DNA from: a virus
IMG/VR virus record: IMGVR_UViG_3300010384_000002
Reading direction: 5' to 3' (one strand)
Length of the DNA stretch: 64,000 bases
Positions 1 to 64,000 of the stretch are shown in pieces. The notes under the pieces were generated by a model. The model saw only the letters and a list, made by a program, of their open reading frames with translations, had not been told where the DNA came from and did not search any database. Positions within the stretch are counted from its first letter, which is position 1. Each line of letters begins with the position of its first letter. Made by a program: the position numbers and the translations under genes.

Positions 1-85
1 TCGGCACCGCCGTGGCCGAGCCGTACGCGCCGGCCGTGACCGCCGTGTTGGCCAGCGCGATCGTGGGGTTGCCCGCCACGCCGTC
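1..85 (-). repeat. Intragenic direct repeat, copy B (identical to 697-781)
   Basis: 85/85 nt identical, offset 696 nt (232 codons), within the tail fibre gene. Confidence 0.9.
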
Positions 86-1309
86 CGGGTTGGTGACACC
101 GATGCCCGTGCCAGCGGCGATCGAGCGCGCAGCCACCGCGCCGGCGCCCGTGCGCGTGACCATGCCGGTCGTTGCAAGCCCGGCCACGGCTGTGAGCGTG
201 GCATTCAGGGTCTGCGCATCCGTGATTCCATAGCCGGCCAGGGTGGTGGGCTTGCTGGTGATGTTGGCGAACGAATGGTTGTGCGAGTCGTCCGCGATCA
301 CCACCGGGATGGTGATGTTTGTCGATCCATCGAAATCGGCCTGCCCGGTGGCATCGCCGGACAGCGAGATGGTTCGCGAGTTGAGCAGGCGCGAGGTGGT
401 TTCTGCATTGCCGCTCAACTGGCCCGTGGTCGCGATCGTGACGCTGTTCGTTGCGGTATCCCACGACAACGAGACGTTCGCCCCAGCCTTGATGTTGAAC
501 AGGGCGCTCGACAGCCAGTCCAGCTTTTTGATCGTGCCGTCACCGATCTGCAGGGTGTGCGTATGCGACGTGGATGCCGCATCCGTGATGCCGTAGCCGG
601 CCACGGTCGTGGGTTTGCTGGTGATCGAGGCCCAGGCCGGCGCGACAGCGACCGAGCCGGCGGCGGTGAGGCGGCCCTGCGCGTCGACCGTGAAAGTCGG
701 CACCGCCGTGGCCGAGCCGTACGCGCCGGCCGTGACCGCCGTGTTGGCCAGCGCGATCGTGGGGTTGCCCGCCACGCCGTCACCGTTCGTGACGCTCATG
801 GCGTTGCCGGCGGTGATGGTGCGCGCCGCGATCACGCCCGCCGCCGTACGGCCGATCAGACCATTCGATGCGAGGTTCACGACGGCCGAGATGATGGCCG
901 GGGTGCCCGTGAGATTGCCGAATGCGTGCTGGTGGCTGTCGTCCACCACCGTAACGGTGATGGCGGCGTTCGAGCTGCCGTCGAAGGACACCGAGCCGGC
1001 GGCATCGCCCGTCAGACTGAGCGTGCGTGCCGTGGCCAGCTTCGTGGCGCTGCCGGCGTTGCCGGTGACGTTGGCCGGCAGCGCCGCATTGGCGTCCAGG
1101 CGCAGGATCTTGCCTGCCGCCGGTGCCGTGACGATATCGGCCGCCGTTGCATCGGCCGTGGCCTTTGCGGCGTTGGCCGTGGTCGTGACGGTGGTCATAT
1201 CCGTGTCGATCATGCCCAGCGCCGTGCGCAGGCGCGGGTTATCGAACGACAGCGCGTTATCCGTATGCGGCAGCGGATAGAGCCGGGTGATGGTGCTTTG
1301 ATCGTACAT
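1..1309 (-). CDS. Tail fibre protein, N-terminal ~436 codons (3' end runs off the window)
   Basis: My own reverse translation from ATG 1309 (MYDQSTITRLYPLPHTDNALSFDNPRLRTALGMIDTD...) stays open to nt 1, so it is absent from the ORF track. Repeated GDAxG..FDGSxN, DDSHxH and ITSKPTTxAGYGITDA motifs are typical of phage tail fibres. It is the last gene of the tail module. Confidence 0.8.
   Translation of the reverse strand, partial: MYDQSTITRLYPLPHTDNALSFDNPRLRTALGMIDTDMTTVTTTANAAKATADATAADIVTAPAAGKILRLDANAALPANVTGNAGSATKLATARTLSLTGDAAGSVSFDGSSNAAITVTVVDDSHQHAFGNLTGTPAIISAVVNLASNGLIGRTAAGVIAARTITAGNAMSVTNGDGVAGNPTIALANTAVTAGAYGSATAVPTFTVDAQGRLTAAGSVAVAPAWASITSKPTTVAGYGITDAASTSHTHTLQIGDGTIKKLDWLSSALFNIKAGANVSLSWDTATNSVTIATTGQLSGNAETTSRLLNSRTISLSGDATGQADFDGSTNITIPVVIADDSHNHSFANITSKPTTLAGYGITDAQTLNATLTAVAGLATTGMVTRTGAGAVAARSIAAGTGIGVTNPDGVAGNPTIALANTAVTAGAYGSATAVP
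697..781 (-). repeat. Intragenic direct repeat, copy A
   Basis: Identical to 1-85. Confidence 0.9.
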
Positions 1310-1324
1310 AGGCCGCCGTCAGAA

Positions 1325-2530
1325 TCAGGTGAGCGAGATGCGCAGGTTGCGGATACGCGGGCGCGCCGCCGGGGTGCCCGTCAGGGTGAGCATGAACCGC
1401 AGCTGCGCCTCCGTGACGTTGGACGCGCGGAACGAGTACTCGTACAGGTTGTCGCCCAGCGGTACCGGCGCCACGTCCTGCGTCAGGTTGATCCAGTTGT
1501 CGCCGGCATCCATGCCCTTGTAGGCTGGAGCTACGCTGGCGCCCGATGGGATGATGGCGTCGAACATCAGATGGATATTCGTGCCGGTGACATCGGCCTG
1601 CATCACGGTGGTGATGTAGGTACCCGAGGCGGCGAGCGAACCGGCGCCCAGGTAGCTGCCCGGCTGGAGCACGCCAGAATGCGATGTCACGGCGTTCAGA
1701 ACCGCCTTGACGTTCACCGCGCCGGTGATCTTACTGGCCAGGGAGATGACCTGGCCCGGACCAGCGTTGTACTGCTTGCCATCCGGCAGCGTGATCAGGT
1801 AGCTGCCGTCGGCACCTGGCAGTGCCGATTCGATCGAGCCTTTCACCTGCAGCTCGGAGGCGTTGGTGACGTTGACGCTGCCCAGGTTGATTTGCCGCGT
1901 CGCTTCGGTGTAACGCATGCCCACCAGACGGAACACCAGATCGCGGTCCTGATGCGCGGTCCAGGTCGAGGCGTTCGACGAGGACAGCATGACACCCACC
2001 GAAAACGGCTGCGCCGACACCCAGCGTTGCGTCGACGAGTCGTATTTGCCCAGCTCGGCCAAGGCGACGGATGCCACGTTGTCGGTGGTGAGCACGACGA
2101 TGGCATATTCGACGTTCGGCGCAAGCGCTTCCGGCGCCGGGAAGGTGAAGCGATTGTAGTCGTTTGCCTTGAGGGAGGCCGGCTGCAGGATCGCCTCGGC
2201 CAGCACCACTTGCGACGGCACCCCGTACCCGGTTTCGCGCAGCTGCACGCGGATCGGTTTCGTGCCCTTGTCGGTCAGGAAGATGTCGACCGCCTTGATC
2301 TGTTCCGGGGCACCGAGCGTGAACGTTTGCGCCACCGGATCGTAGCGCGTGACGATCGTGGTGGAAACGTTCTGCTTTGTCGTCGTGGTGACGGAACCGT
2401 CCCCCACATACACGGCGCCACCACGGCTGCCCTGGTCGCCCAACACCAGAACCTCTTTTTTCCCGGCTGGGACGTTCGCCGGGATGGTGAACTTGCCGTT
2501 GATCTGGCCGTTGCTATCTGCTTGAATCAT
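1325..2530 (-). CDS. Tail/baseplate-associated structural protein (function not recognised)
   Basis: 401-aa ORF with a GGGGAG SD about 7 nt upstream of ATG 2530 and balanced composition. It lies between the DUF4815-like gene and the fibre gene. Confidence 0.7.
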   Translation of the reverse strand: MIQADSNGQINGKFTIPANVPAGKKEVLVLGDQGSRGGAVYVGDGSVTTTTKQNVSTTIVTRYDPVAQTFTLGAPEQIKAVDIFLTDKGTKPIRVQLRETGYGVPSQVVLAEAILQPASLKANDYNRFTFPAPEALAPNVEYAIVVLTTDNVASVALAELGKYDSSTQRWVSAQPFSVGVMLSSSNASTWTAHQDRDLVFRLVGMRYTEATRQINLGSVNVTNASELQVKGSIESALPGADGSYLITLPDGKQYNAGPGQVISLASKITGAVNVKAVLNAVTSHSGVLQPGSYLGAGSLAASGTYITTVMQADVTGTNIHLMFDAIIPSGASVAPAYKGMDAGDNWINLTQDVAPVPLGDNLYEYSFRASNVTEAQLRFMLTLTGTPAARPRIRNLRISLT

Positions 2531-2547
2531 TTATGTTCGCTCCCCGG

Positions 2548-4533
2548 TTAAACGGCGACCGGCGTAACCGGGACGCCGTCGAAAGTCATGGTTTGAAGGT
2601 TTTCCAGCGGGCTGAAACCGTCGATCGTGAACAGCACGTCGATCTGGCGCACGTACTGGAGGGGCTTCGTCGTGGTCGAAATCACTTTCGTGGTGGTGGT
2701 GGTGGTCGACGACGTGAGAACCCCGTAGCCTTGGTACATGGTCGACGTTTCATCGCTGGTGAACGACGTGACGGACTGGGTATAGTGGTCCGCCGGCGGA
2801 TTCAGCGCGACCGAAGCCGGGATCGGGTCGAAGGCGGCATAAGGGTTGATCTGCATGTCCCCCGTGCGCGCGCTCTGCTCCATCACGGTAGTCAGGGTGG
2901 CATTCAGCACCACCGGCACGTTCGTGTCGCTCGGCAGGCGGGTCATCGTGGCCGCAATCGGCAGCACGAGCTCGCCATCGACAATCGCGGCGGTCTGTGC
3001 CATGCCCGCGTCGCGCAGGCCGTCGCCGGTGAATGGGTCCACGAACAGGCCCTTTTTCGCGGCGGACGAGCGCGAGTTCGCATCGGACGTCAGGCGCTGC
3101 TGCGCGATGAGATCGGTGAGCACGTCCAGGCGCGTGTTCATGCTCTCGATGTCGCTCATGGACATCACACGCGAGCCATCCTGCGTGAGGGTGGTCGTGT
3201 TATCCCAGTTCTGGTAGACGCGGGCCAGGGGCAGGTAGAGATTCGGCACTTGCGGCGCGATCGGGTTGAAATCCGTCGACGTGCCCGTGATCCACTGGAA
3301 AGCGCCGTCTTGCGTGAGGCACAGACGATCGATGCGCGGCATTTTGACGTTGTAGGACGTCTGGATCAGCGTGCCGACCACGGCGCCCGTCACGGTAAAG
3401 CCGATGGCGTCCACGGCCGTGGGCGTGACCGACGTGATGTACTGATAGATGACCTTGTAGGTCGAACCGATATCCACCTCGGCGCCGGACAGGGACCAAT
3501 CGATTTTCTGGCCGGTGAGCTTGAAGTCGACGCCATCCACGAAGTTCACGCCGCCAGTGAAGCCGGACAGGTCGCCCTTGACCGTGCCGCCCTGGTTGAT
3601 CGCCACAATCTTGACGATCGAGCTATCGGGGATCGGGTCCTGCGCGCCGGTGAATGAACCGTGCACGATGTCGGCCGACTTCTGCGCCGTGATGCGCACC
3701 TGCGTGATGTTCGCGACCGGCGTGCGGTCGAACGTGACGCGCTGCGCGCCGATGGTGGTCGACAGCCAGGGCTCGGAATCGATGAAGCGCAGAACGGGCG
3801 TGGCCGCGTAGGCCAAGCGCCGCGCGGTGGCCATGTCGACGGCAAAGCCGTTCACGCGCGCCGAGCCGGCGTCCACGCTGTATTGCTGCGCGCCACCGCT
3901 GTCGGCCAGCTTCGTGACTTTCAAGCCCGAGACGACGTAATCGCCGCCCGTGGAATCGCGGTCGTAGCGGGCGATCGCCTGCGACACGGAGTCCAGCTGC
4001 GGCGGCGTGGTCTTGATGCGCAGCACGCCATAATCCGACGTGTAGACCGGGTAGAACTCGCCGGTTTGGCCATCGGACGCGCCAGCGGCCTGCCAGCCCC
4101 AGGAAGTAGTCACCTGCAGGCGGCCCGCGCCCGGCTCCTGATAGTTGCGCACTTCCGTGGCCGGGTCGCGCAGGTTCGGGTCCTGCAATTCGGTGATCGT
4201 GGTTTCGATCAGGTAGATGCCGATGACGACGGTTTTGTCGATCGGGATGGTGAAGTTGCGGGCAGCGACGGTGCGCACGGCGCCGCGCAGGTACACCGAG
4301 CCGGCCGCGCACTTGGTAGCGCCGGTGGTGGACGTGATGACGACGCCGGCGTCCTTGATCAGGTCACCGTCCTTGAACAGCGCATCGGACACGCCCTTGA
4401 GGCGGTCAATGATGGAGGACTGAATTTCGTTGAGCTCGGCGCCCTGCAGCACATAGCCCGAGCGGAACAGATGGCGCTCGTACTTCTTCGCAGGGTCGAA
4501 GCGGTTGTAGTAGTGAAGGAGATTGTCGGCCAT
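2548..4533 (-). CDS. DUF4815-like phage structural protein
   Basis: 661 aa. The N-terminus MADNLLHYYNRFDPAKKYERHLFRSGYVLQGAELNEIQS matches my recollection of the DUF4815 family. It sits downstream of the baseplate wedge genes. Confidence 0.7.
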   Translation of the reverse strand: MADNLLHYYNRFDPAKKYERHLFRSGYVLQGAELNEIQSSIIDRLKGVSDALFKDGDLIKDAGVVITSTTGATKCAAGSVYLRGAVRTVAARNFTIPIDKTVVIGIYLIETTITELQDPNLRDPATEVRNYQEPGAGRLQVTTSWGWQAAGASDGQTGEFYPVYTSDYGVLRIKTTPPQLDSVSQAIARYDRDSTGGDYVVSGLKVTKLADSGGAQQYSVDAGSARVNGFAVDMATARRLAYAATPVLRFIDSEPWLSTTIGAQRVTFDRTPVANITQVRITAQKSADIVHGSFTGAQDPIPDSSIVKIVAINQGGTVKGDLSGFTGGVNFVDGVDFKLTGQKIDWSLSGAEVDIGSTYKVIYQYITSVTPTAVDAIGFTVTGAVVGTLIQTSYNVKMPRIDRLCLTQDGAFQWITGTSTDFNPIAPQVPNLYLPLARVYQNWDNTTTLTQDGSRVMSMSDIESMNTRLDVLTDLIAQQRLTSDANSRSSAAKKGLFVDPFTGDGLRDAGMAQTAAIVDGELVLPIAATMTRLPSDTNVPVVLNATLTTVMEQSARTGDMQINPYAAFDPIPASVALNPPADHYTQSVTSFTSDETSTMYQGYGVLTSSTTTTTTKVISTTTKPLQYVRQIDVLFTIDGFSPLENLQTMTFDGVPVTPVAV

Positions 4534-4541
4534 GTTTTGCC

Positions 4542-5024
4542 TTAGAAGGTGACGACGAATTCAAACGTCTGCCGGACGGCAGGGTTTCGAGAAAACTTCT
4601 TGATGCGCTCCAGCGCCAGCATCTGGCCGGTGCTTTGCAGCTGGGCCAAGGTGAAATACTTTTGGCCGGCCGGCAGGCCCGGCTTGACGACGGTGCCCAG
4701 GAACACGGCCACCTCGCGGATATCCGAGGCGGATGCATCCGTGAAATCGAAGTTGAAGCGCATGTAAAGATTGTTGGTCGGGTCATCGCTCACCGAGAAC
4801 CGGCCATTGGGGACCACGATGTCGCCGGCCGGATCGGGCGTGCAGTACAGCCACTGGGTCAGCTCGCGGCGGCCAATCTCCGATTCGAGTGCGGTGGCCA
4901 GCAGCGGCTCGGGTTCAGGCGTGGCGTCCCACGAGTCCTTGCCAGTACCCCAGGCCATGTGCAGCGGCATGTTTGCGATTGCGCGCGCGACGGCGGCGCG
5001 GCCAACGTTGACGAGAATTGCCAT
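4542..5024 (-). CDS. Hypothetical tail-module protein
   Basis: 160-aa ORF with an AAGGAG SD 6 nt upstream of ATG 5024. A GTCGTGAC motif lies 29 nt upstream. Confidence 0.7.
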   Translation of the reverse strand: MAILVNVGRAAVARAIANMPLHMAWGTGKDSWDATPEPEPLLATALESEIGRRELTQWLYCTPDPAGDIVVPNGRFSVSDDPTNNLYMRFNFDFTDASASDIREVAVFLGTVVKPGLPAGQKYFTLAQLQSTGQMLALERIKKFSRNPAVRQTFEFVVTF

Positions 5025-5054
5025 AGAAAGCTCCTTTTATGGTTGAGTATGTAG

Positions 5055-6524
5055 TCACGACTGCGGCTGAATACCGCCGCCCCAAGGCGTGACGTCTTGC
5101 CAATCGGTGGTGTCGTCCTGATCCCAAACACCGCCGCCGTAGAAGCCCCACAGGTACGGTTTAGGCTCCAGTACGCCAGCCAGGGTGGTGACTTCGGCGT
5201 GCACTTCCTCGATGCCGAGCACGGCAATGGTGGTTGGCAGGTTGGCCAGGACCGGGCCCATGGAACGGATCTCCTCGATGCCGAACGAGGCCAGCGCGCC
5301 ACCGAAGTCTTGGAATGCCACGGACCCGGCGTACAGCTCGGTGATTTCGTTGACCATGCCCAGGTAGATGCGGCCCTCGTAATCGGACAGGCGGTGTTCG
5401 CCCAGCGTCATGAAGTCGGGAGGCTGAATCCAGTAGGAGCGCGGCAGCACGGCATTGATCGCGCCTACCGGGTCGCCCTCGGACAGCACGATGTTCGCGC
5501 GGCGCACGTTGCGGCGTGTTTCATCGAACGAGCTGGGGTCGGCCAGCGGCGTGACGTTGGAAATGGTGATGAGCTCGGCCATGCTCACCTCCCAGTTCGT
5601 GGCGCTCGGCTCGACCTCGCCCAGCGCAAACGCATCCAGGCGGCCGCCCACGTCGTTGAACGCCTGCAGCGACATCGTGTGCGTGTGCCCGGTCAGAACG
5701 GTCTGCTTGATCTTCGCGTCGACGGACATACGGCCCAGGAACTGCGGCGGCGCCACGATCACGCCGGCGGCGCGGCTGCGCTCCACCACGGTCATGATCG
5801 CGTCCCAATCAGCCTCCTCGGCCGTGACGGGCTGGATCACGTTGTGCGTCCAGTAGGTGCCATCTTCCATGTGATCGTCGCCGGACAGCTGCGACCCGCC
5901 CAGGATGAAGGTGTTGCGCCAGGGCTCATAGATTTCGACGTTGTGCCCGGTGGCCACCTTGACGGCGTTTTCGATCGCGTACTTGCTCACGCGCGGGCGC
6001 AGGGTTTCCGCGATGATGCGCAGCCGGTAGGCCTCGTCCAGCTCGCCGTTCAGGCGCACGAGGCCAAAGTAGTCCCCCCACACGTCCAGCAGCTCGGCGC
6101 TGGCCGTGCCCAGGTACAGCTGCCGCAGTGCAGTTACGCAATCCTCGCGCGCGTCCTCCAGCACGATGGCAAAGGCATCCAGCACCGAAAACAGGATCGA
6201 GTCGTAGGCGCGCAGCACGTCGCCGTTCGCGTCCGACTGGCGCGCGCGGCCCGCCAAGAGCGTATCGGCGGCGCGCTGGGCCATATCCGCGTTCAGGTAG
6301 ACCACGCGGCAGCCAGCGTCCTCGATCTGGCCGGCCAGATCGGTCATGGTGATGCCCCGTAGCGCGATGGTGGCCAGCTGGGCGCCGGCCTCCGTCCCCA
6401 GCGTGAGCACCCGGTCCGCGATCGCCCAGGTGACGCGGCTCGGGTGGGTAATGCGCAGGGCGATTTGCGCGTTCGGGTTCTTGTCGAACGCGCTGTAGGT
6501 GAAGTCGAGGAGGCGATCAAGCAT
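5055..6524 (-). CDS. Baseplate wedge protein (P2 gpI / Mu gp48-like)
   Basis: 489 aa. The LLDVWGDYFGLVRLNGELDEAYRLRIIAE motif resembles baseplate tail-protein-I families. It follows the baseplate J gene. Confidence 0.6.
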   Translation of the reverse strand: MLDRLLDFTYSAFDKNPNAQIALRITHPSRVTWAIADRVLTLGTEAGAQLATIALRGITMTDLAGQIEDAGCRVVYLNADMAQRAADTLLAGRARQSDANGDVLRAYDSILFSVLDAFAIVLEDAREDCVTALRQLYLGTASAELLDVWGDYFGLVRLNGELDEAYRLRIIAETLRPRVSKYAIENAVKVATGHNVEIYEPWRNTFILGGSQLSGDDHMEDGTYWTHNVIQPVTAEEADWDAIMTVVERSRAAGVIVAPPQFLGRMSVDAKIKQTVLTGHTHTMSLQAFNDVGGRLDAFALGEVEPSATNWEVSMAELITISNVTPLADPSSFDETRRNVRRANIVLSEGDPVGAINAVLPRSYWIQPPDFMTLGEHRLSDYEGRIYLGMVNEITELYAGSVAFQDFGGALASFGIEEIRSMGPVLANLPTTIAVLGIEEVHAEVTTLAGVLEPKPYLWGFYGGGVWDQDDTTDWQDVTPWGGGIQPQS

Positions 6525-7632
6525 TCAGCCACTCCACGGTGAGCGTGCCCAGCTTGAGCACTTCGTTGGCGCCGCACACGATGTTCGTGTTGTTGTCGGC
6601 CACCGCCTTGAGCACGCCGGACAGCGTGAGGGCCGCGTTGGTGAGCTGGGCCACCTGCATCGTCTCGCCCGAGGCAATGGAATCGAATTGCGTGGTCAAG
6701 AGCGTGGCAATCTGGTTCTTCATCGCCGTAGTGCCGGCAAGGCCGGACGCCAGCGTGACGTGCAGCGACACGTTCACGATGCGCTCGGACATCGGCAATA
6801 CGCGCCCTTCGACGCCGCCGGCGACGTAGCCCGGCACGGCGGTGCCGTCCGTGTCGCGGTAGCCGTCCACGATCTTCTGCGCGGCCGCCAGAAGGGCCGC
6901 CGACGGAACGCCCGAGCTGCCGTAGATGTAGACGTCAATCCGGCCGGGCACCTCGCTCGACCCCACGCGCGACACGTACTCGATCAGATCGCCCCGGCTG
7001 TTCTTGATCTGCGCCTGCTTGACGGCGTACCGGACCGAAACGCTGGTGCCGCGCGACAGCGACTGGATGAACTCGGCAAAGCGCGCCTTGCGCTCGGATT
7101 CGGTTTGCCCATCGTTGCCGCTCGTGAATGCCGGGTTGGTCAGCACCGACCCGATCGGGAATGAATAGCCCTCCGTGGACGTGATGGCGTTGGCGCTGAC
7201 GTTGCCCACCGCGCCCTCGGTGGCGCACACGACGATGATGTCGACGGCCGTCGCGCCCACGGGCACCAGCTGGGCGGCCAGCGCGGTGAACTTGAGCGTG
7301 CCGGTGCTGGCGGGCGCCACGAACACCGTGCCGGCCGGGACCGTGAATGCGTCCACGATCGGGCCGCCGAATTGCACGTGCACGGTACCGCGCGCGGCAG
7401 CCGGGCCGACCAGGTCGAAGCCGAAGGCCTTGTAGATAGCCGTCGGGATCGCATCGAGCGTGCCGGCGAGCATACGCTGGTACAGCTCCTCGATTTCGAT
7501 GGCGGGGGCCTCCAGCAGCGTGCGGATGGCCGATCCCACCTCGAAGTCGGTAATACGGGTTTGTGAGGCCCGCACCTGATTGGCCATCGAGGCCGTGATG
7601 GAAATGAAGTCTTTAAGCTGGAACGCGGTCAT
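6517..7632 (-). CDS. Baseplate J-like protein
   Basis: The real start is MTAFQLKDFISITASMANQVRASQTRITDFEVGSAIRTLLEAPAIEIEELY at ATG 7632, in an ATGA overlap with the upstream stop. The track ORF 6517..7725 is over-extended. N-terminal pattern is typical of the Baseplate_J family. Confidence 0.75.
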   Translation of the reverse strand: MTAFQLKDFISITASMANQVRASQTRITDFEVGSAIRTLLEAPAIEIEELYQRMLAGTLDAIPTAIYKAFGFDLVGPAAARGTVHVQFGGPIVDAFTVPAGTVFVAPASTGTLKFTALAAQLVPVGATAVDIIVVCATEGAVGNVSANAITSTEGYSFPIGSVLTNPAFTSGNDGQTESERKARFAEFIQSLSRGTSVSVRYAVKQAQIKNSRGDLIEYVSRVGSSEVPGRIDVYIYGSSGVPSAALLAAAQKIVDGYRDTDGTAVPGYVAGGVEGRVLPMSERIVNVSLHVTLASGLAGTTAMKNQIATLLTTQFDSIASGETMQVAQLTNAALTLSGVLKAVADNNTNIVCGANEVLKLGTLTVEWLNA

Positions 7633-8243
7633 CAGAGCACCGTAGAAAAATTGAGGGGCCGGCCAGAGATGGGCACCACCTGCGACACGATGCGCAGCGC
7701 TGTGCCCTCGATCGTTGCCGTGCACGAGGCCTCGGCCACGCGCGAGTCCTCCAGCAGAGAGGATTTGGCGTACATGGCCGCCAGGGATGCCACGGCCGGG
7801 CTGAGCTTGCCGCCCTTGAGCTGGGGCGCGAAGTTGCCGTATTCCGGGTGGTAGGCCAGCTCACGCTTGACCACCTGCAGCCGGGTCTTGAGCGCTTGGA
7901 GTAGGTTGTCCATGCCGCCCACGATGGCCAGATCGCCACCATCGGCGCCCAGCTGGCCGCGCTCGATCAGGAGGTCGCGCCCGAACACGCCGTCCGGATC
8001 GGCGTCGGCGCTGACGTAGGCGGACTGGGAGGGCACCTTGATCAGGTCCCCGGCCACCAGCACGCCGTCGACGCGCTCGGTCTCGGTCTGGACGATGTAG
8101 GGCGGGCGTAGGCTGTTCAGGGTGGCCAGCTCGACCCAGCGCGCGGCCGTGCCCAACTCGCGCAGCGACAGGCGGCGCAGGTCGTCGCCGTAGCGGATCT
8201 CCGACAGGCGGACGTTCGGGGCGTCTTTCTCAAATGTAGGCAA
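7632..8243 (-). CDS. LysM-like + gp25/GpW-like baseplate protein
   Basis: The C-terminal two thirds of track ORF 7632..8426 has real composition: SEIRYGDDLRRLSLRELGTAARWVELATLN (LysM-like), then GGMDNLLQALKTRLQVVKRELAYHPEYG (gp25/W-like). The proposed TTG start at 8243 has a GGGGG run 6 nt upstream. The exact start is uncertain. Confidence 0.6.
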   Translation of the reverse strand: MPTFEKDAPNVRLSEIRYGDDLRRLSLRELGTAARWVELATLNSLRPPYIVQTETERVDGVLVAGDLIKVPSQSAYVSADADPDGVFGRDLLIERGQLGADGGDLAIVGGMDNLLQALKTRLQVVKRELAYHPEYGNFAPQLKGGKLSPAVASLAAMYAKSSLLEDSRVAEASCTATIEGTALRIVSQVVPISGRPLNFSTVL

Positions 8244-9435
8244 CGGTGGCCCCCATGATCTTCGTTTGGCCAGCGCCGGCCGCCGCGATCGCCGCGTTGA
8301 CGGCTTCGGTCGAGATGGCGGCACCCGCGCCGATCGATTCGAGCAGGCCGGCCGTGGTGGTGGTGCTGGGCGGGTTGAGCAGGTCGACCGACGACAGCGT
8401 GTTGACGGCCGCCTCTGCCTGCGCACTCATCGACACGGGCGAGGCCTGCGCCGGGAACAGGGACGGGAACACGTTCACGTCCGCATACGGCGACGCCGGG
8501 CGGCCGCCAGCCGTCGAGGAGCAGTTCGAGGCGCCATACAGGGCCGAGTAGTCCGGCAGCGTGGTGGGTGCCTTGATCGCGTTGTGCAGGAGGCAGTTCG
8601 CGTTGTTCAGGGCGGCCTTTACCTCGATGAAGTCGCGCTTGACCGACAGCGGCAGCGAGCGCGAGGACGAGGCGATCGCCATCACGTTGGTCGACACCTT
8701 CGTGAGGTCGCGCGCCACCTCCAGCACCGGCGCAAAGGCGCTGCTGGAGACGTTCTTGCCGGCGGCGGCAAGCGCGCGCACGTTGGTGAGCGCCGTGCTG
8801 GTGAGGCCCAAGACCTGCTTGACGCCGCGCGAGAGTGGCCCGAGCGCGGTGGAGATATCGGCCTTGATGTTGGCGGCGAACGTGTTGATCTTGGCGATCG
8901 AGCCGGCCAGCGAGGAGTCCGCGGCGCCGATGTTGGTGCTCTTAGCCGGCTGGATCACGACGTCATCGGCCAGCTTGGTCAGGCTGATCTGGTACTGGGA
9001 CAGCAGCGGCCGCGAGCGGTTGCGGCGCAGGTTGAACACCTGCGGGCCGACCACCCAGGCGAAGTCGTTGAGGCCATCGGAAAAGATCAGCTTGACGCCG
9101 TCCGGGTCCTTGCCCTCCTCCACGGCCTTCGCGCGCAGCTCGTGGTAGCGCTGGAACACGGTCTGGTGCAGCTTCTGGAACTGCTCGAAGCCGTCAGGCA
9201 GGCCGCCGGCGCCCCAGCCGGTGGTGCCGGAAATCGTGCACGTGGCCAGGCCGGGGCCGGCCGTATCCGCCCAGGCGCCGCCGAGAGTCTGGACCACGGC
9301 CATGTTGGACGGCTCGGACCGCACCAGATCCTCGGGGCGAATCGAGAGCGTGAAAACCTCCGTCGGCGCGCCGTGAACAGTGTCGTTCAGGGCGAACGCG
9401 ATGGGGCGAAGTTCGGGGGCTTGGGATCGTGGCAT
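8230..9435 (-). CDS. Tail/baseplate hub-region protein (unassigned)
   Basis: 401-aa ORF between the spike and W-like genes. A GTCGTGAC motif lies 14 nt upstream of ATG 9435. Confidence 0.65.
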   Translation of the reverse strand: MPRSQAPELRPIAFALNDTVHGAPTEVFTLSIRPEDLVRSEPSNMAVVQTLGGAWADTAGPGLATCTISGTTGWGAGGLPDGFEQFQKLHQTVFQRYHELRAKAVEEGKDPDGVKLIFSDGLNDFAWVVGPQVFNLRRNRSRPLLSQYQISLTKLADDVVIQPAKSTNIGAADSSLAGSIAKINTFAANIKADISTALGPLSRGVKQVLGLTSTALTNVRALAAAGKNVSSSAFAPVLEVARDLTKVSTNVMAIASSSRSLPLSVKRDFIEVKAALNNANCLLHNAIKAPTTLPDYSALYGASNCSSTAGGRPASPYADVNVFPSLFPAQASPVSMSAQAEAAVNTLSSVDLLNPPSTTTTAGLLESIGAGAAISTEAVNAAIAAAGAGQTKIMGATVAYI

Positions 9436-9480
9436 GATCCCATCGTGCTGTCACGACCAGGGGCCGGGAAGGCCTCGAAA

Positions 9481-10254
9481 TCAGCCGGGCGGGCCTGATT
9501 TATCCGTGCCGGATTTGACCAGCGTGTGCTTGTGTCCGGACAGCGAGACGCCCGAGCCGACCACGTCGCCCCCGGCATGCACGCCATCCCCGACGTCGAC
9601 GCCCTGCCCCACCGTGAGGCCGCCATCAATCCCCACGTTCCCGGTAAAGCGGGAATCCGGCACGTCCACCAGCAGGTCGGGCGCCTTGAGCTCGGCACCG
9701 CCGCCCGCCAGCACGCGCACCTTGCCGTCCGGGTCGATGTCGACGGATGCCACGCCGCCGGCCTGCTCGATGTGAATGTGCACGCGCTGGTCGGTGTTGC
9801 GGCGCACCTTGAACCGGCCTTGGAAGTCCTTGCCGGTCAGGTCCTCGTGCGTGGGATCGGTGGCAATGCGCACGAACGCGCCGGATGGGTGGAACCACTC
9901 GGCGTTCCCCTGCCCATCGATCGTGTGATAGAAGTCCGACGGCGAGCGGTCCATGACGCGATCGGCATCCGGAAACAGCAGCTCCGAATCGGTGCCGTGC
10001 AGGAAGCCCTGCACGACCGGCACGCCGTCGTAGAAGGCCACGCACGCGATCAGCTTGCGCTCGCCGGTGGCCGGCACCGCGTACGGGTCGCCGCCGTCCT
10101 GCCCGGCCGGGATGGCGTGCCCGCTGCGGCCCGAATGGCTGCTCGCATGCTCGGCCATGACGCGCACGCCCGGCACGCGCTTGCCGCTGACCAGGAACAG
10201 CAGATCGGCCTTGCCGGTTTCAGGGTGGTACGCGGTAACGCGCGCGAGATTCAT
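9481..10254 (-). CDS. Baseplate central spike (gpV/gp5-like)
   Basis: The real start is MNLARVTAYHPETGKADLLF at ATG 10254, in an ATGA overlap. The C-terminal GVSLSGHKHTLVKSG motif (HxH apex) and beta-helix-like G-rich repeats are typical of spike proteins. The track ORF is over-extended to 10548. Confidence 0.7.
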   Translation of the reverse strand: MNLARVTAYHPETGKADLLFLVSGKRVPGVRVMAEHASSHSGRSGHAIPAGQDGGDPYAVPATGERKLIACVAFYDGVPVVQGFLHGTDSELLFPDADRVMDRSPSDFYHTIDGQGNAEWFHPSGAFVRIATDPTHEDLTGKDFQGRFKVRRNTDQRVHIHIEQAGGVASVDIDPDGKVRVLAGGGAELKAPDLLVDVPDSRFTGNVGIDGGLTVGQGVDVGDGVHAGGDVVGSGVSLSGHKHTLVKSGTDKSGPPG

Positions 10255-11729
10255 AACAGGCCTTTCATGTTGCGCTCGGCGTAGTAGCCGCCATCGTCGC
10301 CGGCGGCGCGCAGGGCGAAGCCGGTGCCGCGCTCGAACGAGAGCGTGGTCTTGAACGTGCCGTTGGGGATGAACTGGTGCGACACGGCCGTGACGTAGTG
10401 CAGCGCCGGCGCCAGGGTGCCGATCGCCGCGCTCACGTACATGCCGCGCTTGATGCGCTCGTTGCCGGCGACCACCATCTGCCCGTCTTCGAGGATCGAG
10501 TTGTCCTTGTTCTGCTCGGCCAGGACGCGGCGCCGCTCGGTGAGCCATGCGATCAGCCGGTCCGTTTCCGCCTGCGACTGTTCCGCCTTCATGGCGTCGG
10601 AATAGTCCTGTTCCGGCGCGCCGAGGGCGCTGGACACCTCCATTTTGCGAAAGCCGAAGCGCGCCGGGTGCGCGTTCACGTAGTCCATCAGAGCGTATTG
10701 CTCCACGTTGCTGGTGGCGGCCAGCTGGCTCACCTCGATGGTGTCCTGAATCTGCCAGCCGTAGTTACTGACCCAAAAATAGTTGGCCACGCCGGCATCG
10801 CTGCGGCCCTGCGTGATGCTTTCGATTTCCGTGGCCGGGATCTCGACGATGGAGTCGTTGGCTTCCTGCTGCGCGGCGGCATCGCCTTGGATCAGGTTGC
10901 CGTCCAGGTCCATGAAGCGGTTGGGCCGGATCACCAGCACCGACGTGCTGTCGCGGTCATCCACGAACATCTCGTTGAAGGGGCCGATGTCGAGGAACTG
11001 GGACAGCAGCTGCCGCACCGAGCCGTCGCTGAACAGCGACACCGACAGGGGCGACACGGTGCCGGCAATGGTCACTTCGGATTCCAGCTGGCCCAGCACC
11101 TGCGCGCCGACCAGGGCGCCGGTCGAGTCTCGAGTCAGGCGCGCCAGGAACGGGTTGATGACCTTTTCCAGCACCAGCTCGGCAAACTCCTTGGCGCTCA
11201 TGATCTTCGCGTCCGCCAGCTCGGCATATTTCTGGAAGAACCGGAACTCGGACATGATGTTGTCCCCGATCACCGAGTTGTTCAGGTAGTAGATGCGGAT
11301 GATGTCGAGCACCTTGCTGAAATCGGCGCCGCCCACGTGCACGCGGCGGTGCAGCTGGCCGCCCATGTTCGCGCGCGAGCGGTCCACGCTGGAAACGAAC
11401 CCGCGCAGCACCACGGGCAGGCCACGCGAGTACTCATGCGGCGAGCGCGCCATGCGGATCTCGATGATGTCGTTCGGCTCGATCAGGTAGCACAGCGATT
11501 CGCCATACTCGGACACGACGCGGTCGACCAGCGCAAGGTTCCACGTGCTCGCGGCGCCCAGCTGGTGCCGGATCGTGACCGGCTCGCCGGTCACAAGGTA
11601 GGCCGTCAGGTCCAGGCTCGTGAGCTCCTGATACCGCGCGGCCGCCTGCTTGCCGGTGGCCAGCGCACCGCGCCGCGCCGTCTTGATCAGGCGCACCTCG
11701 ATCTTCGGCGAATAGGTCCGGATCGTCAT
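10251..11729 (-). CDS. Tail hub/distal tail protein (unassigned)
   Basis: 492-aa ORF immediately after the tape measure gene, with overlapping stop-start signals at both ends. Confidence 0.6.
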   Translation of the reverse strand: MTIRTYSPKIEVRLIKTARRGALATGKQAAARYQELTSLDLTAYLVTGEPVTIRHQLGAASTWNLALVDRVVSEYGESLCYLIEPNDIIEIRMARSPHEYSRGLPVVLRGFVSSVDRSRANMGGQLHRRVHVGGADFSKVLDIIRIYYLNNSVIGDNIMSEFRFFQKYAELADAKIMSAKEFAELVLEKVINPFLARLTRDSTGALVGAQVLGQLESEVTIAGTVSPLSVSLFSDGSVRQLLSQFLDIGPFNEMFVDDRDSTSVLVIRPNRFMDLDGNLIQGDAAAQQEANDSIVEIPATEIESITQGRSDAGVANYFWVSNYGWQIQDTIEVSQLAATSNVEQYALMDYVNAHPARFGFRKMEVSSALGAPEQDYSDAMKAEQSQAETDRLIAWLTERRRVLAEQNKDNSILEDGQMVVAGNERIKRGMYVSAAIGTLAPALHYVTAVSHQFIPNGTFKTTLSFERGTGFALRAAGDDGGYYAERNMKGLL

Positions 11730-14623
11730 TGGCGCGCCCCTGCCGGCACCGGGCCGCCGCCGATGTGCACGCGCGCGGGCGCGGCCAGCGGCTCGCCCGT
11801 TTTTTCGCTACGCACGATCACGTCCACCACGTGGGATTGCGTGCCGCCGCCGGCGCGCACGTTCGAGCTGCCGGCCGCTGCCGGGATGCTGCCGAACGCG
11901 GCGTCGTACAGCGCCATCGAGTTGTCCGCGTACTGCTCGGCGCTTTTGCCGCTGCCGTTGTAGTTCCGGAAGGCGCCGCGCAGGCTGCCGCCCGATCGCC
12001 GCATGGCATCCGCGAACACCTCGGCGCCGGCCATGATGTTCGTTTCCGGGTCCTCCACGTTGTCATCGTTGATGCCGCGCGCCCCATCATAGCGGCTGTT
12101 GAGCTGCATGATGCCCCGGTCCAGGGTGCCGTTCGGGTTCTTGTGCAGCGCTCGATTGAACAGCCCGGATTCCTTGACGCCGATGAGCTTGAGCAAGCGC
12201 CAGTCGACGCCCGTTTTCTTGCCGGCGCGGCGGAAGATGTCGTCGTACGGGCTCGCGGCGCTCAGCTGCTGGGCCTGCTGCGCGATCTGGCGCGAGGATG
12301 CCTTGCTCAGCCCGCTGGCGAGGCTGCCGCCATTACCAGCGGTGTCCGGCGCCTTGGACGAGATGTCGGCGTATTGCTCCTCCAAGCTGGCGTGAAACTC
12401 TTTCGTGTAGTCGTCCGGATTGGCGCGCACCTTGGCCAGCATGGCGCCGATCGCGGCACGCCGGTCAAGGGGCGTGCCAGCCCCCTGCAGCTGGTTGGTA
12501 AGCACGGCGCGCGCTTTTTCGGTCGCGCCATAGGCGTCCTTGAACTTGCCTCCTGTGAGCGCGTTCGCCACTGCCGCTACGGCCTCGCGGATCGAGTTCG
12601 TCATGGGAATCAGCTTCGTGGCCACGTCGGTAGCCAGATTCTCCAGGCTCGCCATGTTCTTGCGGGAGACGTCGCCGTCCGTCATCTCCATGCCGTACTG
12701 CGGCGCCAGGCGCATGAGCACCGTTTTCAGGTCCTCATTGTTCTCGCCCGGCTTGGCCAGGGCGCCGTCGAGCATCTGGCGATCGCCATCGCTCATGCCC
12801 TGCGCCTTGAACCACGCGGCCTTGCTGCGCAGCTGCGACGGGTCGCCGTACTCGATGTCGAGCACGTTGCGCAGGGAGGTGCCGTTGAGCTTGGACGGGT
12901 CGATGTCGTATTTACGTGCCACGCCCATCATGGTGTCGCTCAAGCTGCCGCCGTGCAGGCTCGTCACCTGTTGCAGCATCGCGGCCTGCGAATCGGACAG
13001 GCCGAACAGACCCATCATGTTCTTGCGCTGCATGTCGCCGCTCATGCCGCCCATCTGGCCCATGGCGAGGTCGAAGAACGTGCGGCTGCCGCCCTGCGCC
13101 GCCAGCTTGCGATAGCGCTCCTGCGTGGCGCCGTCGGCCGCCTCGTAAGCCGCGCTGCCCTTGCCGAACACCTGCGCGGCCGTGCCGAACATGCCGGCGT
13201 CCTGCATGAAGCCCATGTCGACGGACGTCATGCCCGGCATCGCGCGCTGCAGGGCCCCGAGCAGGAAATTGCGCTGCGCTTCGCCGCCGGTGTGGCGGAA
13301 CGAGGCGTCGATGGTGCTCAACATGCCAGCGGCGCCAGCCGGGTCCAGGCCGGCCTGCCGCATGTTCAGCAGGTTGCCCATGGCGCCGACGTACCCGCCT
13401 GTATTCGCTGGCGACAGCGCGGCGCTCGTGGCGATCTTCGTGTACGTGGACACGGCCGACAGCACCTCGTCGGCTTTGCTGAACACGCCGGCGCGCGCGA
13501 TCGCCTCGCCCAGCATCATGGCGATGCGGCGGTTGTCGGCGTCGCCGCTGCTCACTTTTGTGTTACGCATCACGCCAAAGAAGCCGGCGCCGGCCTCCGG
13601 GTCCAGGCCCAGCATGCGCGCGAAGCCGCCCGCGCCGCGCAGCTCGGACGTGAACTGGCGCGAGCTCAGCCCGTCGGCACCGGACGTGTGCAGGTAGGTG
13701 GCGGCCAGCTTCGAGCCGTCGCCAAAGGACAGGTCGAGGTTCTTGGACGCGCCGCGCACGGCCTCGCGCAGCTGGTCGAACGTGCTGCTGGTGGCGCCCA
13801 TCTGGCGCAGCATGTCCGAGTAGCCAACGCCCTCCTCCTCGGCCGTGCCGATCTTCGCGCGCGTGGCTTGGATGCCGCGCACGGCCGCATACGCGAGTCC
13901 AGCGACACCCAGGCCGCCGGCGAGGCGCGATATGCCACCGAGCGACAGCAGGCCGCCAGCAGCACCACTTGCCGAGCCCAGCGCACCTTGCGCGATCGAG
14001 CCGCCCACGCCGCTGCCGGCCATGATCGCGCCACCGACGCCGCCGCCCGCGCGCCGCATCATGTCGGCCATGAAGCGCCCGAAATTCTGCTGGGCTGGCG
14101 CCGGCGCGCCACCAGGGGCGTGCAGCCCGAGCTGGCGCATCATGTCGTTGAACTGGCGCCGCGCCGCGACCTCGTTGTTGCCGAGCGATCGCCAGCCGCC
14201 GCCCAGCAGCGATTCCATGCTGACGCCCTGCAGCTTCTTGCGCATGGCCGGGCTGGCGTTGTTGTCGCGCCAGAACGAATAGTCCTTGCCGAACTCGCCA
14301 GCCTGCGCCGCGCTCATGTTGTAGCCGTTCTTGGCCAGGGCCGCCTGCAGGCGCTGGGCCTTGGCCAGCTCGTCGTTCAGCTTCTTGGCGTCGGCGGCCG
14401 CCTTGCCCATACCGGCGCCGGCCTTGCCGCCAGCCGCGCCCAGCGAATCCTCCAGCTTCTTCGCGTTCTTGGCCGCGTCGCCCAAGCCATCGACGAGCTT
14501 GTCGAGGCCCTTGGAATCCAGGCCCTGCCCCAGCGCATCCTTGAGGTCTTTGCCCAGGTCATCGACCTCTTTTTTCACGCCCGAGAGGTCGGCGCTGATG
14601 GGGATTCTAATTCCGCCGGTCAT
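11726..14623 (-). CDS. Tape measure protein with C-terminal lytic transglycosylase (SLT) domain
   Basis: 965 aa. It has a coiled-coil/Gly-Ala-Met-rich body typical of tape measure proteins. The C-terminus GVKESGLFNRALHKNPNGTLDRGIMQLNSRY...AGAEVFADAMR is an SLT-type motif. It follows the chaperone pair. Confidence 0.85.
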   Translation of the reverse strand: MTGGIRIPISADLSGVKKEVDDLGKDLKDALGQGLDSKGLDKLVDGLGDAAKNAKKLEDSLGAAGGKAGAGMGKAAADAKKLNDELAKAQRLQAALAKNGYNMSAAQAGEFGKDYSFWRDNNASPAMRKKLQGVSMESLLGGGWRSLGNNEVAARRQFNDMMRQLGLHAPGGAPAPAQQNFGRFMADMMRRAGGGVGGAIMAGSGVGGSIAQGALGSASGAAGGLLSLGGISRLAGGLGVAGLAYAAVRGIQATRAKIGTAEEEGVGYSDMLRQMGATSSTFDQLREAVRGASKNLDLSFGDGSKLAATYLHTSGADGLSSRQFTSELRGAGGFARMLGLDPEAGAGFFGVMRNTKVSSGDADNRRIAMMLGEAIARAGVFSKADEVLSAVSTYTKIATSAALSPANTGGYVGAMGNLLNMRQAGLDPAGAAGMLSTIDASFRHTGGEAQRNFLLGALQRAMPGMTSVDMGFMQDAGMFGTAAQVFGKGSAAYEAADGATQERYRKLAAQGGSRTFFDLAMGQMGGMSGDMQRKNMMGLFGLSDSQAAMLQQVTSLHGGSLSDTMMGVARKYDIDPSKLNGTSLRNVLDIEYGDPSQLRSKAAWFKAQGMSDGDRQMLDGALAKPGENNEDLKTVLMRLAPQYGMEMTDGDVSRKNMASLENLATDVATKLIPMTNSIREAVAAVANALTGGKFKDAYGATEKARAVLTNQLQGAGTPLDRRAAIGAMLAKVRANPDDYTKEFHASLEEQYADISSKAPDTAGNGGSLASGLSKASSRQIAQQAQQLSAASPYDDIFRRAGKKTGVDWRLLKLIGVKESGLFNRALHKNPNGTLDRGIMQLNSRYDGARGINDDNVEDPETNIMAGAEVFADAMRRSGGSLRGAFRNYNGSGKSAEQYADNSMALYDAAFGSIPAAAGSSNVRAGGGTQSHVVDVIVRSEKTGEPLAAPARVHIGGGPVPAGARQ

Positions 14624-14912
14624 CGATTAAATCCTCGAAATCATCACTTGGCGGGGCGGCATCCGTCGGCTCGGGACGCTCGATCCCGAACAGCTCGTCC
14701 ATCCGCTCCTCGTTTTCATCAAAGTTCTCGTCCACGACCTCATCGGGCACGCCCTTCTCGGCGTAGTGGTGCGCCCAGTACAGGGTCAGGACCTGCTCAT
14801 CATCAAGCGCCAGCCAGCGCGGGTCCGTCGGCAGGACGTTGTAACGGCTCTGCACCGAGAACTGCACCGTCTGGTGCAGCCGGCGCGCCACCTTCTTGGC
14901 CCGCTGCTCCAT
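14607..14912 (-). CDS. Tail assembly chaperone, downstream (T-like) frame
   Basis: 101-aa ORF with near-100% GC3 and an acidic C-terminus. Its reading frame is open from 14945. It overlaps the upstream chaperone ORF by 110 nt and the tape measure gene by 17 nt. Confidence 0.7.
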   Translation of the reverse strand: MEQRAKKVARRLHQTVQFSVQSRYNVLPTDPRWLALDDEQVLTLYWAHHYAEKGVPDEVVDENFDENEERMDELFGIERPEPTDAAPPSDDFEDLIDDRRN

Positions 14913-15258
14913 GTCCTTGAACGACCGGGCGGACTCGAAAGGAGTCTAGTTTTTCCTTCAAGGCGATGTAGAGCTGGAAGATCGAGGTTTCCAGCTCCGG
15001 ATTTTCCGTCAGGTCGATGGCCTCGATGTCTTCCCAGCCGGGCGGGCAATCCACCATCAGCGCGCCATAGCACGCGACCAGATCGGCGTGCGTGCGCATC
15101 ACCTTATCCTGCTCGTCACCCTGACTGTTCGGGCCCAGGATGCGCGAGACGATCGCGTCGATTTTGATCTGCGCGCCGTAGTTCTTGCGGTTGAAGCGGA
15201 ACACGCCGACCCCTTCGAGGGGAACGGTAAAATCATTCGGCTTTGGCTGGTTTTTCAT
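14803..15258 (-). CDS. Tail assembly chaperone, upstream (G-like) frame
   Basis: The real start is MKNQPKPNDFTVPLEG at ATG 15258. The coding signal (GC3) collapses after about 14938 although the frame stays open to 14803. See the frameshift finding. Confidence 0.6.
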   Translation of the reverse strand: MKNQPKPNDFTVPLEGVGVFRFNRKNYGAQIKIDAIVSRILGPNSQGDEQDKVMRTHADLVACYGALMVDCPPGWEDIEAIDLTENPELETSIFQLYIALKEKLDSFRVRPVVQGHGAAGQEGGAPAAPDGAVLGAEPLQRPADGPALAGA

Positions 15259-15275
15259 ATGAATTGGATGGGAAA

Positions 15276-15578
15276 TTAGGGAAGTTGGCGGCCCAGGATG
15301 CGGGCGGCGCGCGCACGGCGCTCCCAGTCCTCGGCGCATTCTTTGCAGCAGAAAACGTCTTCGGATTCGAGGCTCAGCGCCTCGCCGCAGTCGTTGTGAC
15401 AGGACAGGCCGAGCTCTTGCACTTCGGGATCGTCGCGGCCGCGCTGGGCGGCGATCTGGCGTGCCTCGGCCAGCTTCTTGCGCTTGAGGTCGATGACCGA
15501 GACGGGACGGCGCGCGGCGTAGATGTTGGCCTCGCGCTCGATGGCTTCGTAGTTGGATGCGATATCAGTGGTGTCCAT
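15276..15578 (-). CDS. Small Cys-rich protein (possible zinc ribbon)
   Basis: 100 aa with C-terminal CHNDCGEALSLESEDVFCCKECAEDW. No TM segment or lipobox. Its start lies at the foot of an 11-bp hairpin. Confidence 0.6.
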   Translation of the reverse strand: MDTTDIASNYEAIEREANIYAARRPVSVIDLKRKKLAEARQIAAQRGRDDPEVQELGLSCHNDCGEALSLESEDVFCCKECAEDWERRARAARILGRQLP

Positions 15579-15610
15579 GATGGGGTTCCTTTACTCCATG
15601 GAACCCCATC
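15579..15610 (-). promoter_or_regulatory. 11-bp perfect hairpin abutting start codon 15578
   Basis: GATGGGGTTCC-N10-GGAACCCCATC then ATG. The AAGGAA SD lies in the 3' arm. Confidence 0.7.
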
Positions 15611-15616
15611 ATGGCG

Positions 15617-16168
15617 TCACGACCTGACGTACTGGAGGAGGTAAATCAGGCGTTCCAGGGCGCGCCGTGCGGTGAGGCCAGGGAGCACGCGGCCACCGGC
15701 TTTGTTCCAGAGGCAAAAGGCGTCAGCCGCCGCCTGCAGCTGGCCCCGCGTGGTGAAGCGGGCGACGGATGACACGCCGAAGGCGCCCAGGCCGATGTTA
15801 TAGGCGAGGCTCGTGCACGCGGCCGCGCGCTCGGTCTCCAGCAGGTGCAGCGCCGGGCACTTGGCGTACACCTTGGCCAAGAACAGCACCAGCTTGTGGC
15901 GCAGGCGCAGCTCGGCATATTCGGGCGTCCACACGTCGCCCTCGTTGACGCCCTCGGTTTCGCCGTAGCCGTTCGTCCAGGGCTTGCCGGACAGGCCGCG
16001 CAGGTCGGCCGGGATCTCGGCGCGGCCGGCCATGTAGGCCTTGAGCAGGCCAGCTTTGGCCAAGGCAGCGTAGAGCGGCGAGGCCGGGTCCGGGTAGGCG
16101 CGCAGCGCCAGGCCCTCGGACTGCTTGACGAGCCCCACCAGCAGCTCGAAGGCCTCGGACGGCTTCAT
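15617..16168 (-). CDS. Endolysin, lysozyme (GH24-like) family
   Basis: The real start is MKPSEAFELLVGLVKQSEGLALRAYPDP...WTNGYGETEG at ATG 16168, in an ATGA overlap with the holin stop. It has an E-D-T-like lysozyme motif with an insertion. Confidence 0.7.
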   Translation of the reverse strand: MKPSEAFELLVGLVKQSEGLALRAYPDPASPLYAALAKAGLLKAYMAGRAEIPADLRGLSGKPWTNGYGETEGVNEGDVWTPEYAELRLRHKLVLFLAKVYAKCPALHLLETERAAACTSLAYNIGLGAFGVSSVARFTTRGQLQAAADAFCLWNKAGGRVLPGLTARRALERLIYLLQYVRS

Positions 16169-16674
16169 TTCTTGGCCCGCTCGAACGTGCGCCCGACGAA
16201 CCAGAAGCCCAGGATAGCCGACAGGATCGCGGCGTCCTCGGTTGTCCAGCACTGGATGATCGAGGCCCAGGGGTCGCTCGTGCGCAGCGCCACCACGATC
16301 ATGGCCGTCTTGACGATGCCGTAGCAGCCCAGGAAATAATAGGTGGTGAGCGGGCGCACCAGCATGTTGAGGGCGTCAACCCACCAGATGCCGACCTTCT
16401 GCATCTGGCTTTGCAGCGCGGCCGACGTGGCGTCCATCATCTTGAGGGCCGTGCTGATGTCGCCTTGCAGTTGGGACTCGCTCATGGTCGCCGCGTGCTG
16501 GGTGTTGATTTCGGCGGTGCGGTTGGCGCCTTTCAGCGTCTCCAGCTGCACCTGCTTGTCCATCATGGCCAGCTCGTGGCTGTTGTCCGAGCGCTTGTTG
16601 AACAGCGTCAACAGCTCGGGCAGCATGCGCATGAGGCCGCCGCCGAGGGCCGACAGAATCGTGATCAGGGTCAT
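16165..16674 (-). CDS. Holin (3-TM, gene-transfer-release type)
   Basis: The real start is MTLITILSALGGGLMRMLPELLTLF at ATG 16674, with a GGAGA SD 5 nt upstream. Hydrophobic segments at the N-terminus and near the C-terminus. It lies directly upstream of the endolysin. Confidence 0.65.
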   Translation of the reverse strand: MTLITILSALGGGLMRMLPELLTLFNKRSDNSHELAMMDKQVQLETLKGANRTAEINTQHAATMSESQLQGDISTALKMMDATSAALQSQMQKVGIWWVDALNMLVRPLTTYYFLGCYGIVKTAMIVVALRTSDPWASIIQCWTTEDAAILSAILGFWFVGRTFERAKK

Positions 16675-16692
16675 TTGAATCTCCAGGTGGGA

Positions 16693-16717
16693 GCCGCCAC
16701 GGGCGCGCCGTGGCGGC
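16693..16717 (-). other. Stem-loop between the tube and holin genes (no U-tract)
   Basis: 10-bp stem GCCGCCACGG/CCGTGGCGGC with loop GCGCG. Confidence 0.6.
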
Positions 16718-16724
16718 GGGTGGA

Positions 16725-17147
16725 TTACAGGCCGGTACCGCTCACGTCCAGCGCGGCGAACTGCGCGTTGCTCGTGACGATGCGGTGCGCGGAGACTTCG
16801 ACGCTGCCGCCGGTGTAGGTACAGCCCTTGTACTCGCGCAGCACGTCGTTCTCGTCCTTGCCGTAGGTGGTGAACGTGAACACGTTGCCCTTGAGGACGA
16901 CGTCGGAGTTTTCCGCCGTGATGCCGGCTTGACGGCACAGATCCTTGATCAGCACCATCTTGGACACGCTCAGCGAGTGGCGCGCCTGACCGGGCACGTA
17001 CTCGACCACTTTCGCATCACCGATGCCCGACGCCGGCTCGTGGCCGTAGTCGTCGCTCATCTGGACGCTTTGCACCAGCCCGATATCCTTGCCGTCGAAC
17101 GAGACGACGGTGCGATTACCCGAGCGGACTTTCAGATTTTTCTGCAT
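16725..17147 (-). CDS. Tail tube protein
   Basis: 140-aa ORF directly after the sheath gene, with the size and position typical of myophage tube proteins. Confidence 0.75.
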   Translation of the reverse strand: MQKNLKVRSGNRTVVSFDGKDIGLVQSVQMSDDYGHEPASGIGDAKVVEYVPGQARHSLSVSKMVLIKDLCRQAGITAENSDVVLKGNVFTFTTYGKDENDVLREYKGCTYTGGSVEVSAHRIVTSNAQFAALDVSGTGL

Positions 17148-17163
17148 GTTTCACCTTTGAAAG

Positions 17164-18882
17164 TTACGCCGAAGCCGAGCCGCTGTACGGGACAGCGGCC
17201 ACCTCTTGCAGCACATAGTTGGTCGGCAGCACGATGGCCGCCTCGTAGGCGATCCGGATGGCGGTGCCATCGATCCAGCCTTTCAGCTTGCGATACGGCG
17301 GGTTATCCGCATCACCGACGATCACGCCAGGGCCCATCGGCTCAGCCACCGCGCAGGCGTCCAGGGCAGCGCGGACGTACGTCAGCGCGTTGTTCAGGCT
17401 CATCGGCCCGAGCTTCTGGCCGCGCACCTTGTCGGCCGCTTCCTGCGCCGAGCGGCGCACGTAATCGGCGGCAGAGCCGGCCGAGACTTCGGTGCGCAGC
17501 AGGTTGTCCGGGTTCGAGGTGTAGGTCGTGACCGACTGGACCACCTTGACGGTGCCGTTATCGTCTTCCAGCGGCAGCACGCCCGCCTGCAGCAGCGCAT
17601 CGGTGTCGGTCGGGTTAGCCAGCTTGCGCTCGACGCCCTGCACCTTGAGCGACTTGGCGGTCAGCGGGGTGCCCGGCGCCATGCTCGCGGCCATGCCGGC
17701 CAGGATTGCGGCGACGACATACGGCGGGTACAGCGTGAGCTTGTTCTGGCCGTTGTAGTCGTACACGCCCAGGTGGGTATAGGCCGTGCGGTCCGAGTTG
17801 AGCACGGCGGCGGCGGCGCTGGCCACCGCGTCGGTGGTGCCGACATCGGGACCCACGAACGAACGGCGCATTTTCTTGGTGGCGTTCGACATGAACACGC
17901 AATGCGCGTCGACCATGGCGTGCACGGCCGGCAGCGGCGACAGCGCGGCGATCCACTGCACGTCGTCCTTCTTGAGCACGTCCAGGGCGCTCTGCCATTC
18001 CGCGTTCGTGACAACGCCGTCGGATGCGCCGGACAGGTACGTGAAACCGACGTTCGTCGGCGGGGCGCCAGCGCCGACCGGGCGCGAGGCATCCACGAAG
18101 CCCTCGGCAATGCCGTTGAACCAGTCGATGCACGCCTGCAGGTGCGCGGTGACGCTGACGGCTGCGCTCTTGCAATCGGTGGCGGCCATCGTGTCCAGGC
18201 CGTTCAGGGCTGGTTTCGTGCCGTTGTTGTCCAGCACCGACGCGGAAAAGCCCGGCTCGGTGTTGATGCGGTCGACCAGCTCCTGAATCGTCGGGAAGTC
18301 GTTCAGGTCCAGGGCCGTGTTGGTGGCGCCGTAGATCAGCGTGACGGTGGTGTTGGCCACGGCGATGGTGGCGGTTGCCTGCGCGCCCGTGTAGCGCACC
18401 GACAGCGCATTGCGCGCGATGTTGTCGCCGCTGTAGTAGTTGTTGCCGTACTGGGTGGTGAGCTTCTTGCCCGCGATCGAGCCGGATTCTACCTTGTACT
18501 TGATCGAGTTGTTCGGGCGGCCGTAGTCGGTCGACACCAGGGCGATCGATGGCTGGGTCGCCGCGTCCTTGAGCGTGGCCGAGGCCTGCGTGGCCGGGTT
18601 CACGCGCACGAATTTCACCGTCGACGGGGAACCCGCTTCGCTCGACGAGGCAAACGCCTTTTCGATCGCCTTGAGGGTGCTGTCGTCGCCCTTGAGGGTG
18701 TTGCGGGCATCATCCGGCGAGCTGAACGACAGCACCGTGAACGGCTTGCCGCCGGCCGAGCGGCCTAAAATCGCGACGGCGTTGCCGGTGCCGGCGCTCG
18801 CCTCGTACATGGCCGCATCGTTGATGGCCGACGCGCTCGTCGGGGTGATCAGCTGGCGGCCGCCAAAATACACTTTCGACAT
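17164..18882 (-). CDS. Tail sheath protein
   Basis: 572 aa. Position, size and the N-terminal pattern (MSKVYFGGRQLITPTSASAINDAAMYEASAGTGN) are typical of contractile sheath proteins. Confidence 0.8.
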   Translation of the reverse strand: MSKVYFGGRQLITPTSASAINDAAMYEASAGTGNAVAILGRSAGGKPFTVLSFSSPDDARNTLKGDDSTLKAIEKAFASSSEAGSPSTVKFVRVNPATQASATLKDAATQPSIALVSTDYGRPNNSIKYKVESGSIAGKKLTTQYGNNYYSGDNIARNALSVRYTGAQATATIAVANTTVTLIYGATNTALDLNDFPTIQELVDRINTEPGFSASVLDNNGTKPALNGLDTMAATDCKSAAVSVTAHLQACIDWFNGIAEGFVDASRPVGAGAPPTNVGFTYLSGASDGVVTNAEWQSALDVLKKDDVQWIAALSPLPAVHAMVDAHCVFMSNATKKMRRSFVGPDVGTTDAVASAAAAVLNSDRTAYTHLGVYDYNGQNKLTLYPPYVVAAILAGMAASMAPGTPLTAKSLKVQGVERKLANPTDTDALLQAGVLPLEDDNGTVKVVQSVTTYTSNPDNLLRTEVSAGSAADYVRRSAQEAADKVRGQKLGPMSLNNALTYVRAALDACAVAEPMGPGVIVGDADNPPYRKLKGWIDGTAIRIAYEAAIVLPTNYVLQEVAAVPYSGSASA

Positions 18883-18891
18883 GGTTTCTCC

Positions 18892-19128
18892 TTATGCCGG
18901 GCGGTTGATAAATGCGTCGAAGCGCAGCGCGTACGCCGATTCGACGTCCACGACGCGGCCGGCAAGCGCTTCTTCCGCATGAAAGGCGCTGATCAGCTCG
19001 ACGCGGCGGTCGACGGCCGACAGGCGCGTGCAGTACTCCTCCAGCGACAGCGGGATTTCCTCGTTTTCCAGCGCGCCTTGTGCGGCGCCCTCGTCATTGG
19101 TGGCGGTTTTGGGCATCTGTTTCCTCAT
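18892..19128 (-). CDS. Small hypothetical protein
   Basis: MRKQMPKTATNDEGAAQGALENEEIPLSLEEY... The internal ATG 19116 has the better SD (AGGAAA). The track ORF to 19419 is over-extended. Confidence 0.55.
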   Translation of the reverse strand: MRKQMPKTATNDEGAAQGALENEEIPLSLEEYCTRLSAVDRRVELISAFHAEEALAGRVVDVESAYALRFDAFINRPA

Positions 19129-19133
19129 GAAAG

Positions 19134-19967
19134 TCAGAATTGATAAAAATCTGCCTCGGCATCCGTCACCACCGGGGAACGGACCTCCACAGCAGCGGGA
19201 GCGATACAGTTGATCGTGCAAGTGGCCTGATACATCGGCATCTGGTAGGTGTTCATGTCGTCGACGTCCGCGAAGGACGGCTCGATCAGCGACATGCCGG
19301 CATCCTCGAAGATCGGCAGGTTGGCCAGCATCACGGCCTTGAGGGCCTTGCGCAGCGCGATGCGGGCGTCGCCGTTGTTGCTCCACACGATGACGAGGAT
19401 CGAGTGGCGCGACAGCCATCCCTCGCTCGAACCGACCTCGATGTCATCCCCGATCCCCAGCACCTCATCGGGCGCCAGGATCTCGCCCACGAAGCGGTCG
19501 GCCGGGGCATCGTTCTGCTGGTGCACGCTGACGAACGGGAATGAGCAGTCCTCCAGCGCCGGCGTGGCCAGCAGCACGGGAATGTGGTTGTTCGGGTGGC
19601 GCAGCACGCCGCGCGTGCGCAGGGCCTCTAGGCCCGCGTCCAGGCGCTGCTGCACGAGCTCCAGGGGATCGCACGAGATGTCCGCGAACGTGGCCGCCGG
19701 CGTGACGGCGCGCGAGTCGGCGGCGACCCAGGCGTCGTCGACGAGGTAGAACGGGCGATAGAAGTACTGCGTGCCGTTGGCCAGGGCGGCCGTGTCGATG
19801 AACTGGCGCGCCAGGCCGTCGAACACCACGTTCGAGCCCGGATCGTCGGCGGCCGCGATGGTGTCCGCGCGCTTGCGCAGCACGCGGCAGCGCACCGCCT
19901 CGTCGGGCGGCGCCAGGAACACCTGCACGGCATTGCCGGCGGCCAGGGGAGCGATGTACGTGATCAT
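19134..19967 (-). CDS. Hypothetical neck/tail-completion module protein
   Basis: The likely start is MITYIAPLAAGN at ATG 19967, 15 nt downstream of a GTCGTGAC motif. The track start GTG 20021 would place the motif inside the gene. Confidence 0.6.
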   Translation of the reverse strand: MITYIAPLAAGNAVQVFLAPPDEAVRCRVLRKRADTIAAADDPGSNVVFDGLARQFIDTAALANGTQYFYRPFYLVDDAWVAADSRAVTPAATFADISCDPLELVQQRLDAGLEALRTRGVLRHPNNHIPVLLATPALEDCSFPFVSVHQQNDAPADRFVGEILAPDEVLGIGDDIEVGSSEGWLSRHSILVIVWSNNGDARIALRKALKAVMLANLPIFEDAGMSLIEPSFADVDDMNTYQMPMYQATCTINCIAPAAVEVRSPVVTDAEADFYQF

Positions 19968-20039
19968 GGAACGAATGATCCCGTCACGACTCAGCGCGGT
20001 GCTATTGACGAGTCCGCGCACTGCGGATTATTGTCAGGT

Positions 20040-20807
20040 ATGCAATCTGGAATCTACCTCATCACCTGCCGCCGGCCCGGTGCGCTGCCGCTTTACTACG
20101 TAGGACAGTCCCAAGGGTGCGAAAAGCGATTTGCCCAACACCACGCAGACCTCCGAAGCGGCCGGCATGCCAATAAACACATGCAATCGGCTTTTGTTAA
20201 ATACGGAGAGACATCATTCACGATGGAAGTCCTAGAGCATGTGGAGGCCGCTGATCTAAATCATGCAGAACAATGGTGGTTAGACGAAATGGTTGGGTAT
20301 GCGCGAACTCTAAACGTAGGTATTGATGCGACTAGCGGAATGCGTGGAAGATCGCACACTGCAGAATCAAAATACAAATTATCGCAAAAGAGTAAACAGA
20401 AAAAGCTGTCGCCCGAGCATTTGAAGGCGCTCATCTTAGGTGGGGTAAATAGAACCCGGCCGCCAGAAGAAGTTGAGCGGCGACGAATGGCGCAACAAGG
20501 TCGAATATTTTCCGACGAACACAGGAAGCGAATGTCAGCTGCTGCGAAAGACAGGAGGGCCAGCGATGAGCACAGGGAAAATATATCTAAAGCAATGAAA
20601 GCAAACCACCCAATGGCAGGAATAAATCGTTCCAATCACCCCTTATCGAAAAAGGTGATTGGAACGAATAAGCTCACTGGAGAGGAAATAACTTTTGGCA
20701 GCACGCAATGCGCAAAGGATGCCGGCTTTTCTGGATCATGCATTTCATTGGCGTGCAATGGAAAGCTGAAAAGTCACAAAGGATACACGTGGCGCTATGC
20801 TATGTGA
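20040..20807 (+). CDS. GIY-YIG homing endonuclease with NUMOD3 repeats and C-terminal DNA-binding module
   Basis: GIYLITC...YYVGQS...R..H motif. It has three to four SxEHRxK(I/M)S NUMOD3-like repeats and a C-terminal ...SHKGYTWRY. About 45% GC versus about 65% for the flanks. It is on the opposite strand to the surrounding operon. Confidence 0.85.
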   Translation: MQSGIYLITCRRPGALPLYYVGQSQGCEKRFAQHHADLRSGRHANKHMQSAFVKYGETSFTMEVLEHVEAADLNHAEQWWLDEMVGYARTLNVGIDATSGMRGRSHTAESKYKLSQKSKQKKLSPEHLKALILGGVNRTRPPEEVERRRMAQQGRIFSDEHRKRMSAAAKDRRASDEHRENISKAMKANHPMAGINRSNHPLSKKVIGTNKLTGEEITFGSTQCAKDAGFSGSCISLACNGKLKSHKGYTWRYAM

Positions 20808-21606
20808 GATGGGCAATTGCCTGCTCAAAGACTTTCGGCGCATCCAGCGCAATACCATCTCGGACTTTTTTCGCAATATATTGCCCAGGTTGGGCCGGGA
20901 TGATCCATCCCGTGCTTTTCTCCGACATCACCCTGAACGTCATATAGGTTGAAGATTTGCCCTTGCCGGCGGCAGTCGAAAATCTCACCATGCTCGCGTA
21001 CGGGTCCGTGACGTGATACGGCTGGAGCTTCGGTGCGAGGCCCGCCGGCAGCCGTGCGCCCCACGAGTACTGCTGCTGCGGCACCGTGATCGGTTTCTTG
21101 CTCTTGAGGCCGATCGCGCCGGTACCGGACAGCCGCGACACCGTGCCGGTGATGACCGACGGGTCCAGGCGCTTGGCCTTCTTGTACACGTCCGCCGGCA
21201 TGGCTGGCGCCAGCGCGATGTTCCCAGGAGTATTGTGCCGGAATGGGATTATGAGGTAGCGAGTCCCATCCTTTTTCGACACCCTGACCCGGAGCGACGT
21301 GTCGAGCATGCGCTTGAGGTCGCGCGCCGGGCGGCCCGTCTCGATCTCCTCGGCCTTGTCGTACGTGGCCGACACCACTGCCTCGAAATCGCTGGTCATC
21401 AGCCAGTTGATGGACTCGATGTAGGCCTGCTTCTCGCCGTTCCACAGCTTGGCCTTGGCCACGCCGTCCTTCCAGCGGTAGACCGTCTCCGATGCCACCG
21501 CCTTGACGGCCTGATGGACGGTGGGCAGCACGTAAGCGTTGATCGCGCTGCCCAGGCCGCCCATCAGCTCGGACAGGTCGATGCGGATCTGGTACTGGGA
21601 CGCCAT
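20800..21606 (-). CDS. Hypothetical virion-module protein
   Basis: The real start is MASQYQIRIDLSELMGG at ATG 21606, in an ATGA overlap. The last ~65 codons (20808-21000) drop to about 52% GC. Confidence 0.65.
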   Translation of the reverse strand: MASQYQIRIDLSELMGGLGSAINAYVLPTVHQAVKAVASETVYRWKDGVAKAKLWNGEKQAYIESINWLMTSDFEAVVSATYDKAEEIETGRPARDLKRMLDTSLRVRVSKKDGTRYLIIPFRHNTPGNIALAPAMPADVYKKAKRLDPSVITGTVSRLSGTGAIGLKSKKPITVPQQQYSWGARLPAGLAPKLQPYHVTDPYASMVRFSTAAGKGKSSTYMTFRVMSEKSTGWIIPAQPGQYIAKKVRDGIALDAPKVFEQAIAHLT

Positions 21607-22235
21607 CAGCTGTTGGAGTACATGTCGAAGCGGCGCAGCACCACCTTGCGCGGCAGCGCGGCGCCGGCGTGGTGCGGGCGGTCCCACGCCGTGCTCGGGA
21701 ATGCGTAGTACTCGGCGCGGCGCCGGCCGGTGATGGAGAACGTGACGCCGTCGGGCAGCTCGACGCCCGACCAGTCCAGGGTGCCATCGGACATGATCAG
21801 CGGCAGCGGCGCGTCGACGACGTTATCGCCATCGATGTACAGTACGGTCTCGAGCTCGACCACCGCGAACCGGATCACCTCGTTGACGCCCTTGACGATG
21901 TTCTGGCTGAACGGTTCGGTGCGGTTCAGGAACAGCACGCGGTCGAATGGGCCGATCGCGTACATGGGCGAATCCGACGGCACGGATACGACGATGTCGC
22001 CCTCGGCGTACATGCCGAAGTTCACCCATTGCTTCTGCACGCTGCCGCCGGCGACGCCCGTACGCGCCGCGACCTCGGCCATCCAGATGCGCCCCTTGCC
22101 GTCGCAATGCGGGCACGTGAACGCGGCCTGCCCCGAGTTCGGGTTGACGCACGGGCAGGCGCGCGCGCGGCGCCACATGACGTCCTGCCCGATGTTATTG
22201 AGGAAGGCGTTAAATTCGCTCGGCTCGAAGTTCAC
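21606..22235 (-). CDS. Hypothetical virion-module protein with CxC...CxxC motif
   Basis: ARACPCVNPNSGQAAFTCPHCDGKG. The start is either GTG 22235 (GTGA overlap) or GTG 22247. Confidence 0.6.
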   Translation of the reverse strand: MNFEPSEFNAFLNNIGQDVMWRRARACPCVNPNSGQAAFTCPHCDGKGRIWMAEVAARTGVAGGSVQKQWVNFGMYAEGDIVVSVPSDSPMYAIGPFDRVLFLNRTEPFSQNIVKGVNEVIRFAVVELETVLYIDGDNVVDAPLPLIMSDGTLDWSGVELPDGVTFSITGRRRAEYYAFPSTAWDRPHHAGAALPRKVVLRRFDMYSNS

Positions 22236-22987
22236 AGCACACCCCACACCGGACCGTTCATCTTCTGTTTCAGCACCTTCAGTTCCTCGTCCAGCTCCTC
22301 GCGGAATTTGCCGGCGTCCAGGCTCTTGGACTGCGACAGGCCGTCACCGGAGATGGAGGCCGACTGCGGCGCGAATTTCAGGTAGCGCAGCATAGCCATG
22401 CGCATGATCAGGTCCATGATGGCGGGCATGTACGGGCTGTCCGGCGTGAGGCCGGCGCGGTAGCGCACGCGCACCAGCTGCGGCACGTTGCCGCCGCGCG
22501 CCATGATATTGGCCGTAATCAGGGACGGCGCCATGACGCCGGCCATCGTCGGCTGCGGCGCGAACTGAATGATGCCGGCCTTGAGGTCGGGGTAAATCCA
22601 GTCCTTCGGCACCTCGTAAATCGTCTCGTTCAGGCTCGGGTAGACGAACTTGACTGAGACGACCTCGATCAGCGGCCGGCGCGCGATCTTGATGGTGCCC
22701 CACTGGAACGTGCCGAGCATGGCGCTGTCCAGATCGTAGCCGGGTTCCACCTCCCAGCGGCGTCCGCCCAGTGCGGCGATTTCGTCGGACGTGGGCGGAA
22801 CCAGGGGGAACACTTCGACAGGTTCCAGGGACACGCCCAGGCGCGTGGCCACGTCGACCTCGGCCGCCTGCAGATTGCGCCAGATCGAGGATTCGCCAGG
22901 TTTGATGCCGCCCAGCAGGCCGACGATCAGCGGCAGGCGTTCGTTCTGCATCTCCTCGATGGCCTGCTTGGAATCCAGTATTGACAT
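22232..22987 (-). CDS. Hypothetical head-tail connector module protein
   Basis: 251-aa ORF with real composition, located in the structural operon. Confidence 0.6.
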   Translation of the reverse strand: MSILDSKQAIEEMQNERLPLIVGLLGGIKPGESSIWRNLQAAEVDVATRLGVSLEPVEVFPLVPPTSDEIAALGGRRWEVEPGYDLDSAMLGTFQWGTIKIARRPLIEVVSVKFVYPSLNETIYEVPKDWIYPDLKAGIIQFAPQPTMAGVMAPSLITANIMARGGNVPQLVRVRYRAGLTPDSPYMPAIMDLIMRMAMLRYLKFAPQSASISGDGLSQSKSLDAGKFREELDEELKVLKQKMNGPVWGVL

Positions 22988-23006
22988 GTTTTATCCGATG
23001 AGAAAG

Positions 23007-23990
23007 TTACAGAATCAGCGTCTCATTTGCGGCCAATGTTCGAATGTTCCCATTGACCAGCACCAGCGGCACGCCCTCGTCGGCAACACGTTGCTGGATG
23101 CGACCCATGTACAGAACCAGCGGCTTGTTGTTCGTGCCGACCAGCGCGTCGACGATTTGCGTAATCTGCGCCCCCACCATGATCAATGCGCGCTGCGTCG
23201 CGGTCGTATTTGGAATCCACATGCGGCGGGAAGATGCCTTGAACAACTGCCACGGGTTGTCGGCGAGCGATACCATTTCCGCGTCCGTCAGTGCTCTCAC
23301 CCATACCACGACGAGCATCAGCCCGCCGGTGTTCCACAGCTGGGTTCCCGTCTGACGAGACCCGACTCGTAGCGCTATGCTGACAGTGGGGGTAACCGGG
23401 GTTCCCGTCAGCGCAACGCCGGGAATGAGCGTGCCGTTCTGGAAAGCTGCTGTTCTCGTGGGCGAGACCACTCCGCCCATGGTGAAGCCTCGTGACATTT
23501 CTGCCAGCGTCAGAGCCACCGGGGAGGTTGCCCGTCCAGTGGGGGAGTTGCTGGAGTTAAACGGGATCAGGTCTACCTTGCCGCTGTCTACTCGAAACTG
23601 GAAATACCGGCCCGCAGAGTTATCCATGTCCAGTGCAGACTGGGTATTGGAAGTTGATGTGCAGCTTCCTACCGCGAACAGAGAGTAGCTCGGGGAATCA
23701 ATCGCCCCCCTGGTCGTTAAGTCGTACATCGCTCCGGTTCCAGCAGCGATTCGCCCTCCCGTACCGAGGGGTGTGTTGAATTGGACTACATTCGCCGATG
23801 CGTACGGGACGGTAGATCGCGTAACTGTGCCTGCGCTCCCATCCGTAAAGGCGTAGAAGCCATACGCCGCATCCGAGTGCACCAGGCAGACGGTCATATC
23901 CCGTGCGATCGGGTTATCCCAGTCGATGTTCACAGCCTCTCCTGGCAGAGGCTGTGTCGTACGAACACGGCGCTTTACTGGCGTGACCAT
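23007..23990 (-). CDS. LamG/concanavalin-like domain protein
   Basis: 327 aa. The motif VVVWVRALTDAEMVSLADNPWQLF is typical of LamG-type lectin-fold phage proteins. GC is lower here (about 55-60%). Confidence 0.55.
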   Translation of the reverse strand: MVTPVKRRVRTTQPLPGEAVNIDWDNPIARDMTVCLVHSDAAYGFYAFTDGSAGTVTRSTVPYASANVVQFNTPLGTGGRIAAGTGAMYDLTTRGAIDSPSYSLFAVGSCTSTSNTQSALDMDNSAGRYFQFRVDSGKVDLIPFNSSNSPTGRATSPVALTLAEMSRGFTMGGVVSPTRTAAFQNGTLIPGVALTGTPVTPTVSIALRVGSRQTGTQLWNTGGLMLVVVWVRALTDAEMVSLADNPWQLFKASSRRMWIPNTTATQRALIMVGAQITQIVDALVGTNNKPLVLYMGRIQQRVADEGVPLVLVNGNIRTLAANETLIL

Positions 23991-24469
23991 TACGTGTACT
24001 GGGCCGTCACACCCAGGCCTTTAAGCGTCCAGCCGCTGTTGATCGTAACGCCAGAACGATTGATGATATAGACGTTGTACACGAATGGCTTCAGCAAAAC
24101 ATCGCCGGACTGCAGCACGAGCGAAGCGCCGGCCGTCGGTGTTTTTGGGAACACAAATACCCCTGCCCGCAGCTGGAACGGAATGTAGGAGGCACCGGCC
24201 GTCACATCGATGTCCGGGAACGTGACCCCGCCGTCGATGGACGGCACCAGATAGAGGTCAGCCGCAGTGGAGCCCGCCACCAGGCCCGTGGTTGTTGCCA
24301 CCGCTGCGGTCAGGGAAAATGCGGCCTCCAATGCCTGCGCAAACCCGGCAGTACCGCTATCGCGGCAGTCAATTTGAGCCGCAAGACCTGCCGAACCTCC
24401 GGTAAGCGCGGAGCCCGTGGTGGTGAGAACATTAAGCGCGCCCTCTTTCCATTTAATAGTTCCTGCCAT
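23990..24469 (-). CDS. Hypothetical structural-module protein
   Basis: The likely start is MAGTIKWKEG at ATG 24469 (ATGA overlap). The track start is 24481. Confidence 0.55.
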   Translation of the reverse strand: MAGTIKWKEGALNVLTTTGSALTGGSAGLAAQIDCRDSGTAGFAQALEAAFSLTAAVATTTGLVAGSTAADLYLVPSIDGGVTFPDIDVTAGASYIPFQLRAGVFVFPKTPTAGASLVLQSGDVLLKPFVYNVYIINRSGVTINSGWTLKGLGVTAQYT

Positions 24470-24924
24470 CATGCGCTCCAAGCATCGAGGATTTGTCGGG
24501 TAGATGGCACTGGGATACCCAGCGCTTCGGCCCGACTGGCCGGCACCGTGGCCAGCTGATAAAGGGCATCCACTTCCGCCTGCGTCACAATGCCGGACGT
24601 AACCCAGGCAGCCAACATGTCTTGCAGATCCGTGCTTTCAAGATGAATCGGATCTCCGCATGCAAAAGAGTCGCGAATTACCAGACACGAGGCCCGGCAC
24701 GGATGGTCAACACTATTGCCCACGTCGACAATGCGGGCGTACGGTCCGAGCGCCGCCCACGCCTTTGCCGTGGTTGTGCGCAGCGGTCCAACCATGGTTG
24801 TTGACTGTTCAGACAGCAGGTGAACGACGCGCGCAGGGTCGTCCGGGAGGTGAGCTGCGTAACCACGCCCCTCCGGGTCCGCAATCAATTCAGCGCGCAA
24901 GGCGCTTTGCTGTTCAGGCGTCAT
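24469..24924 (-). CDS. Hypothetical protein
   Basis: 151-aa ORF with coupled starts and stops. Confidence 0.55.
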   Translation of the reverse strand: MTPEQQSALRAELIADPEGRGYAAHLPDDPARVVHLLSEQSTTMVGPLRTTTAKAWAALGPYARIVDVGNSVDHPCRASCLVIRDSFACGDPIHLESTDLQDMLAAWVTSGIVTQAEVDALYQLATVPASRAEALGIPVPSTRQILDAWSA

Positions 24925-24927
24925 GAC

Positions 24928-25518
24928 TTAGGCCAGCGTGATCGGATCGAACGACTGGAAGTTGATCGCGGTGGCCGATACAGCAAAGCCGAGCTTCTGC
25001 ACCACGTTGCCCGAGGCGGTCGGCGCTGCGGCGCCCGCTTTGCCTGCGGTGGTCTGCAGGAACACCTTGCCCGCCGTCTGGCCGGTCACCTGCGTGTTGG
25101 TGCCTTCAAAGTAGACGGTTGCCGTCGCGCCCTGTGCAACTGCGGCCAGGACGAAGCCGTGCGCCTCTTTGCCGGCGACAGTTGCATCCGCCTTGCGCAC
25201 CTTCGGGCCAGAGCTGTCGAACACGTTGACGAAGTCGCCGGCGGCCAGCGCCTCGGATGCGGAGATTGCCGCCGTATCGGCACCGATGCCGGTCGGCATG
25301 ACGGTCGGGTCCAGGCGGCCCGAGCCATCCAGCTGGACGATCTTGCCGGCAGCCGAGCTAACGGTTGCGTTCAAGATCGTCGGGTCCAGCACGCCGCTGG
25401 CATTCAGCGCCGGCACCTTGTCCGCATCGCCTGCGCCAGCCGAGGTGATAACGGCGGCCTCCTCCGTGAGTTGGCCACTGACATTTTTCAGAAATTTTTT
25501 GGTCGAATTGGTGCCCAC
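24928..25518 (-). CDS. DUF2190-like (head decoration/cement-like) protein
   Basis: The C-terminal half, AAGDFVNVFDSSGPKVRKADATVAGKEAHGFVLAAVAQGATATVYFEG, resembles the DUF2190 family. Confidence 0.5.
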   Translation of the reverse strand: MGTNSTKKFLKNVSGQLTEEAAVITSAGAGDADKVPALNASGVLDPTILNATVSSAAGKIVQLDGSGRLDPTVMPTGIGADTAAISASEALAAGDFVNVFDSSGPKVRKADATVAGKEAHGFVLAAVAQGATATVYFEGTNTQVTGQTAGKVFLQTTAGKAGAAAPTASGNVVQKLGFAVSATAINFQSFDPITLA

Positions 25519-25529
25519 TTATGGCTCCT

Positions 25530-26003
25530 TTAGGCGGTGAGAACGATTGGCTCGCGAAGATTCACGAGCAGTACGGTGCTGGAGATAGGGAACCCCACCA
25601 CCATGGAAAATTTCGATTCCGGCAGGGCCGGCGCCTGCTGCGTGAGCAAGCCGTCGATGCCCAGGTAGACCGGCTTGCTGGCATCCCAGGCCCATGACGG
25701 CTCCTCGATCTGGTCGAAGTTCTGGACGCGGCAATCCGCGTCGACGTCGACCGCGCCCAGCGTGATGCCGACCACCCGACCCATGTGCGACAGGTCCGCA
25801 GCGCTGGCATACACCAGCTTGCCGGCGGCGTTGAGCGTGACGACGCGGTGCCCGCCGATCGCGATGCCGGCGGGGTATTCGAGGGTCGTGCCGCCGGGCG
25901 CTCCCGGCTTGCCTTGTGGGCCGGCGATGCCCGGCAGGCCCTGTTTGCCACCCTGCGAAACGATGCGGATGCGATCGCGAGCGACTACAAGCAAATTACT
26001 CAT
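25530..26003 (-). CDS. Collagen-like repeat protein with DUF2190-like C-terminus
   Basis: The real start is MSNLLVVARD at ATG 26003. It has a GKQGLPGIAGPQGKPGAPGG stretch (six G-X-Y triplets), then a beta-rich domain. Confidence 0.55.
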   Translation of the reverse strand: MSNLLVVARDRIRIVSQGGKQGLPGIAGPQGKPGAPGGTTLEYPAGIAIGGHRVVTLNAAGKLVYASAADLSHMGRVVGITLGAVDVDADCRVQNFDQIEEPSWAWDASKPVYLGIDGLLTQQAPALPESKFSMVVGFPISSTVLLVNLREPIVLTA

Positions 26004-26370
26004 TGATCGTCTGTGCCCCCTCAAAAGAAACCTTGAACTTGAACAGGCAGTCGGTATCCCCGTTCGGGTAGAGCAGGAAGAAATCGGCCACACCCGCGCC
26101 GGTGGTGAACTGCATGGCCGCCGTCGCCGCGCTGGGAATGTAGAGGTCGATGTCGCCCGGCGCGCCGTTGAGGACGATGCCGCCGTTCTCGGTCGAAAGA
26201 TCGTGGATCAGCGCGCCGTTGAGGGCATCGCGGATCTGCATGTGCGCGCGGAAGCCGGTCAGGTCATACGGCTGCTTGAACCGATCCTGAAAGTTGAACC
26301 ACAGGCGGAACGTCGCCCCCTGCTTGATCAGGATGTCGATGACGGGAATGTCGTTTTCAGAGGTAGGCAT
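25996..26370 (-). CDS. Hypothetical protein
   Basis: 124-aa ORF preceded by a terminator and a GTCGTGAC motif. Confidence 0.55.
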   Translation of the reverse strand: MPTSENDIPVIDILIKQGATFRLWFNFQDRFKQPYDLTGFRAHMQIRDALNGALIHDLSTENGGIVLNGAPGDIDLYIPSAATAAMQFTTGAGVADFFLLYPNGDTDCLFKFKVSFEGAQTINE

Positions 26371-26422
26371 GGCTGTATCCAGGGCTCGCGCGAATCACAT
26401 TGATCATGGCGTCACGACCATG

Positions 26423-26452
26423 AAAAAGGGCGAGCCAACGGCCCGCCCTTTT
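26423..26452 (-). terminator. Intrinsic terminator after gene 26473..27090
   Basis: Minus-sense AAAAGGGCG-GGCCGTTGGCT-CGCCCTTTTT. Confidence 0.7.
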
Positions 26453-26472
26453 CGCCACCCCAGGATCGGGAA

Positions 26473-27090
26473 TTACTTCGTGGCGCCCGGCTTGCGGCCA
26501 GCCTTCTTGGCGGCAGCATCCGCGCCCGCCGCATCGCCGGCGTCGCCCGCATCGCCGGCCGGGCCCTGTTGCGCGTCGCCGCCAGCGCCTGCGGTGTCGC
26601 CCGTCGCACCGGCGCCTTCGCCCGCGCCCTGGTCGCCGCCGACGGCTTCCGTGGTTGCAACAGCCTTTGCGGCGGCCAGCTGGGCCGCCAGCCGGCCGGC
26701 CAAGCCGGTATCGCCCAGCAGAACCGGGTTCGGATCGAACGGGCTGGTGGCCTGCAGGTTCAGCACGCTGCCGTCCGGCAGGGGGATATTCATGCTCAGC
26801 ACGCCGTCATCGCCCACGGTGCCGGTAATCGCCGGGATCGTGCCGCCGAACACCTTGGCGAAGGGGGAAACATCGACGGCCGGGGCGCTCGATGCCGCGA
26901 CCAGCTGGGCCGCGTCGTTGGTGGCTTCCTCGGCGCCCATGATCTGGAAGCCAGGGATGGACAGGAAGATGTCGAGCATGTCGCCTTCGACCGGCTCGAC
27001 GGACACCATGCGGCCGTTCTCGTGGCGTGCGAAGTGGACGCCGTTGACGTTTTCGGAGGTGTTCGGGTGGGTGCTTTCGATGAAATGCAT
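26473..27090 (-). CDS. Hypothetical protein with acidic G/D/A low-complexity tail
   Basis: 205 aa. The C-terminus is GGDQGAGEGAGATGDTAGAGGDAQQGPAGDAGDAGDAAGADAAAKKAGRKPGATK. It lies between two intrinsic terminators. Confidence 0.6.
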   Translation of the reverse strand: MHFIESTHPNTSENVNGVHFARHENGRMVSVEPVEGDMLDIFLSIPGFQIMGAEEATNDAAQLVAASSAPAVDVSPFAKVFGGTIPAITGTVGDDGVLSMNIPLPDGSVLNLQATSPFDPNPVLLGDTGLAGRLAAQLAAAKAVATTEAVGGDQGAGEGAGATGDTAGAGGDAQQGPAGDAGDAGDAAGADAAAKKAGRKPGATK

Positions 27091-27115
27091 TTTTAATTCC
27101 TATGAATTTGGACGT

Positions 27116-27143
27116 AAAAAAGTGGGGCGCGCAGCCCCACTTT
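27116..27143 (-). terminator. Intrinsic terminator after the capsid gene
   Basis: Minus-sense AAAGTGGGGC-TGCGC-GCCCCACTTTTTT. Confidence 0.8.
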
Positions 27144-27159
27144 CACACCGATCAGCCGA

Positions 27160-28620
27160 TTAGAACGGCTTCCACACCTGCGTGCGGCTGATGATGTTTT
27201 TGATCACGATGTGCTGCCGGCGCTTGGTGATGCGCAGGTAGCCGCAGATCATTTGCAGCCACGGATCGATCGGGCTGTTGACGGCCGCCATCGGGATCTT
27301 GATCATCGGCATGAACTGCTTCCAGCTGATCGCGTGGTCCGACGCCGACAGGTTCAGGATGTAGGCGTTGGTCGAGCCCGGAACTTCGCGGTTCTTGTCC
27401 AGGAACACGGTGGTGGCGCCGGTCTTCGGGATGCGGCACATTTCGCGCATGTCCGACAGGGCATTGGTGCCGCCGCGACGCGAACGGTAGATCACGTAGC
27501 CGGTTTCATCGCCGCCGCCAGCAGCGGTGATGGTCAGGGCGACATTGCCGCCGGCGGCCACGGCTGCCTGCGCGGTGGCGATCGCGGTCGACTGGCCGGC
27601 CTTGCTGATGCCCGTGACAGCGTAGTAGTACTGGCCAGCGTTGTCAGCGGTCCAGGCCGAATCGGCGCCGCCCGAAGCGTTCACGGCCACGGCCACGGCG
27701 CTCGGCTTGTTGCCGGCCAGCTTGGCCGCGATCTTGGCGTGTGCACCAGGGCGCAGCTCGAAAACGCGCTTCATCTTCTCGTCGCGGATGAACACGTCCT
27801 GCGAGGTGGCGATGTCGCCCCAGGCGGTCTTGATCGCCTGCACGTGCGCGCCGTAGGTCAGGTTCTTGCCGCTCGAATCCAGCGAAACGCGGAAGGCCGG
27901 GTCCAGGTGCGTGTTCAGGTCGGTCTGCACGGTGCCGGACATGAAGATGTCGGTCGAGGTGCCGAAGTTCTCGATGCCCCACACGGTTTCCGCCGCCTTG
28001 CTGATCGGGTCCATGCCATCCAGGGCGCCGCCTTTCAGGTCGATGATGTGGTCAGCCGAGCCCAGGAGCTCCATCTGCGTTTTCAGGCCGTTGAACTCGG
28101 TCGGCACCACGCGATCGTCACCCTCGAAGGTGAGGTATTCGATGTCGGACAGCAGCTGGCGCGCGCCGTTCGAGGCTTCCACCGCCTTGGCCGACACGAT
28201 GTTGTTCTGCGCGTTCAGGACCAGCGACACTTTGCGGTAGGTCGACAGGTATTTCACCTGACCGACTTGGCGAGCGTAGTCGCCTTCGGCTTCTTCGGCC
28301 TCGCCGGATTCGGTGTTGGTCGAACCACCCAGCACGCCGCCGATGCCGTACTGCTCGGTCCATTCGTCAACCGTTGCGGTTGCCGACGGTTTCGGCAGGC
28401 GGTTGAACAGGACGAAATGCTTGTTGTCCTGCACGGTGGCCTGCATCGTGGTGTCCAGCGACTGGATGCGCAGCGCGGCGCCGCCTTCCAGGCTGGCGGA
28501 ATCCGAGCCGTAGCCCGCTTCCAGGGATTTGTTCAGCGCGGTCAGCTCGGCCATGCCGAAGGCGCCGGTGAGCGTTTCCCCTTGGCCCGCGTTGTTCAAA
28601 ATATTGTCGATAGTGCTCAT
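27160..28620 (-). CDS. Major capsid protein (HK97-fold type)
   Basis: 486 aa. It follows the protease and scaffold genes, has a GGAALRIQSLD-type N-terminal motif, and is followed by a strong terminator. Confidence 0.8.
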   Translation of the reverse strand: MSTIDNILNNAGQGETLTGAFGMAELTALNKSLEAGYGSDSASLEGGAALRIQSLDTTMQATVQDNKHFVLFNRLPKPSATATVDEWTEQYGIGGVLGGSTNTESGEAEEAEGDYARQVGQVKYLSTYRKVSLVLNAQNNIVSAKAVEASNGARQLLSDIEYLTFEGDDRVVPTEFNGLKTQMELLGSADHIIDLKGGALDGMDPISKAAETVWGIENFGTSTDIFMSGTVQTDLNTHLDPAFRVSLDSSGKNLTYGAHVQAIKTAWGDIATSQDVFIRDEKMKRVFELRPGAHAKIAAKLAGNKPSAVAVAVNASGGADSAWTADNAGQYYYAVTGISKAGQSTAIATAQAAVAAGGNVALTITAAGGGDETGYVIYRSRRGGTNALSDMREMCRIPKTGATTVFLDKNREVPGSTNAYILNLSASDHAISWKQFMPMIKIPMAAVNSPIDPWLQMICGYLRITKRRQHIVIKNIISRTQVWKPF

Positions 28621-28635
28621 TTATTCCCTCGTGGG

Positions 28636-29379
28636 TTACTTGGTGGAAAACACTTTGGTGCGGATGCCGTCCGGAACGGCGACACCGCTACCAATGGCAG
28701 CCTCGGCCGTTGCCACTTCCTGCAGGGTCATGCGGCCTTCTTTCTGCAGGTCGAGGCACTTGGCTAGGAATTCGTTCGGGGGCAGACCATCGCCGTCGCC
28801 GCCGTTGTTCAGCGACTTGGCCAGCGGGGTGCCGCCGCCGGCGCCCGCCGGGTTGGTGACGCTCTTGCGGCCAGCCGGCTCGTTGCGCAGCGCGTCGAAG
28901 TCGGCGCGCAGCGTGGTGATGGTTTCGCCCTGCGACTTGACCAGGGCGCCCGCCTCGGTCAGGGACTTGGTGAGCTCAGCGATCTGGCCGTTTTGCGTGC
29001 TCAGCAGCATGATGGTTTGGCCCAGCAGCTTCTTGACGGACTCGCCGTCCGAGTCGACGCGCTCGCTCAGCGCCTTGAGCATTTCGCCGCCGTCGAAGGC
29101 TTCGATCTGGGTGCCGTCTTCCAGCGTGAACGTCATCGACTTGCCCAGCGGCGTGGCACCATCGCCAGTGCCGGGATTCGCGGCAGCGGCCGCCGCTGCG
29201 TCGGCGGCGGCTTTGGCGGCTGCCGCTGCGGCCTCCTTGGCCTCCAGCTCCTCGGGCGTCTTGGTGCCATCCGTGGTGCCGGCCGGCGGATTGGTGACGG
29301 CGCCGTCGGTGGACGTAGCGCCCAGGCCATTCGCGGCCATCAGGGTGGCCAGGGATTTGGCCAGGGTTTGAAAGCTCAT
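28636..29379 (-). CDS. Scaffolding protein
   Basis: 247 aa, Ala/Glu/Lys-rich and predicted helical. It lies between the protease and capsid genes. Confidence 0.7.
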   Translation of the reverse strand: MSFQTLAKSLATLMAANGLGATSTDGAVTNPPAGTTDGTKTPEELEAKEAAAAAAKAAADAAAAAAANPGTGDGATPLGKSMTFTLEDGTQIEAFDGGEMLKALSERVDSDGESVKKLLGQTIMLLSTQNGQIAELTKSLTEAGALVKSQGETITTLRADFDALRNEPAGRKSVTNPAGAGGGTPLAKSLNNGGDGDGLPPNEFLAKCLDLQKEGRMTLQEVATAEAAIGSGVAVPDGIRTKVFSTK

Positions 29380-29382
29380 CGC

Positions 29383-30264
29383 TTATCCTTTTGTGAGTGC
29401 AAGTTGTAGATCGTTGAGGAATCGCTGGACGTACCGGGCCGCCGAGGCGGCCGGGATGCCGAACAGCTTTTGCGCCGCCGCCACCAGCTCGGATTGCGAC
29501 GAAACGCCAACGCTTCCGGACTGAATCGCGTTGGAGAATTGGTCACGGAAATCCCAGTAACTCATCAGCTGCTTGTCGAGCGACTGGACGCGCAGGGCGG
29601 CGCCGCCCGTGAGCGAGGCCGAATCGGTGCCGTAGCCGGCCTCCAGGCCCTTGAGCATCGCGCCCCAGCTCTTGGCCAGCGGACCGAATGCCGTGGTGCT
29701 CACCGTTTGCAGGTGGTCGTTCACCGGGGTCTTGGAAAATCCGATGTTGGTCCAGCGCACGCCAGTGACGACGCCGACCTTGTTGCCATCAGAATCGAGC
29801 TCGACGCTCTTGCCGGTGACGGCGCCACCCACGGACGGATACCAGCGCTCGGGCGGGTTCACATCGGTGAGCGAGGACCAGAACAGATTCGCCTTGAGCG
29901 CCGCCGGGCCTTCGCCGGCCTTGATGTGCCCCTTGACGAACGTGGTGCCCTTCTCGATGCGCACCGACGCCGGCATGCCGATCTCGTAGGCCATGTAATC
30001 GGGAATGCCCCGCTTGGCACCGATCTGCGTGTAATGATCGATGTCCAGGTTCCCGAACTTGAGGTAGTAGTCGGCCGAATTGGCCAGCGCCTTGGCCAGC
30101 ACCTTCTCGCCCTGCTGGTCTTTCACCTCGTTGCTGGCCTCGATGTAGACGAAACGCTCAGCCCCTTCCGTGGCCGGCGTCGCCTTGAGCATCATCCCGC
30201 CCACCGCCAGGTGAGTGGGAAGCGCTTCGAGCAGCAGAGAATCGTCGTCGTGGCTGATGTCCAT
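29383..30264 (-). CDS. Prohead protease (putative)
   Basis: 293 aa, in the protease position of the head module. It shares a 24-aa block with the capsid N-terminus. Confidence 0.6.
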   Translation of the reverse strand: MDISHDDDSLLLEALPTHLAVGGMMLKATPATEGAERFVYIEASNEVKDQQGEKVLAKALANSADYYLKFGNLDIDHYTQIGAKRGIPDYMAYEIGMPASVRIEKGTTFVKGHIKAGEGPAALKANLFWSSLTDVNPPERWYPSVGGAVTGKSVELDSDGNKVGVVTGVRWTNIGFSKTPVNDHLQTVSTTAFGPLAKSWGAMLKGLEAGYGTDSASLTGGAALRVQSLDKQLMSYWDFRDQFSNAIQSGSVGVSSQSELVAAAQKLFGIPAASAARYVQRFLNDLQLALTKG

Positions 30265-30394
30265 GACGCAATCGTGCTGTCACGACTTTTGGCGCGGGGA
30301 AATTTGCAAACGAAAGGAAGGGGTAGCCAAAATTGCCGTAAGGAATCGTGGCTGTGATATTGTTCGATCCCCATGAATTTCACAGGGATAGCGC

Positions 30395-30766
30395 ATGAAC
30401 TGGAAGATAGGGGCCGTTCTGGCTCTGGTGGCAACGGTTTCGCGCGGCTCGGCGGCGGACTCGATGGAGGCGTATTTCGCGTATGCTTATTCGCCAATCG
30501 GCCGGGCTGGCCAATACACATACCTCGCGCATCAGCCTTGCGCCGACAAAGCGGCATCGAAGCTTGGATGGAGCCGGGCCGCCTTTTCCACCGCCGGGGG
30601 GGATCTGCTGCGTGCGTGCTGGCAAGATGTCAGCTCGGACAAGATCGGCAGCGCAGTACGTGTGTGCATGGTGAGCAGCGCCGATAAACTCGGAAACGCC
30701 TGCCGCTACATCAGCAAGCGCTATTTCCTTGACGCTGCCACGCTACCGCGCCGCCCGAAGTTCTAG
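30395..30766 (+). CDS. Exported small Cys-containing protein (moron)
   Basis: Has a signal peptide (MNWKIGAVLALVATVSRGSAA-D) and an AGGGA SD. It is on the opposite strand to the head operon, in a lower-GC region. Confidence 0.65.
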   Translation: MNWKIGAVLALVATVSRGSAADSMEAYFAYAYSPIGRAGQYTYLAHQPCADKAASKLGWSRAAFSTAGGDLLRACWQDVSSDKIGSAVRVCMVSSADKLGNACRYISKRYFLDAATLPRRPKF

Positions 30767-30792
30767 CCGCGTCATCTTACAAATCAACCCAC

Positions 30793-30821
30793 TTGTATCG
30801 TGATGCGATACGCTATACAAT
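30793..30821 (+). promoter_or_regulatory. higBA promoter with inverted-repeat operator
   Basis: TTGTAT-N17-TACAAT. The inverted repeat GTATCG-TGATG-CGATAC (30795-30811) lies in the spacer. Confidence 0.6.
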
Positions 30822-30828
30822 CAATTCC

Positions 30829-31107
30829 ATGATAAAAAACTTCGCTCACAAGGGACTGCAAAAGTTCTTCGAGACAGGCAGCAAGGCAGGCATCAAACCC
30901 GCACACGCCACCAGATTGAACCTGCAACTGGGCGCCCTCGACGCGGCAGTAAAGCCAGAGGATATGAACGTTCCGGGATGGGACTTTCATTCATTGAATG
31001 GTGACTTGAAAGGCCACTGGGCTGTCTCTGTGAACGGAAACTGGCGCGTGACCTTCACATTTGACGGCAAGGACGCTGTCGTTGTTGATTATCAGGATTA
31101 CCATTAA
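30829..31107 (+). CDS. higB: HigB toxin (RelE/ParE superfamily killer protein)
   Basis: [22 protein letters not shown]...[33 protein letters not shown] is the canonical HigB pattern. The track start TTG 30793 is over-extended. Confidence 0.85.
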
Positions 31108-31117
31108 GGAGTTGAAA

Positions 31118-31465
31118 ATGCGTATGCACAATCCCCCGCACCCCGGCCTGCTGGTCAAGGAATATTTGGGTGACGTTACCGTGACGGAGGCGGCCGAGCG
31201 CATGGACGTCAGCCGCGTCACGCTCCAGCGCATCGTGAGCGGTAACGCCGGCATCTCGCCGGACATGGCCTACCGCCTGAGCGATCTGTTTGGCACGAGT
31301 CACGAACTGTGGTTCAACCTACAGAAGAACTATGAGATGCACGTTGCCGGCATGGCCAAGCGGCCGCGCATTGCGCCCATCACCTCGCCGTTCAAGAAAA
31401 AGACGGCCGAGCGTATCGTATCGGCTCGACCGAAAAAGGCTACCGCATCCGCCACAGCAGCGTGA
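31118..31465 (+). CDS. higA: HigA antitoxin (XRE HTH)
   Basis: [17 protein letters not shown]...[58 protein letters not shown] at 31106-31111. Confidence 0.85.
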
Positions 31466-32012
31466 TCGACTTGATCATGCCGGGCCGGTCCCTGCTGGCC
31501 CTCACCTTGCGCACGAACTCGTCCACCGGCATGGCTACGATCCCGCCAAAGAAGCGCGGGTCGTCGTAGTGCCCCAGGTAGGCCTCGCGCGCGGCCTCGA
31601 TCGACGGAAAATCGATCATCACCTTGTCCTCGTCGTACGTGGCCCAGTCCTTGCGGCGCATCTGGCGCACGATGTACACCTCGCGCGCGTCCGCGTACGG
31701 GCCGATGTAGACGTCGACGGGATCGCCGTCGGCGCCCTCGGTACCGGCCACCTCGCCGTAGGCGTAGCGGAACTCCGTTCGCCAGGGCTTGCCACCCTCG
31801 TCCACGCCCTCGCGCACGGTGCCCACCGGGTTCTCGATGTTCAGCTGCAGGCCGTGCCAGGACATGCGCGGCTTATAGTAGTTGCCGGCGGCGGCCTGGG
31901 CGGGCGTAGGCTGCTTCCAGGCCGGGTCGGTTGCGGCCGCCAGCGCGCGATGCGCGGCGGCGCGCAGCTCGGCCTGCGCGATCGCCTTGAGGAACAGGAC
32001 CGGCTTAGACAC
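31440..32012 (-). CDS. Inorganic-pyrophosphatase-signature protein in the head module
   Basis: DGDPVDV fits the family-I PPase signature D-[SGDN]-D-[PE]-[LIVMF]-D-[LIVMGAC]. The likely start is GTG 32012, overlapping the upstream stop by 8 nt. Confidence 0.55.
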
Positions 32013-32268
32013 GATCCGGCCAGAAAGCCACCGGGGCGCTCGACTCCGCGCGCGCGGCCTGCGCGGCTTCGCGCGTCTCGAACATCTGGATCGACATGCC
32101 GTGCATCGGCGGCGCGCCATCCGGCAGCACCGTGCAGTTGATCAGCACGGTCGCCTCGGCGGGCTCCTTGTCGCTCCATACGCGATTGATGAGCGCCGGG
32201 TGTTCGCTGGTGCCGTTGGAACTGATAACGCCCTGCGTGATGACGACACGGCCGATGGATGGTTTCAT
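32005..32268 (-). CDS. Hypothetical protein
   Basis: 87-aa ORF with real composition. Confidence 0.55.
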   Translation of the reverse strand: MKPSIGRVVITQGVISSNGTSEHPALINRVWSDKEPAEATVLINCTVLPDGAPPMHGMSIQMFETREAAQAARAESSAPVAFWPDRV

Positions 32269-32297
32269 ATGATTCTCCTATGGTTTAGGTATGCGCT

Positions 32298-33500
32298 TCA
32301 TTGCGCGTGGTTGCCCTTCGTGGGCGATTCTTTGGCCTTGTGGAAGTGCTGGTCGAGCCACTTCTGGAAATCGGGGTCATCGTGCGGGCCGGCCTCGGGC
32401 ATCGGGGTCCAGCCGCCACGGCAGTGCGGATGCACGGTCCCGGCCGGAACCCACCACATCTCTGACGGCAGCCGCTCGACCAGTTCGTCGCCCACGCGCT
32501 TGCGCGGCGCGGCGCTGCGCCCGATGTTGGTCTTGCCCGGCCACACTTCCTTGTCCCCATCCTTCTCGGGGGCGTCGGCGGGCACCACCTTCATCACCAC
32601 GCCATCGATGCGTTTGCAGAACGGACAGGCGCCCTTGTACTGCTCGATGCGGCGCACGCGCGCGCCGGGCGTGAGCGTGGCCAGGAACCCTTGATTGGCG
32701 TTCTCGCCGGCCTCGGTGACGGCGATGCGGCGCCAGTCTCGGTTCAGGGTGGCGAACTCGTCGAACAGCTTCTGTTGCAGATCCTGCCGCGTAGCCACCG
32801 GGTCGCCGGTCATCTTCTGGAACGTGTGGGCCATGATGGCCTTCTTGAGGCGCTGGCGCGTCGACGCGGCCAGGGCCACGACCTGCTCGGCGCAGCGCGC
32901 GTTCCCGTATTCCATGATGGCGTCCAGGCGGCTGAACTTGAACGCCTTCTGCGCGGCTGCCACGGTGATCGGCATCGCGGCGATGACCGGGTCGAGCTCG
33001 GGCACCGTGGGCGCCTTGCCGGCCATGACGGCCTGCACGCGGCCCAGGATCGACGAGCGCACCGCGAACCACTCGGCCTCGGTGCGCAGCACGGCCTCGG
33101 GCATGTACGTGTGCAGCAGGTAGTCGACCACCAGGGACCAGTCGTCGAAGGCGAAGGCCGCCGGCGGCAGGCTGGTGAGGTACAGGCGCACCAGGGCGGA
33201 TTCCTCGGCCGTCCAGTTCTGGACGAAGCCGGCCGGCTTCACGACCGGCACGGCGGCCGGGTCATGCAGCTTGCCATCGGCCCAGTCCATGAGGCCTTGC
33301 TTGACGTGCTCCAGCATCGTAAGCCCGCGCGCGGTGAACAGCTCGATGATGCGCTGGATGAACGGGTTGTGGTGCGGTTCCCAAATGTCGTGCGGATCGC
33401 CGCCCTCGCCGGAAATGGCCTTGGCCAAGCTCTCCAGCGCATGGTCGGTGCAGCAGGCCGACAGGCCGCCCAGGTCGACCAGCAGCGGCTTATTTCCCAT
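32298..33500 (-). CDS. Head morphogenesis protein (SPP1 gp7 / Mu F family)
   Basis: The real start is MGNKPLLVDLGG at ATG 33500. It has DWRRIAVTEAGENANQG and C-terminal CPFC...VHPHCRGGW motifs typical of Phage_Mu_F. It follows the portal gene. Confidence 0.75.
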   Translation of the reverse strand: MGNKPLLVDLGGLSACCTDHALESLAKAISGEGGDPHDIWEPHHNPFIQRIIELFTARGLTMLEHVKQGLMDWADGKLHDPAAVPVVKPAGFVQNWTAEESALVRLYLTSLPPAAFAFDDWSLVVDYLLHTYMPEAVLRTEAEWFAVRSSILGRVQAVMAGKAPTVPELDPVIAAMPITVAAAQKAFKFSRLDAIMEYGNARCAEQVVALAASTRQRLKKAIMAHTFQKMTGDPVATRQDLQQKLFDEFATLNRDWRRIAVTEAGENANQGFLATLTPGARVRRIEQYKGACPFCKRIDGVVMKVVPADAPEKDGDKEVWPGKTNIGRSAAPRKRVGDELVERLPSEMWWVPAGTVHPHCRGGWTPMPEAGPHDDPDFQKWLDQHFHKAKESPTKGNHAQ

Positions 33501-33873
33501 CGCCCGCCTTCTTCTTGCCCGGCGTGTGCGCCGTGACCTCGTGCCAGTGCACGCGATGCTCGCGGCCGGTGTCATCCGCCACCGTGGCGCCGTGCTCGCC
33601 GGCGGCGGACACTTCGCCCGAGCCATTGAACGCGCCGGCCGTGAACGCGACGTTGTCGCCCTCGGACACGTTGTGCGGGCCGAACTCGCCGCCGGCGGCG
33701 CAGGTCTTGAGCAGCGCCAGCAGTCCCACGAAATTCGGGTGCGACAGATCGACCTGCGGCTGCTTCGCGGCAGGCTTGTCCTGCCCCAGCTGGGCTTTGA
33801 GGTTCTTGTGGAAGTCGTCGGCCGCCTTCTTCTTGGCGCTGGGCGTGGGCAGCGCCTTGAACATCAGCATCAT
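33490..33873 (-). CDS. Hypothetical protein
   Basis: 127-aa ORF with an ATGA overlap with the portal stop. Confidence 0.55.
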   Translation of the reverse strand: MMLMFKALPTPSAKKKAADDFHKNLKAQLGQDKPAAKQPQVDLSHPNFVGLLALLKTCAAGGEFGPHNVSEGDNVAFTAGAFNGSGEVSAAGEHGATVADDTGREHRVHWHEVTAHTPGKKKAGDGK

Positions 33874-35645
33874 GGCATCAGGTCCTTGGGTTGGTAGACC
33901 GGCAGGCCGAACGCCTTGCCGAAATCGAAGTCGTTGCCGACGGCCGTCGGCGGCTCGCTGGTGGCCAGCTCCTTGGCGGCGCGCTTACCGGCGGGCGCCG
34001 GTTTGTCGTCATCGCCATCGGCGCCCTCGCCGTCGCCATCCTCCCCAGGTTGCGCAGCCTCGGGCGGCGTGATCAGGCCTTGCTGCTGCGCGCTGGCCAT
34101 GTACACCTGCATCAGGCTCGGGTTCACCGGCGCCTTGCCGATCAGCGGGTCCTCGTGCTCGGGCTGGCCATCGCGGGCGCGCATCTCGTCCACCGTCATG
34201 GTGAGCTTGCTGCGCTCGTGGCGCTTGTCCAGGTCCTCGGGGTCCAGGCCGGTGAAGCGGAACACCAGATCGGGCGAGAACTCCCCGACGACGTAGTCCG
34301 TGATCAGCTGCTGGAAGTACGACAGCAGAGGGCGCAGGCCGGAATCCTTCGAGGCGGTCAGTTTCTCCTCGGTGTCCGAGCCGGCCAGCGGGCTCGTGCT
34401 GCCGCCGCTGAACGAGTCGAAGTTGATTTCGGCCGGCGAGATCCCGTAAATCGCGCAGATCAGCGACGTGAGGAACGTCATCCACTTCGCGAAATACATC
34501 TCGTTGAACTCGACGTCGAATTTCTCGAACGAGGCCTTGCTTTTCTCGTCGGAGGAAACCATCACCGGCAGCGCCCAGGCGTTGTTCACGCCCTTGCACA
34601 TGGCATTCCAGTAGCGCTTGAAGGCGATGATGTCCTTGTCGTCGTACTTGCCGATGAGGTGCATCATCCCCTTGGGGATCGCGTTCGAGTCGAAGCCCTT
34701 GATGTTGTACGTCATGGCGTTCAGGTAGCCGGTGACGGTCTTCACCAGCAGCTCGACCTCGGAATGGCCATAGCCGGCCACCAGCACGTTGCTGCGCGGG
34801 TTGCGCGGCTCGTAGATCAGGTCGTCATGGGTGTATGGCGTGCAGATGCGGCCCTGCACCACCTGCAGGGCGAAGATGTCCGGGTTGCCTTGGTAGCCCT
34901 TGTCCGTGCACAGGCGGATCGTGGAGCCGTCGACGGCATAGAAGCCGGACACGCCCAGCTTCTTGTCGCGCTTCCATTCCACCTCGATCGCGGCCGAATC
35001 CATCGACAGCGTGTCGCGCGTGAGCTTGCCCATGAACTGGGCGAACGAGTCGCGGCCGAGCGCCTTGCGCAGGCGCGGCTTGAACTCCCAGCCGCAGTTC
35101 GAGATGAAGCGGTTCAGCTGGCGCACCTGCTCCTGCTCGGACTTCGTGAGGTGGTGGTCCTTGTCCATGTGGCGGATCTCGTAGCCGGGCAGGTCGTTGC
35201 CGCACTCGGACACCGCGCAAAAACGCTGCACCTGCCGCATGCGGGTGAGCACGACGGCCGACAGCACCGGGGTCTGATCCACGACCGCGCGCATCGAGTC
35301 GAACGACATCAGGCTGGGACGCTCCCAGTATTCCCCCTGCATGTTCAGCATGAACTCGTCGACCTGCACCGACTGCATGCCCGGCTTGCGGTTGCGCAGG
35401 TTGTTCGACGGGTACGGCACGATGTTGGCGCTCATCGCCTTGTTCACCATCAGGTGCTCGTCGGCCATGGCGAGAAAGTCGCGCAGGTGGCCCATGGGCG
35501 CCAGGTCGTTGGCGGTGGGCATATAGGCCTTTTGGAGCTCGGCAAGCGCATCGTTGCGCTCGTCCTGCGGAGCGTTCTGATTGAATGCCACCACGTCGGC
35601 GCGATCGCGCGCGCGGCCCCGGCGGCGCTGATGTTGGTCGGTCAT
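33870..35645 (-). CDS. Portal protein
   Basis: 591 aa. Size, position upstream of the MuF-like gene, and an acidic C-terminus are typical of portal proteins. It has an AGGAGG SD and a GTCGTGAC motif 32 nt upstream. Confidence 0.8.
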   Translation of the reverse strand: MTDQHQRRRGRARDRADVVAFNQNAPQDERNDALAELQKAYMPTANDLAPMGHLRDFLAMADEHLMVNKAMSANIVPYPSNNLRNRKPGMQSVQVDEFMLNMQGEYWERPSLMSFDSMRAVVDQTPVLSAVVLTRMRQVQRFCAVSECGNDLPGYEIRHMDKDHHLTKSEQEQVRQLNRFISNCGWEFKPRLRKALGRDSFAQFMGKLTRDTLSMDSAAIEVEWKRDKKLGVSGFYAVDGSTIRLCTDKGYQGNPDIFALQVVQGRICTPYTHDDLIYEPRNPRSNVLVAGYGHSEVELLVKTVTGYLNAMTYNIKGFDSNAIPKGMMHLIGKYDDKDIIAFKRYWNAMCKGVNNAWALPVMVSSDEKSKASFEKFDVEFNEMYFAKWMTFLTSLICAIYGISPAEINFDSFSGGSTSPLAGSDTEEKLTASKDSGLRPLLSYFQQLITDYVVGEFSPDLVFRFTGLDPEDLDKRHERSKLTMTVDEMRARDGQPEHEDPLIGKAPVNPSLMQVYMASAQQQGLITPPEAAQPGEDGDGEGADGDDDKPAPAGKRAAKELATSEPPTAVGNDFDFGKAFGLPVYQPKDLMP

Positions 35646-35721
35646 TGGAAATTTCCTCCTGATTCACTCACGCTACCGTCACGACCGGGCGGGGGATTGT
35701 TTCAATCAGGACAAAAAATCC

Positions 35722-35751
35722 TTGCGAAACTAACGCTTAGCGTTATATAGT
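35722..35751 (+). promoter_or_regulatory. Sigma70-like promoter with palindromic operator (cassette promoter 1)
   Basis: TTGCGA-N18-TATAGT. The spacer holds the palindrome TAACGC-TTA-GCGTTA (35731-35745). Confidence 0.65.
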
Positions 35752-35785
35752 CTCTCCATCGAATCACCTCATTGGAAGGCAGGAC

Positions 35786-36280
35786 ATGGACAAGAAACAG
35801 GCAATGGCGTTGGGCAAGGACATGGCGGCGGCGGTCAGCGAGGTACTGACCAAGCACGGGATCACGGGCGGCGTGGTGAGCGCCCTCGCGAGCCCGGCCG
35901 GCATCGGCATCACGGTAAAGCTGGCCGATGAGCAGCCGACCCCGAATGCCGTGTCGCGTTACAAAAAGTTCGGCGCCAAGCTGGGCCTGCCCTCGATCAA
36001 CACCATCATGCTGGTGGCCGACAAAGAATACGTGCTGATGGGCCTGTCGAGCGACGGCGCCCGCGTCAAGGCGAAACTGGCACAGCCGGGCGCCTCCATC
36101 ACCGACCTGCCGCTGGCGGCCGTACAGGCCGCGATCGCCGCCGCCGGCGCCAAACAGGTGGCCGAGCTGGATAAAGCCGAGCAGGCCCAGCCGGATGACG
36201 CGGTCGACCCGGACGTCGCCGCGTGGCTGCACGCGATCGGGAAGAAGGGCGCCGCCAATCCTGCGGAGGGCCAGCAGTGA
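35786..36280 (+). CDS. Hypothetical protein (first gene of the plus-strand accessory cassette)
   Basis: 164-aa ORF with a GGAAGG SD, downstream of an operator-bearing promoter. Confidence 0.6.
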   Translation: MDKKQAMALGKDMAAAVSEVLTKHGITGGVVSALASPAGIGITVKLADEQPTPNAVSRYKKFGAKLGLPSINTIMLVADKEYVLMGLSSDGARVKAKLAQPGASITDLPLAAVQAAIAAAGAKQVAELDKAEQAQPDDAVDPDVAAWLHAIGKKGAANPAEGQQ

Positions 36281-36477
36281 GCGAGCGCAACACCGACCAC
36301 GTGCGCCTGCTTGATGGGTGGTTCACCTGCCTGCACTGTGGCGCGCGCTACCAGATGAACCTGCCATGCCCTATCGACGTGTTCACCGCCGCCTGCAACG
36401 CCTATGTGGCTGTGCACGCGGGATGCACGCCCGGCCAGCAGGCGGCGCCAAGGATTCAATTCACCGCAAAAGGATAG
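36277..36477 (+). CDS. Small Cys-containing protein
   Basis: GTG 36277 is in a GTGA overlap. Sequence: VSERNTDHVRLLDGWFTCLHCGARYQMNLPCPIDVFTAACNAYVAVHAGC. Confidence 0.5.
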   Translation: MSERNTDHVRLLDGWFTCLHCGARYQMNLPCPIDVFTAACNAYVAVHAGCTPGQQAAPRIQFTAKG

Positions 36478-36485
36478 GAAATTCA

Positions 36486-36863
36486 ATGAAAAAAATGACC
36501 CATGCCGAATTCATGGACGAACTGCGTGCGCAGGGCGTCGAGCGCGATCACATGGCCGTGGTCTGCCCCATGTGCGGCACCGTGCAAAGCCCCACGTCGC
36601 TGATCCGCGCCGGCGCTGGCGCCGACTTCGAGGCGGTGGGCCGCTATGTCGGGTTCTCCTGCGTTGGGCGCTGGCGCGAGCCGCGCTTGAGCCCGGCCGA
36701 GGCCAAGGCGCTGGGCGAGCCCTGCAACTGGACCCTTGGCGGCCTGCTCCAGACCCACACCATGGAAGTCGTCACCGATGACGGCCGCTCGCACCCGCAT
36801 TTCGAGCCAGCCACACCCGAGCAAGCCCAGGCGCTGCGCGCCAAGCACGCGGAGACGGTATGA
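36486..36863 (+). CDS. VVA0879-family-like protein
   Basis: MKKMTHAEFMDELRAQGVERDHMAVVCPMCGTVQSPTSLIRAG... resembles the conserved VVA0879 family as I recall it. AGGA SD. Confidence 0.55.
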   Translation: MKKMTHAEFMDELRAQGVERDHMAVVCPMCGTVQSPTSLIRAGAGADFEAVGRYVGFSCVGRWREPRLSPAEAKALGEPCNWTLGGLLQTHTMEVVTDDGRSHPHFEPATPEQAQALRAKHAETV

Positions 36864-37180
36864 CCCAGTTTTACAACTACACGGCCCGGCTCAAGACCCG
36901 CAAGCAGATCGATGTCGAAATCCCGCGTCACCTGCAGGGCTGGTGGGCGGACGTCTGCCCCGGCAAGGTGCTGGAAAACCTGCGTGACGCGACGGCCGCC
37001 GATCTGGCGCGCTGCAACCTGAACGAGCTGGCGTCGCGCGACCCGGCCGATTACCTGTGCGAGGACATCGAGCGCGGGGCGCTGATCAGCCGCGAGGCGA
37101 TCCTGTGGCTGCGCATCAAGGTGCCCACGGCGTTCACCGGCGCCCACAAGCTAGCGGAAATGCTTGCGTCTGACGCTTAG
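36860..37180 (+). CDS. Hypothetical protein
   Basis: 106-aa ORF with an ATGA overlap. Its 3' end carries the second cassette promoter. Confidence 0.55.
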   Translation: MTQFYNYTARLKTRKQIDVEIPRHLQGWWADVCPGKVLENLRDATAADLARCNLNELASRDPADYLCEDIERGALISREAILWLRIKVPTAFTGAHKLAEMLASDA

Positions 37181-37192
37181 CGTTAGTATAGT
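37164..37192 (+). promoter_or_regulatory. Sigma70-like promoter with palindromic operator (cassette promoter 2)
   Basis: TTGCGT-N17-TATAGT. The spacer holds ACGCTTAGCGT (37173-37183). It is nearly identical to the promoter at 35722. Confidence 0.65.
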
Positions 37193-37225
37193 CAAGCTAA
37201 TTCATATTAAGTTCATATTTTAATC

Positions 37226-37924
37226 ATGGGAAAAACGGATGATGCAGTATGCCCGCTTGAGGTGGTTGGGCACGTCGACGTGCCGGCCGCCGTGCTGGAG
37301 CATCGGTTTGTGCGCGAGGCGCTGGCGTGCGTGCGCGTGCTCAAGGAGCGTCGCGACGAGGAGGGCGCCCAGGGCAACGAGGTGGTGGGCACGGAAAACA
37401 CCGGCGAGGTCGAGCTGTATGGCTGGGCCGACAACGTGCCGAACCACGTCGACAACAAGGGGTTCATCTACTTCGTGGCGCTGAACCCAGGCAAGACCAT
37501 GGTCGAATGCATCCGAGGCGAGGAGACGCACGGCGTGATGCTCGCGCAGGGCGCCGTGGTGCGCCTGAACGATTACTGGGAGCACTGGACCATCGATACC
37601 GAGTCGCGCGTGTGCGCGTTCATCGGCAGCTTCGACGAGCCCTGTGAAGAATGGGCGATCAACAGGCTCACGGCCGCCATCGAGGCGCTGGACAATGGCG
37701 ACTACTACGGCGCGCCGCGCGTGGGCAAAGGGTTCCGCGTGTATGGCGACGACGAGTGTCTGGTGCCGTCCGGGCCGGACATGGACGTGCGCCCGATGCT
37801 GCTGGCCGACGCGAAGGCGCAAGGCCTCGATTACGTGCAGTGCAGCCACTGCGACAAGCCGGCTGCAATCATGGATCATCACTGGCCGTACGATACGGAT
37901 TGCAGGTGCTATGGCCACCGTTGA
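37226..37924 (+). CDS. Hypothetical protein with HxD...H pattern and Cys-rich C-terminus
   Basis: 232 aa with PNHVDNKG...EHWTIDTESR and a C-terminal CSHCDKPAAIMDHHWPYDTDCRCYGH. No SD. It has an AT-rich leader. Confidence 0.55.
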   Translation: MGKTDDAVCPLEVVGHVDVPAAVLEHRFVREALACVRVLKERRDEEGAQGNEVVGTENTGEVELYGWADNVPNHVDNKGFIYFVALNPGKTMVECIRGEETHGVMLAQGAVVRLNDYWEHWTIDTESRVCAFIGSFDEPCEEWAINRLTAAIEALDNGDYYGAPRVGKGFRVYGDDECLVPSGPDMDVRPMLLADAKAQGLDYVQCSHCDKPAAIMDHHWPYDTDCRCYGHR

Positions 37925-38006
37925 TTTTATGCAATTCTTTGGTGCAACTAACGCAAAACGTAAGGTCCCCTGCTACAATGCCGCCATCGGATTACAAGGA
38001 CAGGCC

Positions 38007-38258
38007 ATGACGGCAGAAGAAACTCGCGAAAACGACAACGACGGCTTCCCCACGAAAGAGGAAGTGGCGGAAGCACGGCGTATCGCCGGCGTCAGCCAAG
38101 AGCGCGCGGCGCAGTTGGTGGGTCTGACGTCTCATACCCGTTGGAGCGAATACGAGCGCGGCGTCCGCCGCATGGACCCGATGCGGTTCGAGATGTTCAA
38201 GATCAAGACCGGCCAGCATCCCGACTACGTGCCCCGTGGTCAGGCCATCACCTCTTAG
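38007..38258 (+). CDS. XRE/Cro-type HTH regulator
   Basis: MTAEETREND...AGVSQERAAQLVGLTSHTRWSEYERGVRRMDPMRFEMFKIKTG. AAGGA SD 6 nt upstream. The track ORF from 37644 is over-extended. Confidence 0.75.
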   Translation: MTAEETRENDNDGFPTKEEVAEARRIAGVSQERAAQLVGLTSHTRWSEYERGVRRMDPMRFEMFKIKTGQHPDYVPRGQAITS

Positions 38259-40929
38259 GCATCCAGAAAAAGCACGCCACGTCGCGAGCGCGCACCCTTA
38301 GCTCGCGCTCCAGGCAGTACTCCGCATCCGGGTCGAAGTTCTCGCACCCGCCGCAGGTCCCCATCTCCTCCACCATCTGCTGCTGTTCCGCGATCGCCTT
38401 GACCACCGGGCTGTTCGCCACCGCGCCGGCATTGGCCGTCGCCGTTGCCGGCTTGCTCTCCTCGGGGAACAGGAACATGGTCACGCCGTGCGCGCGCGCC
38501 CAGGCCACGTTCAGCAGCATGTAGGCGTACGAAAAGTGCGGGTCGATGCCGACCTTGACCACGCGCCGCGTGTATTTCTTTTCCTCGTCGTCCTTCTCGA
38601 CCACCAGGGCGGTGCGCGTGAAGTGCATGAACACGCGGTCCTTGAGCAGTGCGATGCGCACGCGCTCGCCCTTCGTGCCCTTTTCCAGCACCTCCTGATG
38701 CAGGCCGTCCGGGTTCGGGAACACCGTCACCTTGTTCTGGATGCGCTTCATGGCGACCTGCATGCACTTGTACTGGTCGAGCATGACGCTGTAGCGGTCT
38801 CGATCCTCCTCGTCGGTTTTTCTTTCGGCGTTCGACAGCGCGGCATCACCCCACCGCATCATGTCGTCGTCAATTTTTTGATAGCCGGCCAGGAACACCT
38901 TGCCGGGGTGACGGTTGGCGAAGCGCTTGGCGTCGTTGTAGTTCGGCAGTGTCTCGACCACGCAAACAGAGATGCCGTACTGCTCCATGAGCTCGTCGCA
39001 CCGATCGAACGGGCTGGCTTCCGGGTTTTCCGGCGTGGGCTGCGTCAGGATCTCCTCGACGTGCACGATGCCCAGGTGGCCCGTGGGCATGCGAATACCG
39101 ATGATGGCGACGTTGTACCCGCCCATCTGGTCGATGCCCATGTAGGCGCCGCTCGCGCGCGCCATCCATTGCAGGCCCAGGCGCATGCCCTCGGCCGCGC
39201 AGGCGTTAAGCATTTCGAGGTTCACCGGCACCTGTGACGGGTCGGTGTACGGCTTGCCCAGCACGCGGTTCCAGAAGTTCTTGAGGTCGTCCGCGTTGTG
39301 GTACTTGGTGATGATGTTGCGCGCGCTGATCGTGGGCGACAGGAATTGCGGGAAGTGCAGCGACACCGGCAGGATCGTGCCGTCCGCATCGACCCAGCGC
39401 TGCACCTCGATGGTGTTCTTCTTGTCGGTCGCGATCGTGACCCACTGGAGCGTGCCACGATGCGCGCGCCATTCGCCAATTTGCGGATCGTCGATCCAGC
39501 CATCGCAGCTCTTGCACACGTAGCGGTATTCCCGCGTGTCGTCGTCGTACCGGATGCAGGCAGGGAAGTACGAGTCGAGCGCGTGGTGTTCGCCGCAGTT
39601 CGGGCACAGCGTCCAGAACTGGTGCATCGTGCCCTGCTTGTACAGCCAGTCGATATCCTCGTCCGGCCAGTTCGCGGTCGACCCAGCCAGGGTGAACTTG
39701 ATGCGCGAGCCCGAGAGACGTTCTTTCGTCTTCTCGATCTGCTCCTTCGTCATCTCCTGCACCTCGTCCAGGGACAGGACGTCCAGCGGGATCGATTCGG
39801 TGGCGCCCTTGCCCGAGGTCCACATGAAGTGAAAGCGCGAGCGGCCCATGACGCGCACCAGCACATTGCCCTCGCCCTTGCTGGCGCCGGTGACAGCGTC
39901 GGTGGTGAGCAGCTGGTGGGCGGCCGGGATGGTGCGCAGGATCGGCATGAAGCGAATGGAGGACTTCACGCCGGCGAGGTTCATGTCCGGCAGGTACATG
40001 CCGATCTTGCACGGCATGAACTTGATGGCCATGTAGATCATGGCCAGCATCTCCATGACGGTGAACCCGACCTGCGTGCACTTCATCATCACCACGATGC
40101 GCTCGAACGCTTCCTCGATCGTTCCGGGGATCTGGTCGTACACGAACCACATGGCCGGCCGGTTATCGAGCTCGAACGGCATGTCGTCCACTTGCAGGCC
40201 GCTGGCGGCCAGGCGCAAGCACCAGTCGCGGAACGACTCGTCGGGCCCGATGATGGCCTGTTCGTCGGTGAGCTCGATGCCGTCGACGAAGGCGCCGCAC
40301 CGTTCCTGCTGGAAGGCCTCGGGCTTCATCCGCGCGCGATCGCGCTCCAGGGCCTCCATGTCAGCGTGCGGGTTCTCCTCCGTGGCCATGTGGAACACGG
40401 CGCTGTCCCGATCATCGTCGGCCATCCGGGCCATGCGCGCGAAGTCGTTGAACATGCCGGCCGGCTTGCCGAAGAACCACGCGCGGCCACGGTATCGGGT
40501 CAGCAGCGGTTCGATCGCGTTGGCCCAGGCGTCGGCCAGCTGCTCGATGTGCGGCGCGTCGTCGACGACGACCAGGGCGAACTGGTCCCACAGCCGGAAC
40601 GGCTTGTCCATGGCCACCAGCTGGATGACGCCGCCGCCGGTGCGCAGCACGATGCGATCGCGGTCCATGCGGCTCTGCGCGGAAATCAGCGGCTCGATCA
40701 TGCCGTAGATGCGGCGCTTGACCGCGTCGACCTCGTTTTCGGAGGGCAGCAGGATGGCGACGGGGAAGCCCCGGATGGCGCCGAACTTGGACGCCAGGGC
40801 GATGTCGATGGCCAGGGTCGTCTTGCCCGAGTCAATGCCGCCGGCCACGACGTTGAAGCGCGCCGGCGACGCGGCAATCCGCGCCTGCAGGGGAGTGAGC
40901 TTGGGGAGCTTGATGCGGAGTTCAGCCAC
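38248..40929 (-). CDS. Terminase large subunit: N-terminal Terminase_6-like ATPase fused to a complete GpA-type terminase
   Basis: The first module has Walker A GGIDSGKT, Walker B LVVVDD and ...FQQERCGAFVD. It is followed by the KCTQVGFT P-loop, a CPNCGEHH...CKSCDG zinc ribbon and a nuclease region typical of lambda gpA-like terminases. The proposed start is GTG 40929 (GAGG SD). ATG 41076 would need ~49 low-GC3 codons that contain regulatory motifs. Confidence 0.75.
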   Translation of the reverse strand: MAELRIKLPKLTPLQARIAASPARFNVVAGGIDSGKTTLAIDIALASKFGAIRGFPVAILLPSENEVDAVKRRIYGMIEPLISAQSRMDRDRIVLRTGGGVIQLVAMDKPFRLWDQFALVVVDDAPHIEQLADAWANAIEPLLTRYRGRAWFFGKPAGMFNDFARMARMADDDRDSAVFHMATEENPHADMEALERDRARMKPEAFQQERCGAFVDGIELTDEQAIIGPDESFRDWCLRLAASGLQVDDMPFELDNRPAMWFVYDQIPGTIEEAFERIVVMMKCTQVGFTVMEMLAMIYMAIKFMPCKIGMYLPDMNLAGVKSSIRFMPILRTIPAAHQLLTTDAVTGASKGEGNVLVRVMGRSRFHFMWTSGKGATESIPLDVLSLDEVQEMTKEQIEKTKERLSGSRIKFTLAGSTANWPDEDIDWLYKQGTMHQFWTLCPNCGEHHALDSYFPACIRYDDDTREYRYVCKSCDGWIDDPQIGEWRAHRGTLQWVTIATDKKNTIEVQRWVDADGTILPVSLHFPQFLSPTISARNIITKYHNADDLKNFWNRVLGKPYTDPSQVPVNLEMLNACAAEGMRLGLQWMARASGAYMGIDQMGGYNVAIIGIRMPTGHLGIVHVEEILTQPTPENPEASPFDRCDELMEQYGISVCVVETLPNYNDAKRFANRHPGKVFLAGYQKIDDDMMRWGDAALSNAERKTDEEDRDRYSVMLDQYKCMQVAMKRIQNKVTVFPNPDGLHQEVLEKGTKGERVRIALLKDRVFMHFTRTALVVEKDDEEKKYTRRVVKVGIDPHFSYAYMLLNVAWARAHGVTMFLFPEESKPATATANAGAVANSPVVKAIAEQQQMVEEMGTCGGCENFDPDAEYCLERELRVRARDVACFFWMPKR

Positions 40930-40958
40930 TGGGTGCCTCTGGTAGATCGAGGCACCCA
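40930..40958 (-). promoter_or_regulatory. 10-bp perfect hairpin abutting terminase GTG 40929
   Basis: TGGGTGCCTC-N9-GAGGCACCCA then GTG. The GAGG SD lies in the 3' arm. Confidence 0.7.
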
Positions 40959-41109
40959 GTGTTGCGTCACGACTCTGATTATCAGAGGGAAGTGGCCGAA
41001 CGGACGCTGCAGGGCGGGGCTCGGACCAACTGGGCGAATTTGCGAAATGCCCCTGATTATCACGGACATTTTGCATCTAACCGACGTAACGCCTCCTCTC
41101 CCCTATAAA

Positions 41110-41137
41110 CCCCGGCCACCAGTAACGGTGGCCGGGG
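41110..41137 (-). terminator. Terminator-like hairpin upstream of the terminase leader
   Basis: 11-bp stem CCCCGGCCACC/GGTGGCCGGGG with a 6-nt loop. The minus-sense tail is TTTATAGG, a weak U-tract. Confidence 0.55.
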
Positions 41138-41236
41138 CATGGGAGCAGGCACAACGTGGCGCTCATACGGCGCGGCAACACCGTTCGCTTCGTTGCAAAT
41201 CTAGCATGCCATAAGAGGCATTATCCGCTCAAACCA

Positions 41237-41252
41237 CTGTATGAATATACAG
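41237..41252. promoter_or_regulatory. LexA (SOS) box
   Basis: CTGTATGAATATACAG matches the consensus CTGT-N8-ACAG and lies within ACTGTATGAATATACAGTA. Confidence 0.75.
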
Positions 41253-41315
41253 TACTTCCATTGTATGAGGCAAGGTTTACTGTGATAATCACGGCAATGT
41301 TGACTTGCATCAAAT

Positions 41316-41507
41316 TCAGGCGACGTCGGCATCGTCCAGGTCGATGATCAGCACCGGGAACGCCTTCGCCAGAAGGACCTCGCCGGATTCCTCGATCGCG
41401 GTCTGCCGGTCATCCCACGTTTGCAGGCATTCGGCATCCGGGCCGCTGCCGCCGATGGTGATGGGGATGATATGCGGGCCGCGCTGGATCACTGCAATGA
41501 AGGCCAT
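41316..41507 (-). CDS. Hypothetical small protein
   Basis: MAFIAVIQRGPHIIPITIGGSGPDAECLQTWDDRQ... ATG 41507 is in an ATGA overlap. Confidence 0.5.
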   Translation of the reverse strand: MAFIAVIQRGPHIIPITIGGSGPDAECLQTWDDRQTAIEESGEVLLAKAFPVLIIDLDDADVA

Positions 41508-42361
41508 CACTCGCCCCCGCTCTCGGGCGCGCAGGCGCCGCACGGGCCGCCGTTGAACATCTGGCTGCCGCCGCAGTGTTCGCACACAGGGTCCTGATCC
41601 ACGTAACCAGGGGCGCGCGGCATGCCGTCAACCTGCTCCAACAGGTCGGCGGCCAGCTCCGGATGCGTGTCGGCGCACGCGGCCGCATAGGCGTGAATCG
41701 CCGGGATCGCGTAGGGATCATGGTTCAGGTCCAGCACGAAGTTGAGACAGCCGTGGTGCTTCCCGCCCGGCAGATCGCTGCCGTCGACGCGGTACACGAG
41801 GAACTTGTGGAACAGGCCTTGCTCCTCGGCCGGCCTGTCCAGATCGCGCTCCTGCAACTGGAACGCCTTGTCGTCCACCCGATCCTCATGGATGGCCAAC
41901 GCGACGTTGTGCGCCTCGACGAAGGCCTTGCGCTCGTCCTCGGCGCCGACCACGCGCGCCGCATTGGCTTGGCCGCGCAGCCACGCCAACAGCCGCGACA
42001 TACGGCCCTTGCATGCGCCGGCCAAGCCCGCCCACCGGCCGGATTGTTCGACGCACTGCGCCAGCTGCTGCTCCAGCTCGGCCACGCGATCGCCGGCGGC
42101 GGCGAGATCCAGGCGCGCATGCACGTGCACGGCCGAGACGAACGCCGACAGCATCTCACGCGCGTCGGTTGCGTTGACGCCGTGCAGGTAGCCGCGCAGG
42201 CCGGTGGCGCGTGCAATCTCCAGCAGCTGGACCGGGTCAGGGGCGTGATCGGCGGGCAGCTTGGCCAGGGCTTCCAGCACGTCCTCGACGTTCTCCAGGC
42301 TGGTGCGAGTGAGGCCCTTGGCCGACATCGCGGCCATTACTTTGCGGGTGGTTTCATTCAT
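41507..42361 (-). CDS. Hypothetical protein
   Basis: 284-aa ORF with a Cys-rich C-terminus (CEHCGGSQMFNGGPCGAC). Confidence 0.6.
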   Translation of the reverse strand: MNETTRKVMAAMSAKGLTRTSLENVEDVLEALAKLPADHAPDPVQLLEIARATGLRGYLHGVNATDAREMLSAFVSAVHVHARLDLAAAGDRVAELEQQLAQCVEQSGRWAGLAGACKGRMSRLLAWLRGQANAARVVGAEDERKAFVEAHNVALAIHEDRVDDKAFQLQERDLDRPAEEQGLFHKFLVYRVDGSDLPGGKHHGCLNFVLDLNHDPYAIPAIHAYAAACADTHPELAADLLEQVDGMPRAPGYVDQDPVCEHCGGSQMFNGGPCGACAPESGGE

Positions 42362-42373
42362 GGTTGCTCCCTC

Positions 42374-42895
42374 TTATGCCGAGACAGACAGACCGGCGCC
42401 GAGCAGCGCCGCGCGAGTGATTTCGTCAACGCGATCGTCTTGGCTGGCGATTTCTACGAAATCGTCACTGCGCATCGTGTTGTAGCTCCAGGCCGACCAC
42501 GCGCGGGTGCAATCGTAGGCACAACCACCGATCGCATGCGCGACTTGCGCGGTCGCGGCATCGAACTGGTCCTGCGTGATCTGCGTGACGGTGGCCAGCC
42601 GGGCCAGCTCGGCACCCATGTCGCCGGCCAACTGGATGGCCTGCGGCCCCGTCGGGGCGACTTCGGCGCGCAGCATGCCCGCCTCTCGGGCACCCTGTGC
42701 GATCGCGGTCAGCAGCTGGTCGCGCTGGTGCGCCTGCTCGCGGTTCGCGTTGACCAGCTCCACATAATGGCCCAAGGCCTTGGTGACGGCGCGCAGGGCG
42801 ATGGTGTGCCCCAGCTCGCCGGGCTTGAGGATATTCAAGCCGTTGACCTCGGCCAGGATCGCGGCCGCCTGTTCTTCAATCGTGGTTTCGCTCAT
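42374..42895 (-). CDS. Hypothetical protein
   Basis: 173-aa ORF. Confidence 0.55.
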   Translation of the reverse strand: MSETTIEEQAAAILAEVNGLNILKPGELGHTIALRAVTKALGHYVELVNANREQAHQRDQLLTAIAQGAREAGMLRAEVAPTGPQAIQLAGDMGAELARLATVTQITQDQFDAATAQVAHAIGGCAYDCTRAWSAWSYNTMRSDDFVEIASQDDRVDEITRAALLGAGLSVSA

Positions 42896-43299
42896 TTTTT
42901 GTTCAGCTCCTTTTTTGCGTTGTTGATGGCGGCGTCGATGCGCACCGCGTCGCGTTTGTTGGGAACGCCCGAACGGGCCGACTGGCGCAGCTGGCGGGCC
43001 ACATGCTCCAGCTCGGTGAGCGCTTCCGTCAGGCGGTGCACGCGGCGCGCCAGCACGGTGGCGTCCAGCTGCTCCAGCTTGGAGATTTCAGCGCGCAGAT
43101 CCTTGGTGATGCCCTTGTCGAGCGCCGCGTGCGCGGCCATGCCGTGGGAACGTCCTTCCCTGAACCAGTACTTGGCGATCGCGCGCGCCGGCTTGTTGCC
43201 CGGCAACGTGCGCGCCCATACCATCTCGAATTCGGCCGCCACTACCTCACGTGAGTTGATGTCGGTAGCGTCCATAGGCGTGACGTTGACCGGCTCCAT
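42892..43299 (-). CDS. Hypothetical protein
   Basis: The real start is MEPVNVTPMDATD at ATG 43299 (ATGA overlap). Confidence 0.55.
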   Translation of the reverse strand: MEPVNVTPMDATDINSREVVAAEFEMVWARTLPGNKPARAIAKYWFREGRSHGMAAHAALDKGITKDLRAEISKLEQLDATVLARRVHRLTEALTELEHVARQLRQSARSGVPNKRDAVRIDAAINNAKKELNKK

Positions 43300-43586
43300 C
43301 ACGCGCCCTTGTAGCGCCACACCTCGGCGCGCGCGAACCCGCACGGTACGCGCTCGCCGGTGTCCTCGAACAGGCCCGTGGCCAGGGCTGGCTCGCGCAG
43401 CACCTCGTTTTCCTCCCACATCTTGACGTGGACATGGCCCGGTGCCAGCGGCTGGTCGTGCACGTTGATGGTCAGCTTGGCGAACCGGCCGCCGTCGATC
43501 ACGATGGCCACGCGCCCATTGTCGTAATAGCCCTCGTGCAGATCGCGCACCTGTGCGCCGATGGTGATGGTTCCTACTTTTTTCAT
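43299..43586 (-). CDS. Hypothetical protein
   Basis: The real start is MKKVGTITIGAQVRDLHEGYY at ATG 43586. Confidence 0.5.
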   Translation of the reverse strand: MKKVGTITIGAQVRDLHEGYYDNGRVAIVIDGGRFAKLTINVHDQPLAPGHVHVKMWEENEVLREPALATGLFEDTGERVPCGFARAEVWRYKGA

Positions 43587-43599
43587 ATGACTTTCATCC

Positions 43600-44340
43600 T
43601 TAAAAAATACGCATTTGCAGGCCCTGCTCGCTTTCATCCACGAGCTTGTCCGCCTTGAGGACGTAGTCCCGCACGATGTGCTCGTTGTCCATCAGGCCGT
43701 GCGTGATCGGCGTTTGCCAGCGGTGGTTGATCTTCTGACGCTCGCCCACGAACTCGACCTTGATGTGTAGCGTGCCTTCCGCCGGCGTGCGCACGCGCTT
43801 CGCTTCGGCGTGGTCGACGTCCTGCAGCAGGGTGATCTGGTCGGTGACAGCGCCCATCGGTTCGCGGCGCACGAGCATGTCGCCGGCCTTGAACTGACGG
43901 CCCAGCGTGCGCAGGTACACGCCCAGCTGGCCGCGCTGCTCGCCTATCCCGCCGCTCGTCGCGCGCACGCGGGCATACGCTTCCAGGAAGCGGGCCGTGC
44001 GCAGGAGCGCCACGTAGACGTCCGCCACCGCACGATACAGCGCGCCGCCGGCGATGAACACCTCGTTGAAGGCCTTGCCCTCGAACTGGGCCACATCGAG
44101 GCCCTTGGCGATCAGCTCGCGCTGACGCTCCTCCGTCATGGGCTGCTCGTAGCTCTCGACCAGGGCGTCGGCGTGCACCAGGCCGTGCTTGGCCGAGATG
44201 ATGTACACGTCGGGCTGATTCTCGGCCGGCATCCACTTGCGCAGCACGTCGAACATGACACCCTGATACAGGTCGATCGCGCGGTGCGTGCCCGCCAGCT
44301 TGCGCCCGGAACAGGCAATCAGCAGCAGCGGGCGCGTCAC
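43600..44340 (-). CDS. DUF6884-like protein
   Basis: The N-terminus MTRPLLLIACSGRKLAGTHRAIDLYQGVMF resembles the DUF6884 family as I recall it. Confidence 0.5.
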   Translation of the reverse strand: MTRPLLLIACSGRKLAGTHRAIDLYQGVMFDVLRKWMPAENQPDVYIISAKHGLVHADALVESYEQPMTEERQRELIAKGLDVAQFEGKAFNEVFIAGGALYRAVADVYVALLRTARFLEAYARVRATSGGIGEQRGQLGVYLRTLGRQFKAGDMLVRREPMGAVTDQITLLQDVDHAEAKRVRTPAEGTLHIKVEFVGERQKINHRWQTPITHGLMDNEHIVRDYVLKADKLVDESEQGLQMRIF

Positions 44341-44702
44341 GTCGACACCTTTTTAAGCATGCGCAGGCGCACGACAGCGCCGGCCACCACCGCGATGAGC
44401 AACACGGCTTTGCGATCGCCATCGACGGGCACGGGCTCGCGGTAGCAGACCCAGCCGTCAGAATCGACCACCTCGAACACTGGCCCGGTGGGCGTCTGCA
44501 CCTCGCGCGGCCACACGCCCACCTCAAGCATGAGGTTCAGGTTGTCGGCCACGTCGCGCGCCGGGCGCGGCAGCCACCGCTTATTGCCGTCCGGCTCGCG
44601 CACCCACACAGTGCCGCTCGATCCGACGAACGCCACCTCATGGCCCTGCGCCTCGGCCAGCTGCTTTTCCAGCTCGACGGCGCGCTGGTGCATGGTGCTC
44701 AT
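44337..44702 (-). CDS. Hypothetical protein
   Basis: 121-aa ORF with coupled stops and starts. Confidence 0.55.
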   Translation of the reverse strand: MSTMHQRAVELEKQLAEAQGHEVAFVGSSGTVWVREPDGNKRWLPRPARDVADNLNLMLEVGVWPREVQTPTGPVFEVVDSDGWVCYREPVPVDGDRKAVLLIAVVAGAVVRLRMLKKVST

Positions 44703-45010
44703 GACTGCCCATCCTCCTTGGGGACGTAGAAGAAGGTCAGCATGGCATCGAACCAGGGCTCGCCGTCGTACTGCGTGTCCGTCGACGAGAACCCGGCGCC
44801 AATGCGCGGCTGGTAGAAGAATCGGCCGTTGAAGGTGTTGTACAGGACCGGCACGAGCGTGCCCTGCGGGCCTGGCAGCTCGACGGTCACGAAGTCGCTA
44901 CCGAGGTGGAAGCGCGAGGCATCGACGCGCACGCCCTGCTCTTTGGCATGGGCGATCACCTCGTCGATCGTGCGGTGTCGCGAGAACTGCGGGTCTGGTT
45001 TCTTGGCCAT
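44699..45010 (-). CDS. Hypothetical protein
   Basis: 103-aa ORF with an AAAGG SD. Confidence 0.55.
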   Translation of the reverse strand: MAKKPDPQFSRHRTIDEVIAHAKEQGVRVDASRFHLGSDFVTVELPGPQGTLVPVLYNTFNGRFFYQPRIGAGFSSTDTQYDGEPWFDAMLTFFYVPKEDGQS

Positions 45011-45031
45011 GGTGAACCTTTCTGATAGTTG

Positions 45032-45226
45032 TTATCGGGTGTTGCCGCTGCGGTCGTGCACACCCGGCACGACGCGAACCGGGTTCAGCACCGGCTCGCA
45101 TTCGGTGATCAGCTTGCCGAGGGCTTCCCGCTCCCGGTCATCGAGCTGGTCGCCGCCGCCGGCAACGGTGCGCAGGCGGCGGGCCCAGTGCAGCAGGCGT
45201 CGTTGCTGTATTGCGGTCAGGCTCAC
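45032..45226 (-). CDS. Small hypothetical protein (start reassigned)
   Basis: GTG 45226: VSLTAIQQRRLLHWARRLRTVAGGGDQLDDREREALGKLITECEPVLNPV... It has high GC3. It is only the C-terminal part of the junk-looking track ORF 45032..45652. Confidence 0.45.
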   Translation of the reverse strand: MSLTAIQQRRLLHWARRLRTVAGGGDQLDDREREALGKLITECEPVLNPVRVVPGVHDRSGNTR

Positions 45227-45228
45227 GA

Positions 45229-45933
45229 TTAGGCGGCCTGTTTCAGCTTGGAATCCAGCAGCGTGCGGGCGATCGCCTTGCCGGCCAGCTTGAAGCTGAC
45301 GCGGGCGGCGCCCTTGCGAACGATGCCCATCACGCGGACAGTGCCGGCCGAGGTTTGCAGGCTGCGCTCGACGTCCCAGTCGTTGCTGCCGGCGTGCTCG
45401 CCGCACAGCTTGCGCACGTCGGCCACCAGCTGGTCCAACTTGACGAGCTCGTCGTTCGCCGGCTTCTCGTGCTGGCGGGTGCTGATCGCCGGGCCGAACT
45501 GGCCGGCGGACGCGAACCGCGCCACGGCCGAGGTGCTGGCCGAGGTGCGGGCCGTGCTGGCCATCTCCAGTGAGCGCTGCACGGGCGCCGGGCGGGCGTT
45601 GTGGTAACGCGAGTAGGGACGCTGCGGCTGCAGGCGCGCCATGATGCCCCACACGCTGTTGTACGCCGTATGCAAGCCGTGGTCTCGAGTCGAGCCCTTG
45701 AAGTTGCGGTAGGTGATGCTGGAGAGGTGAGTGGCGATGGTCGCACCCACGAGCTTGCGCGGGATCAGCGCGCGGAACTGGTAGTCGCGGCCGTCCAGGG
45801 TTTCGGCCGTGTGGCCGGGGAAGATGCGCTCGATGTCGCCAGGGCGGCGAGCGCGCACCAGCAGGTTATCGACGTCGCGCAGGTCTTCCGGGCTGACGAT
45901 CGACAGGAATGCGTTGTTGAGGCAGATCCACAT
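45229..45933 (-). CDS. Hypothetical protein
   Basis: 234 aa (MWICLNNAFLSIVSPEDLRDVDNLLVRARRPGDIERIF...). Its GGAAGGAG SD lies inside an 8-bp leader hairpin. Confidence 0.6.
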   Translation of the reverse strand: MWICLNNAFLSIVSPEDLRDVDNLLVRARRPGDIERIFPGHTAETLDGRDYQFRALIPRKLVGATIATHLSSITYRNFKGSTRDHGLHTAYNSVWGIMARLQPQRPYSRYHNARPAPVQRSLEMASTARTSASTSAVARFASAGQFGPAISTRQHEKPANDELVKLDQLVADVRKLCGEHAGSNDWDVERSLQTSAGTVRVMGIVRKGAARVSFKLAGKAIARTLLDSKLKQAA

Positions 45934-45985
45934 GGGTGACTCCTTCCGTTGAAGTGTTGTTCGACGGAAGGAATCATAACCGACA

Positions 45986-46002
45986 CTAACGCTAAGCGCT
46001 AG
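45986..46002. promoter_or_regulatory. Third copy of the operator palindrome
   Basis: CTAACGCTAAGCGCTAG overlaps the Nudix gene stop, upstream of gene 45229..45933. Confidence 0.5.
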
Positions 46003-46961
46003 TCTTTTTTCATATTAAGTTCATCGCCAAGCGATAGGATTTTCCGATCAACTTCCGTGTTCAGAACGGACGGCAATTGGTCCCTCGGAACGAGCTTGAC
46101 GGCCTGCGCTTCCCAGCCCATGTGCGCCGGCGAGCCGCCCACGCGCCGGGCGCGGTAGTAGCGCGCCACGGTGGTGGTGCGCTCGATGTCGCCCCAGTAG
46201 CCGGTGATTTCCACCTGCAGCCCGGTTTCCTCGAACGTCTCCTTGATGGCCACGGCTTGGAACGACAGGCCCGGCTCGTGGCGCCCCTTCGGGAACGTGG
46301 CCTCGTAGCCGCCGAACTGGTTGGTTGGGCACATGACCCACACGCGGCCGTCGGGCTCCTCGATGATGACGCCGGCGGCGCGCTCCTTGGGTTTGCCGCT
46401 CGCGGCCTTGGCCACCTTCATCAGCGGCTCGTCCAGGTCCTGCATCTGGCCGGGGACGTTGGCCCAGCCCTCGGGCGAGGTCGGCGCATCCTCCCACGGC
46501 GCGAACGCGACGCCGCCCAGCTCGGCCGGCACATCGCAATCGGGCACGAACGTGGCCACGGCCTTGGGGTCCGCCCAGGTGTCCGGAGGGCTCTGTTCGC
46601 TCGGCTCGTTGATGGTTATGGTCTCGCCCTTATCGCCCTCCTGCGGGTGCGTGATCGCATTCGGGTATTTGGGCGCCGCCGGCGCCGCATCGAACAGGTC
46701 GTCGGCCCACTTCTTGGCGGCCGGCTTGCCGCCGTACTGCGGACCGACCACGCCCTTGGGCTTCATGAACAGGGCCAGCTGCTTGCCCTTGGCGTGCACC
46801 TTCGTCTCGTGCGCGGGCACGAATGTGCCGTCGCCCTTGGTGTAGGCGGCCACGTGGGCCTTGGCCAGCGGCATGTTCATCTTGACGCTTTGCGCCATGC
46901 CGATCAGTTTGCCATCGAAGAACACGACCACCTTGCCGCTATTGATCATGCCTCCCATCAT
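45999..46961 (-). CDS. Nudix hydrolase with N-terminal extension
   Basis: The real start is MMGGMINSGK at ATG 46961 (ATGA overlap). Nudix box: GRHEPGLSFQAVAIKETFEETGL. Confidence 0.75.
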   Translation of the reverse strand: MMGGMINSGKVVVFFDGKLIGMAQSVKMNMPLAKAHVAAYTKGDGTFVPAHETKVHAKGKQLALFMKPKGVVGPQYGGKPAAKKWADDLFDAAPAAPKYPNAITHPQEGDKGETITINEPSEQSPPDTWADPKAVATFVPDCDVPAELGGVAFAPWEDAPTSPEGWANVPGQMQDLDEPLMKVAKAASGKPKERAAGVIIEEPDGRVWVMCPTNQFGGYEATFPKGRHEPGLSFQAVAIKETFEETGLQVEITGYWGDIERTTTVARYYRARRVGGSPAHMGWEAQAVKLVPRDQLPSVLNTEVDRKILSLGDELNMKKD

Positions 46962-47455
46962 GCCCCCTTGCGTTTCGCCGAGCCGGTCAGCATGCGGATC
47001 AGCTGCTGCACGCGCTGGCCCATCTTCATGTTGGCCATGTCGTCGTCGCCATCCTTGAGCGCGTCGACGACGGCCCACACGAGCCACGCATACAGGACCT
47101 GATACGGATCGTCGCCGTGCTTGGCGCGCTGGCCCTGCCAGTAGTGCCCCAGGTCCGCCTTGATGGTTTCCTGCAGGCCGCCCACGCGCGTGTTCCAGCC
47201 CTCGATCGGCAGGTACGCCGGGTTCTCGCCAGCGAAGTCGCGGGCGAACGCCGCCGCGCGCTCATGCGCACGGGCGGTCATCTCCTGCGCCTCCATCGTT
47301 CCAGCGCTGCGCGCCTTGACCCATTCCAGGATCTCGGTCAGGTAGGGCTGGACGATGCCGGCCACCACGTTCGGGTTGCCCAGGTAGTTGGGGGCCATCT
47401 GCTGCTCGAACGACGGCGGCAGATCGGTGAAACGATCGGTGCGATTTTGGTCCAT
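46958..47455 (-). CDS. Hypothetical protein
   Basis: 165-aa ORF. Confidence 0.55.
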   Translation of the reverse strand: MDQNRTDRFTDLPPSFEQQMAPNYLGNPNVVAGIVQPYLTEILEWVKARSAGTMEAQEMTARAHERAAAFARDFAGENPAYLPIEGWNTRVGGLQETIKADLGHYWQGQRAKHGDDPYQVLYAWLVWAVVDALKDGDDDMANMKMGQRVQQLIRMLTGSAKRKGA

Positions 47456-47456
47456 A

Positions 47457-50400
47457 TCACACGGTCCTTGCGAAAGATTTAACGAATATTACCACCCGCT
47501 TACGCAGAGCGGCAGTTGCTGCTGGGAAAATGACGAGCGATTTCCCCAGCTTGCCCAGGCCTCCCACCTCGGCCACATAGCCCTCGTGCGGCGGCAGCGC
47601 GAGCAGGTCCAGGGTGATACCGTCCGGGCTGGAGGCGTTGCCCTTCTTGACGCCCAGGACGACGAAGCGCTGGCCCATCAGGGTGGTCACCTCCATCTCG
47701 CCCCCGCCGTTCTTGTGCACGTAGTTGCCCTCGGCGTCTTGGCCCGAGCCGGCGAAGCGGCCCGACCCGAGCGACGCCATGGCCTTGGCGCCCTTGGCGA
47801 ACTTGATGTTCAGGTAGGCGCCCGAGCCGAATTTCGCGTTGTCGCCCCAGTCCTTGAAGATCGACGTGCACATGGAGTCAGCATTCTGGAACACCAGGCC
47901 GGCGCCCTCCTTGAGCAGTTGCTGCTTCATCGTGTCCGGCAGGTTCATCCAGCGGCCGACGGTTTCGCCCTCCTCGAACTCATAGGCCTCGTTGTAGATC
48001 GTGCTGGCCAGCTGTTGCGCGCCGCCGCTGTACGAATGGCCCTTCGAGCTGATGCTGATGGTCTTGTCGCCCTTGTTCCAGAAGCGGTTCGCTGCGCCCG
48101 AGTCCTGAATCGAGTTGACCAGGGCCTTGGTGGCCGTGGACACGCCCTGATACCACTTCTTGGCCTTGGTCACGAAATCGGTTTTGAGATAGCTGGTCTT
48201 CGGCGGGACCAGGTCCTTGACCACATCGGCGCCCACGTGGCCGAGCTTCATCCAGAAACCGATGACCTTGTCCGAGGAGATGGTGTTGATGTTCTCGCCC
48301 GGCTTGATGTAGCCGGCCGCCTCCGACACTTCCTCGATCGAGCCGCCGCCGATCGGGGGCAGGTCCAGGCCTTCAACGGGCGGGTGCGCGATCGCGGACA
48401 GCAGGTCGCACAGCGCGGCGTGGTGGTTCTTGATGTCCTTGGACGGGTGCTGTCCGATCGGCTTTTTGCCCAGGTAGGCGCCGGTTTCCTTATCGTAGGC
48501 GTCGTAGTGGTAGTCCTGCAGCGCCTTGAGATTGCCCTGCTTGGCGAACTCGATCAGGGCCGCGTCGTCGACCGTGTTCTGGTCGTTGATGTGCTTCTTG
48601 GACGACAGCGGGCCGCCCTTGCCGGGGTAGTTGTTGAAGTCGATGGGCGGCGGCAGGTCGGACGTGTTCACGGCCAGCTTGGTGATGTCTGGCGCCGGCG
48701 CGTTCCACGGGTCGGCGATGCCCAGCTTTTTCAGGATGAACTCGCGGCGCGCCACCAGCTTGGACGCCAGGGCCTCCTGCTCGGCGCGCGTGCCCGGACC
48801 GAACGTACGGCACAGCTTATCGATCTGGTTCGGGTGCATCTTGGCCAGCACGGCGCCGCCGGTCTCGAGATCCGCCGGCGTGATCTTGCCGAACACGGCG
48901 GCCGAATTCGCGTTCTTGGCCGGGTCCAGCAGCGTGTCCAGCTCGGTGACGGTTTCACCGAAGGCGTCGCCCTTCTTGCTGCCCTGCGCGCGGTAGATCA
49001 GCGAGCCGCCGACGTCGACGCGCACGGCCTTGCCGTCCTTGAGCAGCATGTTGTCGTTGGACAGGCCGACGACGTCCCAGTTGGCCAGCCACGCATCGAA
49101 CACGAACCCTTTGTGCGCGCCCTCGGCGCCGGCCAGCGCGGCCGCGTCACCCTTCGTCAGGCCATCCACCCACTTCGAGGCGATGCCCAGTTGGCCCGCG
49201 CGCTTGACCAGGCGCAGCTCGGGCACGTCGACACCCAGCATCTGGTAGAACTTCGCGGCCAGCAGCTCGTTTTTCACCGTGTCCGGATCGCTCGGGAATT
49301 TGCAGTACCACTCCTGACCCTTCGCGTCCTTGAAGCGGCCGCCGGGGTTGGAACCCTTCTGCGGCCCGGTCTGCTCCCACGTGTCCGCCACCATGGCGCT
49401 GACCTTCCCCACCTTCACGGTGGTGGGCACCGACATCGTCGGCGCGGCGCTGGCCGTCGACGCGGCAGCTGCTGGGGCTGGAGCGGCCGCCGGTGGCTCG
49501 CTGGCGCCCTTCGTGCCATCCATCGCAGCCACGAGATACTTGGCATATTTGGCCATGGCTTGCGCATTGGCGCCATAAGTCGAGCCGTCCGGGTTGATGG
49601 CCTTCCAGCCCACCGCCTTCACGTGCCCAGCTGGAGTCATCTTGACCAGCTTGGCCAAGCCCTCCGCGCCGCCGCTTTCCGCCGCCGCCTTGAGGGCCTT
49701 CATCGTCTTGGTCATCTTGATGGAGTTTTTGCCCGACAGCTTCGGCATGGGCACGCTCGCGGCTTTCTCCTTGAGCACCTTGGGATCGGTACCCATCTTG
49801 TGCCACCGGCCGTTCTCGAACACCAGCATGCCGTCGGCGCCCTGCTTCGTGTCGCCGTCCTTCGGGCCCTGCTCGGCGGCTGCCGGCGCGGTGGCGCCGC
49901 TCTGCTCGGCCTCCAGCTTCGCATACGCCTGCACCGCCCAGGCCAGCACCGGCTCGAAACCCTGCACCTCGTCGATGCCATCGATCAGCTTGCCCAGCTT
50001 CTTGGTCGACTTCTCGGCGTAGGCGGACTGGACCGCCTGCAGCGCCATCTGTGCGCCGCTGCTCAGCTGGGAGACATCGGGCAGCGGAATGTCCGCCGGC
50101 GCGGCGGGCTTGGCTTGCAGGTAGGCCAGCGCCTGCTCGCCATACGCCAGGATCAAGCCGGCGTTCGTGAACGGCGGGATCGGCTTGTCCCCGAATGGCG
50201 CCTTGAGTTCGGCAAGGGCGCTCTCGATCGTCGCGGGGATGCCCTGCTCCAGGCCCACCTCGATCGCATGCGCGTACGCATGGAGGCCGGTTATCTCGGG
50301 CTTTTCTGGCTTCGCCGGCGGCGCGGCGGGCGCGGTACCGGCCAGCGCGTGCTCGTGCAGCTGGACGAGTTTGTTTTCGGCCTTGATCGCGCTCATGTCG

Positions 50401-52634
50401 TCGTCCATGGGCAAGTCCATGTGCATCGCCAAGTCCGCCATCGCCTCGGCCTTCTCGTCAAGCCAATGATCCTCATTCGACAGCTTGAGCGCGTTCATGG
50501 CCTCGGCCTGCGCCTTCGTCGGTACCATGCCCGATCCGATCGCGGCTTTCCATCCGCCGACCAGGGCGTCCTGCTTGTCGGCATCCGACAGGCCCGGCTC
50601 AGCCGCCGGCTCGGCGCCTTCCAGGTGGGCGATAGCGGCCGTGATGTACTGGTGGATCGGCGCGAAGCTCAGCATGCCCTCGGTGGAGGCCTGCATGAGT
50701 TCCAGCTTGGCCAAGTTCCCGGTGGCGAAGTAGTGCTCGACGTCCTTGAGTACTTCGATCTTCGATGGGCTCATACCCTCCGTCGACGGCGGCACCGGAA
50801 CGCTGGCGGCCGGCGCAGCTGCTGGCGCGGGCGCGGTGGCCGGTTCCTTGACCTTGATGCTCACCACCTTGAGTTTCGGGTGCTCGCCGGCCTTCTGCCC
50901 CGGCGCCACCTGATGGCGCGAGCCCAGGAATTCCAAGGCCTCGTTGGCCAGCTTGGCGGCCTTCTTGCCGTAGGTGTTCGTGCCGTAGCTCATGGCCAGC
51001 AGCGCGTCCTTGTCGCCTGCCTGCAGCGCCGCGATGATGGCGTCCACCTTCGGGTTGAACGCCTTGGCGTTCGTGTTCGACAGCGGCACCTTGGCATCGT
51101 GGAAGGCGTCGACCAGCTGCTGCACGGCCTTGCCGTCGTCCGGCTCGGCGGTGGCGGCGGCCACCTTCGCATCGTGCGCCGGATCAGCGGCCGGCGCCGG
51201 CTCGTAGGTGGCCGCGTATTCGTCGTAGCCCAACGTGGTCAGCACCGATGCCAGCTCGGCCTCATGACCAGGATGCGCGGCGATCCATTCCTGCGCGGCC
51301 TCCTTGACCGTCTTCGGGCCGTTGGCGGCGTCTATCACGAACGCCATGGCGGGCGTATCTGCCGCCGACAGGACCCAATGCCCGTCTTTCAGCACCAGCG
51401 TGCCACCCTTGCCTTCCTTGGTGTCGCCTTCCTTCGGACCCGCGTCGACTGGCGCAACAGCGACCGGCGTCACGCCCTTCGCCTGCGCCAGCGCGGCCGC
51501 GTGCAGGTCCACCAGCAGCTTGCTGTTCACCGTCTTGCCCTTCCACGACGCCTTTTCCGGGTTCGGCATGGCCTCCAGGCCTGCGACGTCGCCGGCGGCC
51601 GCCAGGGCGATGATCTTGGCGCTCACGCCCTCGTAGTACTTCTTGACGCCGGTGGTCGTCTTGCCCTCGACGAATTCGGGGACCGTCAGGCCGGTGGTCT
51701 GCTGCGCTGCCGCTGCGGCCTCCATCTTCGGGGCCTTGATGGCGGCCGGGTCGATGTAGTCGCTCATCTGCTTCGGGTAGAAGCCATTCGCCTGCAGGTG
51801 GCCCTGCTCCTTGCTGGCCAAGTGGGCATTGATCTGGCCCTTGGCGTTCGTGGCGCCGGTGTTCAACACCCAATACTCGGTGCCGTGCGCATCGGTGAAC
51901 GTAGGCGTTCCGGCCTTCTCGTGCTTGGTGTTGTAGGCGGCCTTGGCCTCGTCCAGCTTGTCGATGGCAGCGGCCTGCTGCGCAGACAGCGTAGGCGCGG
52001 CGCTGGCGGGCTTTTCTGGCTCGGCCTTGGGCTCGACCTTCGACGCCGGCGCGGAGGCCTTGGCGGGCTCCTGCTGGGCCGGAATATTTTTCGGAATATT
52101 TTGCGGTTCGTTTTGTAGCTCGGCCGGCTTCTCATTCGCCGGCGGCTGCTTCGCCACCCAGGCGGCGTATTCCGCGTCCATCGCGGCGCCCTTGCCTGCC
52201 GCGTGCACGGCCTCGGTGATGGCCTGCTGTTTGTCCGCCGGCGCGGCGTGGAAGTGCTTCCATTCGCCCGCCGTCGGCGCCTGCCCGGCGAGCAGCTTTT
52301 TCTTGAGCGTGGCCAAGCGCGCGGCCGCCGATTCCGCGTCCTGAATCTGCGTCGCGTGATGCATGACCAGGGCGGCCTGATCCTCGGCGCTCATGCCCGC
52401 GAAGCCGGGTTCTTCCTTGAGCGCCGTATGGGCTTTCTTCTGGCTGTACGTGCCGGCGCCGCCGGCAACCTTGTGATGGTCGTGGTCATCGGAGACGTGC
52501 ACCATGGCGAAGTGGCCGCCGACCACCTGCCCGTTTTTCTTGGTGAACTGCGGAATCCAGACCTGCTTTTTGACGGTGGCTTTCAGGAAGAAAACCGGGG
52601 CACCGTAGGTGTGTGCGTGTTGGGTATCGAGCAT
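47457..52634 (-). CDS. Giant polyvalent protein: repeats + atypical protein-kinase-like domain + C-terminal ADP-ribosyltransferase
   Basis: About 1725 aa. The kinase-like region (about 48700-49370) has WYCKF, NELLAAKFY, FDAWLANWDVVGLSNDN and DVGGSL motifs. The ART R-S-E pattern is GRWMNL, DSMCTSIF and GGGEMEV (EME at 47691-47699). ATG 52634 has a GAGG SD. The track start is TTG 52640. Confidence 0.75.
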   Translation of the reverse strand: MLDTQHAHTYGAPVFFLKATVKKQVWIPQFTKKNGQVVGGHFAMVHVSDDHDHHKVAGGAGTYSQKKAHTALKEEPGFAGMSAEDQAALVMHHATQIQDAESAAARLATLKKKLLAGQAPTAGEWKHFHAAPADKQQAITEAVHAAGKGAAMDAEYAAWVAKQPPANEKPAELQNEPQNIPKNIPAQQEPAKASAPASKVEPKAEPEKPASAAPTLSAQQAAAIDKLDEAKAAYNTKHEKAGTPTFTDAHGTEYWVLNTGATNAKGQINAHLASKEQGHLQANGFYPKQMSDYIDPAAIKAPKMEAAAAAQQTTGLTVPEFVEGKTTTGVKKYYEGVSAKIIALAAAGDVAGLEAMPNPEKASWKGKTVNSKLLVDLHAAALAQAKGVTPVAVAPVDAGPKEGDTKEGKGGTLVLKDGHWVLSAADTPAMAFVIDAANGPKTVKEAAQEWIAAHPGHEAELASVLTTLGYDEYAATYEPAPAADPAHDAKVAAATAEPDDGKAVQQLVDAFHDAKVPLSNTNAKAFNPKVDAIIAALQAGDKDALLAMSYGTNTYGKKAAKLANEALEFLGSRHQVAPGQKAGEHPKLKVVSIKVKEPATAPAPAAAPAASVPVPPSTEGMSPSKIEVLKDVEHYFATGNLAKLELMQASTEGMLSFAPIHQYITAAIAHLEGAEPAAEPGLSDADKQDALVGGWKAAIGSGMVPTKAQAEAMNALKLSNEDHWLDEKAEAMADLAMHMDLPMDDDMSAIKAENKLVQLHEHALAGTAPAAPPAKPEKPEITGLHAYAHAIEVGLEQGIPATIESALAELKAPFGDKPIPPFTNAGLILAYGEQALAYLQAKPAAPADIPLPDVSQLSSGAQMALQAVQSAYAEKSTKKLGKLIDGIDEVQGFEPVLAWAVQAYAKLEAEQSGATAPAAAEQGPKDGDTKQGADGMLVFENGRWHKMGTDPKVLKEKAASVPMPKLSGKNSIKMTKTMKALKAAAESGGAEGLAKLVKMTPAGHVKAVGWKAINPDGSTYGANAQAMAKYAKYLVAAMDGTKGASEPPAAAPAPAAAASTASAAPTMSVPTTVKVGKVSAMVADTWEQTGPQKGSNPGGRFKDAKGQEWYCKFPSDPDTVKNELLAAKFYQMLGVDVPELRLVKRAGQLGIASKWVDGLTKGDAAALAGAEGAHKGFVFDAWLANWDVVGLSNDNMLLKDGKAVRVDVGGSLIYRAQGSKKGDAFGETVTELDTLLDPAKNANSAAVFGKITPADLETGGAVLAKMHPNQIDKLCRTFGPGTRAEQEALASKLVARREFILKKLGIADPWNAPAPDITKLAVNTSDLPPPIDFNNYPGKGGPLSSKKHINDQNTVDDAALIEFAKQGNLKALQDYHYDAYDKETGAYLGKKPIGQHPSKDIKNHHAALCDLLSAIAHPPVEGLDLPPIGGGSIEEVSEAAGYIKPGENINTISSDKVIGFWMKLGHVGADVVKDLVPPKTSYLKTDFVTKAKKWYQGVSTATKALVNSIQDSGAANRFWNKGDKTISISSKGHSYSGGAQQLASTIYNEAYEFEEGETVGRWMNLPDTMKQQLLKEGAGLVFQNADSMCTSIFKDWGDNAKFGSGAYLNIKFAKGAKAMASLGSGRFAGSGQDAEGNYVHKNGGGEMEVTTLMGQRFVVLGVKKGNASSPDGITLDLLALPPHEGYVAEVGGLGKLGKSLVIFPAATAALRKRVVIFVKSFARTV

Positions 52635-52681
52635 GTGCAAACCTCATGGGAGATTGCTCTACCGTACCGTCACGACAGGCG

Positions 52682-52709
52682 AAAAAAAGGCCGGCTTTGC
52701 GGGCCGGCC
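52682..52709 (-). terminator. Intrinsic terminator between the phosphatase and giant genes
   Basis: Minus-sense GGCCGGC-CCGCAAA-GCCGGCC followed by TTTTTTT. Confidence 0.85.
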
Positions 52710-52773
52710 AAAATCCAAAACTAGGGATGTCCTGAAAGAGACAGTGCTATGTTTTGGTCACGACTCCATGCGG

Positions 52774-53664
52774 TCAAGCCGCGTTCGCCAGCGCCGGCGG
52801 CCGTACCGCGTAGATGCTGCCGGTGGCCGGCTCCACGCACGTCAGGCCGTGCTGCGCGCTCGCGTTCGGGCGGCTGGCCAGGAAGGCACCCGTGTCGATG
52901 AACACGTGGCTGCCGATGCGGCCGACTTCCTGCACGATCGAGTGGCCCACGAACGTGGGCGACAGGCCCTCGTGCTTCGCCTCGTCGACCTTGCCGTCGA
53001 TGAGGTCGCGGCCCCAGGTGACGCACAGCGGCACAGGATGCGCGGTGGTGATGTTCTCCAGCGCGTCGTCCAGGGCCTCGTCAGGGCCGTGGAATTCGGC
53101 GTGGATCACGTTGAACGTGCGCACGAACTCGGTCCATTCGCCTTTCTGCACGGTCTTGCCCACGACGATGGCCAGCGGCAGTTCGGCCACCTCGGCCGCG
53201 ATGTCCAGCAACTCCTCGCGCGTGATCGTGGTGGCCCAGGCGCCGCCCTGCTGAATCCACGCCTGCCAGTTGAAATTCGGCTGGCACGCGGCATCGAGAA
53301 TGTACTGCTCGTGATTGCCGGCCACCGCCTTGAACCACGGCTCACGGATCAGCGCGAGGCACTTGAGCGAGTCAGGTCCGCGGTCGCCCAGGTCTCCCAC
53401 GGAGAACATGCGATCGCGCTCCTTATCGAAGCTGATCTTGTCCAGCAGCTGCATGAACAGGCCATAGCAGCCGTGCAGGTCGCCCACGACGAAATCGCGG
53501 CCCTCGGTATTTTCTTCGTATCGTTTCAACAGGTTCAACGGTTCAGCTCCGATAGGTGCCGCCGGCGGCGTCTCGGCCTCCTGCTTGGCCGCGAACGCGC
53601 GCGGGTCGGACAGGGCAGCGGCGCAGGCCACGGCGATCAGGGATGGTTTCAGGATGCGGTTCAT
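52774..53664 (-). CDS. Ser/Thr protein phosphatase (lambda PPase-like metallophosphoesterase) with Sec signal peptide
   Basis: The real start is MNRILKPSLIAVACAAALSDPRAFA-AK at ATG 53664. Motifs GDLHGC, GDLGDRG and GNHE. The track ORF to 54264 is over-extended. Confidence 0.75.
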   Translation of the reverse strand: MNRILKPSLIAVACAAALSDPRAFAAKQEAETPPAAPIGAEPLNLLKRYEENTEGRDFVVGDLHGCYGLFMQLLDKISFDKERDRMFSVGDLGDRGPDSLKCLALIREPWFKAVAGNHEQYILDAACQPNFNWQAWIQQGGAWATTITREELLDIAAEVAELPLAIVVGKTVQKGEWTEFVRTFNVIHAEFHGPDEALDDALENITTAHPVPLCVTWGRDLIDGKVDEAKHEGLSPTFVGHSIVQEVGRIGSHVFIDTGAFLASRPNASAQHGLTCVEPATGSIYAVRPPALANAA

Positions 53665-53831
53665 TCGGGACACTTCTCGCAAAAGGGGGCGGTAACGGGG
53701 TTCTTGTGGTTGCAGGTAGCGCAGGTCCAGCCGGGCCGCGCCAGCAGCTGGGCGGCCGGGTGAGCCTTGGCCAGCTGCTCGCGCTCGGGCGCCGGCGCGG
53801 CGGCCGGCTCGATGGCATTGATGTCGAGCAT
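53661..53831 (-). CDS. 56-aa RanBP2-type zinc-finger protein (not in ORF track)
   Basis: Hand translation: MLDINAIEPAAAPAPEREQLAKAHPAAQLLARPGWTCATCNHKNPVTAPFCEKCPE. It fits W-x-C-x2-C-x3-N-x6-C-x2-C exactly. ATGA overlaps at both ends, and high GC3. Confidence 0.65.
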   Translation of the reverse strand: MLDINAIEPAAAPAPEREQLAKAHPAAQLLARPGWTCATCNHKNPVTAPFCEKCPE

Positions 53832-54367
53832 CAGGCCGCTTTCGGCTTGCGGCCAATCTCGGCCGCCGGCGGGAATGGCCAGGGCGCGGGCGGCAGCACG
53901 GTGCGCAGCGGCTGCTCGGGCTCGATCGGGACGGCCGGCGTGACCGGGAGCGCGAGCGGCAACCCCTCGGCCACCAGCTGCTCGTCGATGTTGGCCAGCT
54001 GGGCCTGCAGCGCATGCTTGGCCGGCGCGTCGCCGTAGACCGCGACGGCATCGCCCAGGCCAACGGACTGGCGCAGCACAATCGTGTCGGTGGTCGCCTG
54101 CGTGCCGACGGGCATGCGCTCGACAATGCCGCCTGCAGCTGGCTCATCCGGCAGATCGATGAGCGGGCCACCGGCGTCTCGCGCCTCCATCTCGATGCCC
54201 TCGATGCGACAGGCCTGCGTGATGTTGACCAGGGCGCCGTCGTCGGGCACGCACAGCAGTTCAATTTTCACGATGCCCTCGATCAGCTTGCCGGTTTCGG
54301 CGTCGACGACGCGGATGCCGCGCGCATCCGGACCGCCGGTGATGAGGATGCGGCGCAGCGTGGTCAT
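53831..54367 (-). CDS. Hypothetical protein
   Basis: The real start is MTTLRRILITGG at ATG 54367 (ATGA overlap). Confidence 0.55.
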   Translation of the reverse strand: MTTLRRILITGGPDARGIRVVDAETGKLIEGIVKIELLCVPDDGALVNITQACRIEGIEMEARDAGGPLIDLPDEPAAGGIVERMPVGTQATTDTIVLRQSVGLGDAVAVYGDAPAKHALQAQLANIDEQLVAEGLPLALPVTPAVPIEPEQPLRTVLPPAPWPFPPAAEIGRKPKAA

Positions 54368-54912
54368 GCGCCCTCGACCCACAGCGAACCATCCGCATCG
54401 ACGTGCAGCGTTTCGCCGCGATGGAAGTCCAGTGTCTTGCCTTCCCTCGTGGTGATCAGGTAGCGGTCGTTGTTCTCGTGGCTGACCGGGCGGCCGTGGA
54501 ACGCGAACGACCAGGGCATGCCGTCGACCACGTTGCCGCCGTTTGCAATGCCGTAGGCCACGAACTGATCGAACGTGTAGGTGGTTTCCGGGGATGGTGG
54601 CGTCTCGGGCGCGGCGGTCTTCGGCTCGGAACCCGGCACGTCGCCCAGGTACTCGAACGAGGTGGCGAACGAAGATGCCGGGATGAACACGGCTTGGCCC
54701 TTCTCGTGCTGGCCCAGCAGGCCCAGGTAGCCGCCGGCCTGCACACCCTGCGACGACGCCCAGGCGGCCGGCACGGTGAACTGTTCGCCGGTGTCGACGA
54801 TCAGCAGCAGCTGGTCGGCGGGCGCCGTGGAATCCGGCACGGCCGGCGGCATGGCGATGGAAAGGATCTGTGCGGCGAGGAGGCGCTGGGTCGAGCGGTA
54901 AATACGGTGCAT
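54364..54912 (-). CDS. Hypothetical protein (first gene of the leftward operon)
   Basis: 182-aa ORF with an AGGAG SD. A GTCGTGAC motif lies 45 nt upstream. Confidence 0.6.
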   Translation of the reverse strand: MHRIYRSTQRLLAAQILSIAMPPAVPDSTAPADQLLLIVDTGEQFTVPAAWASSQGVQAGGYLGLLGQHEKGQAVFIPASSFATSFEYLGDVPGSEPKTAAPETPPSPETTYTFDQFVAYGIANGGNVVDGMPWSFAFHGRPVSHENNDRYLITTREGKTLDFHRGETLHVDADGSLWVEGA

Positions 54913-54997
54913 GGGGTGTTACTCCTGTTGGTGGTGAAGATCAGGAGCAACTTTGGCGTCACGACTTTTGTTCCGGCCGTTTTTGCGTACGCGGACC

Positions 54998-55020
54998 CGG
55001 AAATTTCCGTGAAATTCCGG
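54998..55020. promoter_or_regulatory. Palindrome CGGAAATTTCCG plus adjacent GAAATTCCGG half-repeat
   Basis: A perfect 12-bp palindrome at 54998-55009 in the divergent control region. Confidence 0.5.
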
Positions 55021-55111
55021 GCATTTTCGGACGTATGAATGGGGTACACCCTAGCTGAACAATACCGGCGAGCGCGGTTTGTTGTACGAATAGGGTTGTT
55101 TTTGAAATTTC

Positions 55112-55140
55112 TTGACAGATGTGCAGCCAACTCTTAGAGT
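55112..55140 (+). promoter_or_regulatory. Consensus-like sigma70 promoter of the rightward cassette
   Basis: TTGACA-N17-TAGAGT, 32 nt upstream of GTG 55172. Confidence 0.7.
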
Positions 55141-55171
55141 CTAACAACACACTTTTTTGAGGGGATTACCC

Positions 55172-55450
55172 GTGACGAACAACACCAATTCTACACTCTA
55201 CGACGTTGCCCAGGTGGGCGAAGATGTCGACCGCATCTGCATCGTGAGCAATGTAACGGGTCGTATCATCGAAAATTCGCCGTTCTTCGATCGCGATGAA
55301 ATTGATGACGCTCGTGCATTCTGCCGCCTCTTGGAAGCCGCCTACAAATACGGCCGCGACGGGAACTATATGGTGGACGAGCACAAGATTGGTCGCCTGA
55401 TCAATGCGGCGATCGTTTCGGGCGCCGCGCGTAAAGGACGTCGGGCATGA
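55172..55450 (+). CDS. Hypothetical protein (first gene of the rightward cassette)
   Basis: GTG 55172 with a GAGGGG SD. The alternative track start is TTG 55157. Confidence 0.55.
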   Translation: MTNNTNSTLYDVAQVGEDVDRICIVSNVTGRIIENSPFFDRDEIDDARAFCRLLEAAYKYGRDGNYMVDEHKIGRLINAAIVSGAARKGRRA

Positions 55451-55917
55451 ACTACCGCGTCCAACCCACCACCTTGCACCACGGGCCCGGCTTCTTCATC
55501 GTGGACGGCGCTACTGATCAACAGGTCCCCGGCACCGGCTTTTACACCTTGGCCGGCGAGCGCGATGCGAGGAATCTGTGCGGGCAGCTGAACGCTGCCT
55601 ATGCAGCTGGCGCGGCAACCGCACCCAAACTGACTGACTCTGCATTGACCGACCTGCGCGCGTTCCTGCGCCTGCGCATCACCACCACACAGATGTACGG
55701 GAAAGACTTCAACCGCTTGGAGCTTGCCCATAACGATGTGTGGGTGCTGCAGGAACTGGTCGAGCGCGTTGCCGCCCGCGAGCAGCAGCTGGTGGCCGCC
55801 GCCCGCGAGGTGATCCGCACCGAACTGTTCTTTCAGGACCACCCGCAGAAGTTCGCCGCACAGAAAGCGCTGCGTGCCGCCCTCGCCCCGTTCGGCGGTA
55901 CCGGGAGCGATGCATGA
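55447..55917 (+). CDS. Hypothetical protein
   Basis: 156-aa ORF with an ATGA overlap. Confidence 0.55.
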   Translation: MNYRVQPTTLHHGPGFFIVDGATDQQVPGTGFYTLAGERDARNLCGQLNAAYAAGAATAPKLTDSALTDLRAFLRLRITTTQMYGKDFNRLELAHNDVWVLQELVERVAAREQQLVAAAREVIRTELFFQDHPQKFAAQKALRAALAPFGGTGSDA

Positions 55918-56411
55918 AGGCTCTGGATACAATGCGCGCCGCGTTCGAGGCGCACTATTTCGCCGGCGGCAACGAGGAAATCGAGCGCAAGGGCGACGGC
56001 TACGCCCTCGTCGGTGCACAGATCGCATGGGATGCATGGCAACAGGCCTATAACGCTGGTGTCAACGCCATGGCTGAATGCGACCAGATCGTGTTCGAGA
56101 ACGCGGCCACGCGCATGCAGCTGCTGGACGATGCATTGACCGCCTACGTTCTATTCGCCGCGACGCGCCGCACGGAGCTGGGCAGCTTGTCGCCGGAAAT
56201 GGAAGTGGTCGACGCGCAAGCCGTAGCCGCGCTGGCCGGCACTGAGCCCCAGGCGCCGGGCATCGTCGCGTGGTTCCGACAGGAGCAACATGGGCAACGG
56301 TTGGCGCGCTGGGTCGAGTGCACACCATTCCAGCCCGGCGCGGTGCGGTTCGCCGCTAAAGCTTTCCCGAGCCTCCGTTCTCTGGCCAAGCCGACCGGGA
56401 GCACTCAATGA
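55914..56411 (+). CDS. Hypothetical protein
   Basis: The real start is MKALDTMRAAFEAHYF at ATG 55914 (ATGA overlap). Confidence 0.55.
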   Translation: MKALDTMRAAFEAHYFAGGNEEIERKGDGYALVGAQIAWDAWQQAYNAGVNAMAECDQIVFENAATRMQLLDDALTAYVLFAATRRTELGSLSPEMEVVDAQAVAALAGTEPQAPGIVAWFRQEQHGQRLARWVECTPFQPGAVRFAAKAFPSLRSLAKPTGSTQ

Positions 56412-56689
56412 GCGCCGGCGCCAAGCGCCCGACGAAGGCGGACCAGTTCGTCGCGGACATGAAGCGCTGCCGTGGCATCGACTTCGCGCGCATCGGCATG
56501 CAGATCGAGGTCGACGGCGACATGGGCACCATCGTCGGGATGAACAGCAGCGCCAACCTTGACGTGCGTTTCGTGAACGAGCTCAAGTACGGCAAGCACA
56601 CGCACAACTGTCACCCGACGTGGGAAACCTGCTACTTCGACGCCGAGGGCAAGGTGATCGCGGACTATCGCACCCGGAGGGCAGCGTGA
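56408..56689 (+). CDS. Hypothetical protein
   Basis: 93-aa ORF. Confidence 0.55.
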   Translation: MSAGAKRPTKADQFVADMKRCRGIDFARIGMQIEVDGDMGTIVGMNSSANLDVRFVNELKYGKHTHNCHPTWETCYFDAEGKVIADYRTRRAA

Positions 56690-57165
56690 GCGCCGTCATC
56701 AGCCCATGCGGCACGTACCGATACATGCTGTCGCGCGCTGGGGATCTGACTGCGACACGCGGCCCCGCCCTGTTCATCATGCTGAACCCGAGCACAGCCG
56801 ATGCATCGCTGGACGATCCGACGATCCGCCGGTGCCGAGGCTTCGCGGAAACGTGGGGCTGCAACGGAATTCAGGTCGTGAACCTGTACGCCATGCGCTC
56901 CACCGATCCGGATGCTTTGTGGAGCCATCCTGACCCGGTCGGTCCGGACAACGACCAGTGGCTGGTCCGCGCGGCAAACGATGCCGAGGAAATCGTGTGC
57001 GCATGGGGCGCCGATGCCAAGCAATCCCGTGTGCTGGAGGTGATGCGCATGCTGACTTTTGGCGGCGCCCGCCTCAAGTGCCTCGGGACCAACAAGAACG
57101 GCTCGCCGCGCCATCCGCTTTACGTGCGTGGCGACCAGCCGCTGATCGATTGGAGCGCGACGTGA
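56686..57165 (+). CDS. DUF1643-like protein
   Basis: GTG 56686 (GTGA overlap). The sequence ISPCGTYRYMLSRA...LFIMLNPSTADASLDDPTIRRCRGFA...VVNLYA matches the DUF1643 pattern. Confidence 0.65.
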   Translation: MSAVISPCGTYRYMLSRAGDLTATRGPALFIMLNPSTADASLDDPTIRRCRGFAETWGCNGIQVVNLYAMRSTDPDALWSHPDPVGPDNDQWLVRAANDAEEIVCAWGADAKQSRVLEVMRMLTFGGARLKCLGTNKNGSPRHPLYVRGDQPLIDWSAT

Positions 57166-57515
57166 ACGAATGGAAGCTCAAGCGCACCGTGCAATGCAAA
57201 AAATGCCCGTGGCGCGCGGATTGCAACCCGCACGAGATCCCAGGCGGCTACTGCGAGACGAAACACCAGAACCTCGCCGGCACGATCGCAAAGGGCGAGG
57301 TGCTGGAGCAGCTGGCCGTCGACGCCGCGTCCGACGTGCGCCACGTGATGACGTGCCATGAGACGGCCGATGCACACTGCGTGGGCTGGCTGGCCAACCA
57401 GCTCGGCCCAGGCAACAACATCATCATGCGCCTGCGGATGCGCAGCTGCACCAACGCCCACAAGCTGCGCCTCGTCGGGGAGCAGCACGAACGATTCGAG
57501 GACACACTGCCATGA
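57162..57515 (+). CDS. DUF6283-like protein
   Basis: GTG 57162 (GTGA overlap). The sequence CKKCPWRADCNPHEIPGGYCETKHQNLAGT...MTCHETADAHCVGWL resembles DUF6283. Confidence 0.55.
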   Translation: MNEWKLKRTVQCKKCPWRADCNPHEIPGGYCETKHQNLAGTIAKGEVLEQLAVDAASDVRHVMTCHETADAHCVGWLANQLGPGNNIIMRLRMRSCTNAHKLRLVGEQHERFEDTLP

Positions 57516-58051
57516 CCACATTGCCGATCCAGACCACCGACGCGGCCCGCGACTTCCTCATCATGTGGATGCGTCGCTACTTCCCGACCGATCGCACGTT
57601 CGGCCCCTACATCACGGAACACCTCGCCGGCGACTTCGCTTTTCAGCTGGCCAACGCGCTGGCGGTGCCAGTCAGCGGAAGCGCCGGCGATGCACTGGAA
57701 GCCGCCGCCCAGCTGGTGATCCAGCGCACCTCCGTTCCGCGTGACCTTCTCGGGCCCGCGACCGCGCAGATGAAGGCGAAGGCCGCCGCCGGTGAGCAGC
57801 TGGCCGCCGCCATCCGCTCCTTGCGGCCCGCTGCCAGCGGGAGCGACGGAACAGCCGCTGCTGGGGCGGCAGATCAGGCGCCCATCGAGATTACTCCAGG
57901 CATGATCCAGGCGGGCATCGAGGCGCTGGCATTGGTGGCGCAAACAGCTCCGAATGCCGATCTTGCCGTGACCACGATTTACCGTGCGATGCACGCGGCC
58001 AGGGCCTCCAGACTTACCGACATTGCCATCCGAGTAAAGGAACACCCATGA
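57512..58051 (+). CDS. Hypothetical protein
   Basis: 179-aa ORF. Confidence 0.55.
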   Translation: MTTLPIQTTDAARDFLIMWMRRYFPTDRTFGPYITEHLAGDFAFQLANALAVPVSGSAGDALEAAAQLVIQRTSVPRDLLGPATAQMKAKAAAGEQLAAAIRSLRPAASGSDGTAAAGAADQAPIEITPGMIQAGIEALALVAQTAPNADLAVTTIYRAMHAARASRLTDIAIRVKEHP

Positions 58052-58227
58052 GCATTCAAGACATCATGCAACACGCAAACGCGCAGCGCACCGAGGCCAA
58101 GGCCCTGCTGGGCCAGATCACCGTCGACCAGGCCGTGGCTGATCGCATCGTTGATTGCATCATCGGCGCGACCGTGCTGGAAGTCACGGCAATGATGCGC
58201 GACGCCATGCGGGATGCCGCCAAATGA
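58048..58227 (+). CDS. 59-aa hypothetical protein (not in ORF track)
   Basis: Hand translation: MSIQDIMQHANAQRTEAKALLGQITVDQAVADRIVDCIIGATVLEVTAMMRDAMRDAAK. ATGA overlaps at both ends. Confidence 0.55.
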   Translation: MSIQDIMQHANAQRTEAKALLGQITVDQAVADRIVDCIIGATVLEVTAMMRDAMRDAAK

Positions 58228-58793
58228 TGGGGCAACGCATCGGCTACGTGCGCGTGAGCACGACCGACCAGAACACCGACCGCCAGCTGGAAAACATCGT
58301 CCTCGATAGGAAGTTCGAGGACAAAGTGTCCGGCAAGGACACCGAGCGGCCGCAGCTGCAGGAAATGCTGGCGTACGCGCGCGAGGGCGACGTGGTTATC
58401 GTGCACAGCATGGACCGGCTGGCGCGCAACGTCGACGACCTGCGCAAGCTGGTCAAGAGCATGAACGCCCGCAAGATCGTGGTCCAGTTCATGAAAGAGG
58501 GCCTGACGTTCACCGGCGACGACTCGCCCATGTCGAACCTGCTGCTGACCATGCTCGGCGCGGTGGCCGAGTTCGAGCGCGCGCTGATCAACGAGCGCCA
58601 GCGCGAGGGCATCGCGATCGCCAAGACGAAGGGCGTCTACAAGGGCCGCAAACCGGCGCTGACGGAGGCCCAGGCGGCCGAGGCGCGCCGGCTGATCGAC
58701 GTCGACAAGGTGTCCAAGGCCGAGGTGGCGCGCCAGCTGGGCGTCAGCCGCTCGACGCTGTACGCGCACCTCAACGCGGCCGGGGAGGCGTGA
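58224..58793 (+). CDS. Serine recombinase (resolvase/invertase family)
   Basis: MMGQRIGYVRVSTTDQNTDRQ...GDVVIVHSMDRLARN...AEFERALINERQREGIA... plus a C-terminal HTH (VARQLGVSRSTLYAHL). Confidence 0.85.
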   Translation: MMGQRIGYVRVSTTDQNTDRQLENIVLDRKFEDKVSGKDTERPQLQEMLAYAREGDVVIVHSMDRLARNVDDLRKLVKSMNARKIVVQFMKEGLTFTGDDSPMSNLLLTMLGAVAEFERALINERQREGIAIAKTKGVYKGRKPALTEAQAAEARRLIDVDKVSKAEVARQLGVSRSTLYAHLNAAGEA

Positions 58794-59167
58794 CCATGCG
58801 CGTCGTTCTCTACGCCCAAGACTTCGAGCCCATCACCATCATCGAGCTGGAGCCGTGGGCCGTCGACTACCTGCGCGAGCATCGAAGCGTGCGCCTGGCG
58901 GTGGAGACGCCCCCGCCCACCAGCCCGTGCAACGGCCTCTCGAACTACATGACATTCGGGCCGGACATGCGGCAGGTGGAAATCAGGGCTGAGACCATCC
59001 GCTTCTACGGCCGCGACGAACACATGATGCTGTTCACCCGTAACGAGGCGTCGGCCATGCTGCTCAAGGCGGCATTCCTGCCCGGCCAGCGTGTGGCGCT
59101 CCAGGCTGCCGAGCGCGACGCCTTCGCGCGCGGATTCCTATCGGCGCTGGGCCGGATCGGGCGATGA
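58790..59167 (+). CDS. Hypothetical protein
   Basis: 125-aa ORF with a GTGA overlap. Confidence 0.5.
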   Translation: MTMRVVLYAQDFEPITIIELEPWAVDYLREHRSVRLAVETPPPTSPCNGLSNYMTFGPDMRQVEIRAETIRFYGRDEHMMLFTRNEASAMLLKAAFLPGQRVALQAAERDAFARGFLSALGRIGR

Positions 59168-59237
59168 ATTCGCGTTCTTCCCCTTGATTTTCACGGGATT
59201 TCCTTTATTATTCCTACAATTTTCATATTAAAAGGGG

Positions 59238-60044
59238 ATGATTTTGAACTACCTCCGCAAGAAGGCCAAGGTGTACGTTGTGGCGAACACCAAAGGCGGC
59301 GCCGGCAAGACCACGACGACCGTCAACCTGTCCATTCCGCGCGCCATGAAAGGCTTGAAAGTTCTCGACGTGAACGGCGACAAACAGCGCACGCTGAACA
59401 TCGCCATGACCAACCGATCCAATGCCGGCGTGACGCCCACACTCTCCTGCGCCCACTATCCGGACGGCCCCGAGCTGCGCAATCAGGTGATGCATCAGGC
59501 GGATATGTATGACGAAATCTGGATCGACTGCGGCGGCGAGGACAGCCCGTCCATGCGAGCAGCGTTCATGCTGGCCGATACGATCGTCATCCCCTTCCAG
59601 CCGCGCAGCTTCGACGTGTGGGCCATGGAGGACGTCTGCAAACTGCTGGTGGAAGTCATGAGCATGCGCGATGCGCCGCGCGTGGTGGCCTTCATCAACC
59701 AGGCCGACCCAGGCGAGGATGCGTCGGACAACCGCGAGGCTGCCGAATACGTCGACGCCTTGAACAAGAACATGGGCCTGAACATCGAACTGCTGCCCAC
59801 GCCTCTGCGCCGCCGCAAGGCGTTCTCGAACGCCAGCGGACTGGGCCTGTCGGTGCTGGAGCCGCTTCCCAAGGACATGAAACGTCCGCTCGACAAAAAG
59901 GCCATCGACGAGCTGAACAACCTGCTGGCGCGCGTGATTGGCGAAGATGCCCGCATTCAGCCAGCTGCCGGCTTGGCCCTGACGGATACGGTGCCGGAAG
60001 ATTACAAGGCCCCTGCCGCTGGCGCCGCCGTGGAGGCGCAATAA
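59238..60044 (+). CDS. parA: ParA/ParF-type partition ATPase
   Basis: Deviant Walker A: VVANTKGGAGKTTTTVNL. The start is ATG 59238 or GTG 59271 (AAGAAGG SD). Confidence 0.8.
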   Translation: MILNYLRKKAKVYVVANTKGGAGKTTTTVNLSIPRAMKGLKVLDVNGDKQRTLNIAMTNRSNAGVTPTLSCAHYPDGPELRNQVMHQADMYDEIWIDCGGEDSPSMRAAFMLADTIVIPFQPRSFDVWAMEDVCKLLVEVMSMRDAPRVVAFINQADPGEDASDNREAAEYVDALNKNMGLNIELLPTPLRRRKAFSNASGLGLSVLEPLPKDMKRPLDKKAIDELNNLLARVIGEDARIQPAAGLALTDTVPEDYKAPAAGAAVEAQ

Positions 60045-60045
60045 C

Positions 60046-60357
60046 ATGGCCATCACCCCACCATCCCCACCGGCGCTCACTGCCGAGGAAAAGGAACGCG
60101 AGAAAAAGGTCAGTGCGTGGATCAATTCAGCGCCCGACGGGCGCGGCACCGGCAAGCCCGAGCCCAAGCGCGTCATGAAGGGCAAGCAGGCGCAGATTTC
60201 CCACGCCCTGCCACCCGCGCTGCTGGACGAGCTCGACAAGTTCGCGGAGCGTAACGACCTCAAGCGCGCGAACGCCATCAACATCGCCATCCGCCAGATG
60301 CTCCGTCAGGGCATCGTGCTGAACCTGCTGCCGGCCGACCAGGGGGACGGATCGTGA
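60046..60357 (+). CDS. Ribbon-helix-helix (ParG/CopG-like) centromere-binding partner
   Basis: 103 aa, directly after parA. C-terminus: QISHALPPALLDELDKFAERNDLKRANAINIAIRQML. Confidence 0.6.
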   Translation: MAITPPSPPALTAEEKEREKKVSAWINSAPDGRGTGKPEPKRVMKGKQAQISHALPPALLDELDKFAERNDLKRANAINIAIRQMLRQGIVLNLLPADQGDGS

Positions 60358-60554
60358 GCGCCGTCGATCTGGTGCGCGCGGCCCAGCTGCTGGAGGAGGC
60401 AAACAAACTTTCGCCCAAGGATCTGGCCGCGCGCGCCACGTTCGTGATCAAAATGCATGGCGCACCGAGCACACCCGAATATGCCGCCGTAATCGAGGCA
60501 GCGCTGCGCTTTATTGCCGTTGTCACGGGCGAACGTCCCCAGGTGCTGCCATGA
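60354..60554 (+). CDS. Hypothetical protein
   Basis: 66-aa ORF with a GTGA overlap. Confidence 0.45.
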   Translation: MSAVDLVRAAQLLEEANKLSPKDLAARATFVIKMHGAPSTPEYAAVIEAALRFIAVVTGERPQVLP

Positions 60555-60970
60555 AGGTGGCCGAGCTCGAAGGCGAGGCGCTGGCCGAGTGGGTGGCGCG
60601 TGCCGCAGGCTACCCAGTCCAGAAGGATAGCGGTACTCTGACCGTAGAGTTGCCGTTCAATCCGTGGGTTGCATCGTTCGGCCCGCACGGCTTCCGCCCC
60701 GATCTGAATTGGAGCCAGGGCGGGCCGCTGCTCGATCGGTTCGAGGTGTGCATCGGACGCGGCGAGTCGTCCGAATACGAAGTGATCCGCGAGCCCTTCG
60801 ACGGAGATTCCCCGCGCCCAGGCCGCCGCATTGATCGGAGATACGCTATCGCGCGCCTTTTCGGCCGCGAGGACAAGCACCAGGGCGACACCGCGCTGAT
60901 TGCCGGCTGCCGCGCGATCGTGGCCAGCGTCTACGGCGCCGAAGTACCAGACCAACAACAGGAGGGATGA
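60551..60970 (+). CDS. DUF2591-like phage protein
   Basis: MKVAELEGEALAEWVARAAGY...DLNWSQGGPLLDRF resembles DUF2591 (NinX-like). Confidence 0.55.
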   Translation: MKVAELEGEALAEWVARAAGYPVQKDSGTLTVELPFNPWVASFGPHGFRPDLNWSQGGPLLDRFEVCIGRGESSEYEVIREPFDGDSPRPGRRIDRRYAIARLFGREDKHQGDTALIAGCRAIVASVYGAEVPDQQQEG

Positions 60971-61404
60971 TGAGCAACGAGCACCTGAACCTCGGCGCGC
61001 TGGCGCCGCACGAGCTGGCTGTGCACGTCGCGGCCGCAATGGCTGCACAGGCCGCCAGCGGCGCCCAGCTGGACCCGCTGCAGGCGGTGATCTACGAGGC
61101 CGCGAAGCGCTACGCCGAACAGACGGCCACCGGCGCGCGCCATCGCATGGTCGTTATCAGCCCAAACGACAACTCAGACTACTGCTACCTCGACGTCGAC
61201 GAGGAAACGGCGATGAAGCTGTTCAATGAAGGCGAGGACGCCCACCTGTATCAAGAGCAGGCGTTGAAGGTCACAAATATCGACTTCGCCGGCGGCTTCA
61301 TGCTCTGGCGGAACATGGGCAACGACATGGCCGATATCCTCGGCCAGCGCGGCCTGCCGCCCGAGCTGGCGGACCTGCTGCGCGGCCCACAAGATAAGGG
61401 GTGA
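60967..61404 (+). CDS. Hypothetical protein
   Basis: 145-aa ORF, the last gene of the rightward cassette. Confidence 0.55.
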   Translation: MMSNEHLNLGALAPHELAVHVAAAMAAQAASGAQLDPLQAVIYEAAKRYAEQTATGARHRMVVISPNDNSDYCYLDVDEETAMKLFNEGEDAHLYQEQALKVTNIDFAGGFMLWRNMGNDMADILGQRGLPPELADLLRGPQDKG

Positions 61405-61410
61405 TGACGA

Positions 61411-61566
61411 TCACCCGGCGGGCTGCTGCGCCACGTGACGCGCGTGCCAGTCCGCCACCTCGACGCCCAGCAGCGCCCCGATGGCGATGCCGCCCGCCAC
61501 GATCACCAGCGCCACCACCAGATCCGCGACCAGGGCGCAGCGCCGCCCTTTGACGACCCTCGGCAT
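61411..61566 (-). CDS. Small membrane protein (start reassigned)
   Basis: ATG 61566 (ATGA overlap): MPRVVKGRRCALVADLVVALVIVAGGIAIGALLGV..., with one TM segment. Confidence 0.45.
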   Translation of the reverse strand: MPRVVKGRRCALVADLVVALVIVAGGIAIGALLGVEVADWHARHVAQQPAG

Positions 61567-61826
61567 CACCGCACCCACTCGGCCAGCAGCTTCGTGTCCG
61601 CCTCGCCGCGCGACTTGATCCCCAGCGTCTCGCTGTGACCGTGGCATTTGCCGCCGTCGATGAAGCCGGCCGCCACGCACTCGCCGTTCTGCTTATAGAG
61701 GCGATTCCAGTCCCGATGGCCGAAGCGGATGCGTTCGCAAGCCTCGGCCATGCGATCGTGGTCAACCATGCGCGGGAACACGAAGATTTCCTCTTTCCCT
61801 GCCAGGGACATGACGATGTATTTCAC
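61566..61826 (-). CDS. Hypothetical protein
   Basis: GTG 61826 (GTGA overlap): VKYIVMSLAGKEEIFVFPRMVDHDRMAEACERIRF... Confidence 0.5.
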   Translation of the reverse strand: MKYIVMSLAGKEEIFVFPRMVDHDRMAEACERIRFGHRDWNRLYKQNGECVAAGFIDGGKCHGHSETLGIKSRGEADTKLLAEWVR

Positions 61827-62881
61827 GCGGCACCGCCTTTCAAGCAGTACTCGAACATCGCCTTGGCCTGCTCGGCATTGAACAGGTTCGTGCCCGATGG
61901 CATGCCCCACTGCGCTGCATACGTGCGGCTGAACGACACACCCGCGTCCGGATAGAAGTCCACGGGCAGCTTCCAGCCGAGGAAGCGGTTGACCATGGCG
62001 TCCACATCGACCGTGGCGGCCGCTGGCGCCTGCTTATCGGCCCGGTAGCGATCTTCCGCCAGCAGGAAGGCGGCGTAGCCCCATGCCACGCCCAGCGCCT
62101 TCTCATAGGCGTACTGCTGGCCGAGCGTTTCCGAGAAGTCGTCGATGTCGCTGCACGACTCCTCGCCTCGCACGCTGAACCCGTTCTTGAACGTGATTTC
62201 GCACACGGTGGTGCGGCCGTCCGGGCGGATCTCGTGCGTCACCGAGCGGAACATGGCCTCCAGGGCCGCGCGCGCGACCTTCTTTGGCAGCTGCGGCTGC
62301 ACCAGCGCCGGCGGCATCAGGCGCGGGATGATGCGCTCGACGCCATCCGCGTCACGCACCAGCGCGTCGCCGGCCACGGGCTCGCGGCCGCCCAGTTTTA
62401 CGTGATCGTGCTCCAGCTCCTCGGCCGGTGCGCGGTCATAGGTGATGGCATAGGCCAGGATGCCGCCCACCTTCGGCGGCGGTGCCTGATACACCTCGCG
62501 GCGCACGCTCTTGACGCGATCGAGCACGGTGGAGGGCATCGGCGCGGCAGCGGCCGGCGCCACGGGCTCCTCATGCGTGCGGATCGGCCAGGCCGGATGC
62601 TCGCTATCGTCCGCCGGCGAGGCGCGGTGGTACGCGCCCAGGAACAGCGCCTCGGGCACGATCTTGGCGCGGCCTTCGGTGTCCTGCACGAGGTAGTCGC
62701 CGGGCTTCGGCTTGTGCTGCGCCTGCCAGCCCTCGGGCGTGGGCAACGTGATGTTGTGGCCCTGCAGGCGCAGCGCGCGCCACCCGAGCGGGTTATAGGC
62801 GGATGCGACGCCATCGAGCACGTCGATGATCTGCGCGGCGTACACGATGGCGGTGGAGTTGGTCGGGTGGTAGAGCTGCAT
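61823..62881 (-). CDS. N4 Gp49/Sf6 gp66-family domain protein
   Basis: TTVCEITFKNGFSVRGEESCSDIDDFSETLGQQYAYEKALGVAWGYAAFLLAE matches that family pattern. Its start lies at the foot of a 12-bp hairpin. Confidence 0.6.
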   Translation of the reverse strand: MQLYHPTNSTAIVYAAQIIDVLDGVASAYNPLGWRALRLQGHNITLPTPEGWQAQHKPKPGDYLVQDTEGRAKIVPEALFLGAYHRASPADDSEHPAWPIRTHEEPVAPAAAAPMPSTVLDRVKSVRREVYQAPPPKVGGILAYAITYDRAPAEELEHDHVKLGGREPVAGDALVRDADGVERIIPRLMPPALVQPQLPKKVARAALEAMFRSVTHEIRPDGRTTVCEITFKNGFSVRGEESCSDIDDFSETLGQQYAYEKALGVAWGYAAFLLAEDRYRADKQAPAAATVDVDAMVNRFLGWKLPVDFYPDAGVSFSRTYAAQWGMPSGTNLFNAEQAKAMFEYCLKGGAA

Positions 62882-62919
62882 GCTGGAGGCCTTTGACAGT
62901 GATAATCAAGGCCTCCAGC
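62882..62919 (-). promoter_or_regulatory. 12-bp perfect hairpin abutting start codon 62881
   Basis: GCTGGAGGCCTT-N14-AAGGCCTCCAGC then ATG. The loop carries TGATTATCA. Confidence 0.7.
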
Positions 62920-62925
62920 GTGGCG

Positions 62926-63126
62926 TCACGACTTTTGCCAGGGATGGCTTTTCGCTTCCTCTTTCACGATGGCCATGGCCTCGGCCGCCGACTTGCCGTT
63001 GATCCGGATCAGCTGCTTCATGCGCGTGACCATCCACGCCACCTCATCGGCTGGGATGCCGGCCAGCTCGCCCAGCATCGCCACGCCGTTGTATGTGCCG
63101 TCGCCATTGGCCCAGCGCTCGATCAT
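62926..63126 (-). CDS. Hypothetical protein
   Basis: 66-aa ORF. Its stop TGA lies inside a GTCGTGAC motif. Confidence 0.5.
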   Translation of the reverse strand: MIERWANGDGTYNGVAMLGELAGIPADEVAWMVTRMKQLIRINGKSAAEAMAIVKEEAKSHPWQKS

Positions 63127-63338
63127 GGCGCCTCACCGGCGTCGAGCTTCTGGATAATCGTCTGCAGGTAGTTGGCCAAGTCCAGCGCTTCCTCCAGCGC
63201 GTGCTGTAACAGCTGGCGGTGCGTGAGCCCGGAGGCGCCCAGCGTCACACCGTACTTGGCCACGCCCACGCGCGAGCGATCGAGCAGCAGCTGGCGATTC
63301 GCCTCCACGACCGGATCGGGTGCGTGCTCGGTCGTCAT
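63123..63338 (-). CDS. Hypothetical protein
   Basis: The real start is MTTEHAPDPVVEANRQLLLDRSRVGVAKYG at ATG 63338 (ATGA overlap). Confidence 0.5.
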   Translation of the reverse strand: MTTEHAPDPVVEANRQLLLDRSRVGVAKYGVTLGASGLTHRQLLQHALEEALDLANYLQTIIQKLDAGEAP

Positions 63339-63493
63339 TCCCACCACTTCCTCGGCCCCTTACGTTCACGAGGGAACGGGCCACGCGACGTGCGATCGAG
63401 GTGGCGCAGCAGGCGGAACAGCGCCACCAGGGCGGTGCCGACGCCCCAGCCGGCCAGCATCCACAGCAGCGGCGCGGGAATGTGCAGGGTCAT
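63335..63493 (-). CDS. 52-aa membrane protein (not in ORF track)
   Basis: Hand translation: MTLHIPAPLLWMLAGWGVGTALVALFRLLRHLDRTSRGPFPRERKGPRKWWE. ATGA overlaps at both ends. Confidence 0.5.
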   Translation of the reverse strand: MTLHIPAPLLWMLAGWGVGTALVALFRLLRHLDRTSRGPFPRERKGPRKWWE

Positions 63494-63882
63494 GGCCGCA
63501 CCAACAGGTAATGGTGCCAGTCGGACGGCTCGCCATCCAGCCCGGCGCGCGAGGGATGCGGGTCGAAGTGCACCAGGCCGTTCTGCCCCACCACCGCGTG
63601 CGTGCCGCCAGGGTTGCGCGGCGACGGCCCGGAAATCAGGTGGTAGATCACATCATCGGCCCACAAGAACGCGCCGCGCATCATGACGAAGGCGAAGCCT
63701 TGCCGGCGGCAGAACTCGGCCACCAGCAGCCAGAAGTTGCCCTTGCCGTCAGCGTCCAGCTGCGCGAAGTGCGGCACCTCGGCAATCGGAAGATCGAGCA
63801 GCGAAGCCAGCGCGGCGCGCATGCAATCGCCTTGCTGGCCCTGCTCGGGCAGGTGCAGGAACTCTTGATCGACCGGCGTCAT
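63490..63882 (-). CDS. Hypothetical protein with conserved-looking Cys/His
   Basis: 130 aa with QGDCMRAALASLL...HAVVG. It is possibly papain-like, but this is unproven. Confidence 0.5.
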   Translation of the reverse strand: MTPVDQEFLHLPEQGQQGDCMRAALASLLDLPIAEVPHFAQLDADGKGNFWLLVAEFCRRQGFAFVMMRGAFLWADDVIYHLISGPSPRNPGGTHAVVGQNGLVHFDPHPSRAGLDGEPSDWHHYLLVRP

Positions 63883-64000
63883 GCTGCGCCCTCCTGCGGT
63901 TCCCGCTGGACCGGGAACGGCTCGCCCGTCACCGCATGGAAAGGAGCCCGGCCAGTCTGCTCGAAATAGCGCTGACAGGTGACGTCGACGAAGCGCGGGT
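63879..64000 (-). CDS. DNA methyltransferase, C-terminal fragment (5' end off window)
   Basis: Hand translation: ...PRFVDVTCQRYFEQTGRAPFHAVTGEPFPVQREPQEGAA-stop. This resembles the C-terminal tail of phage N6/N4 DNA methylases. ATGA overlap with the next gene. Confidence 0.5.
   Translation of the reverse strand, partial: PRFVDVTCQRYFEQTGRAPFHAVTGEPFPVQREPQEGAA

What the first reader, a model, noticed from the sequence alone, without database searches (positions are those of the whole stretch)
35686..38258. An inverted six-gene accessory cassette between terminase and portal has an acr-aca-like architecture
Terminase and portal genes are normally adjacent. Here they are separated by about 2.6 kb on the opposite strand. 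The six genes are at 35786-36280, 36277-36477, 36486-36863, 36860-37180, 37226-37924 and 38007-38258.

Two near-identical sigma70-like promoters drive the cassette:
- CTTGCGAAACTAACGCTTAGCGTTATATAGTC at 35721.
- CTTGCGTCTGACGCTTAGCGTTAGTATAGTC at 37163.

Each has a palindrome, ACGC-TTA-GCGT, in the spacer. The last gene is a small XRE HTH regulator.

This arrangement has small genes of unknown function (several with Cys motifs), strong promoters with inverted-repeat operators, and a terminal HTH autoregulator, all embedded in the head module. That is the arrangement known for anti-CRISPR/anti-defence loci (acr-aca) in Mu-like and other phages. None of the five upstream proteins is one I can assign. 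This makes the cassette a candidate for an undescribed anti-defence or superinfection-exclusion module.
Basis: inference. Interest (0 to 1): 0.75.

Follow-up and report, generated by a model that had tools for sequence, protein, structure and literature searches.

The report
Aca10-like regulated phage accessory operon
Between the terminase and portal genes of a roughly 95-kb phage lies a swappable six-gene operon whose promoters carry a palindromic operator and whose last gene resembles a known anti-CRISPR-operon repressor (Aca10), so it is a good but unproven place to look for new anti-defence genes.

Summary
Six + strand genes lie between portal and TerL. Two near-identical sigma70-type promoters each carry ACGC-TTA-GCGT in the spacer, and the last gene is a small HTH protein.

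New evidence:
- **Regulator.** The HTH protein's best solved relative is Aca10 (PDB 7XI5), at 43% identity, with the critical Arg44 conserved.
- **Hotspot.** In relatives the TerL-portal gap ranges from 14 bp to 9.3 kb. There it holds RtcB, a NARP1-type Prs/Nampt pair, tRNAs or methyltransferases. g3, g4 and g5 are absent from this slot in every relative.
- **Recurring design.** The layout -35 / ACGC-N3-GCGT / -10 plus an Aca10-like gene recurs in related phages and in an unrelated island next to smpB.

Against a strict acr-aca reading:
- The same operator marks at least two more promoters outside the cassette (P4 at 45973-46001, and P5 beyond the window). The regulator therefore looks like a shared early-promoter repressor.
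- No cargo protein matches a known Acr.
- g3 belongs to the widespread VVA0879 family of unknown function, with no fold match in the PDB.
- g5 is a 232-aa acidic cupin-fold protein with an invariant HxD...H triad and a Cys3His motif.

Verdict: an Aca10-like-regulated early accessory operon in a recombination hotspot. An anti-defence cargo is plausible but unproven.

The parts
33870..35645 (-). Portal gene, the conserved left flank of the hotspot
   Evidence: PF04860 at E 3.6e-16 and phrog_12 at E 2.9e-39. 51 related loci were found with it.
35721..35752 (+). Promoter P1 (TTGCGA, 18 nt, TATAGT), with operator TAACGCTTAGCGTTA at 35731-35745 in the spacer. It drives g1-g4.
   Evidence: The same design occurs at the same place in relatives L059, L010, L028 and L026, with conserved arms and a variable centre.
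35786..36280 (+). g1, 164 aa, unknown function, conserved in the closest relatives
   Evidence: 64% identical in L059 and 49% in L010, at the same position. No Pfam, NCBIfam, PADLOC or PDB match. GC3 0.88.
36277..36477 (+). g2, 66 aa, Cys-rich (CxxC...C...C), conserved together with g1
   Evidence: 53-76% identical in L059 and L010. No family or PDB match.
36486..36863 (+). g3, 125 aa, VVA0879-family protein with four invariant Cys; swapped cargo
   Evidence: NF041591 at 94.7 bits against a cut-off of 37. phrog_32023 at E 6.3e-47. 573 homolog clusters. AF2 pLDDT 94 with no PDB fold match, best E 2.3. Absent from this slot in every relative.
36860..37180 (+). g4, 106 aa, unknown function; swapped cargo. 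Its last ~22 codons and its stop codon run into promoter P2.
   Evidence: Homologs in five viral contigs cover only residues 4-84. One lies elsewhere in a related phage genome (L067, the same contig as L015). The TAG stop lies inside the palindrome.
37163..37193 (+). Promoter P2 (TTGCGT, 17 nt, TATAGT), with operator TGACGCTTAGCGTTA at 37171-37185. It drives g5.
   Evidence: It is followed by the 16-mer TTCATATTAAGTTCAT (about 37204-37219), which is also found next to the P4 operator.
37226..37924 (+). g5, 232 aa, acidic (pI 4.7). Cupin or double-stranded beta-helix fold with invariant H74-x-D76...H120, plus C206, C209, C228 and H231; swapped cargo.
   Evidence: 42 homolog clusters with no Pfam domain. 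Invariant residues. AF2 pLDDT 93. Foldseek hits to cupins and 2OG oxygenases at E ~1e-5 and TM ~0.3. pI.
37949..37979 (+). Promoter P3 for g6. It has a degenerate operator TAACGCAAAACGTAA (37949-37963) over the -35 region and an extended -10, TGcTACAAT (37971-37979).
   Evidence: It is conserved in L059 as AACTAACGCAAAAGGTAAGTGGCCTGTTACAAT, although the reading frame differs there. That argues against the 115-aa upstream start.
38007..38258 (+). g6, 83 aa, Aca10-like HTH_31 protein and the predicted repressor of the operators
   Evidence: PDB 7XI5 (Aca10) at E 8.8e-7. 43% identity over 54 aa, with Arg44 conserved. Homologs lie next to TerL in L059, L028, L016, L073 and L074, and mid-slot in L020.
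38248..41076 (-). TerL (942 aa), the conserved right flank of the hotspot, convergent with g6
   Evidence: PF05876 at E 9e-17 and phrog_675 at E 2.7e-77.
45973..46001 (-). Promoter P4 outside the cassette: operator TAGCGCTTAGCGTTA, then 8 nt, then TATGAT. Its leader resembles those of P1 and P3. It lies upstream of a 234-aa gene (45229-45933) and about ten small genes leading towards TerL.
   Evidence: An equivalent site occurs in L059 at 952. The downstream genes have no known function.

Best explanation
The region is a host-sigma70-transcribed accessory operon. It sits in a recombination hotspot between TerL and portal of a roughly 95-kb phage of the PHB04/ST4/Dolphis-like group.

Its last gene, g6, encodes an Aca10-like helix-turn-helix protein. 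As a dimer, g6 is predicted to bind the palindrome TAACGC-N3-GCGTTA.

In P1 and P2 the palindrome fills the spacer between -35 and -10, so binding would exclude RNA polymerase. In g6's own weak promoter P3, a degenerate copy overlaps the -35 region.

The expected behaviour is a burst of g1-g5 expression on entry, followed by shut-off once g6 accumulates. That shut-off would also stop transcription running head-on into TerL.

The same operator marks at least two more promoters elsewhere in the genome (P4 and P5). g6 is therefore best read as the shared repressor of the phage's early, accessory promoters. The cassette is one unit of that regulon and happens to carry the regulator.

The cargo is modular. 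g1 and g2 are clade-conserved. g3 (VVA0879 family), g4 and g5 (a cupin-fold metalloprotein with a Zn knuckle) are swapped in.

By analogy with what relatives carry in the slot, the cargo most likely serves host takeover or counter-defence.

Shown: the gene and promoter anatomy, the homology to Aca10, the hotspot, and the recurrence of the design. Inferred: DNA binding by g6, repression, early timing, and any anti-defence role of g1-g5.
For: **Regulator.**
- g6's best PDB relative is Aca10 (7XI5), at E 8.8e-7 and 43% identity. The DNA-binding Arg44 is conserved.
- Relatives' g6 homologs reach 49% identity to Aca10.
- Aca10 is shown experimentally to bind a palindrome with arms ATACGC/GCGTAT that overlaps the -35 and -10 elements of its operon's promoter.

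**Operator.**
- The operator is far above chance: 4 hits against 0.08 expected, plus P5.
- It always lies in promoter-like context.
- Its arms are conserved and its centre varies across relatives. TTA, AAA, TAT, AAT and ATT are all seen.

**Recurrence of the design.**
- Among phages with a g6 homolog and the portal-proximal region available, four have perfect arms, one is degenerate and one has none.
- The design recurs in L075 as promoter/operator, three small genes, then a g6 homolog.
- It recurs in L076, an island beside smpB, as two tandem promoter/operator units, each with a gene of about 100 aa, followed by a g6 homolog.

**Hotspot.**
- The slot ranges from 14 bp to 9.3 kb.
- g3, g4 and g5 are absent from it in every relative.

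**What relatives carry in the slot.**
- RtcB, at E 4e-129.
- A Prs-family plus NAPRTase/NAMPT_N pair. This is the Pfam signature of NARP1. It sits adjacent to the g6 homolog in L020 and in the Pararobbsia phage L074.
- tRNAs in ST4.
- A methyltransferase in PHB04.

**A separate HTH/palindrome pairing.** The HigBA cassette, with its own HTH, has its own different palindrome. This supports pairing each HTH with the palindrome next to it.
Against: - No binding or expression data exist.
- g6 is only 43% identical to Aca10, below the 50% used to define Aca10 homologs in PMC9410906. [quoted passage not shown]
- The operator's arms are 3 bp apart, against 7 bp in the Aca10 site.
- L016 has a g6 homolog but no such palindrome. 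L023 has the palindrome but no detectable g6 homolog.
- In P3 and P4 the operator overlaps a poor -35 region, which could mean activation rather than repression.
- No cargo protein resembles a known anti-defence protein.
- g1 and g2 are conserved rather than variable.
- About 22 kb of the source contig could not be read, so the size of the regulon is unknown.
Confidence: 0.55

Rival explanations
1. It is a genuine, dedicated acr-aca locus. One or more of g1-g5 is an anti-CRISPR, and g6 is its Aca.
For: - g6 is homologous to Aca10.
- The operator lies in the core promoter, as at acr-aca promoters.
- The genes are small, on the same strand and tightly spaced.
- g5 is very acidic, as many Acrs are.
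- L075 and L076 show the classic short-operon layout.
Against: - No Acr homolog was detectable, although the PDB sequences and Foldseek are all that could be searched.
- g5 is 232 aa and has an invariant metal triad, which is unlike a stoichiometric Acr.
- The operator also occurs at P4 and P5, outside the locus.
- In relatives the slot's identifiable cargo (RtcB, NARP1-type pair, tRNAs, methyltransferase) targets defences other than CRISPR.
- The host and its CRISPR type are unknown.
Confidence: 0.12
2. It is a moron or lysogenic-conversion module of a temperate or plasmid-like phage. The sigma70 promoters would express g1-g5 from the resident prophage, for example for superinfection exclusion or host fitness. 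g6 would act as an immunity-type (CI/Cro-like) repressor of early promoters.
For: - A close relative of L028 lies inside a 2.46-Mb bacterial MAG contig. Another relative forms a whole 90,347-bp scaffold of a Pararobbsia isolate assembly.
- The genome carries a ParA-like gene, a resolvase and a HigBA cassette with its own promoter. These are typical of plasmid-prophages.
- Operators at several early-type promoters fit a Cro/CI-like role.
- VVA0879 and g5 homologs occur in prophage early regions near integrases and in phage-plasmids.
Against: - No integrase or CI-type long repressor was found in the parts read.
- No lifestyle information was retrieved for the isolated relatives PHB04, ST4 and Dolphis. 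Their records show only host and isolation source.
- A repressor that shuts off its own operon's strong promoters would not sustain expression of those genes in a lysogen.
- No membrane or exclusion-type protein is present among g1-g5.
Confidence: 0.15
3. It encodes ordinary early functions unrelated to defence, such as nucleic-acid or protein modification by the g5 dioxygenase-like enzyme, or host-takeover factors. g6 would be a general early-to-late switch that represses early promoters and may activate P4 or the divergent portal promoter.
For: - g1 and g2 are conserved.
- g5 has an enzyme-like invariant triad and a cupin fold.
- P3 and P4 carry the operator over a poor -35, a position compatible with activation.
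- The P1 operator lies about 85 bp upstream of the portal ATG, in a 140-bp divergent region.
- P1, P3, P4 and P5 share a leader.
Against: - g3, g4 and g5 are dispensable in every relative. Some relatives have no insert at all, with slots of 14-144 bp. The cassette therefore cannot carry a core function.
- g6 itself is absent from many relatives.
Confidence: 0.13
4. The palindromes are not g6 operators. They could be bound by a host factor or another phage protein, or be a by-product of promoter duplication.
For: - There is no direct evidence for binding.
- L023 has the palindrome without a g6 homolog, and L016 has the reverse.
- P1 and P2 could simply be duplicates.
Against: - The arms are conserved while the centre and flanks diverge across ten promoters in independent elements, all linked to g6 homologs.
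- The arms resemble those of the proven Aca10 site.
- A degenerate copy lies immediately upstream of g6 in two phages.
- The palindromes lack a T-run and a stable GC stem, so they are not terminators.
Confidence: 0.05

Closest known systems
acrIC7-acrIC6-aca10 operon of Pseudomonas citronellolis (Aca10, PDB 7XI5; PMC9410881, PMC7913775)
   Same: - The small HTH_31 regulator is homologous (43% identity, Arg44 conserved) and is encoded last in a same-strand operon of small genes.
- A palindrome with (T/A)ACGC / GCGT(T/A) arms lies within the core sigma70 promoter, between -35 and -10.
- The predicted outcome is autorepression.
   Different: - The arms are 3 bp apart, not 7.
- There are two operator-bearing promoters plus a third weak one within the locus.
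- The same operator occurs at promoters elsewhere in the genome.
- There is no recognisable Acr.
- One cargo gene is a 232-aa enzyme-like protein.
- The locus lies in the head module of a large phage.
Phage accessory regions and anti-defence gene clusters flanked by core genes (for example Pinilla-Redondo et al. 2020, cited in PMC9410906; accessory-gene hotspots, bioRxiv 10.1101/2023.04.06.535777)
   Same: - The flanks (TerL and portal) are conserved while the content is highly variable, from 14 bp to 9.3 kb.
- Relatives carry a NARP1-type pair, RtcB, tRNAs or a methyltransferase in the slot.
   Different: - The location between terminase and portal, in opposite orientation, is particular to this phage group.
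- The anti-defence function of the window's own cargo has not been shown.
Lambda-type Cro and the controller (C) proteins of restriction-modification systems
   Same: A small dimeric HTH protein, encoded in the early transcription unit, binds palindromic operators in several promoters and turns early expression down. Weak PDB hits to C.BclI and C.Csp231I were seen at E 0.4-0.7.
   Different: - No partner CI repressor or bistable switch was identified.
- The sequence relationship is to Aca10/HigA2-like HTH_31 proteins, not to Cro.
- The C-protein similarity is not significant.
NARP1 (Adps + Namat) NAD+ reconstitution operon (bioRxiv 10.1101/2024.02.11.579819)
   Same: Relatives L020 and L074 carry a two-gene Prs-family plus Nampt-family pair, the NARP1 Pfam signature. 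It lies in the same slot, beside the Aca10-like gene.
   Different: It is not present in the window. Assignment in the relatives rests on domain content and gene order only.

Membership tests
acr-aca operon | HTH regulator homologous to a validated Aca family | tested here: met
   g6 against Aca10 (7XI5): E 8.8e-7 in the PDB search, 43% identity over 54 aa, Arg44 conserved.
acr-aca operon | Inverted-repeat operator inside the core promoter of the operon | tested here: met
   TAACGC-TTA-GCGTTA lies in the spacers of P1 and P2, with a degenerate copy in P3. Binding itself was not tested.
acr-aca operon | At least one gene homologous to a known or validated Acr | tested here: not met
   g1-g5 have no PDB sequence match. 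g3 and g5 models have no Acr fold match. PADLOC, Pfam and NCBIfam give nothing relevant. No dedicated Acr database was available, and the AcrIC6/AcrIC7 sequences could not be retrieved.
acr-aca operon | AcaFinder short-gene-operon rules: same strand, gaps under 250 bp, all proteins under 200 aa, HTH under 150 aa (PMC9765179) | tested here: not met
   Same strand: yes. Largest gap: 82 bp. HTH: 83 aa. g5 is 232 aa, so the size rule fails.
acr-aca operon | Inhibition of a CRISPR-Cas system by a cargo protein | not testable with these tools
   Requires plaque or CRISPRi assays.
Aca10 family | At least 50% identity and 80% coverage to Aca10, the cut-off used in PMC9410906 | tested here: not met
   43% identity over 54 of 65 residues for g6. 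Relatives reach 49%. g6 is best called Aca10-like.
Aca10 family | Recognition of the 19-21 bp palindrome ATACGCTCATTGAGCGTAT | tested here: not met
   The arms are of the same type (ACGC/GCGT; ATACGC/GCGTAT in L076), but they are separated by 3 bp instead of 7.
VVA0879 family (NF041591 / PF28055), for g3 | Score above the curated NCBIfam cut-off | tested here: met
   94.7 bits against a cut-off of 37, E 2.8e-27. Four invariant Cys.
Cupin / Fe(II)-2OG dioxygenase superfamily, for g5 | Double-stranded beta-helix fold with an HxD/E...H metal triad | tested here: inconclusive
   H74, D76 and H120 are invariant in 41 sequences. The AF2 model has pLDDT 93. Foldseek hits to cupins and 2OG oxygenases reach E ~1e-5, but TM is only ~0.3. 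No Pfam 2OG or cupin model matches.
Phage accessory hotspot | Conserved flanking core genes with variable content between relatives | tested here: met
   19 different slot lengths, from 14 bp to 9,335 bp, between TerL and portal. Contents are unrelated.

The most novel reading that the evidence does not exclude
The sigma70 promoter with the ACGC-N3-GCGT operator may be a portable regulatory plug that accompanies, or captures, newly acquired cargo genes.

Three observations point this way:
- P2-g5 looks like a chimera of the left half of P1 with an inverted flank of P4.
- g4 reads into P2.
- L076 has tandem promoter-gene units.

If so, a single Aca10-family repressor would time a modular, genome-wide counter-defence regulon. 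The palindromic operators would double as recombination joints.

Under this reading, g3 (the widespread VVA0879 family) and g5 (a cupin-Zn enzyme) would be new anti-defence effectors.
Probability: 0.22. Interest if true: 0.7.

Novelty: new variant of a known kind. Interest (0 to 1): 0.5.

Why it matters
If the reading holds, this phage group offers a well-delimited slot where counter-defence cargo is exchanged. The slot can be found by an anchor: TerL, portal, the Aca10-like gene and its operator.

The anchor could be used for guilt-by-association discovery of new anti-defence genes. Immediate candidates are g1, g2, g4, the very widespread but uncharacterised VVA0879 family (more than 570 clusters), and a conserved cupin-Zn protein also found in Pseudomonas aeruginosa plasmids.

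It would also extend what Aca-type repressors are known to do. They would move from autoregulating one acr operon to timing several early promoters across a phage genome.

If the reading does not hold, the region is an ordinary early accessory operon with a Cro-like repressor.

Tried and rejected
**Searches that gave nothing useful**
- PADLOC, Pfam and NCBIfam on g1-g5 gave nothing beyond VVA0879 for g3.
- PHROGs gave only families of unknown function.
- PDB sequence searches of g1-g5 found nothing significant.
- A word-indexed homolog search with g6 returned only 7 close relatives and added little.
- No paper mentions VVA0879. The phage group (PHB04 and relatives) has almost no literature.

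**A comparison that could not be made**
- I tried to get AcrIC6/AcrIC7 sequences from León et al. to compare with g1-g5. Only accession numbers are held, so the comparison was not possible.

**An error caught**
- My crude GC3 gene caller first picked the antisense ORFs under g5 and g6, because of a start-choice bug.
- Explicit per-position GC shows that the + strand frames are the coding ones.

**Readings considered and rejected**
- *The 115-aa g6 start called by JGI.* The upstream extension is the P3 promoter, and its frame is not conserved in L059. A Shine-Dalgarno sequence precedes the 83-aa start in both phages.
- *Palindromes as terminators.* They have no T-run and sit inside promoter spacers.
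- *A conserved morphogenetic role.* The cassette is absent in relatives.
- *HigA as the binder of the palindrome.* The HigBA cassette has its own, different palindrome.

**Limits**
- Proteins outside the window cannot be looked up. About 22 kb of the contig (record positions 73613-95435 and 1-731) could not be scanned for more operators.

Full report
**Source and setting**

The window is positions 732-64731 of a 95,435-bp JGI metagenome contig, 3300010231 Ga0136216_1000100. It is a phage genome.
- Portal (33870-35645, -) and a 942-aa large terminase (38248-41076, -) are clearly identified.
- The nearest isolated relatives are 90-95 kb phages: Aeromonas ST4, Pseudomonas Dolphis, Jeremy and Touem01, and Bordetella PHB04. 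TerL DNA identity is 66-73%.
- Related elements occur in Burkholderiales. One is a whole 90,347-bp scaffold of Pararobbsia silviterrae DHC34. Another lies inside a 2.46-Mb betaproteobacterial MAG contig.

**Checking the observation**

JGI and Logan call them independently as genes.
- All six have the GC3 >> GC2 signature of coding sequence in this 65% GC genome: GC3 0.76-0.88, against 0.89-0.92 for TerL and portal.
- The genes are tightly packed, with gaps of -4, 8, -4, 45 and 82 bp. g6 overlaps the TerL stop convergently by 11 bp.
- Both promoter sequences are present as quoted.
- The exact 11-mer ACGCTTAGCGT occurs only at these two places in 64 kb. With one mismatch allowed it hits three loci (five strand hits) against 0.73 hits expected, and no shuffle out of 100 reaches that.
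- The extended 15-mer TAACGC-N3-GCGTTA with up to one mismatch gives 4 hits against 0.08 expected.

**The regulator**

g6 matches HTH_31 only marginally: 26.4 bits against a cut-off of 27. Its best match among all solved structures is chain 7XI5_A at E 8.8e-7, which is Aca10 of Pseudomonas citronellolis.
- Identity is 43% over 54 residues. Arg44, the residue shown to be critical for DNA binding, is conserved.
- g6 homologs in related phages are up to 49% identical to Aca10.
- Aca10 is an experimentally characterised dimeric repressor of the acrIC7-acrIC6-aca10 operon. It binds a palindrome, AATACGCTCATTGAGCGTATT, which overlaps the -35 and -10 elements of a strong promoter.
- The palindrome here has the same type of arms, (T/A)ACGC and GCGT(T/A), and also lies within the core promoter, between -35 and -10. 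Its arms are 3 bp apart rather than 7.

By the 50%-identity rule used in PMC9410906, g6 is Aca10-like rather than a family member. That paper also warns that Aca-like genes are common and often not linked to acrs.

**The slot is a hotspot**

Using the portal protein, I fetched 51 related viral loci.
- Where both flanks are present, the TerL-portal gap takes 19 different sizes, from 14 bp (adjacent genes) to 9,335 bp.
- g3, g4 and g5 are absent from the slot in every relative.
- g1 and g2 are kept next to the portal in the closest relatives, L059 and L010.
- g6 homologs lie next to the TerL 3' end in L059, L028/29, L016, L073 and L074, and mid-slot in L020, upstream of its Prs/Nampt pair.
- The closest relative, L059 (TerL 79% identical), has g1, g2, four different genes and then g6. 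One of the four is a Phage_ProQ_C_like protein.

Other relatives carry the following in the slot:
- RtcB RNA ligase, E 4e-129.
- A CxxCxxCC protein, Ead/Ea22 and NinX.
- tRNAs in ST4.
- A DNA methyltransferase in PHB04.
- A recombinase and a 'holin' in Dolphis.
- In L020 and in the Pararobbsia element, a Prs-family gene followed by a NAPRTase/NAMPT_N gene, immediately beside the g6 homolog.

That last two-gene Pfam signature is how the anti-defence pathway NARP1 (Adps + Namat) was recognised. The slot therefore repeatedly holds genes of the counter-defence type. This is supporting evidence by association, not proof for g1-g5.

**The operator and its design recur**

The portal-proximal divergent promoter keeps the same architecture in relatives:
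- L059: CTTGCGGAACTAACGCAAAGCGTATATAGTT.
- L010: CTTGCGCAACTTACGCTATGCGTTATATAGTC.
- L028: GTTGCGCGAATCACGCAATGCGTTAGAATTC.
- L026: TTGCCGGGGTTACGCATTGCGTCAATAATC.

The arms are conserved and the 3-bp centre varies, which is the pattern expected of a protein-binding site.

Outside this phage lineage the design appears again.
- L075 has CTTGAAccagcTTACGCTATGCGCTAtatttg, then three small genes, then a g6 homolog.
- L076 is an island beside smpB in a betaproteobacterial MAG. It has two tandem units, CTTGACaagaagatACGCAATGCGTatatttt followed by a 104-aa gene, and CTTGACtaaaatatACGCCTTGCGTatattta followed by a 102-aa gene. A g6 homolog follows.

Exceptions exist. L020 has a degenerate right arm. 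L016 has g6 but no such palindrome. L023 has the palindrome but no detectable g6.

**The regulon is wider than the cassette**

Besides P1 and P2, three further copies of the operator were found.

*P3, upstream of g6.*
- A degenerate copy, TAACGCAAAACGTAA, lies just upstream of g6, over the -35 region of an extended -10 promoter (TGcTACAAT).
- This arrangement is conserved in L059, although the reading frame is not. Both phages have a Shine-Dalgarno sequence before the 83-aa start.
- This supports the 83-aa g6 and its own weak, probably autoregulated promoter P3.

*P4, outside the cassette.*
- A further copy, TAGCGCTTAGCGTTA followed by 8 nt and TATGAT, lies at 45973-46001 on the - strand.
- It sits between a NUDIX gene and a block of about ten small unknown genes that leads towards TerL. 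An equivalent site occurs in L059.

*P5, beyond the window.*
- A perfect copy lies about 5.5 kb beyond the window's right end, directly after a terminator hairpin.
- It reads CTTGTAaacTAACGCTGAGCGTTAtattat.
- It heads an operon of about 19 small genes that includes an HNH protein and an N6/N4 methyltransferase.

P1, P3, P4 and P5 also share a leader motif (CCATCGAA..AC) after the -10. g6 is therefore better described as the shared regulator of the phage's early or accessory sigma70 promoters than as a private Aca of one operon.

**The cargo**
- **g3** is a VVA0879-family protein, at 94.7 bits against a cut-off of 37.
  - It has four invariant Cys and more than 570 homolog clusters in bacteria, plasmids and phages.
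  - Its homologs lie among early or 'nin-like' accessory genes. One lies next to a Lar restriction-alleviation gene in a Serratia phage-plasmid. One is annotated as particle-associated in a Yersinia phage.
  - Its AF2 model is confident (pLDDT 94) but has no fold match in the PDB, best E 2.3.
- **g5** has 42 full-length homolog clusters without any Pfam domain.
  - Some are on P. aeruginosa plasmids, and one lies in a prophage next to an integrase.
  - H74, D76, H120, C206, C209 and C228 are invariant, and H231 is nearly so.
  - The AF2 model (pLDDT 93) is a cupin or double-stranded beta-helix. It hits cupin isomerases and Fe(II)/2OG oxygenases at E ~1e-5, but with TM only ~0.3.
  - It is very acidic, pI 4.7.
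  - It is most likely a metal-dependent enzyme with a C-terminal Zn knuckle. Its substrate is unknown.
- **g4** has homologs in five viral contigs covering only residues 4-84. One lies elsewhere in a related phage genome. Its last ~22 codons and its stop codon run into P2.
- **g1 and g2** have no informative match.

**A possible trace of how the cassette was built**

The 16-mer TTCATATTAAGTTCAT follows the P2 operator, in the 5' leader of g5. It also follows the P4 operator on the + strand, where it encodes the C-terminus of the NUDIX protein on the other strand. P2 thus looks like the left half of P1 joined, at the palindrome, to an inverted flank of P4. Together with g4 reading into P2, this suggests that the palindromic operators serve as recombination joints. 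This is inference only.

**Conclusion**

A strict acr-aca assignment fails on testable criteria:
- There is no Acr homolog.
- One protein exceeds 200 aa.
- The operators are not confined to the locus.

The best-supported reading is an early accessory operon in a recombination hotspot. Its expression would be pulsed by an Aca10-like repressor that also controls other early promoters. Counter-defence is the most likely, but unproven, role for the cargo.

Noticed in passing
window 30395-31465 (+), promoter about 30793-30820: This is a second opposite-strand cassette inside the head module. It holds a 123-aa protein with a signal-peptide-like N-terminus, a HigB-like toxin (92 aa) and an HTH_3 antitoxin (113 aa). 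It has its own promoter, TTGTAT-17-TACAAT, carrying a different palindrome, GTATCG-TGATG-CGATAC. GC content drops to 0.57 here.
   Followed up: partly
window 35681-35688, 30277-30284, 62923-62930, 9448-9455; also upstream of portal in L059, L016, L020: The motif GTCGTGAC (read on the - strand, often preceded by CAAAA) recurs shortly upstream of - strand gene starts, including the portal. It is conserved in relatives. It may be a late promoter or another regulatory element.
   Followed up: no
window 37204-37219 and 46009-46024: An exact AT-rich 16-mer, TTCATATTAAGTTCAT, occurs twice, each time just after an operator copy. One copy is in the g5 leader. The other overlaps the last codons of the NUDIX gene on the opposite strand. 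This suggests recombination at the palindromes.
   Followed up: partly
L072 3316-3350 (source contig about position 70288, outside the window): This is a fifth operator-bearing promoter (P5), placed directly after a terminator hairpin. It heads an operon of about 19 small genes that includes an HNH protein, an N6_N4 methyltransferase and a gp49_66 protein.
   Followed up: partly
L072 12838-14658 (source contig, outside the window): A ParA-like (CbiA/MipZ) gene and a small serine resolvase lie here. With the HigBA module, and with relatives found as a whole scaffold of a Pararobbsia isolate and inside a 2.46-Mb MAG contig, this hints at a temperate or plasmid-prophage lifestyle.
   Followed up: no
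window 38248-41076 (-): TerL is unusually long at 942 aa. An extra N-terminal P-loop region of about 270 aa matches phrog_2 at residues 58-278. In PHB04 the TerL match begins only at about residue 279 of this protein, and a separate 217-aa gene lies just upstream of PHB04's shorter TerL, so this may be a fusion. The homology of the N-terminal region to that upstream gene was not tested.
   Followed up: no
window 1-202 and 697-898: A 202-nt direct repeat, 79% identical and spaced 696 nt apart, lies at the left edge of the window. It is probably a repeated domain in a structural (fibre-like) gene.
   Followed up: no
window 38272-38293 (-): A GC-rich hairpin followed by a T-run on the - strand lies inside the last codons of TerL, just beyond the g6 stop. 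It could be a bidirectional terminator for the convergent g6 and TerL transcripts.
   Followed up: no
L007 6989-7378 (Yersinia phage fHe-Yen8-01): The VVA0879 (g3) homolog of this phage is annotated as a 'particle associated protein'. If that annotation holds, members of this family may be packaged into virions.
   Followed up: no

Follow-up and report, generated by a model that had tools for sequence, protein, structure and literature searches.

Does a run of four genes in a phage genome form a single functional set, in which each enzyme that writes a modification is matched with one that erases it, or do only some of these genes belong together, and in what role? The window analysed here, a stretch of 64,000 nucleotides from IMG/VR virus record IMGVR_UViG_3300010384_000002, is of the ~90-kb myovirus type. 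The preliminary description of this DNA had noted four consecutive minus-strand genes for a phosphatase, a giant protein, a 165-aa protein and a Nudix hydrolase, and all four predicted ORFs were found on the minus strand (45999-53664). The features of the region are as follows.

45229..45933, minus strand: conserved follower gene, of which the N-terminal ~115 aa represent a well-conserved family beside kinase-bearing giants
45999..46961, minus strand: Nudix hydrolase protein, 320 aa (PF00293)
46958..47455, minus strand: 165-aa all-alpha partner protein (p165), translationally coupled on both sides
47457..52634, minus strand: giant polyvalent protein, 1725 aa (ORF and translation), first gene of the operon
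47580..48272 (aa ~1455-1685), minus strand: predicted C-terminal R-S-E-type ADP-ribosyltransferase (ART) domain (Foldseek matches to VIP2, C3, CDTa and iota Ia)
48675..49388 (aa 1083-1320), minus strand: predicted HipA/CtkA-like Ser/Thr kinase domain (AF2 model and Foldseek match to CtkA)
52485..52607, minus strand: shared N-terminal motif of the giant (aa 10-50, PVFFLKATVKKQVWIPQFTKKNGQVVGGHFAMVHV), conserved at giant N-termini
52669..52676, minus strand: GTCGTGAC promoter-like motif, 35 nt upstream of the giant ATG
52689..52709, minus strand: intrinsic terminator, GGCCGGC-CCGCAAA-GCCGGCC followed by TTTTTTT
52774..53664, minus strand: NinI/lambda-type Ser/Thr phosphatase, last gene of the upstream operon and outside the module

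Organization of the operon and its conservation

The gene for the giant starts with ATG at 52634, preceded by GAGG 7 nt upstream. Its stop codon (47457-47459) lies 1 nt from the ATG of the 165-aa gene (47455), and the stop codon of the latter overlaps the Nudix ATG as ATGA (46958-46961), in agreement with the translational coupling proposed earlier for these three genes. The phosphatase gene is overlap-coupled to three ORFs upstream of it (TGATG and ATGA overlaps), which makes it the final gene of another operon. This upstream operon is closed by the terminator at 52689-52709, which forms a hairpin of 7 bp, all GC, followed by T7, directly 3' of the phosphatase stop codon. A second copy of GTCGTGAC was located before the terminator (52757-52764), the two copies flanking the hairpin, so that both elements described as separating the phosphatase from the giant, the strong terminator and the motif, were identified. 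A total of 14 copies of GTCGTGAC are present in the window against 3.0 expected, a number reached in 0 of 100 shuffles. The coding strand carries 12 of the 14, and most of these precede an operon start, for example that of the portal gene, by 15-46 nt. Since the motif stands ahead of the phosphatase operon and others as well as ahead of the portal and other structural operons, it is no proof of late timing. The operon is thus composed of three genes, those for the giant, the 165-aa protein and the Nudix protein, with a promoter-like motif of its own, and excludes the phosphatase gene.

The giant gene is located ~6.4 kb upstream of the gene for the large terminase (TerL) on the same strand, with the portal, sheath and baseplate genes beyond, and the module shares its strand with, and adjoins, the TerL, portal and tail genes. 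For comparison, 322 relatives were found in IMG/VR, and 74 non-redundant loci were obtained from IMG/VR, the GenBank relatives and two other contigs. Upstream of TerL, all six GenBank relatives encode the giant (annotated as 'ADP-ribosyltransferase') followed by a ~160-aa and a Nudix protein. The Nudix gene is present at most 3 kb downstream of the giant, or fused to it, in 51 of 65 informative loci, and downstream or fused in 39 of the 41 loci that also contain TerL. The slot between them is occupied by an ORF of 120-180 aa in 65 of 67 loci, which belongs to one family, all 56 distinct slot sequences being reached by jackhmmer from the 165-aa protein of the window. The AF2 model of this protein (pLDDT 82.5) gave no match in PDB, and its matches in BFVD were to uncharacterised phage proteins. 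The order giant, ~160-aa protein and Nudix protein next to the terminase is a near-invariant triad in the relatives.

The phosphatase gene upstream of the operon

The assignment of the phosphatase to the lambda-type Ser/Thr family proved correct, as indicated by matches to Pfam Metallophos (41 bits, cut-off 21.5), PHROG 246 'NinI-like' (E=9e-50) and the NCBIfam PrpA and PrpB models (6e-29 and 5e-24), and by all three metallophosphatase motifs (GDxHG, GDxxDRG and GNHE), which read GDLHG, GDLGDRG and GNHE. The same family matches and motifs are shared with lambda PPase/NinI and E. coli PrpA/PrpB, from which the window protein differs in having a ~45-aa signal-peptide-like extension and no conserved link to a kinase. 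The extension (MNRILKP, then SLIAVACAAAL, then a site between AFA and A) was found only in the window phosphatase and in its closest relative. Export of the phosphatase was proposed from this N-terminal sequence; the signal peptide, if real, would place the enzyme in a compartment different from that of a cytoplasmic kinase.

In the preliminary description, a self-immunity or timing arrangement was suggested as one possible role of the four genes. In such a model, the kinase would be opposed by the phosphatase, and the ART product would be reversed or processed by the Nudix enzyme, possibly also by the 165-aa protein, so that protection of phage or producing cell lasts until the right moment. 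The window does contain the four enzyme types side by side. The phosphatase, however, belongs to another operon behind a terminator, and its association with the giant is rare and inconsistent: it was detected within ±10 kb of the giant in 12 of the 74 non-redundant loci, on either side and at varying positions, directly adjacent upstream of the giant in 1 of 57 loci, and near the kinase in 1 of 79 bacterial-genome loci. Its family is a generic one, NinI, with 1,260 phage records, mostly from phages without the giant, and its signal-peptide-like N-terminus also argues against a role opposite the kinase. Thus, the expected co-occurrence in relatives was confirmed for the giant, the 165-aa protein and the Nudix protein but not for the phosphatase, and the phosphatase is not supported as a module member opposing the kinase; it is most likely an unlinked passenger beside the module. 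Coupling and co-conservation of a writer with its proposed eraser are found for the ART-Nudix pair but not for the kinase-phosphatase pair.

Enzyme domains of the giant and the Nudix protein

In its architecture, the giant belongs to the phage 'polyvalent proteins': a long repetitive N-terminal part is followed by two C-terminal enzyme domains. Among its homologues, 107 are 1000-2500 aa long, many of them on contigs of 85-98 kb, and some carry the Pfam domains ADPrib_exo_Tox, ART-PolyVal or WGR; InPase and LPD domains also occur. An AF2 model of aa 1076-1690 (pLDDT 88.9) was compared with PDB by Foldseek. The first domain matched H. pylori CtkA (3akl_A; E=7.6e-6, probability 1.0, TM 0.54 per target), and its residues include a Gly-rich loop GSNPGG (1094-1099), K1112, E1123, D1180-x4-N1185-x-D1187 and R1205-x-D1207-GG. 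Of these, GSNPGG, K1112, E1123, D1180, N1185, D1187 and D1207 are invariant or nearly so among 37 homologous sequences, and by analogy the Gly-rich loop, the ATP-binding Lys, the catalytic D-x4-N and the Mg-binding Asp could be assigned. The D-x4-N catalytic loop and the downstream D-x-G have a spacing that we take to be HipA-like, presumably equivalent to HipA D309, N314 and D332. The model therefore predicts a HipA/CtkA-fold kinase with an intact catalytic set. The only kinase profile match was a sub-threshold one, to Pfam HipA_C (13.9-16.2 bits, cut-off 30.5). The kinase here is carried by a mobile element, as is CtkA (the ICEHptfs conjugative element), but differs from HipA and CtkA in its low identity (14%), in the lack of a HipB-type antitoxin and in being embedded in giant proteins. 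An exhaustive HMMER search detected 4,828 cluster representatives of this kinase family, for which there is no Pfam model; the domain occurs in giant proteins, sometimes in 2-5 copies.

The second domain matched the bacterial ART toxins VIP2 (1qs2, E=2.3e-6) and C3bot (E=3.3e-6), both with probability 1.0 and TM ~0.6 per target, as well as CDTa and iota Ia (E about 2e-6). The candidate catalytic residues are R1561, S1587-M-C-T-S1591 and E1646-M-E1648, in an arrangement of Arg, S-x-S and E-x-E in common with C3 exoenzyme, VIP2, CDTa and iota Ia, which are the best structural matches (TM about 0.6 when normalised to C3). Among the 37 sequences, M1588, C1589, S1591, E1646 and E1648 are invariant, and S-M-C-T-S as a whole is invariant or nearly so. 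Across homologues the 'R' position is R or K, with K in many of them. The giant differs from these toxins in its 11-18% identity, in an STS motif that reads S-M-C-T-S and in a target that would be a bacterial host protein rather than a eukaryotic one. No ART family match was obtained in Pfam, PHROGs or NCBIfam with the whole protein or with segments, including PF03496, PF01129 and PF18760; other homologues hold a canonical PF03496 ART at the same position, as a different C-terminal variant. The model thus predicts an R-S-ExE-type ART of the C3/VIP2/Alt kind, and the earlier reading of the giant as a kinase-like protein plus ART is well supported by modeled folds and invariant residues, though sub-threshold in sequence profiles.

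The third gene codes, as first described, for a Nudix hydrolase, with a PF00293 match of 48.6 bits (cut-off 21.1) at aa 192-308 (46038-46388). N-terminal to this domain come the motif shared with the giant (aa 12-58, 46788-46928) and then a middle region that is also conserved. The Nudix box reads G226-x5-L232-x7-K240-E241-T-F-E244-E245-T-G247-L; compared with the canonical G-x5-E-x7-R-E-U-x-E-E-x-G-U, it retains the three catalytic Glu but has L in place of the first E and K in place of R. In 62 sequences of the family, conservation of the box residues K, E, E, E and G is 90% or higher. The closest solved structure is the Aquifex Ap4A hydrolase 3i7u (5e-8), and the best solved relatives are Ap4A/Ap6A hydrolases. 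The domain resembles ApnA hydrolases, although its sequence is compatible with several substrate specificities. ADP-ribose pyrophosphatases are said, after Dunn et al. in 1999, to be marked by a conserved Pro ~16 residues after the Nudix box. Position +16 is Thr264 here, and with ApnA hydrolases as the nearest solved relatives, the identification as an ADP-ribose pyrophosphatase is unsupported. The Nudix fold and the catalytic E-x2-E-E are shared with the ApnA hydrolases of Aquifex (3i7u) and Thermus (Ndx1) and with T4 NudE, from which the window protein differs by a ~190-aa N-terminal extension bearing the shared motif, by the non-canonical box and by kinase fusion in relatives.

The role of the Nudix protein as eraser of the ART product has in its favor that the two genes are co-translated and co-conserved, and that immunity proteins are usually encoded in this way, by a small gene closely coupled to that of a preceding toxin-like enzyme. 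Trimming of protein-linked ADP-ribose to phosphoribose is within the abilities of some Nudix enzymes (NUDT16, RppH); the Nudix protein of the module is not recognised as a full eraser of protein ADP-ribosylation. At nine loci the Nudix protein carries at its C-terminus a second copy of the same kinase, and at another locus the Nudix domain is inside the giant. The ApnA-like relatives, the fusion to kinase or embedding in the giant, rather than an opposition to ART, and the N-terminal motif common with the giant fit better with co-deployed cargo than with an antidote, and a macro or ARH-type eraser was not seen among the module genes. In DarT-DarG, Tre1-Tri1 and DraT-DraG, an ART is likewise directly upstream of small co-translated genes; the module differs from these in lacking a macro or ARH hydrolase, in a Nudix enzyme that cannot fully remove ADP-ribose, and in partner genes with features of delivery instead of those of an antidote. 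The Nudix-eraser claim is hence not sustained, and the writer/eraser arrangement as a whole is very doubtful.

The conserved catalytic glutamates and the relationship to dinucleoside-polyphosphate hydrolases could also indicate counter-defence, in which the Nudix enzyme (or the module) degrades NAD-derived or dinucleotide signals (Thoeris- or CBASS-type messengers, Ap4A-type alarmones) or decaps NAD- or Np4-capped RNAs, while the kinase and ART inactivate defence proteins. On the basis of comparative genomics, phage Nudix, Macro and NADAR proteins have been proposed to be deployed at entry and to act against signals derived from ADPR (PMC9503650), and such a role is compatible with virion delivery. 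Yet PHROGs gives only the generic label 'nudix hydrolase', resemblance to a characterised anti-defence enzyme was not detected, defence-specific context is absent from the window, and a literature search gave no precedent for Nudix-based anti-Thoeris or anti-CBASS activity. An anti-signal role is possible for the Nudix enzyme, but counter-defence as the explanation of the module is unlikely.

The shared N-terminal motif and proposed virion delivery

The motif shared by the giant and the Nudix protein is ~30 aa long ([LF]LFLKA / LLKSH-V-x2-[YF]-T-R-K-D-G-x2-V-x2-H). The two motif profiles matched each other in hhalign with a probability of 96.2% (P=2.4e-9), and the motif HMM gave 89 matches, almost all N-terminal, against 0 on reversed sequences. 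The motif is also present on other small proteins encoded between the module and TerL. On the giant it is a candidate tag for virion loading or partner binding. A more specific proposal, which we advance tentatively, is that the motif is a portable signal for virion loading and ejection, read by the always-present 165-aa protein and allowing interchangeable enzymatic cargo.

We lean slightly toward the view that the three-gene operon supplies host-takeover enzymes travelling with the virion. The giant, the 165-aa protein and the Nudix protein would be produced alongside virion proteins; the shared motif would load the giant and the Nudix protein into the particle, with the 165-aa protein as assembly partner, and both would be released with the DNA into the next host cell. 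There, the kinase would phosphorylate host proteins and the ART would mono-ADP-ribosylate them, on arginine by analogy, while the Nudix enzyme would hydrolyse a dinucleotide-type substrate (ApnA, NpnN- or NAD-type RNA caps and NAD/ADPR-derived molecules are candidates), the three jointly serving first-minute host takeover or counter-defence. Of the host-takeover module first described, the kinase/ART giant tied to the 165-aa and Nudix proteins stands, and the phosphatase and Nudix-eraser arms do not. In the record of Yersinia phage fHe-Yen8-01, the three orthologues are labelled particle-associated, which is weak evidence of packaging: the label is also attached to primase, methyltransferases and terminase, in all to ~55 of 136 proteins, and no publication on it was located.

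It could be argued that the proteins are not packaged and act late in the producing cell, modifying the packaging or assembly machinery or host factors, blocking superinfection or countering defences that sense terminase or portal. Proximity to TerL and the common promoter-like motif point to joint expression with morphogenesis genes and do not demonstrate packaging; Pfam and PHROGs profile searches of the giant gave neither MuF nor portal nor any other known domain for head targeting; and this alternative has been noted for ARTs encoded beside packaging genes (PMC9503650). The giant repetitive architecture is, however, that of the polyvalent-protein class, the N-terminal motif is common to otherwise unrelated cargo proteins, and both the fHe-Yen8-01 label and the packaging precedents of T4 Alt and P1 DarB point the other way. 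Late action without packaging is therefore of low probability.

Polyvalent proteins, described by Iyer, Burroughs, Anand, de Souza and Aravind in 2017 (PMC5512222) and predicted there to be packaged and injected, include P1 DarB with its packaging helpers Dar/Hdf/DdrA. As in the module, a very large phage protein joins unrelated effector enzymes beside virion or packaging genes, with small partner genes; homologues carry ART-PolyVal, WGR and LPD-type domains. The giant has two unrelated effector domains, kinase and ART, in one polypeptide of 1725 aa, and is set among virion genes in the window with the same synteny in relatives. It differs in the HipA/CtkA fold of its kinase and in the absence of MuF, MPTase or portal fusion, and its packaging would be by analogy. 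The truncated Ser/Thr/Tyr-kinase clade in that study stems from prophages of Verrucomicrobia and Bacteroidetes, and HipA is never mentioned there. T4 Alt, an R-S-E ART packaged in the virion and co-injected with DNA, is likewise an R-S-ExE fold with its motifs, encoded by a myovirus among late/virion genes, and would have in common with the giant the modification of host proteins in the first minute. The giant has no detectable sequence similarity to Alt. Its ART forms the C-terminal part of a multi-enzyme chain that also includes a kinase, and neither the T4 capsid-targeting sequence nor gp21 processing is evident in it.

The module is an effector set of the polyvalent-protein kind, not a two-chemistry writer/eraser set, and is probably, by analogy, virion-delivered like T4 Alt. 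The presence of phage Nudix proteins in virions has already been published as a prediction: ARTs and Nudix proteins are predicted to be often packaged in myovirus virions, with T4 Alt as the experimental precedent (PMC9503650). If the proposal of a portable loading signal is true, this widespread group of ~90-kb myoviruses would inject the kinase-ART giant, the Nudix or Nudix-kinase protein and further terminase-side proteins with their DNA, by a modular system of protein delivery that differs from both the T4 capsid-targeting sequence and MuF fusions, and the HipA/CtkA-like kinase family (>4,800 clusters) would be one main payload of such delivery. The follower gene (45229-45933), possibly packaging-related, takes the position behind the Nudix gene in each of the six GenBank relatives and in the majority of metagenomic loci; its family, of 252 clusters, all unnamed, is also represented in 28 of the 79 bacterial-genome loci.

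Phage group and operon layout

The window has a GC content of about 65%, and its coding capacity lies almost wholly on the minus strand. Besides the structural and packaging genes given below, baseplate proteins were recognised by PHROGs/Pfam. The module, consisting of the giant protein, the 165-aa protein and the Nudix protein, is located about 6 kb upstream of the gene for the large terminase (TerL), on the same strand.

Main genes of the window
17164-18882: tail sheath (PHROGs/Pfam)
33870-35645: portal (PHROGs/Pfam)
38248-41076, minus strand: TerL ORF, 942 aa as listed (PHROGs/Pfam)
45999-46961, minus strand: Nudix protein, 320 aa
46958-47455, minus strand: 165-aa protein
47457-52634, minus strand: giant, 1725 aa
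52774-53664, minus strand: NinI/lambda-type phosphatase

TerL is 44-50% identical to the TerL of a set of myoviruses of about 86-95 kb, namely Aeromonas ST4, Pseudomonas Dolphis, Jeremy and Touem01, Yersinia fHe-Yen8-01, Escherichia ECML-606-1, Enterobacter phiT5282EW, Morganella Mecenats66 and Bordetella PHB04. Since megablast against phage and plasmid collections detected no nucleotide-level relatives of the region, relatives were sought at the protein level. The relatives of TerL align from about residue 50 only, and a copy of the 8-nt motif GTCGTGAC and a perfect hairpin lie within the first 35 codons or so; the 5' end of the ORF as listed is thus probably over-extended, with the true start likely near 40925. 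The gene immediately upstream of TerL (41507-42361, minus strand) matches PHROG 9572, 'sulfatase-modifying factor enzyme' (E=4e-23, residues 170-247), without any match in Pfam; such a function is an odd neighbour for packaging genes.

An ORF check confirmed the four minus-strand ORFs of the preliminary description, together with the translational coupling, the terminator and the motif that it reported. The stop codon of the giant is separated by 1 nt from the next ATG, and the stop of the 165-aa ORF overlaps the Nudix start as ATGA. At 52709-52689, after the phosphatase stop, a hairpin with a 7-bp all-GC stem is followed by a run of seven T; a copy of the promoter-like GTCGTGAC lies on either side.

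Copies of GTCGTGAC
Minus strand: 5054-5061, 9450-9457, 15616-15623, 19983-19990, 26411-26418, 30279-30286, 35678-35685, 40966-40973, 52669-52676, 52757-52764, 54958-54965, 62925-62932
Plus strand: 1182-1189, 17525-17532

The motif is enriched about 5-fold (14 observed, 3.0 expected; 0/100 shuffles reach 14). Its extended consensus is GTCGTGAC-RSC-AYGAT. The 12 coding-strand copies are mostly located 15-46 nt 5' of operon starts, heading the giant's operon as well as those of the portal, tail genes and other structural proteins. The motif probably serves as a promoter or 5'-leader element specific to the phage. By eye, a perfect hairpin lies 3' of several copies, for example after 15623, 40973 and 62932. 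The gap that separates the Nudix gene from the ATG after it (45934-45998, minus strand) contains an 8-bp inverted repeat, CCTTCCGT ... ACGGAAGG, whose 3' arm includes the Shine-Dalgarno sequence GGAAGGAG of the downstream gene; it may form a translational control hairpin.

Kinase and ADP-ribosyltransferase domains of the giant

Searches of Pfam, PHROGs and NCBIfam with the whole giant and its segments gave no significant profile match for a kinase or an ADP-ribosyltransferase (ART), and sequence searches of PDB with the kinase/ART core, as single sequence and as profile, gave nothing relevant; the sole match was a WGR domain, which occurs in homologues of the giant. An AlphaFold model built from an alignment of aa 1076-1690 with 36 homologues had a mean pLDDT of 88.9. 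Foldseek against PDB placed this model with two groups of structures, both at probability 1.0: the ADP-ribosyltransferases C3/VIP2/CDTa/iota (E from 2e-6; TM about 0.6 when normalised to C3) and CtkA, a HipA-like kinase of H. pylori (3akl; E=7.6e-6; TM 0.54). In the homologue alignment the kinase residues GSNPGG, K1112, E1123, D1180-x4-N1185-x-D1187 and D1207 are invariant or nearly so, as are the ART residues S-M-C-T-S 1587-1591 and E1646-x-E1648, while R1561 is R or K in the family. Because the modelled folds match CtkA and the ARTs and both catalytic sets are kept, the earlier label of 'kinase-like plus ART' is correct, on the basis of fold and motifs rather than curated sequence models.

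The HipA/CtkA-like kinase family comprises 4,828 cluster representatives, mostly inside proteins of 1,000-7,000 aa, and has no Pfam model. This abundant yet uncurated family ties phage giants to a kinase of a Helicobacter conjugative element. Its membership in the truncated kinase clade of the 2017 polyvalent-protein paper (PMC5512222) was considered and rejected.

Two further repeated elements were noticed in the giant, a helical module of about 60-90 aa (core, for example, 'AL.AGD..AL.AM') and a 'GPK-[ED]-GDTK-x-G-x3-L-V-x3-G-[HR]-W' motif. Across homologues the latter is conserved to 90% or more; Pfam matched neither element.

Repeated elements of the giant (minus strand)
51459-51683: helical module, aa 318-392
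51363-51443: GPK-type motif, aa 398-424
50904-51092: helical module, aa 515-577
49791-49871: GPK-type motif, aa 922-948
49494-49757: helical module, aa 960-1047
48375-48647: helical module, aa 1330-1420

The conserved triad and its proposed virion delivery

The order giant, protein of about 160 aa, Nudix protein, upstream of TerL, was found in 6/6 annotated relatives examined, where the giant is often labelled ADP-ribosyltransferase, and on two further metagenomic/genomic contigs. Scanning IMG/VR gave 322 relatives of the kinase-ART core, and synteny was counted over 74 non-redundant loci (retained IMG/VR loci, GenBank relatives and the two contigs). A Nudix homologue is fused, or encoded no more than 3 kb downstream, in 51/65 informative loci and in 39/41 of those also holding TerL. 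The middle slot is occupied by an ORF of 120-180 aa in 65/67 loci, and all 56 distinct middle-slot sequences were recovered by jackhmmer from the window's 165-aa protein. The co-occurrence proposed as a check in the preliminary description therefore holds for these three genes. The 165-aa protein itself gave a confident all-alpha model (AlphaFold-type, pLDDT 82.5) with no structural neighbour in PDB (best E=2.2), no significant match in Pfam, PHROGs or NCBIfam, and, in BFVD, matches to uncharacterised phage proteins of like size only; none of these results pointed to an immunity, chaperone or enzyme function.

On bacterial genome contigs (L091-L169), a Nudix protein was found near the kinase in 22/79 loci. 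The kinase domain also occurs there, on chromosomes or large contigs, in giants of up to about 5,700 aa; the hosts include Streptomyces, Nonomuraea, Endozoicomonas (several copies) and Dehalococcoidia. In P. syringae-group loci the proteins that contain it are smaller, about 550-760 aa. Microvirga, Geminicoccus and a Burkholderiaceae MAG have large contigs with the full kinase-ART-Nudix-TerL arrangement, which suggests that the phage group also exists as prophages or episomes.

The gene 3' of the Nudix gene (45229-45933, minus strand) encodes an N-terminal domain of about 115 aa that is better kept than its neighbours (52-68% identity). Its family (252 clusters, all unnamed) is present in loci L001-L006 and most IMG/VR loci, lies directly upstream of TerL in L011, L041 and L077, and accompanies kinase-bearing giants even without a Nudix gene (28/79 bacterial-genome loci). 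Since no small terminase could be found in this phage group according to the Mecenats66 paper, this family is, speculatively, a candidate for that role.

The Nudix domain was clearly identified by profile search; the N-terminal region of the protein had no significant match in Pfam, PHROGs or NCBIfam. At least nine relatives carry a second kinase copy at the C-terminus of the Nudix protein, and one relative has the Nudix domain embedded within the giant. The Nudix box keeps three catalytic Glu, with L for the first E and K for R, a pattern conserved family-wide. The proposal of ADP-ribose as a substrate found no specific indication, the closest solved structures being Ap4A and Ap6A hydrolases. 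A mainly anti-signal role of this enzyme we consider unlikely.

A related motif of about 30 aa opens both the giant (PVFFLKATVKKQVWIPQFTKKNGQVVGGH) and the Nudix protein (AKAHVAAYTKGDGTFVPAH). A motif HMM detected 89 instances in the loci, almost all N-terminal, against 0 in reversed sequences, and the two motif profiles align with 96% probability (P=2.4e-9). The motif also stands at the start of several other uncharacterised proteins, whose genes lie between the module and TerL; in Pfam, one of them matched DUF6900 and the others nothing. The motif, together with the obligatory small partner, suggests a loading mechanism, which, if real, could be reused for packaging foreign proteins into phage particles.

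The giant fits a published class, the phage polyvalent proteins (PMC5512222): long chains that combine several enzymes, have their genes next to those of the virion, and are predicted to be packaged into the particle and then injected. Comparative genomics (PMC9503650) likewise predicts that ARTs and Nudix proteins are often carried in the virions of myoviruses, T4 Alt being the experimental precedent. In the fHe-Yen8-01 record, the orthologues of all three module proteins are labelled particle-associated. Because this label spans about 40% of that proteome, replication enzymes included, it was rejected as strong proof of packaging and taken as weak support. The literature yielded no virion mass-spectrometry paper for fHe-Yen8-01, Dolphis or PHB04, and the module ORFs are not discussed in the Mecenats66 paper. 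A late intracellular role, with the proteins left unpackaged, is given the same low probability as the anti-signal role. From the polyvalent class, the T4 Alt precedent, the GTCGTGAC shared with structural operons and the fHe-Yen8-01 label, we favour, by somewhat better than even chances, a co-delivered effector module, with the Nudix enzyme as a probable additional cargo and the 165-aa protein as a putative partner in assembly or loading.

If so delivered, three chemistries (phosphorylation, ADP-ribosylation and pyrophosphate hydrolysis) would hit the host before any phage gene expression, extending the T4 Alt paradigm and offering a tractable experimental case for the 'polyvalent protein' concept, which is so far largely computational. 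The general idea is already published, and GenBank already labels orthologues ADP-ribosyltransferases. In the sources searched, four points appear undescribed: that polyvalent proteins can carry a HipA/CtkA-like kinase as payload, the strict triad, the Nudix-kinase fusions and the common N-terminal motif.

The phosphatase

By profiles and motifs the phosphatase is clearly of the NinI/lambda type. The preliminary description had set it against the kinase, and the Nudix enzyme against the ART, as writers and erasers. The phosphatase is adjacent to the giant in the window; being overlap-coupled to three upstream ORFs and followed by the terminator, it closes a different operon, and its inclusion in the giant's operon was rejected. 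It lies within ±10 kb of the giant in 12/74 loci, in some of them upstream and in others near TerL, directly adjacent upstream in 1/57, and near the kinase in 1/79 bacterial-genome loci. Members of its family are present in 1,260 phage records, most of them from lambdoid and other phages that lack the giant, and PHB04 carries the phosphatase but not the giant. Partnership with the kinase is thus not upheld, the 'two writers, two erasers' story, attractive though unsupported, falls away, and we rate the writer/eraser model the least probable of the alternatives to a co-delivered module.

The first 25 residues of the phosphatase resemble a signal peptide (MNRILKP, SLIAVACAAAL, then an AFA|A site). 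In most homologues the protein begins about 12 residues ahead of GDxHG and lacks such a stretch, and a comparable extension was found in the closest relative (L045) only; export would be unusual for a NinI-like phosphatase. A 56-aa ORF (53661-53831, minus strand), below the 60-aa cut-off of the ORF listing and without a Pfam match, is overlap-coupled on both sides, to the preceding ORF (TGATG) and to the phosphatase (ATGA), and ends in a zinc-ribbon-like motif, W-T-C-A-T-C-N-x9-F-C-E-K-C.

Follow-up and report, generated by a model that had tools for sequence, protein, structure and literature searches.

The Nudix protein encoded in this viral DNA begins with a 34-residue leader which we read, at a probability of about 0.55, as a cleavable head-targeting signal on a cargo enzyme, with a patch resembling the tail tube protein that would be either incidental or exapted. 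The resemblance of this patch to the tube family is beyond chance at the protein level, real but modest. The leader ends in a motif of the type predicted for cleavage sites in the phage's own capsid protein, scaffold and head protease, and in close relatives its place is taken by other sequences that end in the same way. By "the window" we mean the whole 64,000-nucleotide stretch analyzed here (IMG/VR record IMGVR_UViG_3300010384_000002), and the coordinates of its features are collected in Table 1. The stretch comes from a JGI metagenome contig of 95,435 bp (Ga0136216_1000100; 65% G+C).

Table 1. Features of the window discussed in the text. Arrows mark predicted cuts; all features lie on the minus strand.
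Feature	Coordinates	Strand	Details
Tail tube gene	16725-17147	-	140 aa; phrog_985 5.9e-30; directly downstream of sheath 17164-18882
Tube segment matched by Nudix leader	17058-17108	-	aa 14-30, start of tube barrel
Major capsid protein	27160-28620	-	phrog_752 5e-83; predicted propeptide cut TALNK↓SLEAGYG
Scaffold-like protein	28636-29379	-	predicted sites QTLAK↓S, TPLGK↓S, TPLAK↓S
Head maturation protease	29383-30264	-	phrog_1028 5e-29; contains GPLAK↓S, MMLK↓A
Head-module protein	31440-32012	-	tag MSKPVLFLK↓AI; GTG start overlaps upstream stop
Small protein just downstream of portal gene	33490-33873	-	N-terminal tag MMLMFK↓AL
Portal	33870-35645	-	head module, same strand
Nudix protein gene	45999-46961	-	320 aa from ATG at 46961
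Nudix catalytic domain	46038-46388	-	aa 192-308; Pfam, AF2
Conserved N-terminal module of predicted mature Nudix protein	46809-46859	-	AHVAAYTKGDGTFVPAH; pLDDT 72-89
Predicted head-protease site M-P-L-A-K↓A	46857-46871	-	cut K34 (46860-46862) / A35 (46857-46859)
Hypervariable leader cassette	46868-46962	-	95 nt, encodes MMGGMINSGKVVVFFDGKLIGMAQSVKMNMPL; from DNA alignment with P0002 contig
Tube-like leader segment	46875-46937	-	aa 9-29, G-KVVVFFDGKLIGMAQSVKMN; includes 46878-46928; aligned to tube HMM
Conserved 165-aa gene between ART and Nudix	46958-47455	-	stop overlaps Nudix start (ATGA)
Giant ADP-ribosyltransferase-type (ART) cargo protein	47457-52634	-	about 1725 aa; N-terminus MLDTQHAHTYGAPVFFLK↓ATV

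The phage is contractile-tailed, and its relatives include Bordetella phage PHB04, the Pseudomonas phages Dolphis, Jeremy and Touem01, Yersinia phage fHe-Yen8-01 and Aeromonas phage ST4. Its tube protein shares homology with the tail tube solved as PDB 8q01 and with 10 further entries (E=4e-41), and it has homologues in A511/P100, Dolphis, PHB04, ST4 and others. Conservation in the tube family is strongest at the N-terminus, which follows the pattern RSGNR(I/V)VVxFDGKQ(I/V)G(L/M)xQSVxMNDDY. The tube protein folds into a barrel of eight strands that has a stacking loop (PMC13433997); judged by position, the tube-like segment of the Nudix leader would match the opening strand or strands of this barrel.

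The enzyme itself is readily recognized. Pfam NUDIX (PF00293) matches the C-terminal part of the protein with 48.6 bits (curated cut-off 21.1), and the AF2 model has a pLDDT of 85.8 overall and above 94 across the Nudix domain. Foldseek connects this model, at a probability of 1.00, to the Ap4A hydrolase 3i7u, Ndx1, MutT1 and RppH, and the fold is closest to those of Ap4A/Ap6A hydrolases, MutT1 and RppH. The Nudix box reads G-x5-L-x7-KETFEETGL, as compared with the canonical G-x5-E-x7-R-E-U-x-E-E-x-G-U; the EE pair and the glycine are kept, while the first glutamate is replaced by leucine and the arginine by lysine, both of which are also found in the family consensus. An identical 320-residue protein (P0001) is called in the JGI data, and the closest different homologue (P0002) shares 88% of its amino acids.

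Positions 46878-46928 match positions 17058-17108 at 39 of 51 nucleotides. Each stretch belongs to a gene on the minus strand and is read in frame, the match falling at residues 11-30 in the Nudix ORF and at residues 13-32 in the tube. The two lie equally far from the N-termini of their proteins, and the encoded peptides, VVFFDGKLIGMAQSVKM in the Nudix protein and VVSFDGKDIGLVQSVQM in the tube, are identical at 12 of 17 residues, the codons of these 12 showing four synonymous third-position changes. The coordinates and both counts in the original prediction proved exact on recount, and its statement that the remainders of the two proteins are unrelated was borne out.

We evaluated the resemblance with an HMM made from 80 tube homologues, the window's own tube being excluded. 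Searched against the 1032 six-frame ORFs of the window, the model placed the Nudix ORF (13.6 bits, E=0.0025) next after the tube, with the third-ranked ORF at E=2.6, a 1000-fold gap. The 34-residue leader alone scored 18.8 bits (E=5.9e-8 at Z=1, as a single test), and the maximum among 200,000 shuffles of its residues was 11.6 bits. Generous correction for testing about 60 families against every protein leaves a p of about 0.02, and single-sequence BLASTP between the Nudix protein and the tube gives E=0.003 per query, a few compositional pairs scoring similarly in the same all-against-all search. The leader aligns to positions 11-32 of the model, about 22 of 141, and agrees, at 15 of the 23 positions aligned, with the residue most common in the tube family; among the 15 are the fully conserved columns G10 and G23, the strongly conserved D18, G19, V28 and Q26, and also S9 and S27. 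The similarity ends exactly where the invariant DDY of the tube starts, and the Nudix protein has neither this motif nor the full tube barrel of about 140 residues with its stacking loop. AF2 places strands at residues 11-15 and 18-23 of the leader with low confidence (pLDDT 50-67).

At the nucleotide level the match, taken alone, is borderline and not clearly above chance. An all-against-all scan of 51-mers in the window found five independent direct pairs with at least 39 of 51 identities, and the tail of the distribution leads us to expect about 1-2 windows at 39/51. Codon sampling from the aligned peptides and the codon usage of the genome gives an expected identity of 37.3 ± 2.1 of 51, with a probability of 0.29 for 39 or more. 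When 63 nucleotides are compared, the leader agrees with the window's own tube gene at 41 positions and with the tubes of other IMG/VR phages at 44. Since the identity is that expected from the shared amino acids and codon bias and foreign tubes match as well or better, there is no independent signal in the DNA, and the earlier claim that the Nudix N-terminus copies the tube at the nucleotide level was not confirmed. A recent intragenomic copy of the resident tube gene was rejected on the same two observations. A donor tube allele was sought in IMG/VR with two degenerate patterns, the first giving no hits and the second one ordinary tube together with unrelated genes, and no IMG/VR tube encodes the leader's version of the motif (...VVVFFDGKLIGMAQSVKMN...). 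As the DNA is only 65-76% like that of any known tube, the tube-like sequence would be either old or derived from an unsampled donor.

Alignment with the P0002 contig shows the leader to be a cassette. The counterpart in that contig is an unrelated stretch of about 57 nucleotides encoding MALVFLTPAAARELGAKI, and the flanks, comprising the end of the upstream gene on one side and everything from the AKAHVAAYTKGDG codons onward on the other, are about 95% identical. With flanks only about 5% divergent from those of a relative having another leader, the cassette has probably been exchanged recently. The Nudix start codon overlaps the upstream stop (ATGA/TGATG), likewise in P0002, and the AAGGGGG upstream of it matches the start used in P0002; a second ATG at 46958 would be an equally good start. 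The G+C content at third codon positions of the leader is 84% in frame, versus 48% and 30% in the other frames, which together with the ATGA overlap indicates that the leader is translated.

Leaders in the family vary in length and content, and end alike. Among the best 120 homologues they are usually 6-8 residues long (M..ILFLK) and occasionally 14-76, with an overall range of 5-76, and the module that opens the predicted mature protein stands directly after the lysine in nearly all of them. A variable leader precedes a conserved lysine in at least 99 homologues; in the 99 tabulated leaders, lysine occupies position -1 without exception and leucine or phenylalanine position -3 in 88, the lysine being followed by A/S/G-H. 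In an alignment of 81 homologues, at least 90% keep K34. VVVFF, the first strand of the tube-like patch, coincides with the hydrophobic strand present in all leaders of the family. The resemblance is real, but a search for the same graft in related phages located it in only one of the 120 best homologues, the window protein itself, and it is confined to one phage population. Among the relatives only P0007 (on contig L102) comes near it in leader length and in hairpin pattern, and the similarity is faint; its leader, AVLFVNDKPIALVTSFEV, scores -0.6 bits against the tube HMM and shows no co-variation with that phage's own tube (L018, VVSFDGVDIGLIQSV).

The residues preceding K34 resemble the predicted sites of head processing in the same genome. 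The pattern PL.K[SAG] occurs four times in the 60 predicted proteins, twice in the scaffold, once in the protease and once in the Nudix leader (NMPLAK↓AHV), and the leader thus ends in the type of motif predicted for the phage's own capsid protein, scaffold and protease. The capsid protein is a distant relative of A511 Cps (E=2e-22, 23% identity), and its K31↓S32 aligns with the annotated Cps cleavage K23↓S24 (EDALK↓SFTTGYG); the GenBank record of A511 Cps annotates the mature peptide from after EDALK↓, the site having been mapped experimentally. Three other window proteins carry N-terminal hhhFhK↓A tags, namely the ART protein and the products of 33490-33873 and 31440-32012, the latter two in the head module, and a domain of the 31440-32012 protein recurs in DarB-like, polyvalent and minor-head proteins. 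The pattern extends to Dolphis, with nine h-x-K↓(S/A/G) sites in the 213 residues of scaffold gp9, DLIK↓A in the capsid protein, DPLVK↓G in the Nudix protein, LLIK↓A in the ART protein, and a protease that also fits. The motif h-x-K↓(A/S) is short, and the argument from its enrichment was framed after the data had been seen. Lying upstream of a motif like those at head-protease sites, the tube-like segment is probably cut off in the prohead. Cleavage of the leader and a location of the enzyme in the head are thus suggested by the motifs and by the one annotated A511 site.

The company that the Nudix gene keeps also points to cargo. The order ART gene, small gene, Nudix gene is conserved in relatives. 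The ART protein, called with 1725 residues in the JGI data as well, gave no match in Pfam and takes its identity from relatives' annotations as an ADP-ribosyltransferase toxin; its tag reads PVFFLK↓ATV, and the ART proteins of relatives likewise have N-terminal hhhhK↓(A/S) tags. The 165-residue protein encoded between the two has no N-terminal tag. In Yersinia phage fHe-Yen8-01 (OR620963), the Nudix homologue (fHeYen801_131) bears the annotation "particle associated protein", which is also given to the ART toxin and to the small middle protein (fHeYen801_130). This annotation is imperfect, since the same record gives this label to the large terminase as well and withholds it from the tube. The Mecenats66 paper contains no virion proteomics, and a literature search found no paper joining Nudix, virion and ART in a phage. 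On the strength of the annotated homologue and the conserved gene order, the Nudix protein is probably carried in the virion. The original prediction that the enzyme is recruited to the tail or virion thus survives as regards carriage in the virion, but not as regards the tail or the tube segment as the recruiter: the leader of the particle-associated Yersinia homologue is only 3-7 residues long, with nothing tube-like in it, and 119 of the 120 best homologues are without the segment.

In the reading that we prefer, residues 1-34 would form a modular cassette, rapidly exchanged between relatives and consisting of a hydrophobic strand (VVVFF), a spacer and (L/F)-x-K↓(A/S), and this leader would carry the Nudix enzyme into the assembling prohead. 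The head maturation protease would cut after K34, and the mature enzyme (AHVAAYTKGDG...) would remain in the head alongside the ART toxin and other tagged proteins, entering the cell together with the DNA. The 21 tube-like residues would supply the tag's hydrophobic strand and the spacer ahead of the PLAK site. As to their origin, the patch probably either descends, over its short length, from a tube gene or is a hairpin that arose by convergence, and in its present place it would have been tolerated or exapted. A profile match of 6e-8 exceeds what a neutral spacer would need, which speaks against an incidental patch and leaves room for some tube-linked function.

Several other explanations deserve consideration. 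The likeness might be wholly accidental, a case of two hydrophobic beta-hairpins, each with a DGK turn, that came to resemble each other without common ancestry or shared constraint; the leader would be a leader all the same. The segment is short, its BLASTP value is akin to those of compositional pairs, one or two equally good nucleotide matches are expected by chance, the corrected p is only modestly small, and the feature is confined to a single population; all of this fits coincidence, which we take seriously while considering it unlikely, given that no shuffled leader approached the observed score, that the next ORF follows so far behind, that the matches are concentrated on family-conserved columns, and that the two segments are equally distant from their N-termini. 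An RNA or DNA regulatory element common to the early coding parts of both genes, as proposed originally for the two mRNAs, might be thought to account for the 76% identity between nucleotides that lie about equally far from each start codon. That identity is what the amino acid alignment and codon usage predict, however, and the identical residues include synonymous codon differences; the predicted folds of the two mRNA segments are no better than those of shuffles (z = -0.68 and -0.04), and the sequence is absent from the same gene in the close relative P0002, so that such an element is hardly credible. The segment might also be an untranslated intergenic relic, with the true start at M28 or M30, as might be supposed from the fact that most homologues start only 6-8 residues ahead of the conserved lysine. 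The in-frame bias in third-position G+C and the start signals shared with P0002 oppose this idea, no sequence resembling a Shine-Dalgarno is visible by eye ahead of M28 or M30, and the JGI gene call also has 320 residues; we regard it as very unlikely.

The remaining alternatives give the tube-like patch a function in the tail. Recruitment by tube mimicry, in which the hairpin would co-assemble with the tube, the tube initiator or the tape measure, could draw on a resemblance that is statistically real and falls on the most conserved tube positions, on the annotated virion association of the Nudix family in one relative, and on a precedent from extracellular contractile injection systems (eCIS/PVC), where N-terminal signals load payloads into the tubes. 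Those signals are not tube mimics, however, and to our knowledge there is no phage example of an N-terminal element that loads an enzyme into a contractile tube. The presence of the segment in one homologue of 120 argues against a tube-lumen packing signal of the eCIS/PVC type, and homologues without it are still annotated as particle associated. The segment also sits upstream of a conserved protease-type site, covers a small part of the tube model and stops at the invariant DDY and the loop region that follows; the P0007 leader does not vary with its own tube, and the tubes of other phages match the window's leader equally well. For these reasons recruitment to the tail seems improbable. Quite improbable, too, is the more specific proposal that the hairpin functionally imitates the beginning of the tube barrel and docks the Nudix precursor on growing tubes, their chaperone or the initiator. 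Were it true, the enzyme would be loaded into the tail as a phage counterpart of eCIS cargo loading, and the arrangement would have arisen when part of the tube gene was grafted onto the leader of a cargo protein.

If the interpretation as a cleavable head-targeting leader is right, this group of phages of about 90-95 kb (PHB04, Dolphis, fHe-Yen8-01 and many metagenomic relatives) would share a simple, recognizable tag, consisting of a hydrophobic strand followed by x-K↓(A/S), that marks enzymes for packaging in the head and delivery to the host. The tagged set would comprise the giant ART toxin, the Nudix hydrolase and the protein with the DarB-like domain. Cargo would then be predictable from sequence, and the tag might be used for loading foreign proteins. 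The pairing of ART and Nudix hints at a delivered takeover module directed at NAD/ADP-ribose or at RNA caps. The tube-like patch would illustrate how leader cassettes may be rebuilt from sequence at hand, and on present evidence it is a curiosity and no new targeting principle.

Several known systems offer points of comparison. In type VI secretion, Hcp-effector fusions carry a whole tube domain, whereas the Nudix leader corresponds to about 22 of 141 tube positions. A closer parallel is the capsid-targeting sequence (CTS) of phage T4, a leader on the internal proteins and on the Alt ADP-ribosyltransferase that is cut at the protease motif (L/I)-x-E↓. There, as here, a short N-terminal leader precedes non-structural cargo that includes an ADP-ribosyltransferase, and it ends at the motif of the head protease, as is predicted here, the T4 cargo being loaded into the prohead and reaching the cell together with the DNA. 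The systems differ in the motif, which here is hydrophobic-x-K↓(A/S), and in the protease, which belongs to another family (phrog_1028, from an A511-like head); moreover, the leader of 34 residues with a tube-like hairpin is unlike the T4 signal. The T4 capsid-targeting sequence has been reviewed (PMC9958956, PMC9026906). In giant phages of the phiKZ/SPN3US type, numerous proteins inside the head lose a part to the prohead protease, which cuts them at a common motif (PMC10052503, PMC7411985); compared with the propeptides of those ejection proteins, the present case involves another motif, another lineage and a far smaller set of cargo. The Herelleviridae of the A511/phi812 type have homologous tube and capsid proteins and share the position of the capsid cleavage after a lysine that is predicted here, and the ART-Nudix cargo cluster was not found in A511; the group to which the window belongs (PHB04, Dolphis, fHe-Yen8-01) consists of proteobacterial phages of about 90-95 kb that have this cluster. 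From these comparisons we infer that the Nudix leader joins a known kind of element, the protease-trimmed leaders of phage cargo, among which its tube-like patch would be unusual.

Apart from the Nudix protein with its longer leader, three proteins in the window begin with a hydrophobic strand of a few residues and then K↓A (the arrow marks the predicted cut): the small protein encoded downstream of the portal gene, the head-module protein with a DarB-like domain, and the giant ADP-ribosyltransferase-type cargo protein (ART). The ART homologues of relatives are likewise tagged (MLVLAK↓A, AVLLIK↓A and MRLLLLK↓S), and from these sequences the hydrophobic strand with K↓A/S is a candidate for a cargo tag used throughout the family.

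The two enzymes may also resemble each other in the residues that follow the cut. In the Nudix family, AHVKGYT(R/K)KDGT(Y/F)VxPH is conserved immediately C-terminal to the predicted cut (46809-46859 in the window, minus strand). A looser form, ATVKKQVWIPQFTKKNGQVVGGH, is present near the N-terminus of the window's ART (near 52500-52580, minus strand), and the counterpart in relatives is FAHQAGY..GRW; mature cargo would possibly have a small module in common. The Nudix box itself (46280-46350, minus strand), G-x5-L-x7-K-E-T-F-E-E-T-G-L, is non-canonical, having leucine in place of the first glutamate and lysine in place of the arginine, and the family consensus has the same deviations.

The gene for a 165-aa protein holds a constant position between the ART and Nudix genes, with start-stop overlaps. 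Inspection of the start of this protein revealed no N-terminal tag, and family searches returned no match. Its counterpart in the Yersinia phage fHe-Yen8-01 (OR620963) is annotated as particle associated; in the same record the large terminase is labelled particle associated while the tube protein is unlabelled, and because of this the proteomics-based labels are incomplete or noisy and call for caution. The 165-aa protein might serve as an adaptor or chaperone for the ART and Nudix enzymes.

Tagged proteins, the 165-aa protein and repeats in the window
Feature	Coordinates	Strand	Remarks
165-aa protein gene	46958-47455	-	between ART and Nudix genes
Gene of N-terminally tagged protein	33490-33873	-	MMLMFK↓AL
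Gene of N-terminally tagged protein	31440-32012	-	MSKPVLFLK↓AI
Gene of N-terminally tagged protein (ART)	47457-52634	-	...PVFFLK↓ATV
Direct repeat, left window edge	1-202 vs 697-898		202 nt, 79% identity, 51-nt exact core, spacing 696 nt
Direct repeat, left window edge	215-262 vs 578-625		48 nt, 90% identity, spacing 363 nt
Internal repeats, ART gene	49819-49869 vs 51391-51441; 51121 vs 51934

Pfam assigned no domain anywhere in the 1725 residues of ART. Its repeats, of the type GPKEGDTKEG..GTLVLKDG / GPKDGDTKQG..GMLVFENG, lie in the N-terminal two-thirds of the protein, which is Ala/Pro/Lys-rich. The left-edge direct repeats are probably domain repeats in a fibre-like gene extending beyond the window. 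A second contig from the same phage population (L105, JGI Ga0136215_1000654; 99.4-100% identity to the window) has an indel relative to 45837-45963, immediately downstream of the Nudix gene, and its ART gene call is split.

The original prediction had proposed that a tail-tube-like N-terminal segment was grafted onto the Nudix protein. A far clearer example of this type of graft is the pair formed by the capsid protein and the head maturation protease, whose segments 28452-28502 and 29574-29624 (both minus strand) match at 40 of 51 nucleotides in a within-window comparison. LEAGYG(S/T)DSASL.GGAALR(I/V)QSLD is present both in the capsid protein, in its N-terminal region (residues ~26-57), and in the C-terminal part of the protease (residues ~205-236), and this is the top cross-protein similarity in the window (BLASTP, E=4e-9). 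Judged from sequence, this common segment looks like a prohead-docking segment; residues 198-234 of the protease align to the major-head-protein profile in PHROGs.
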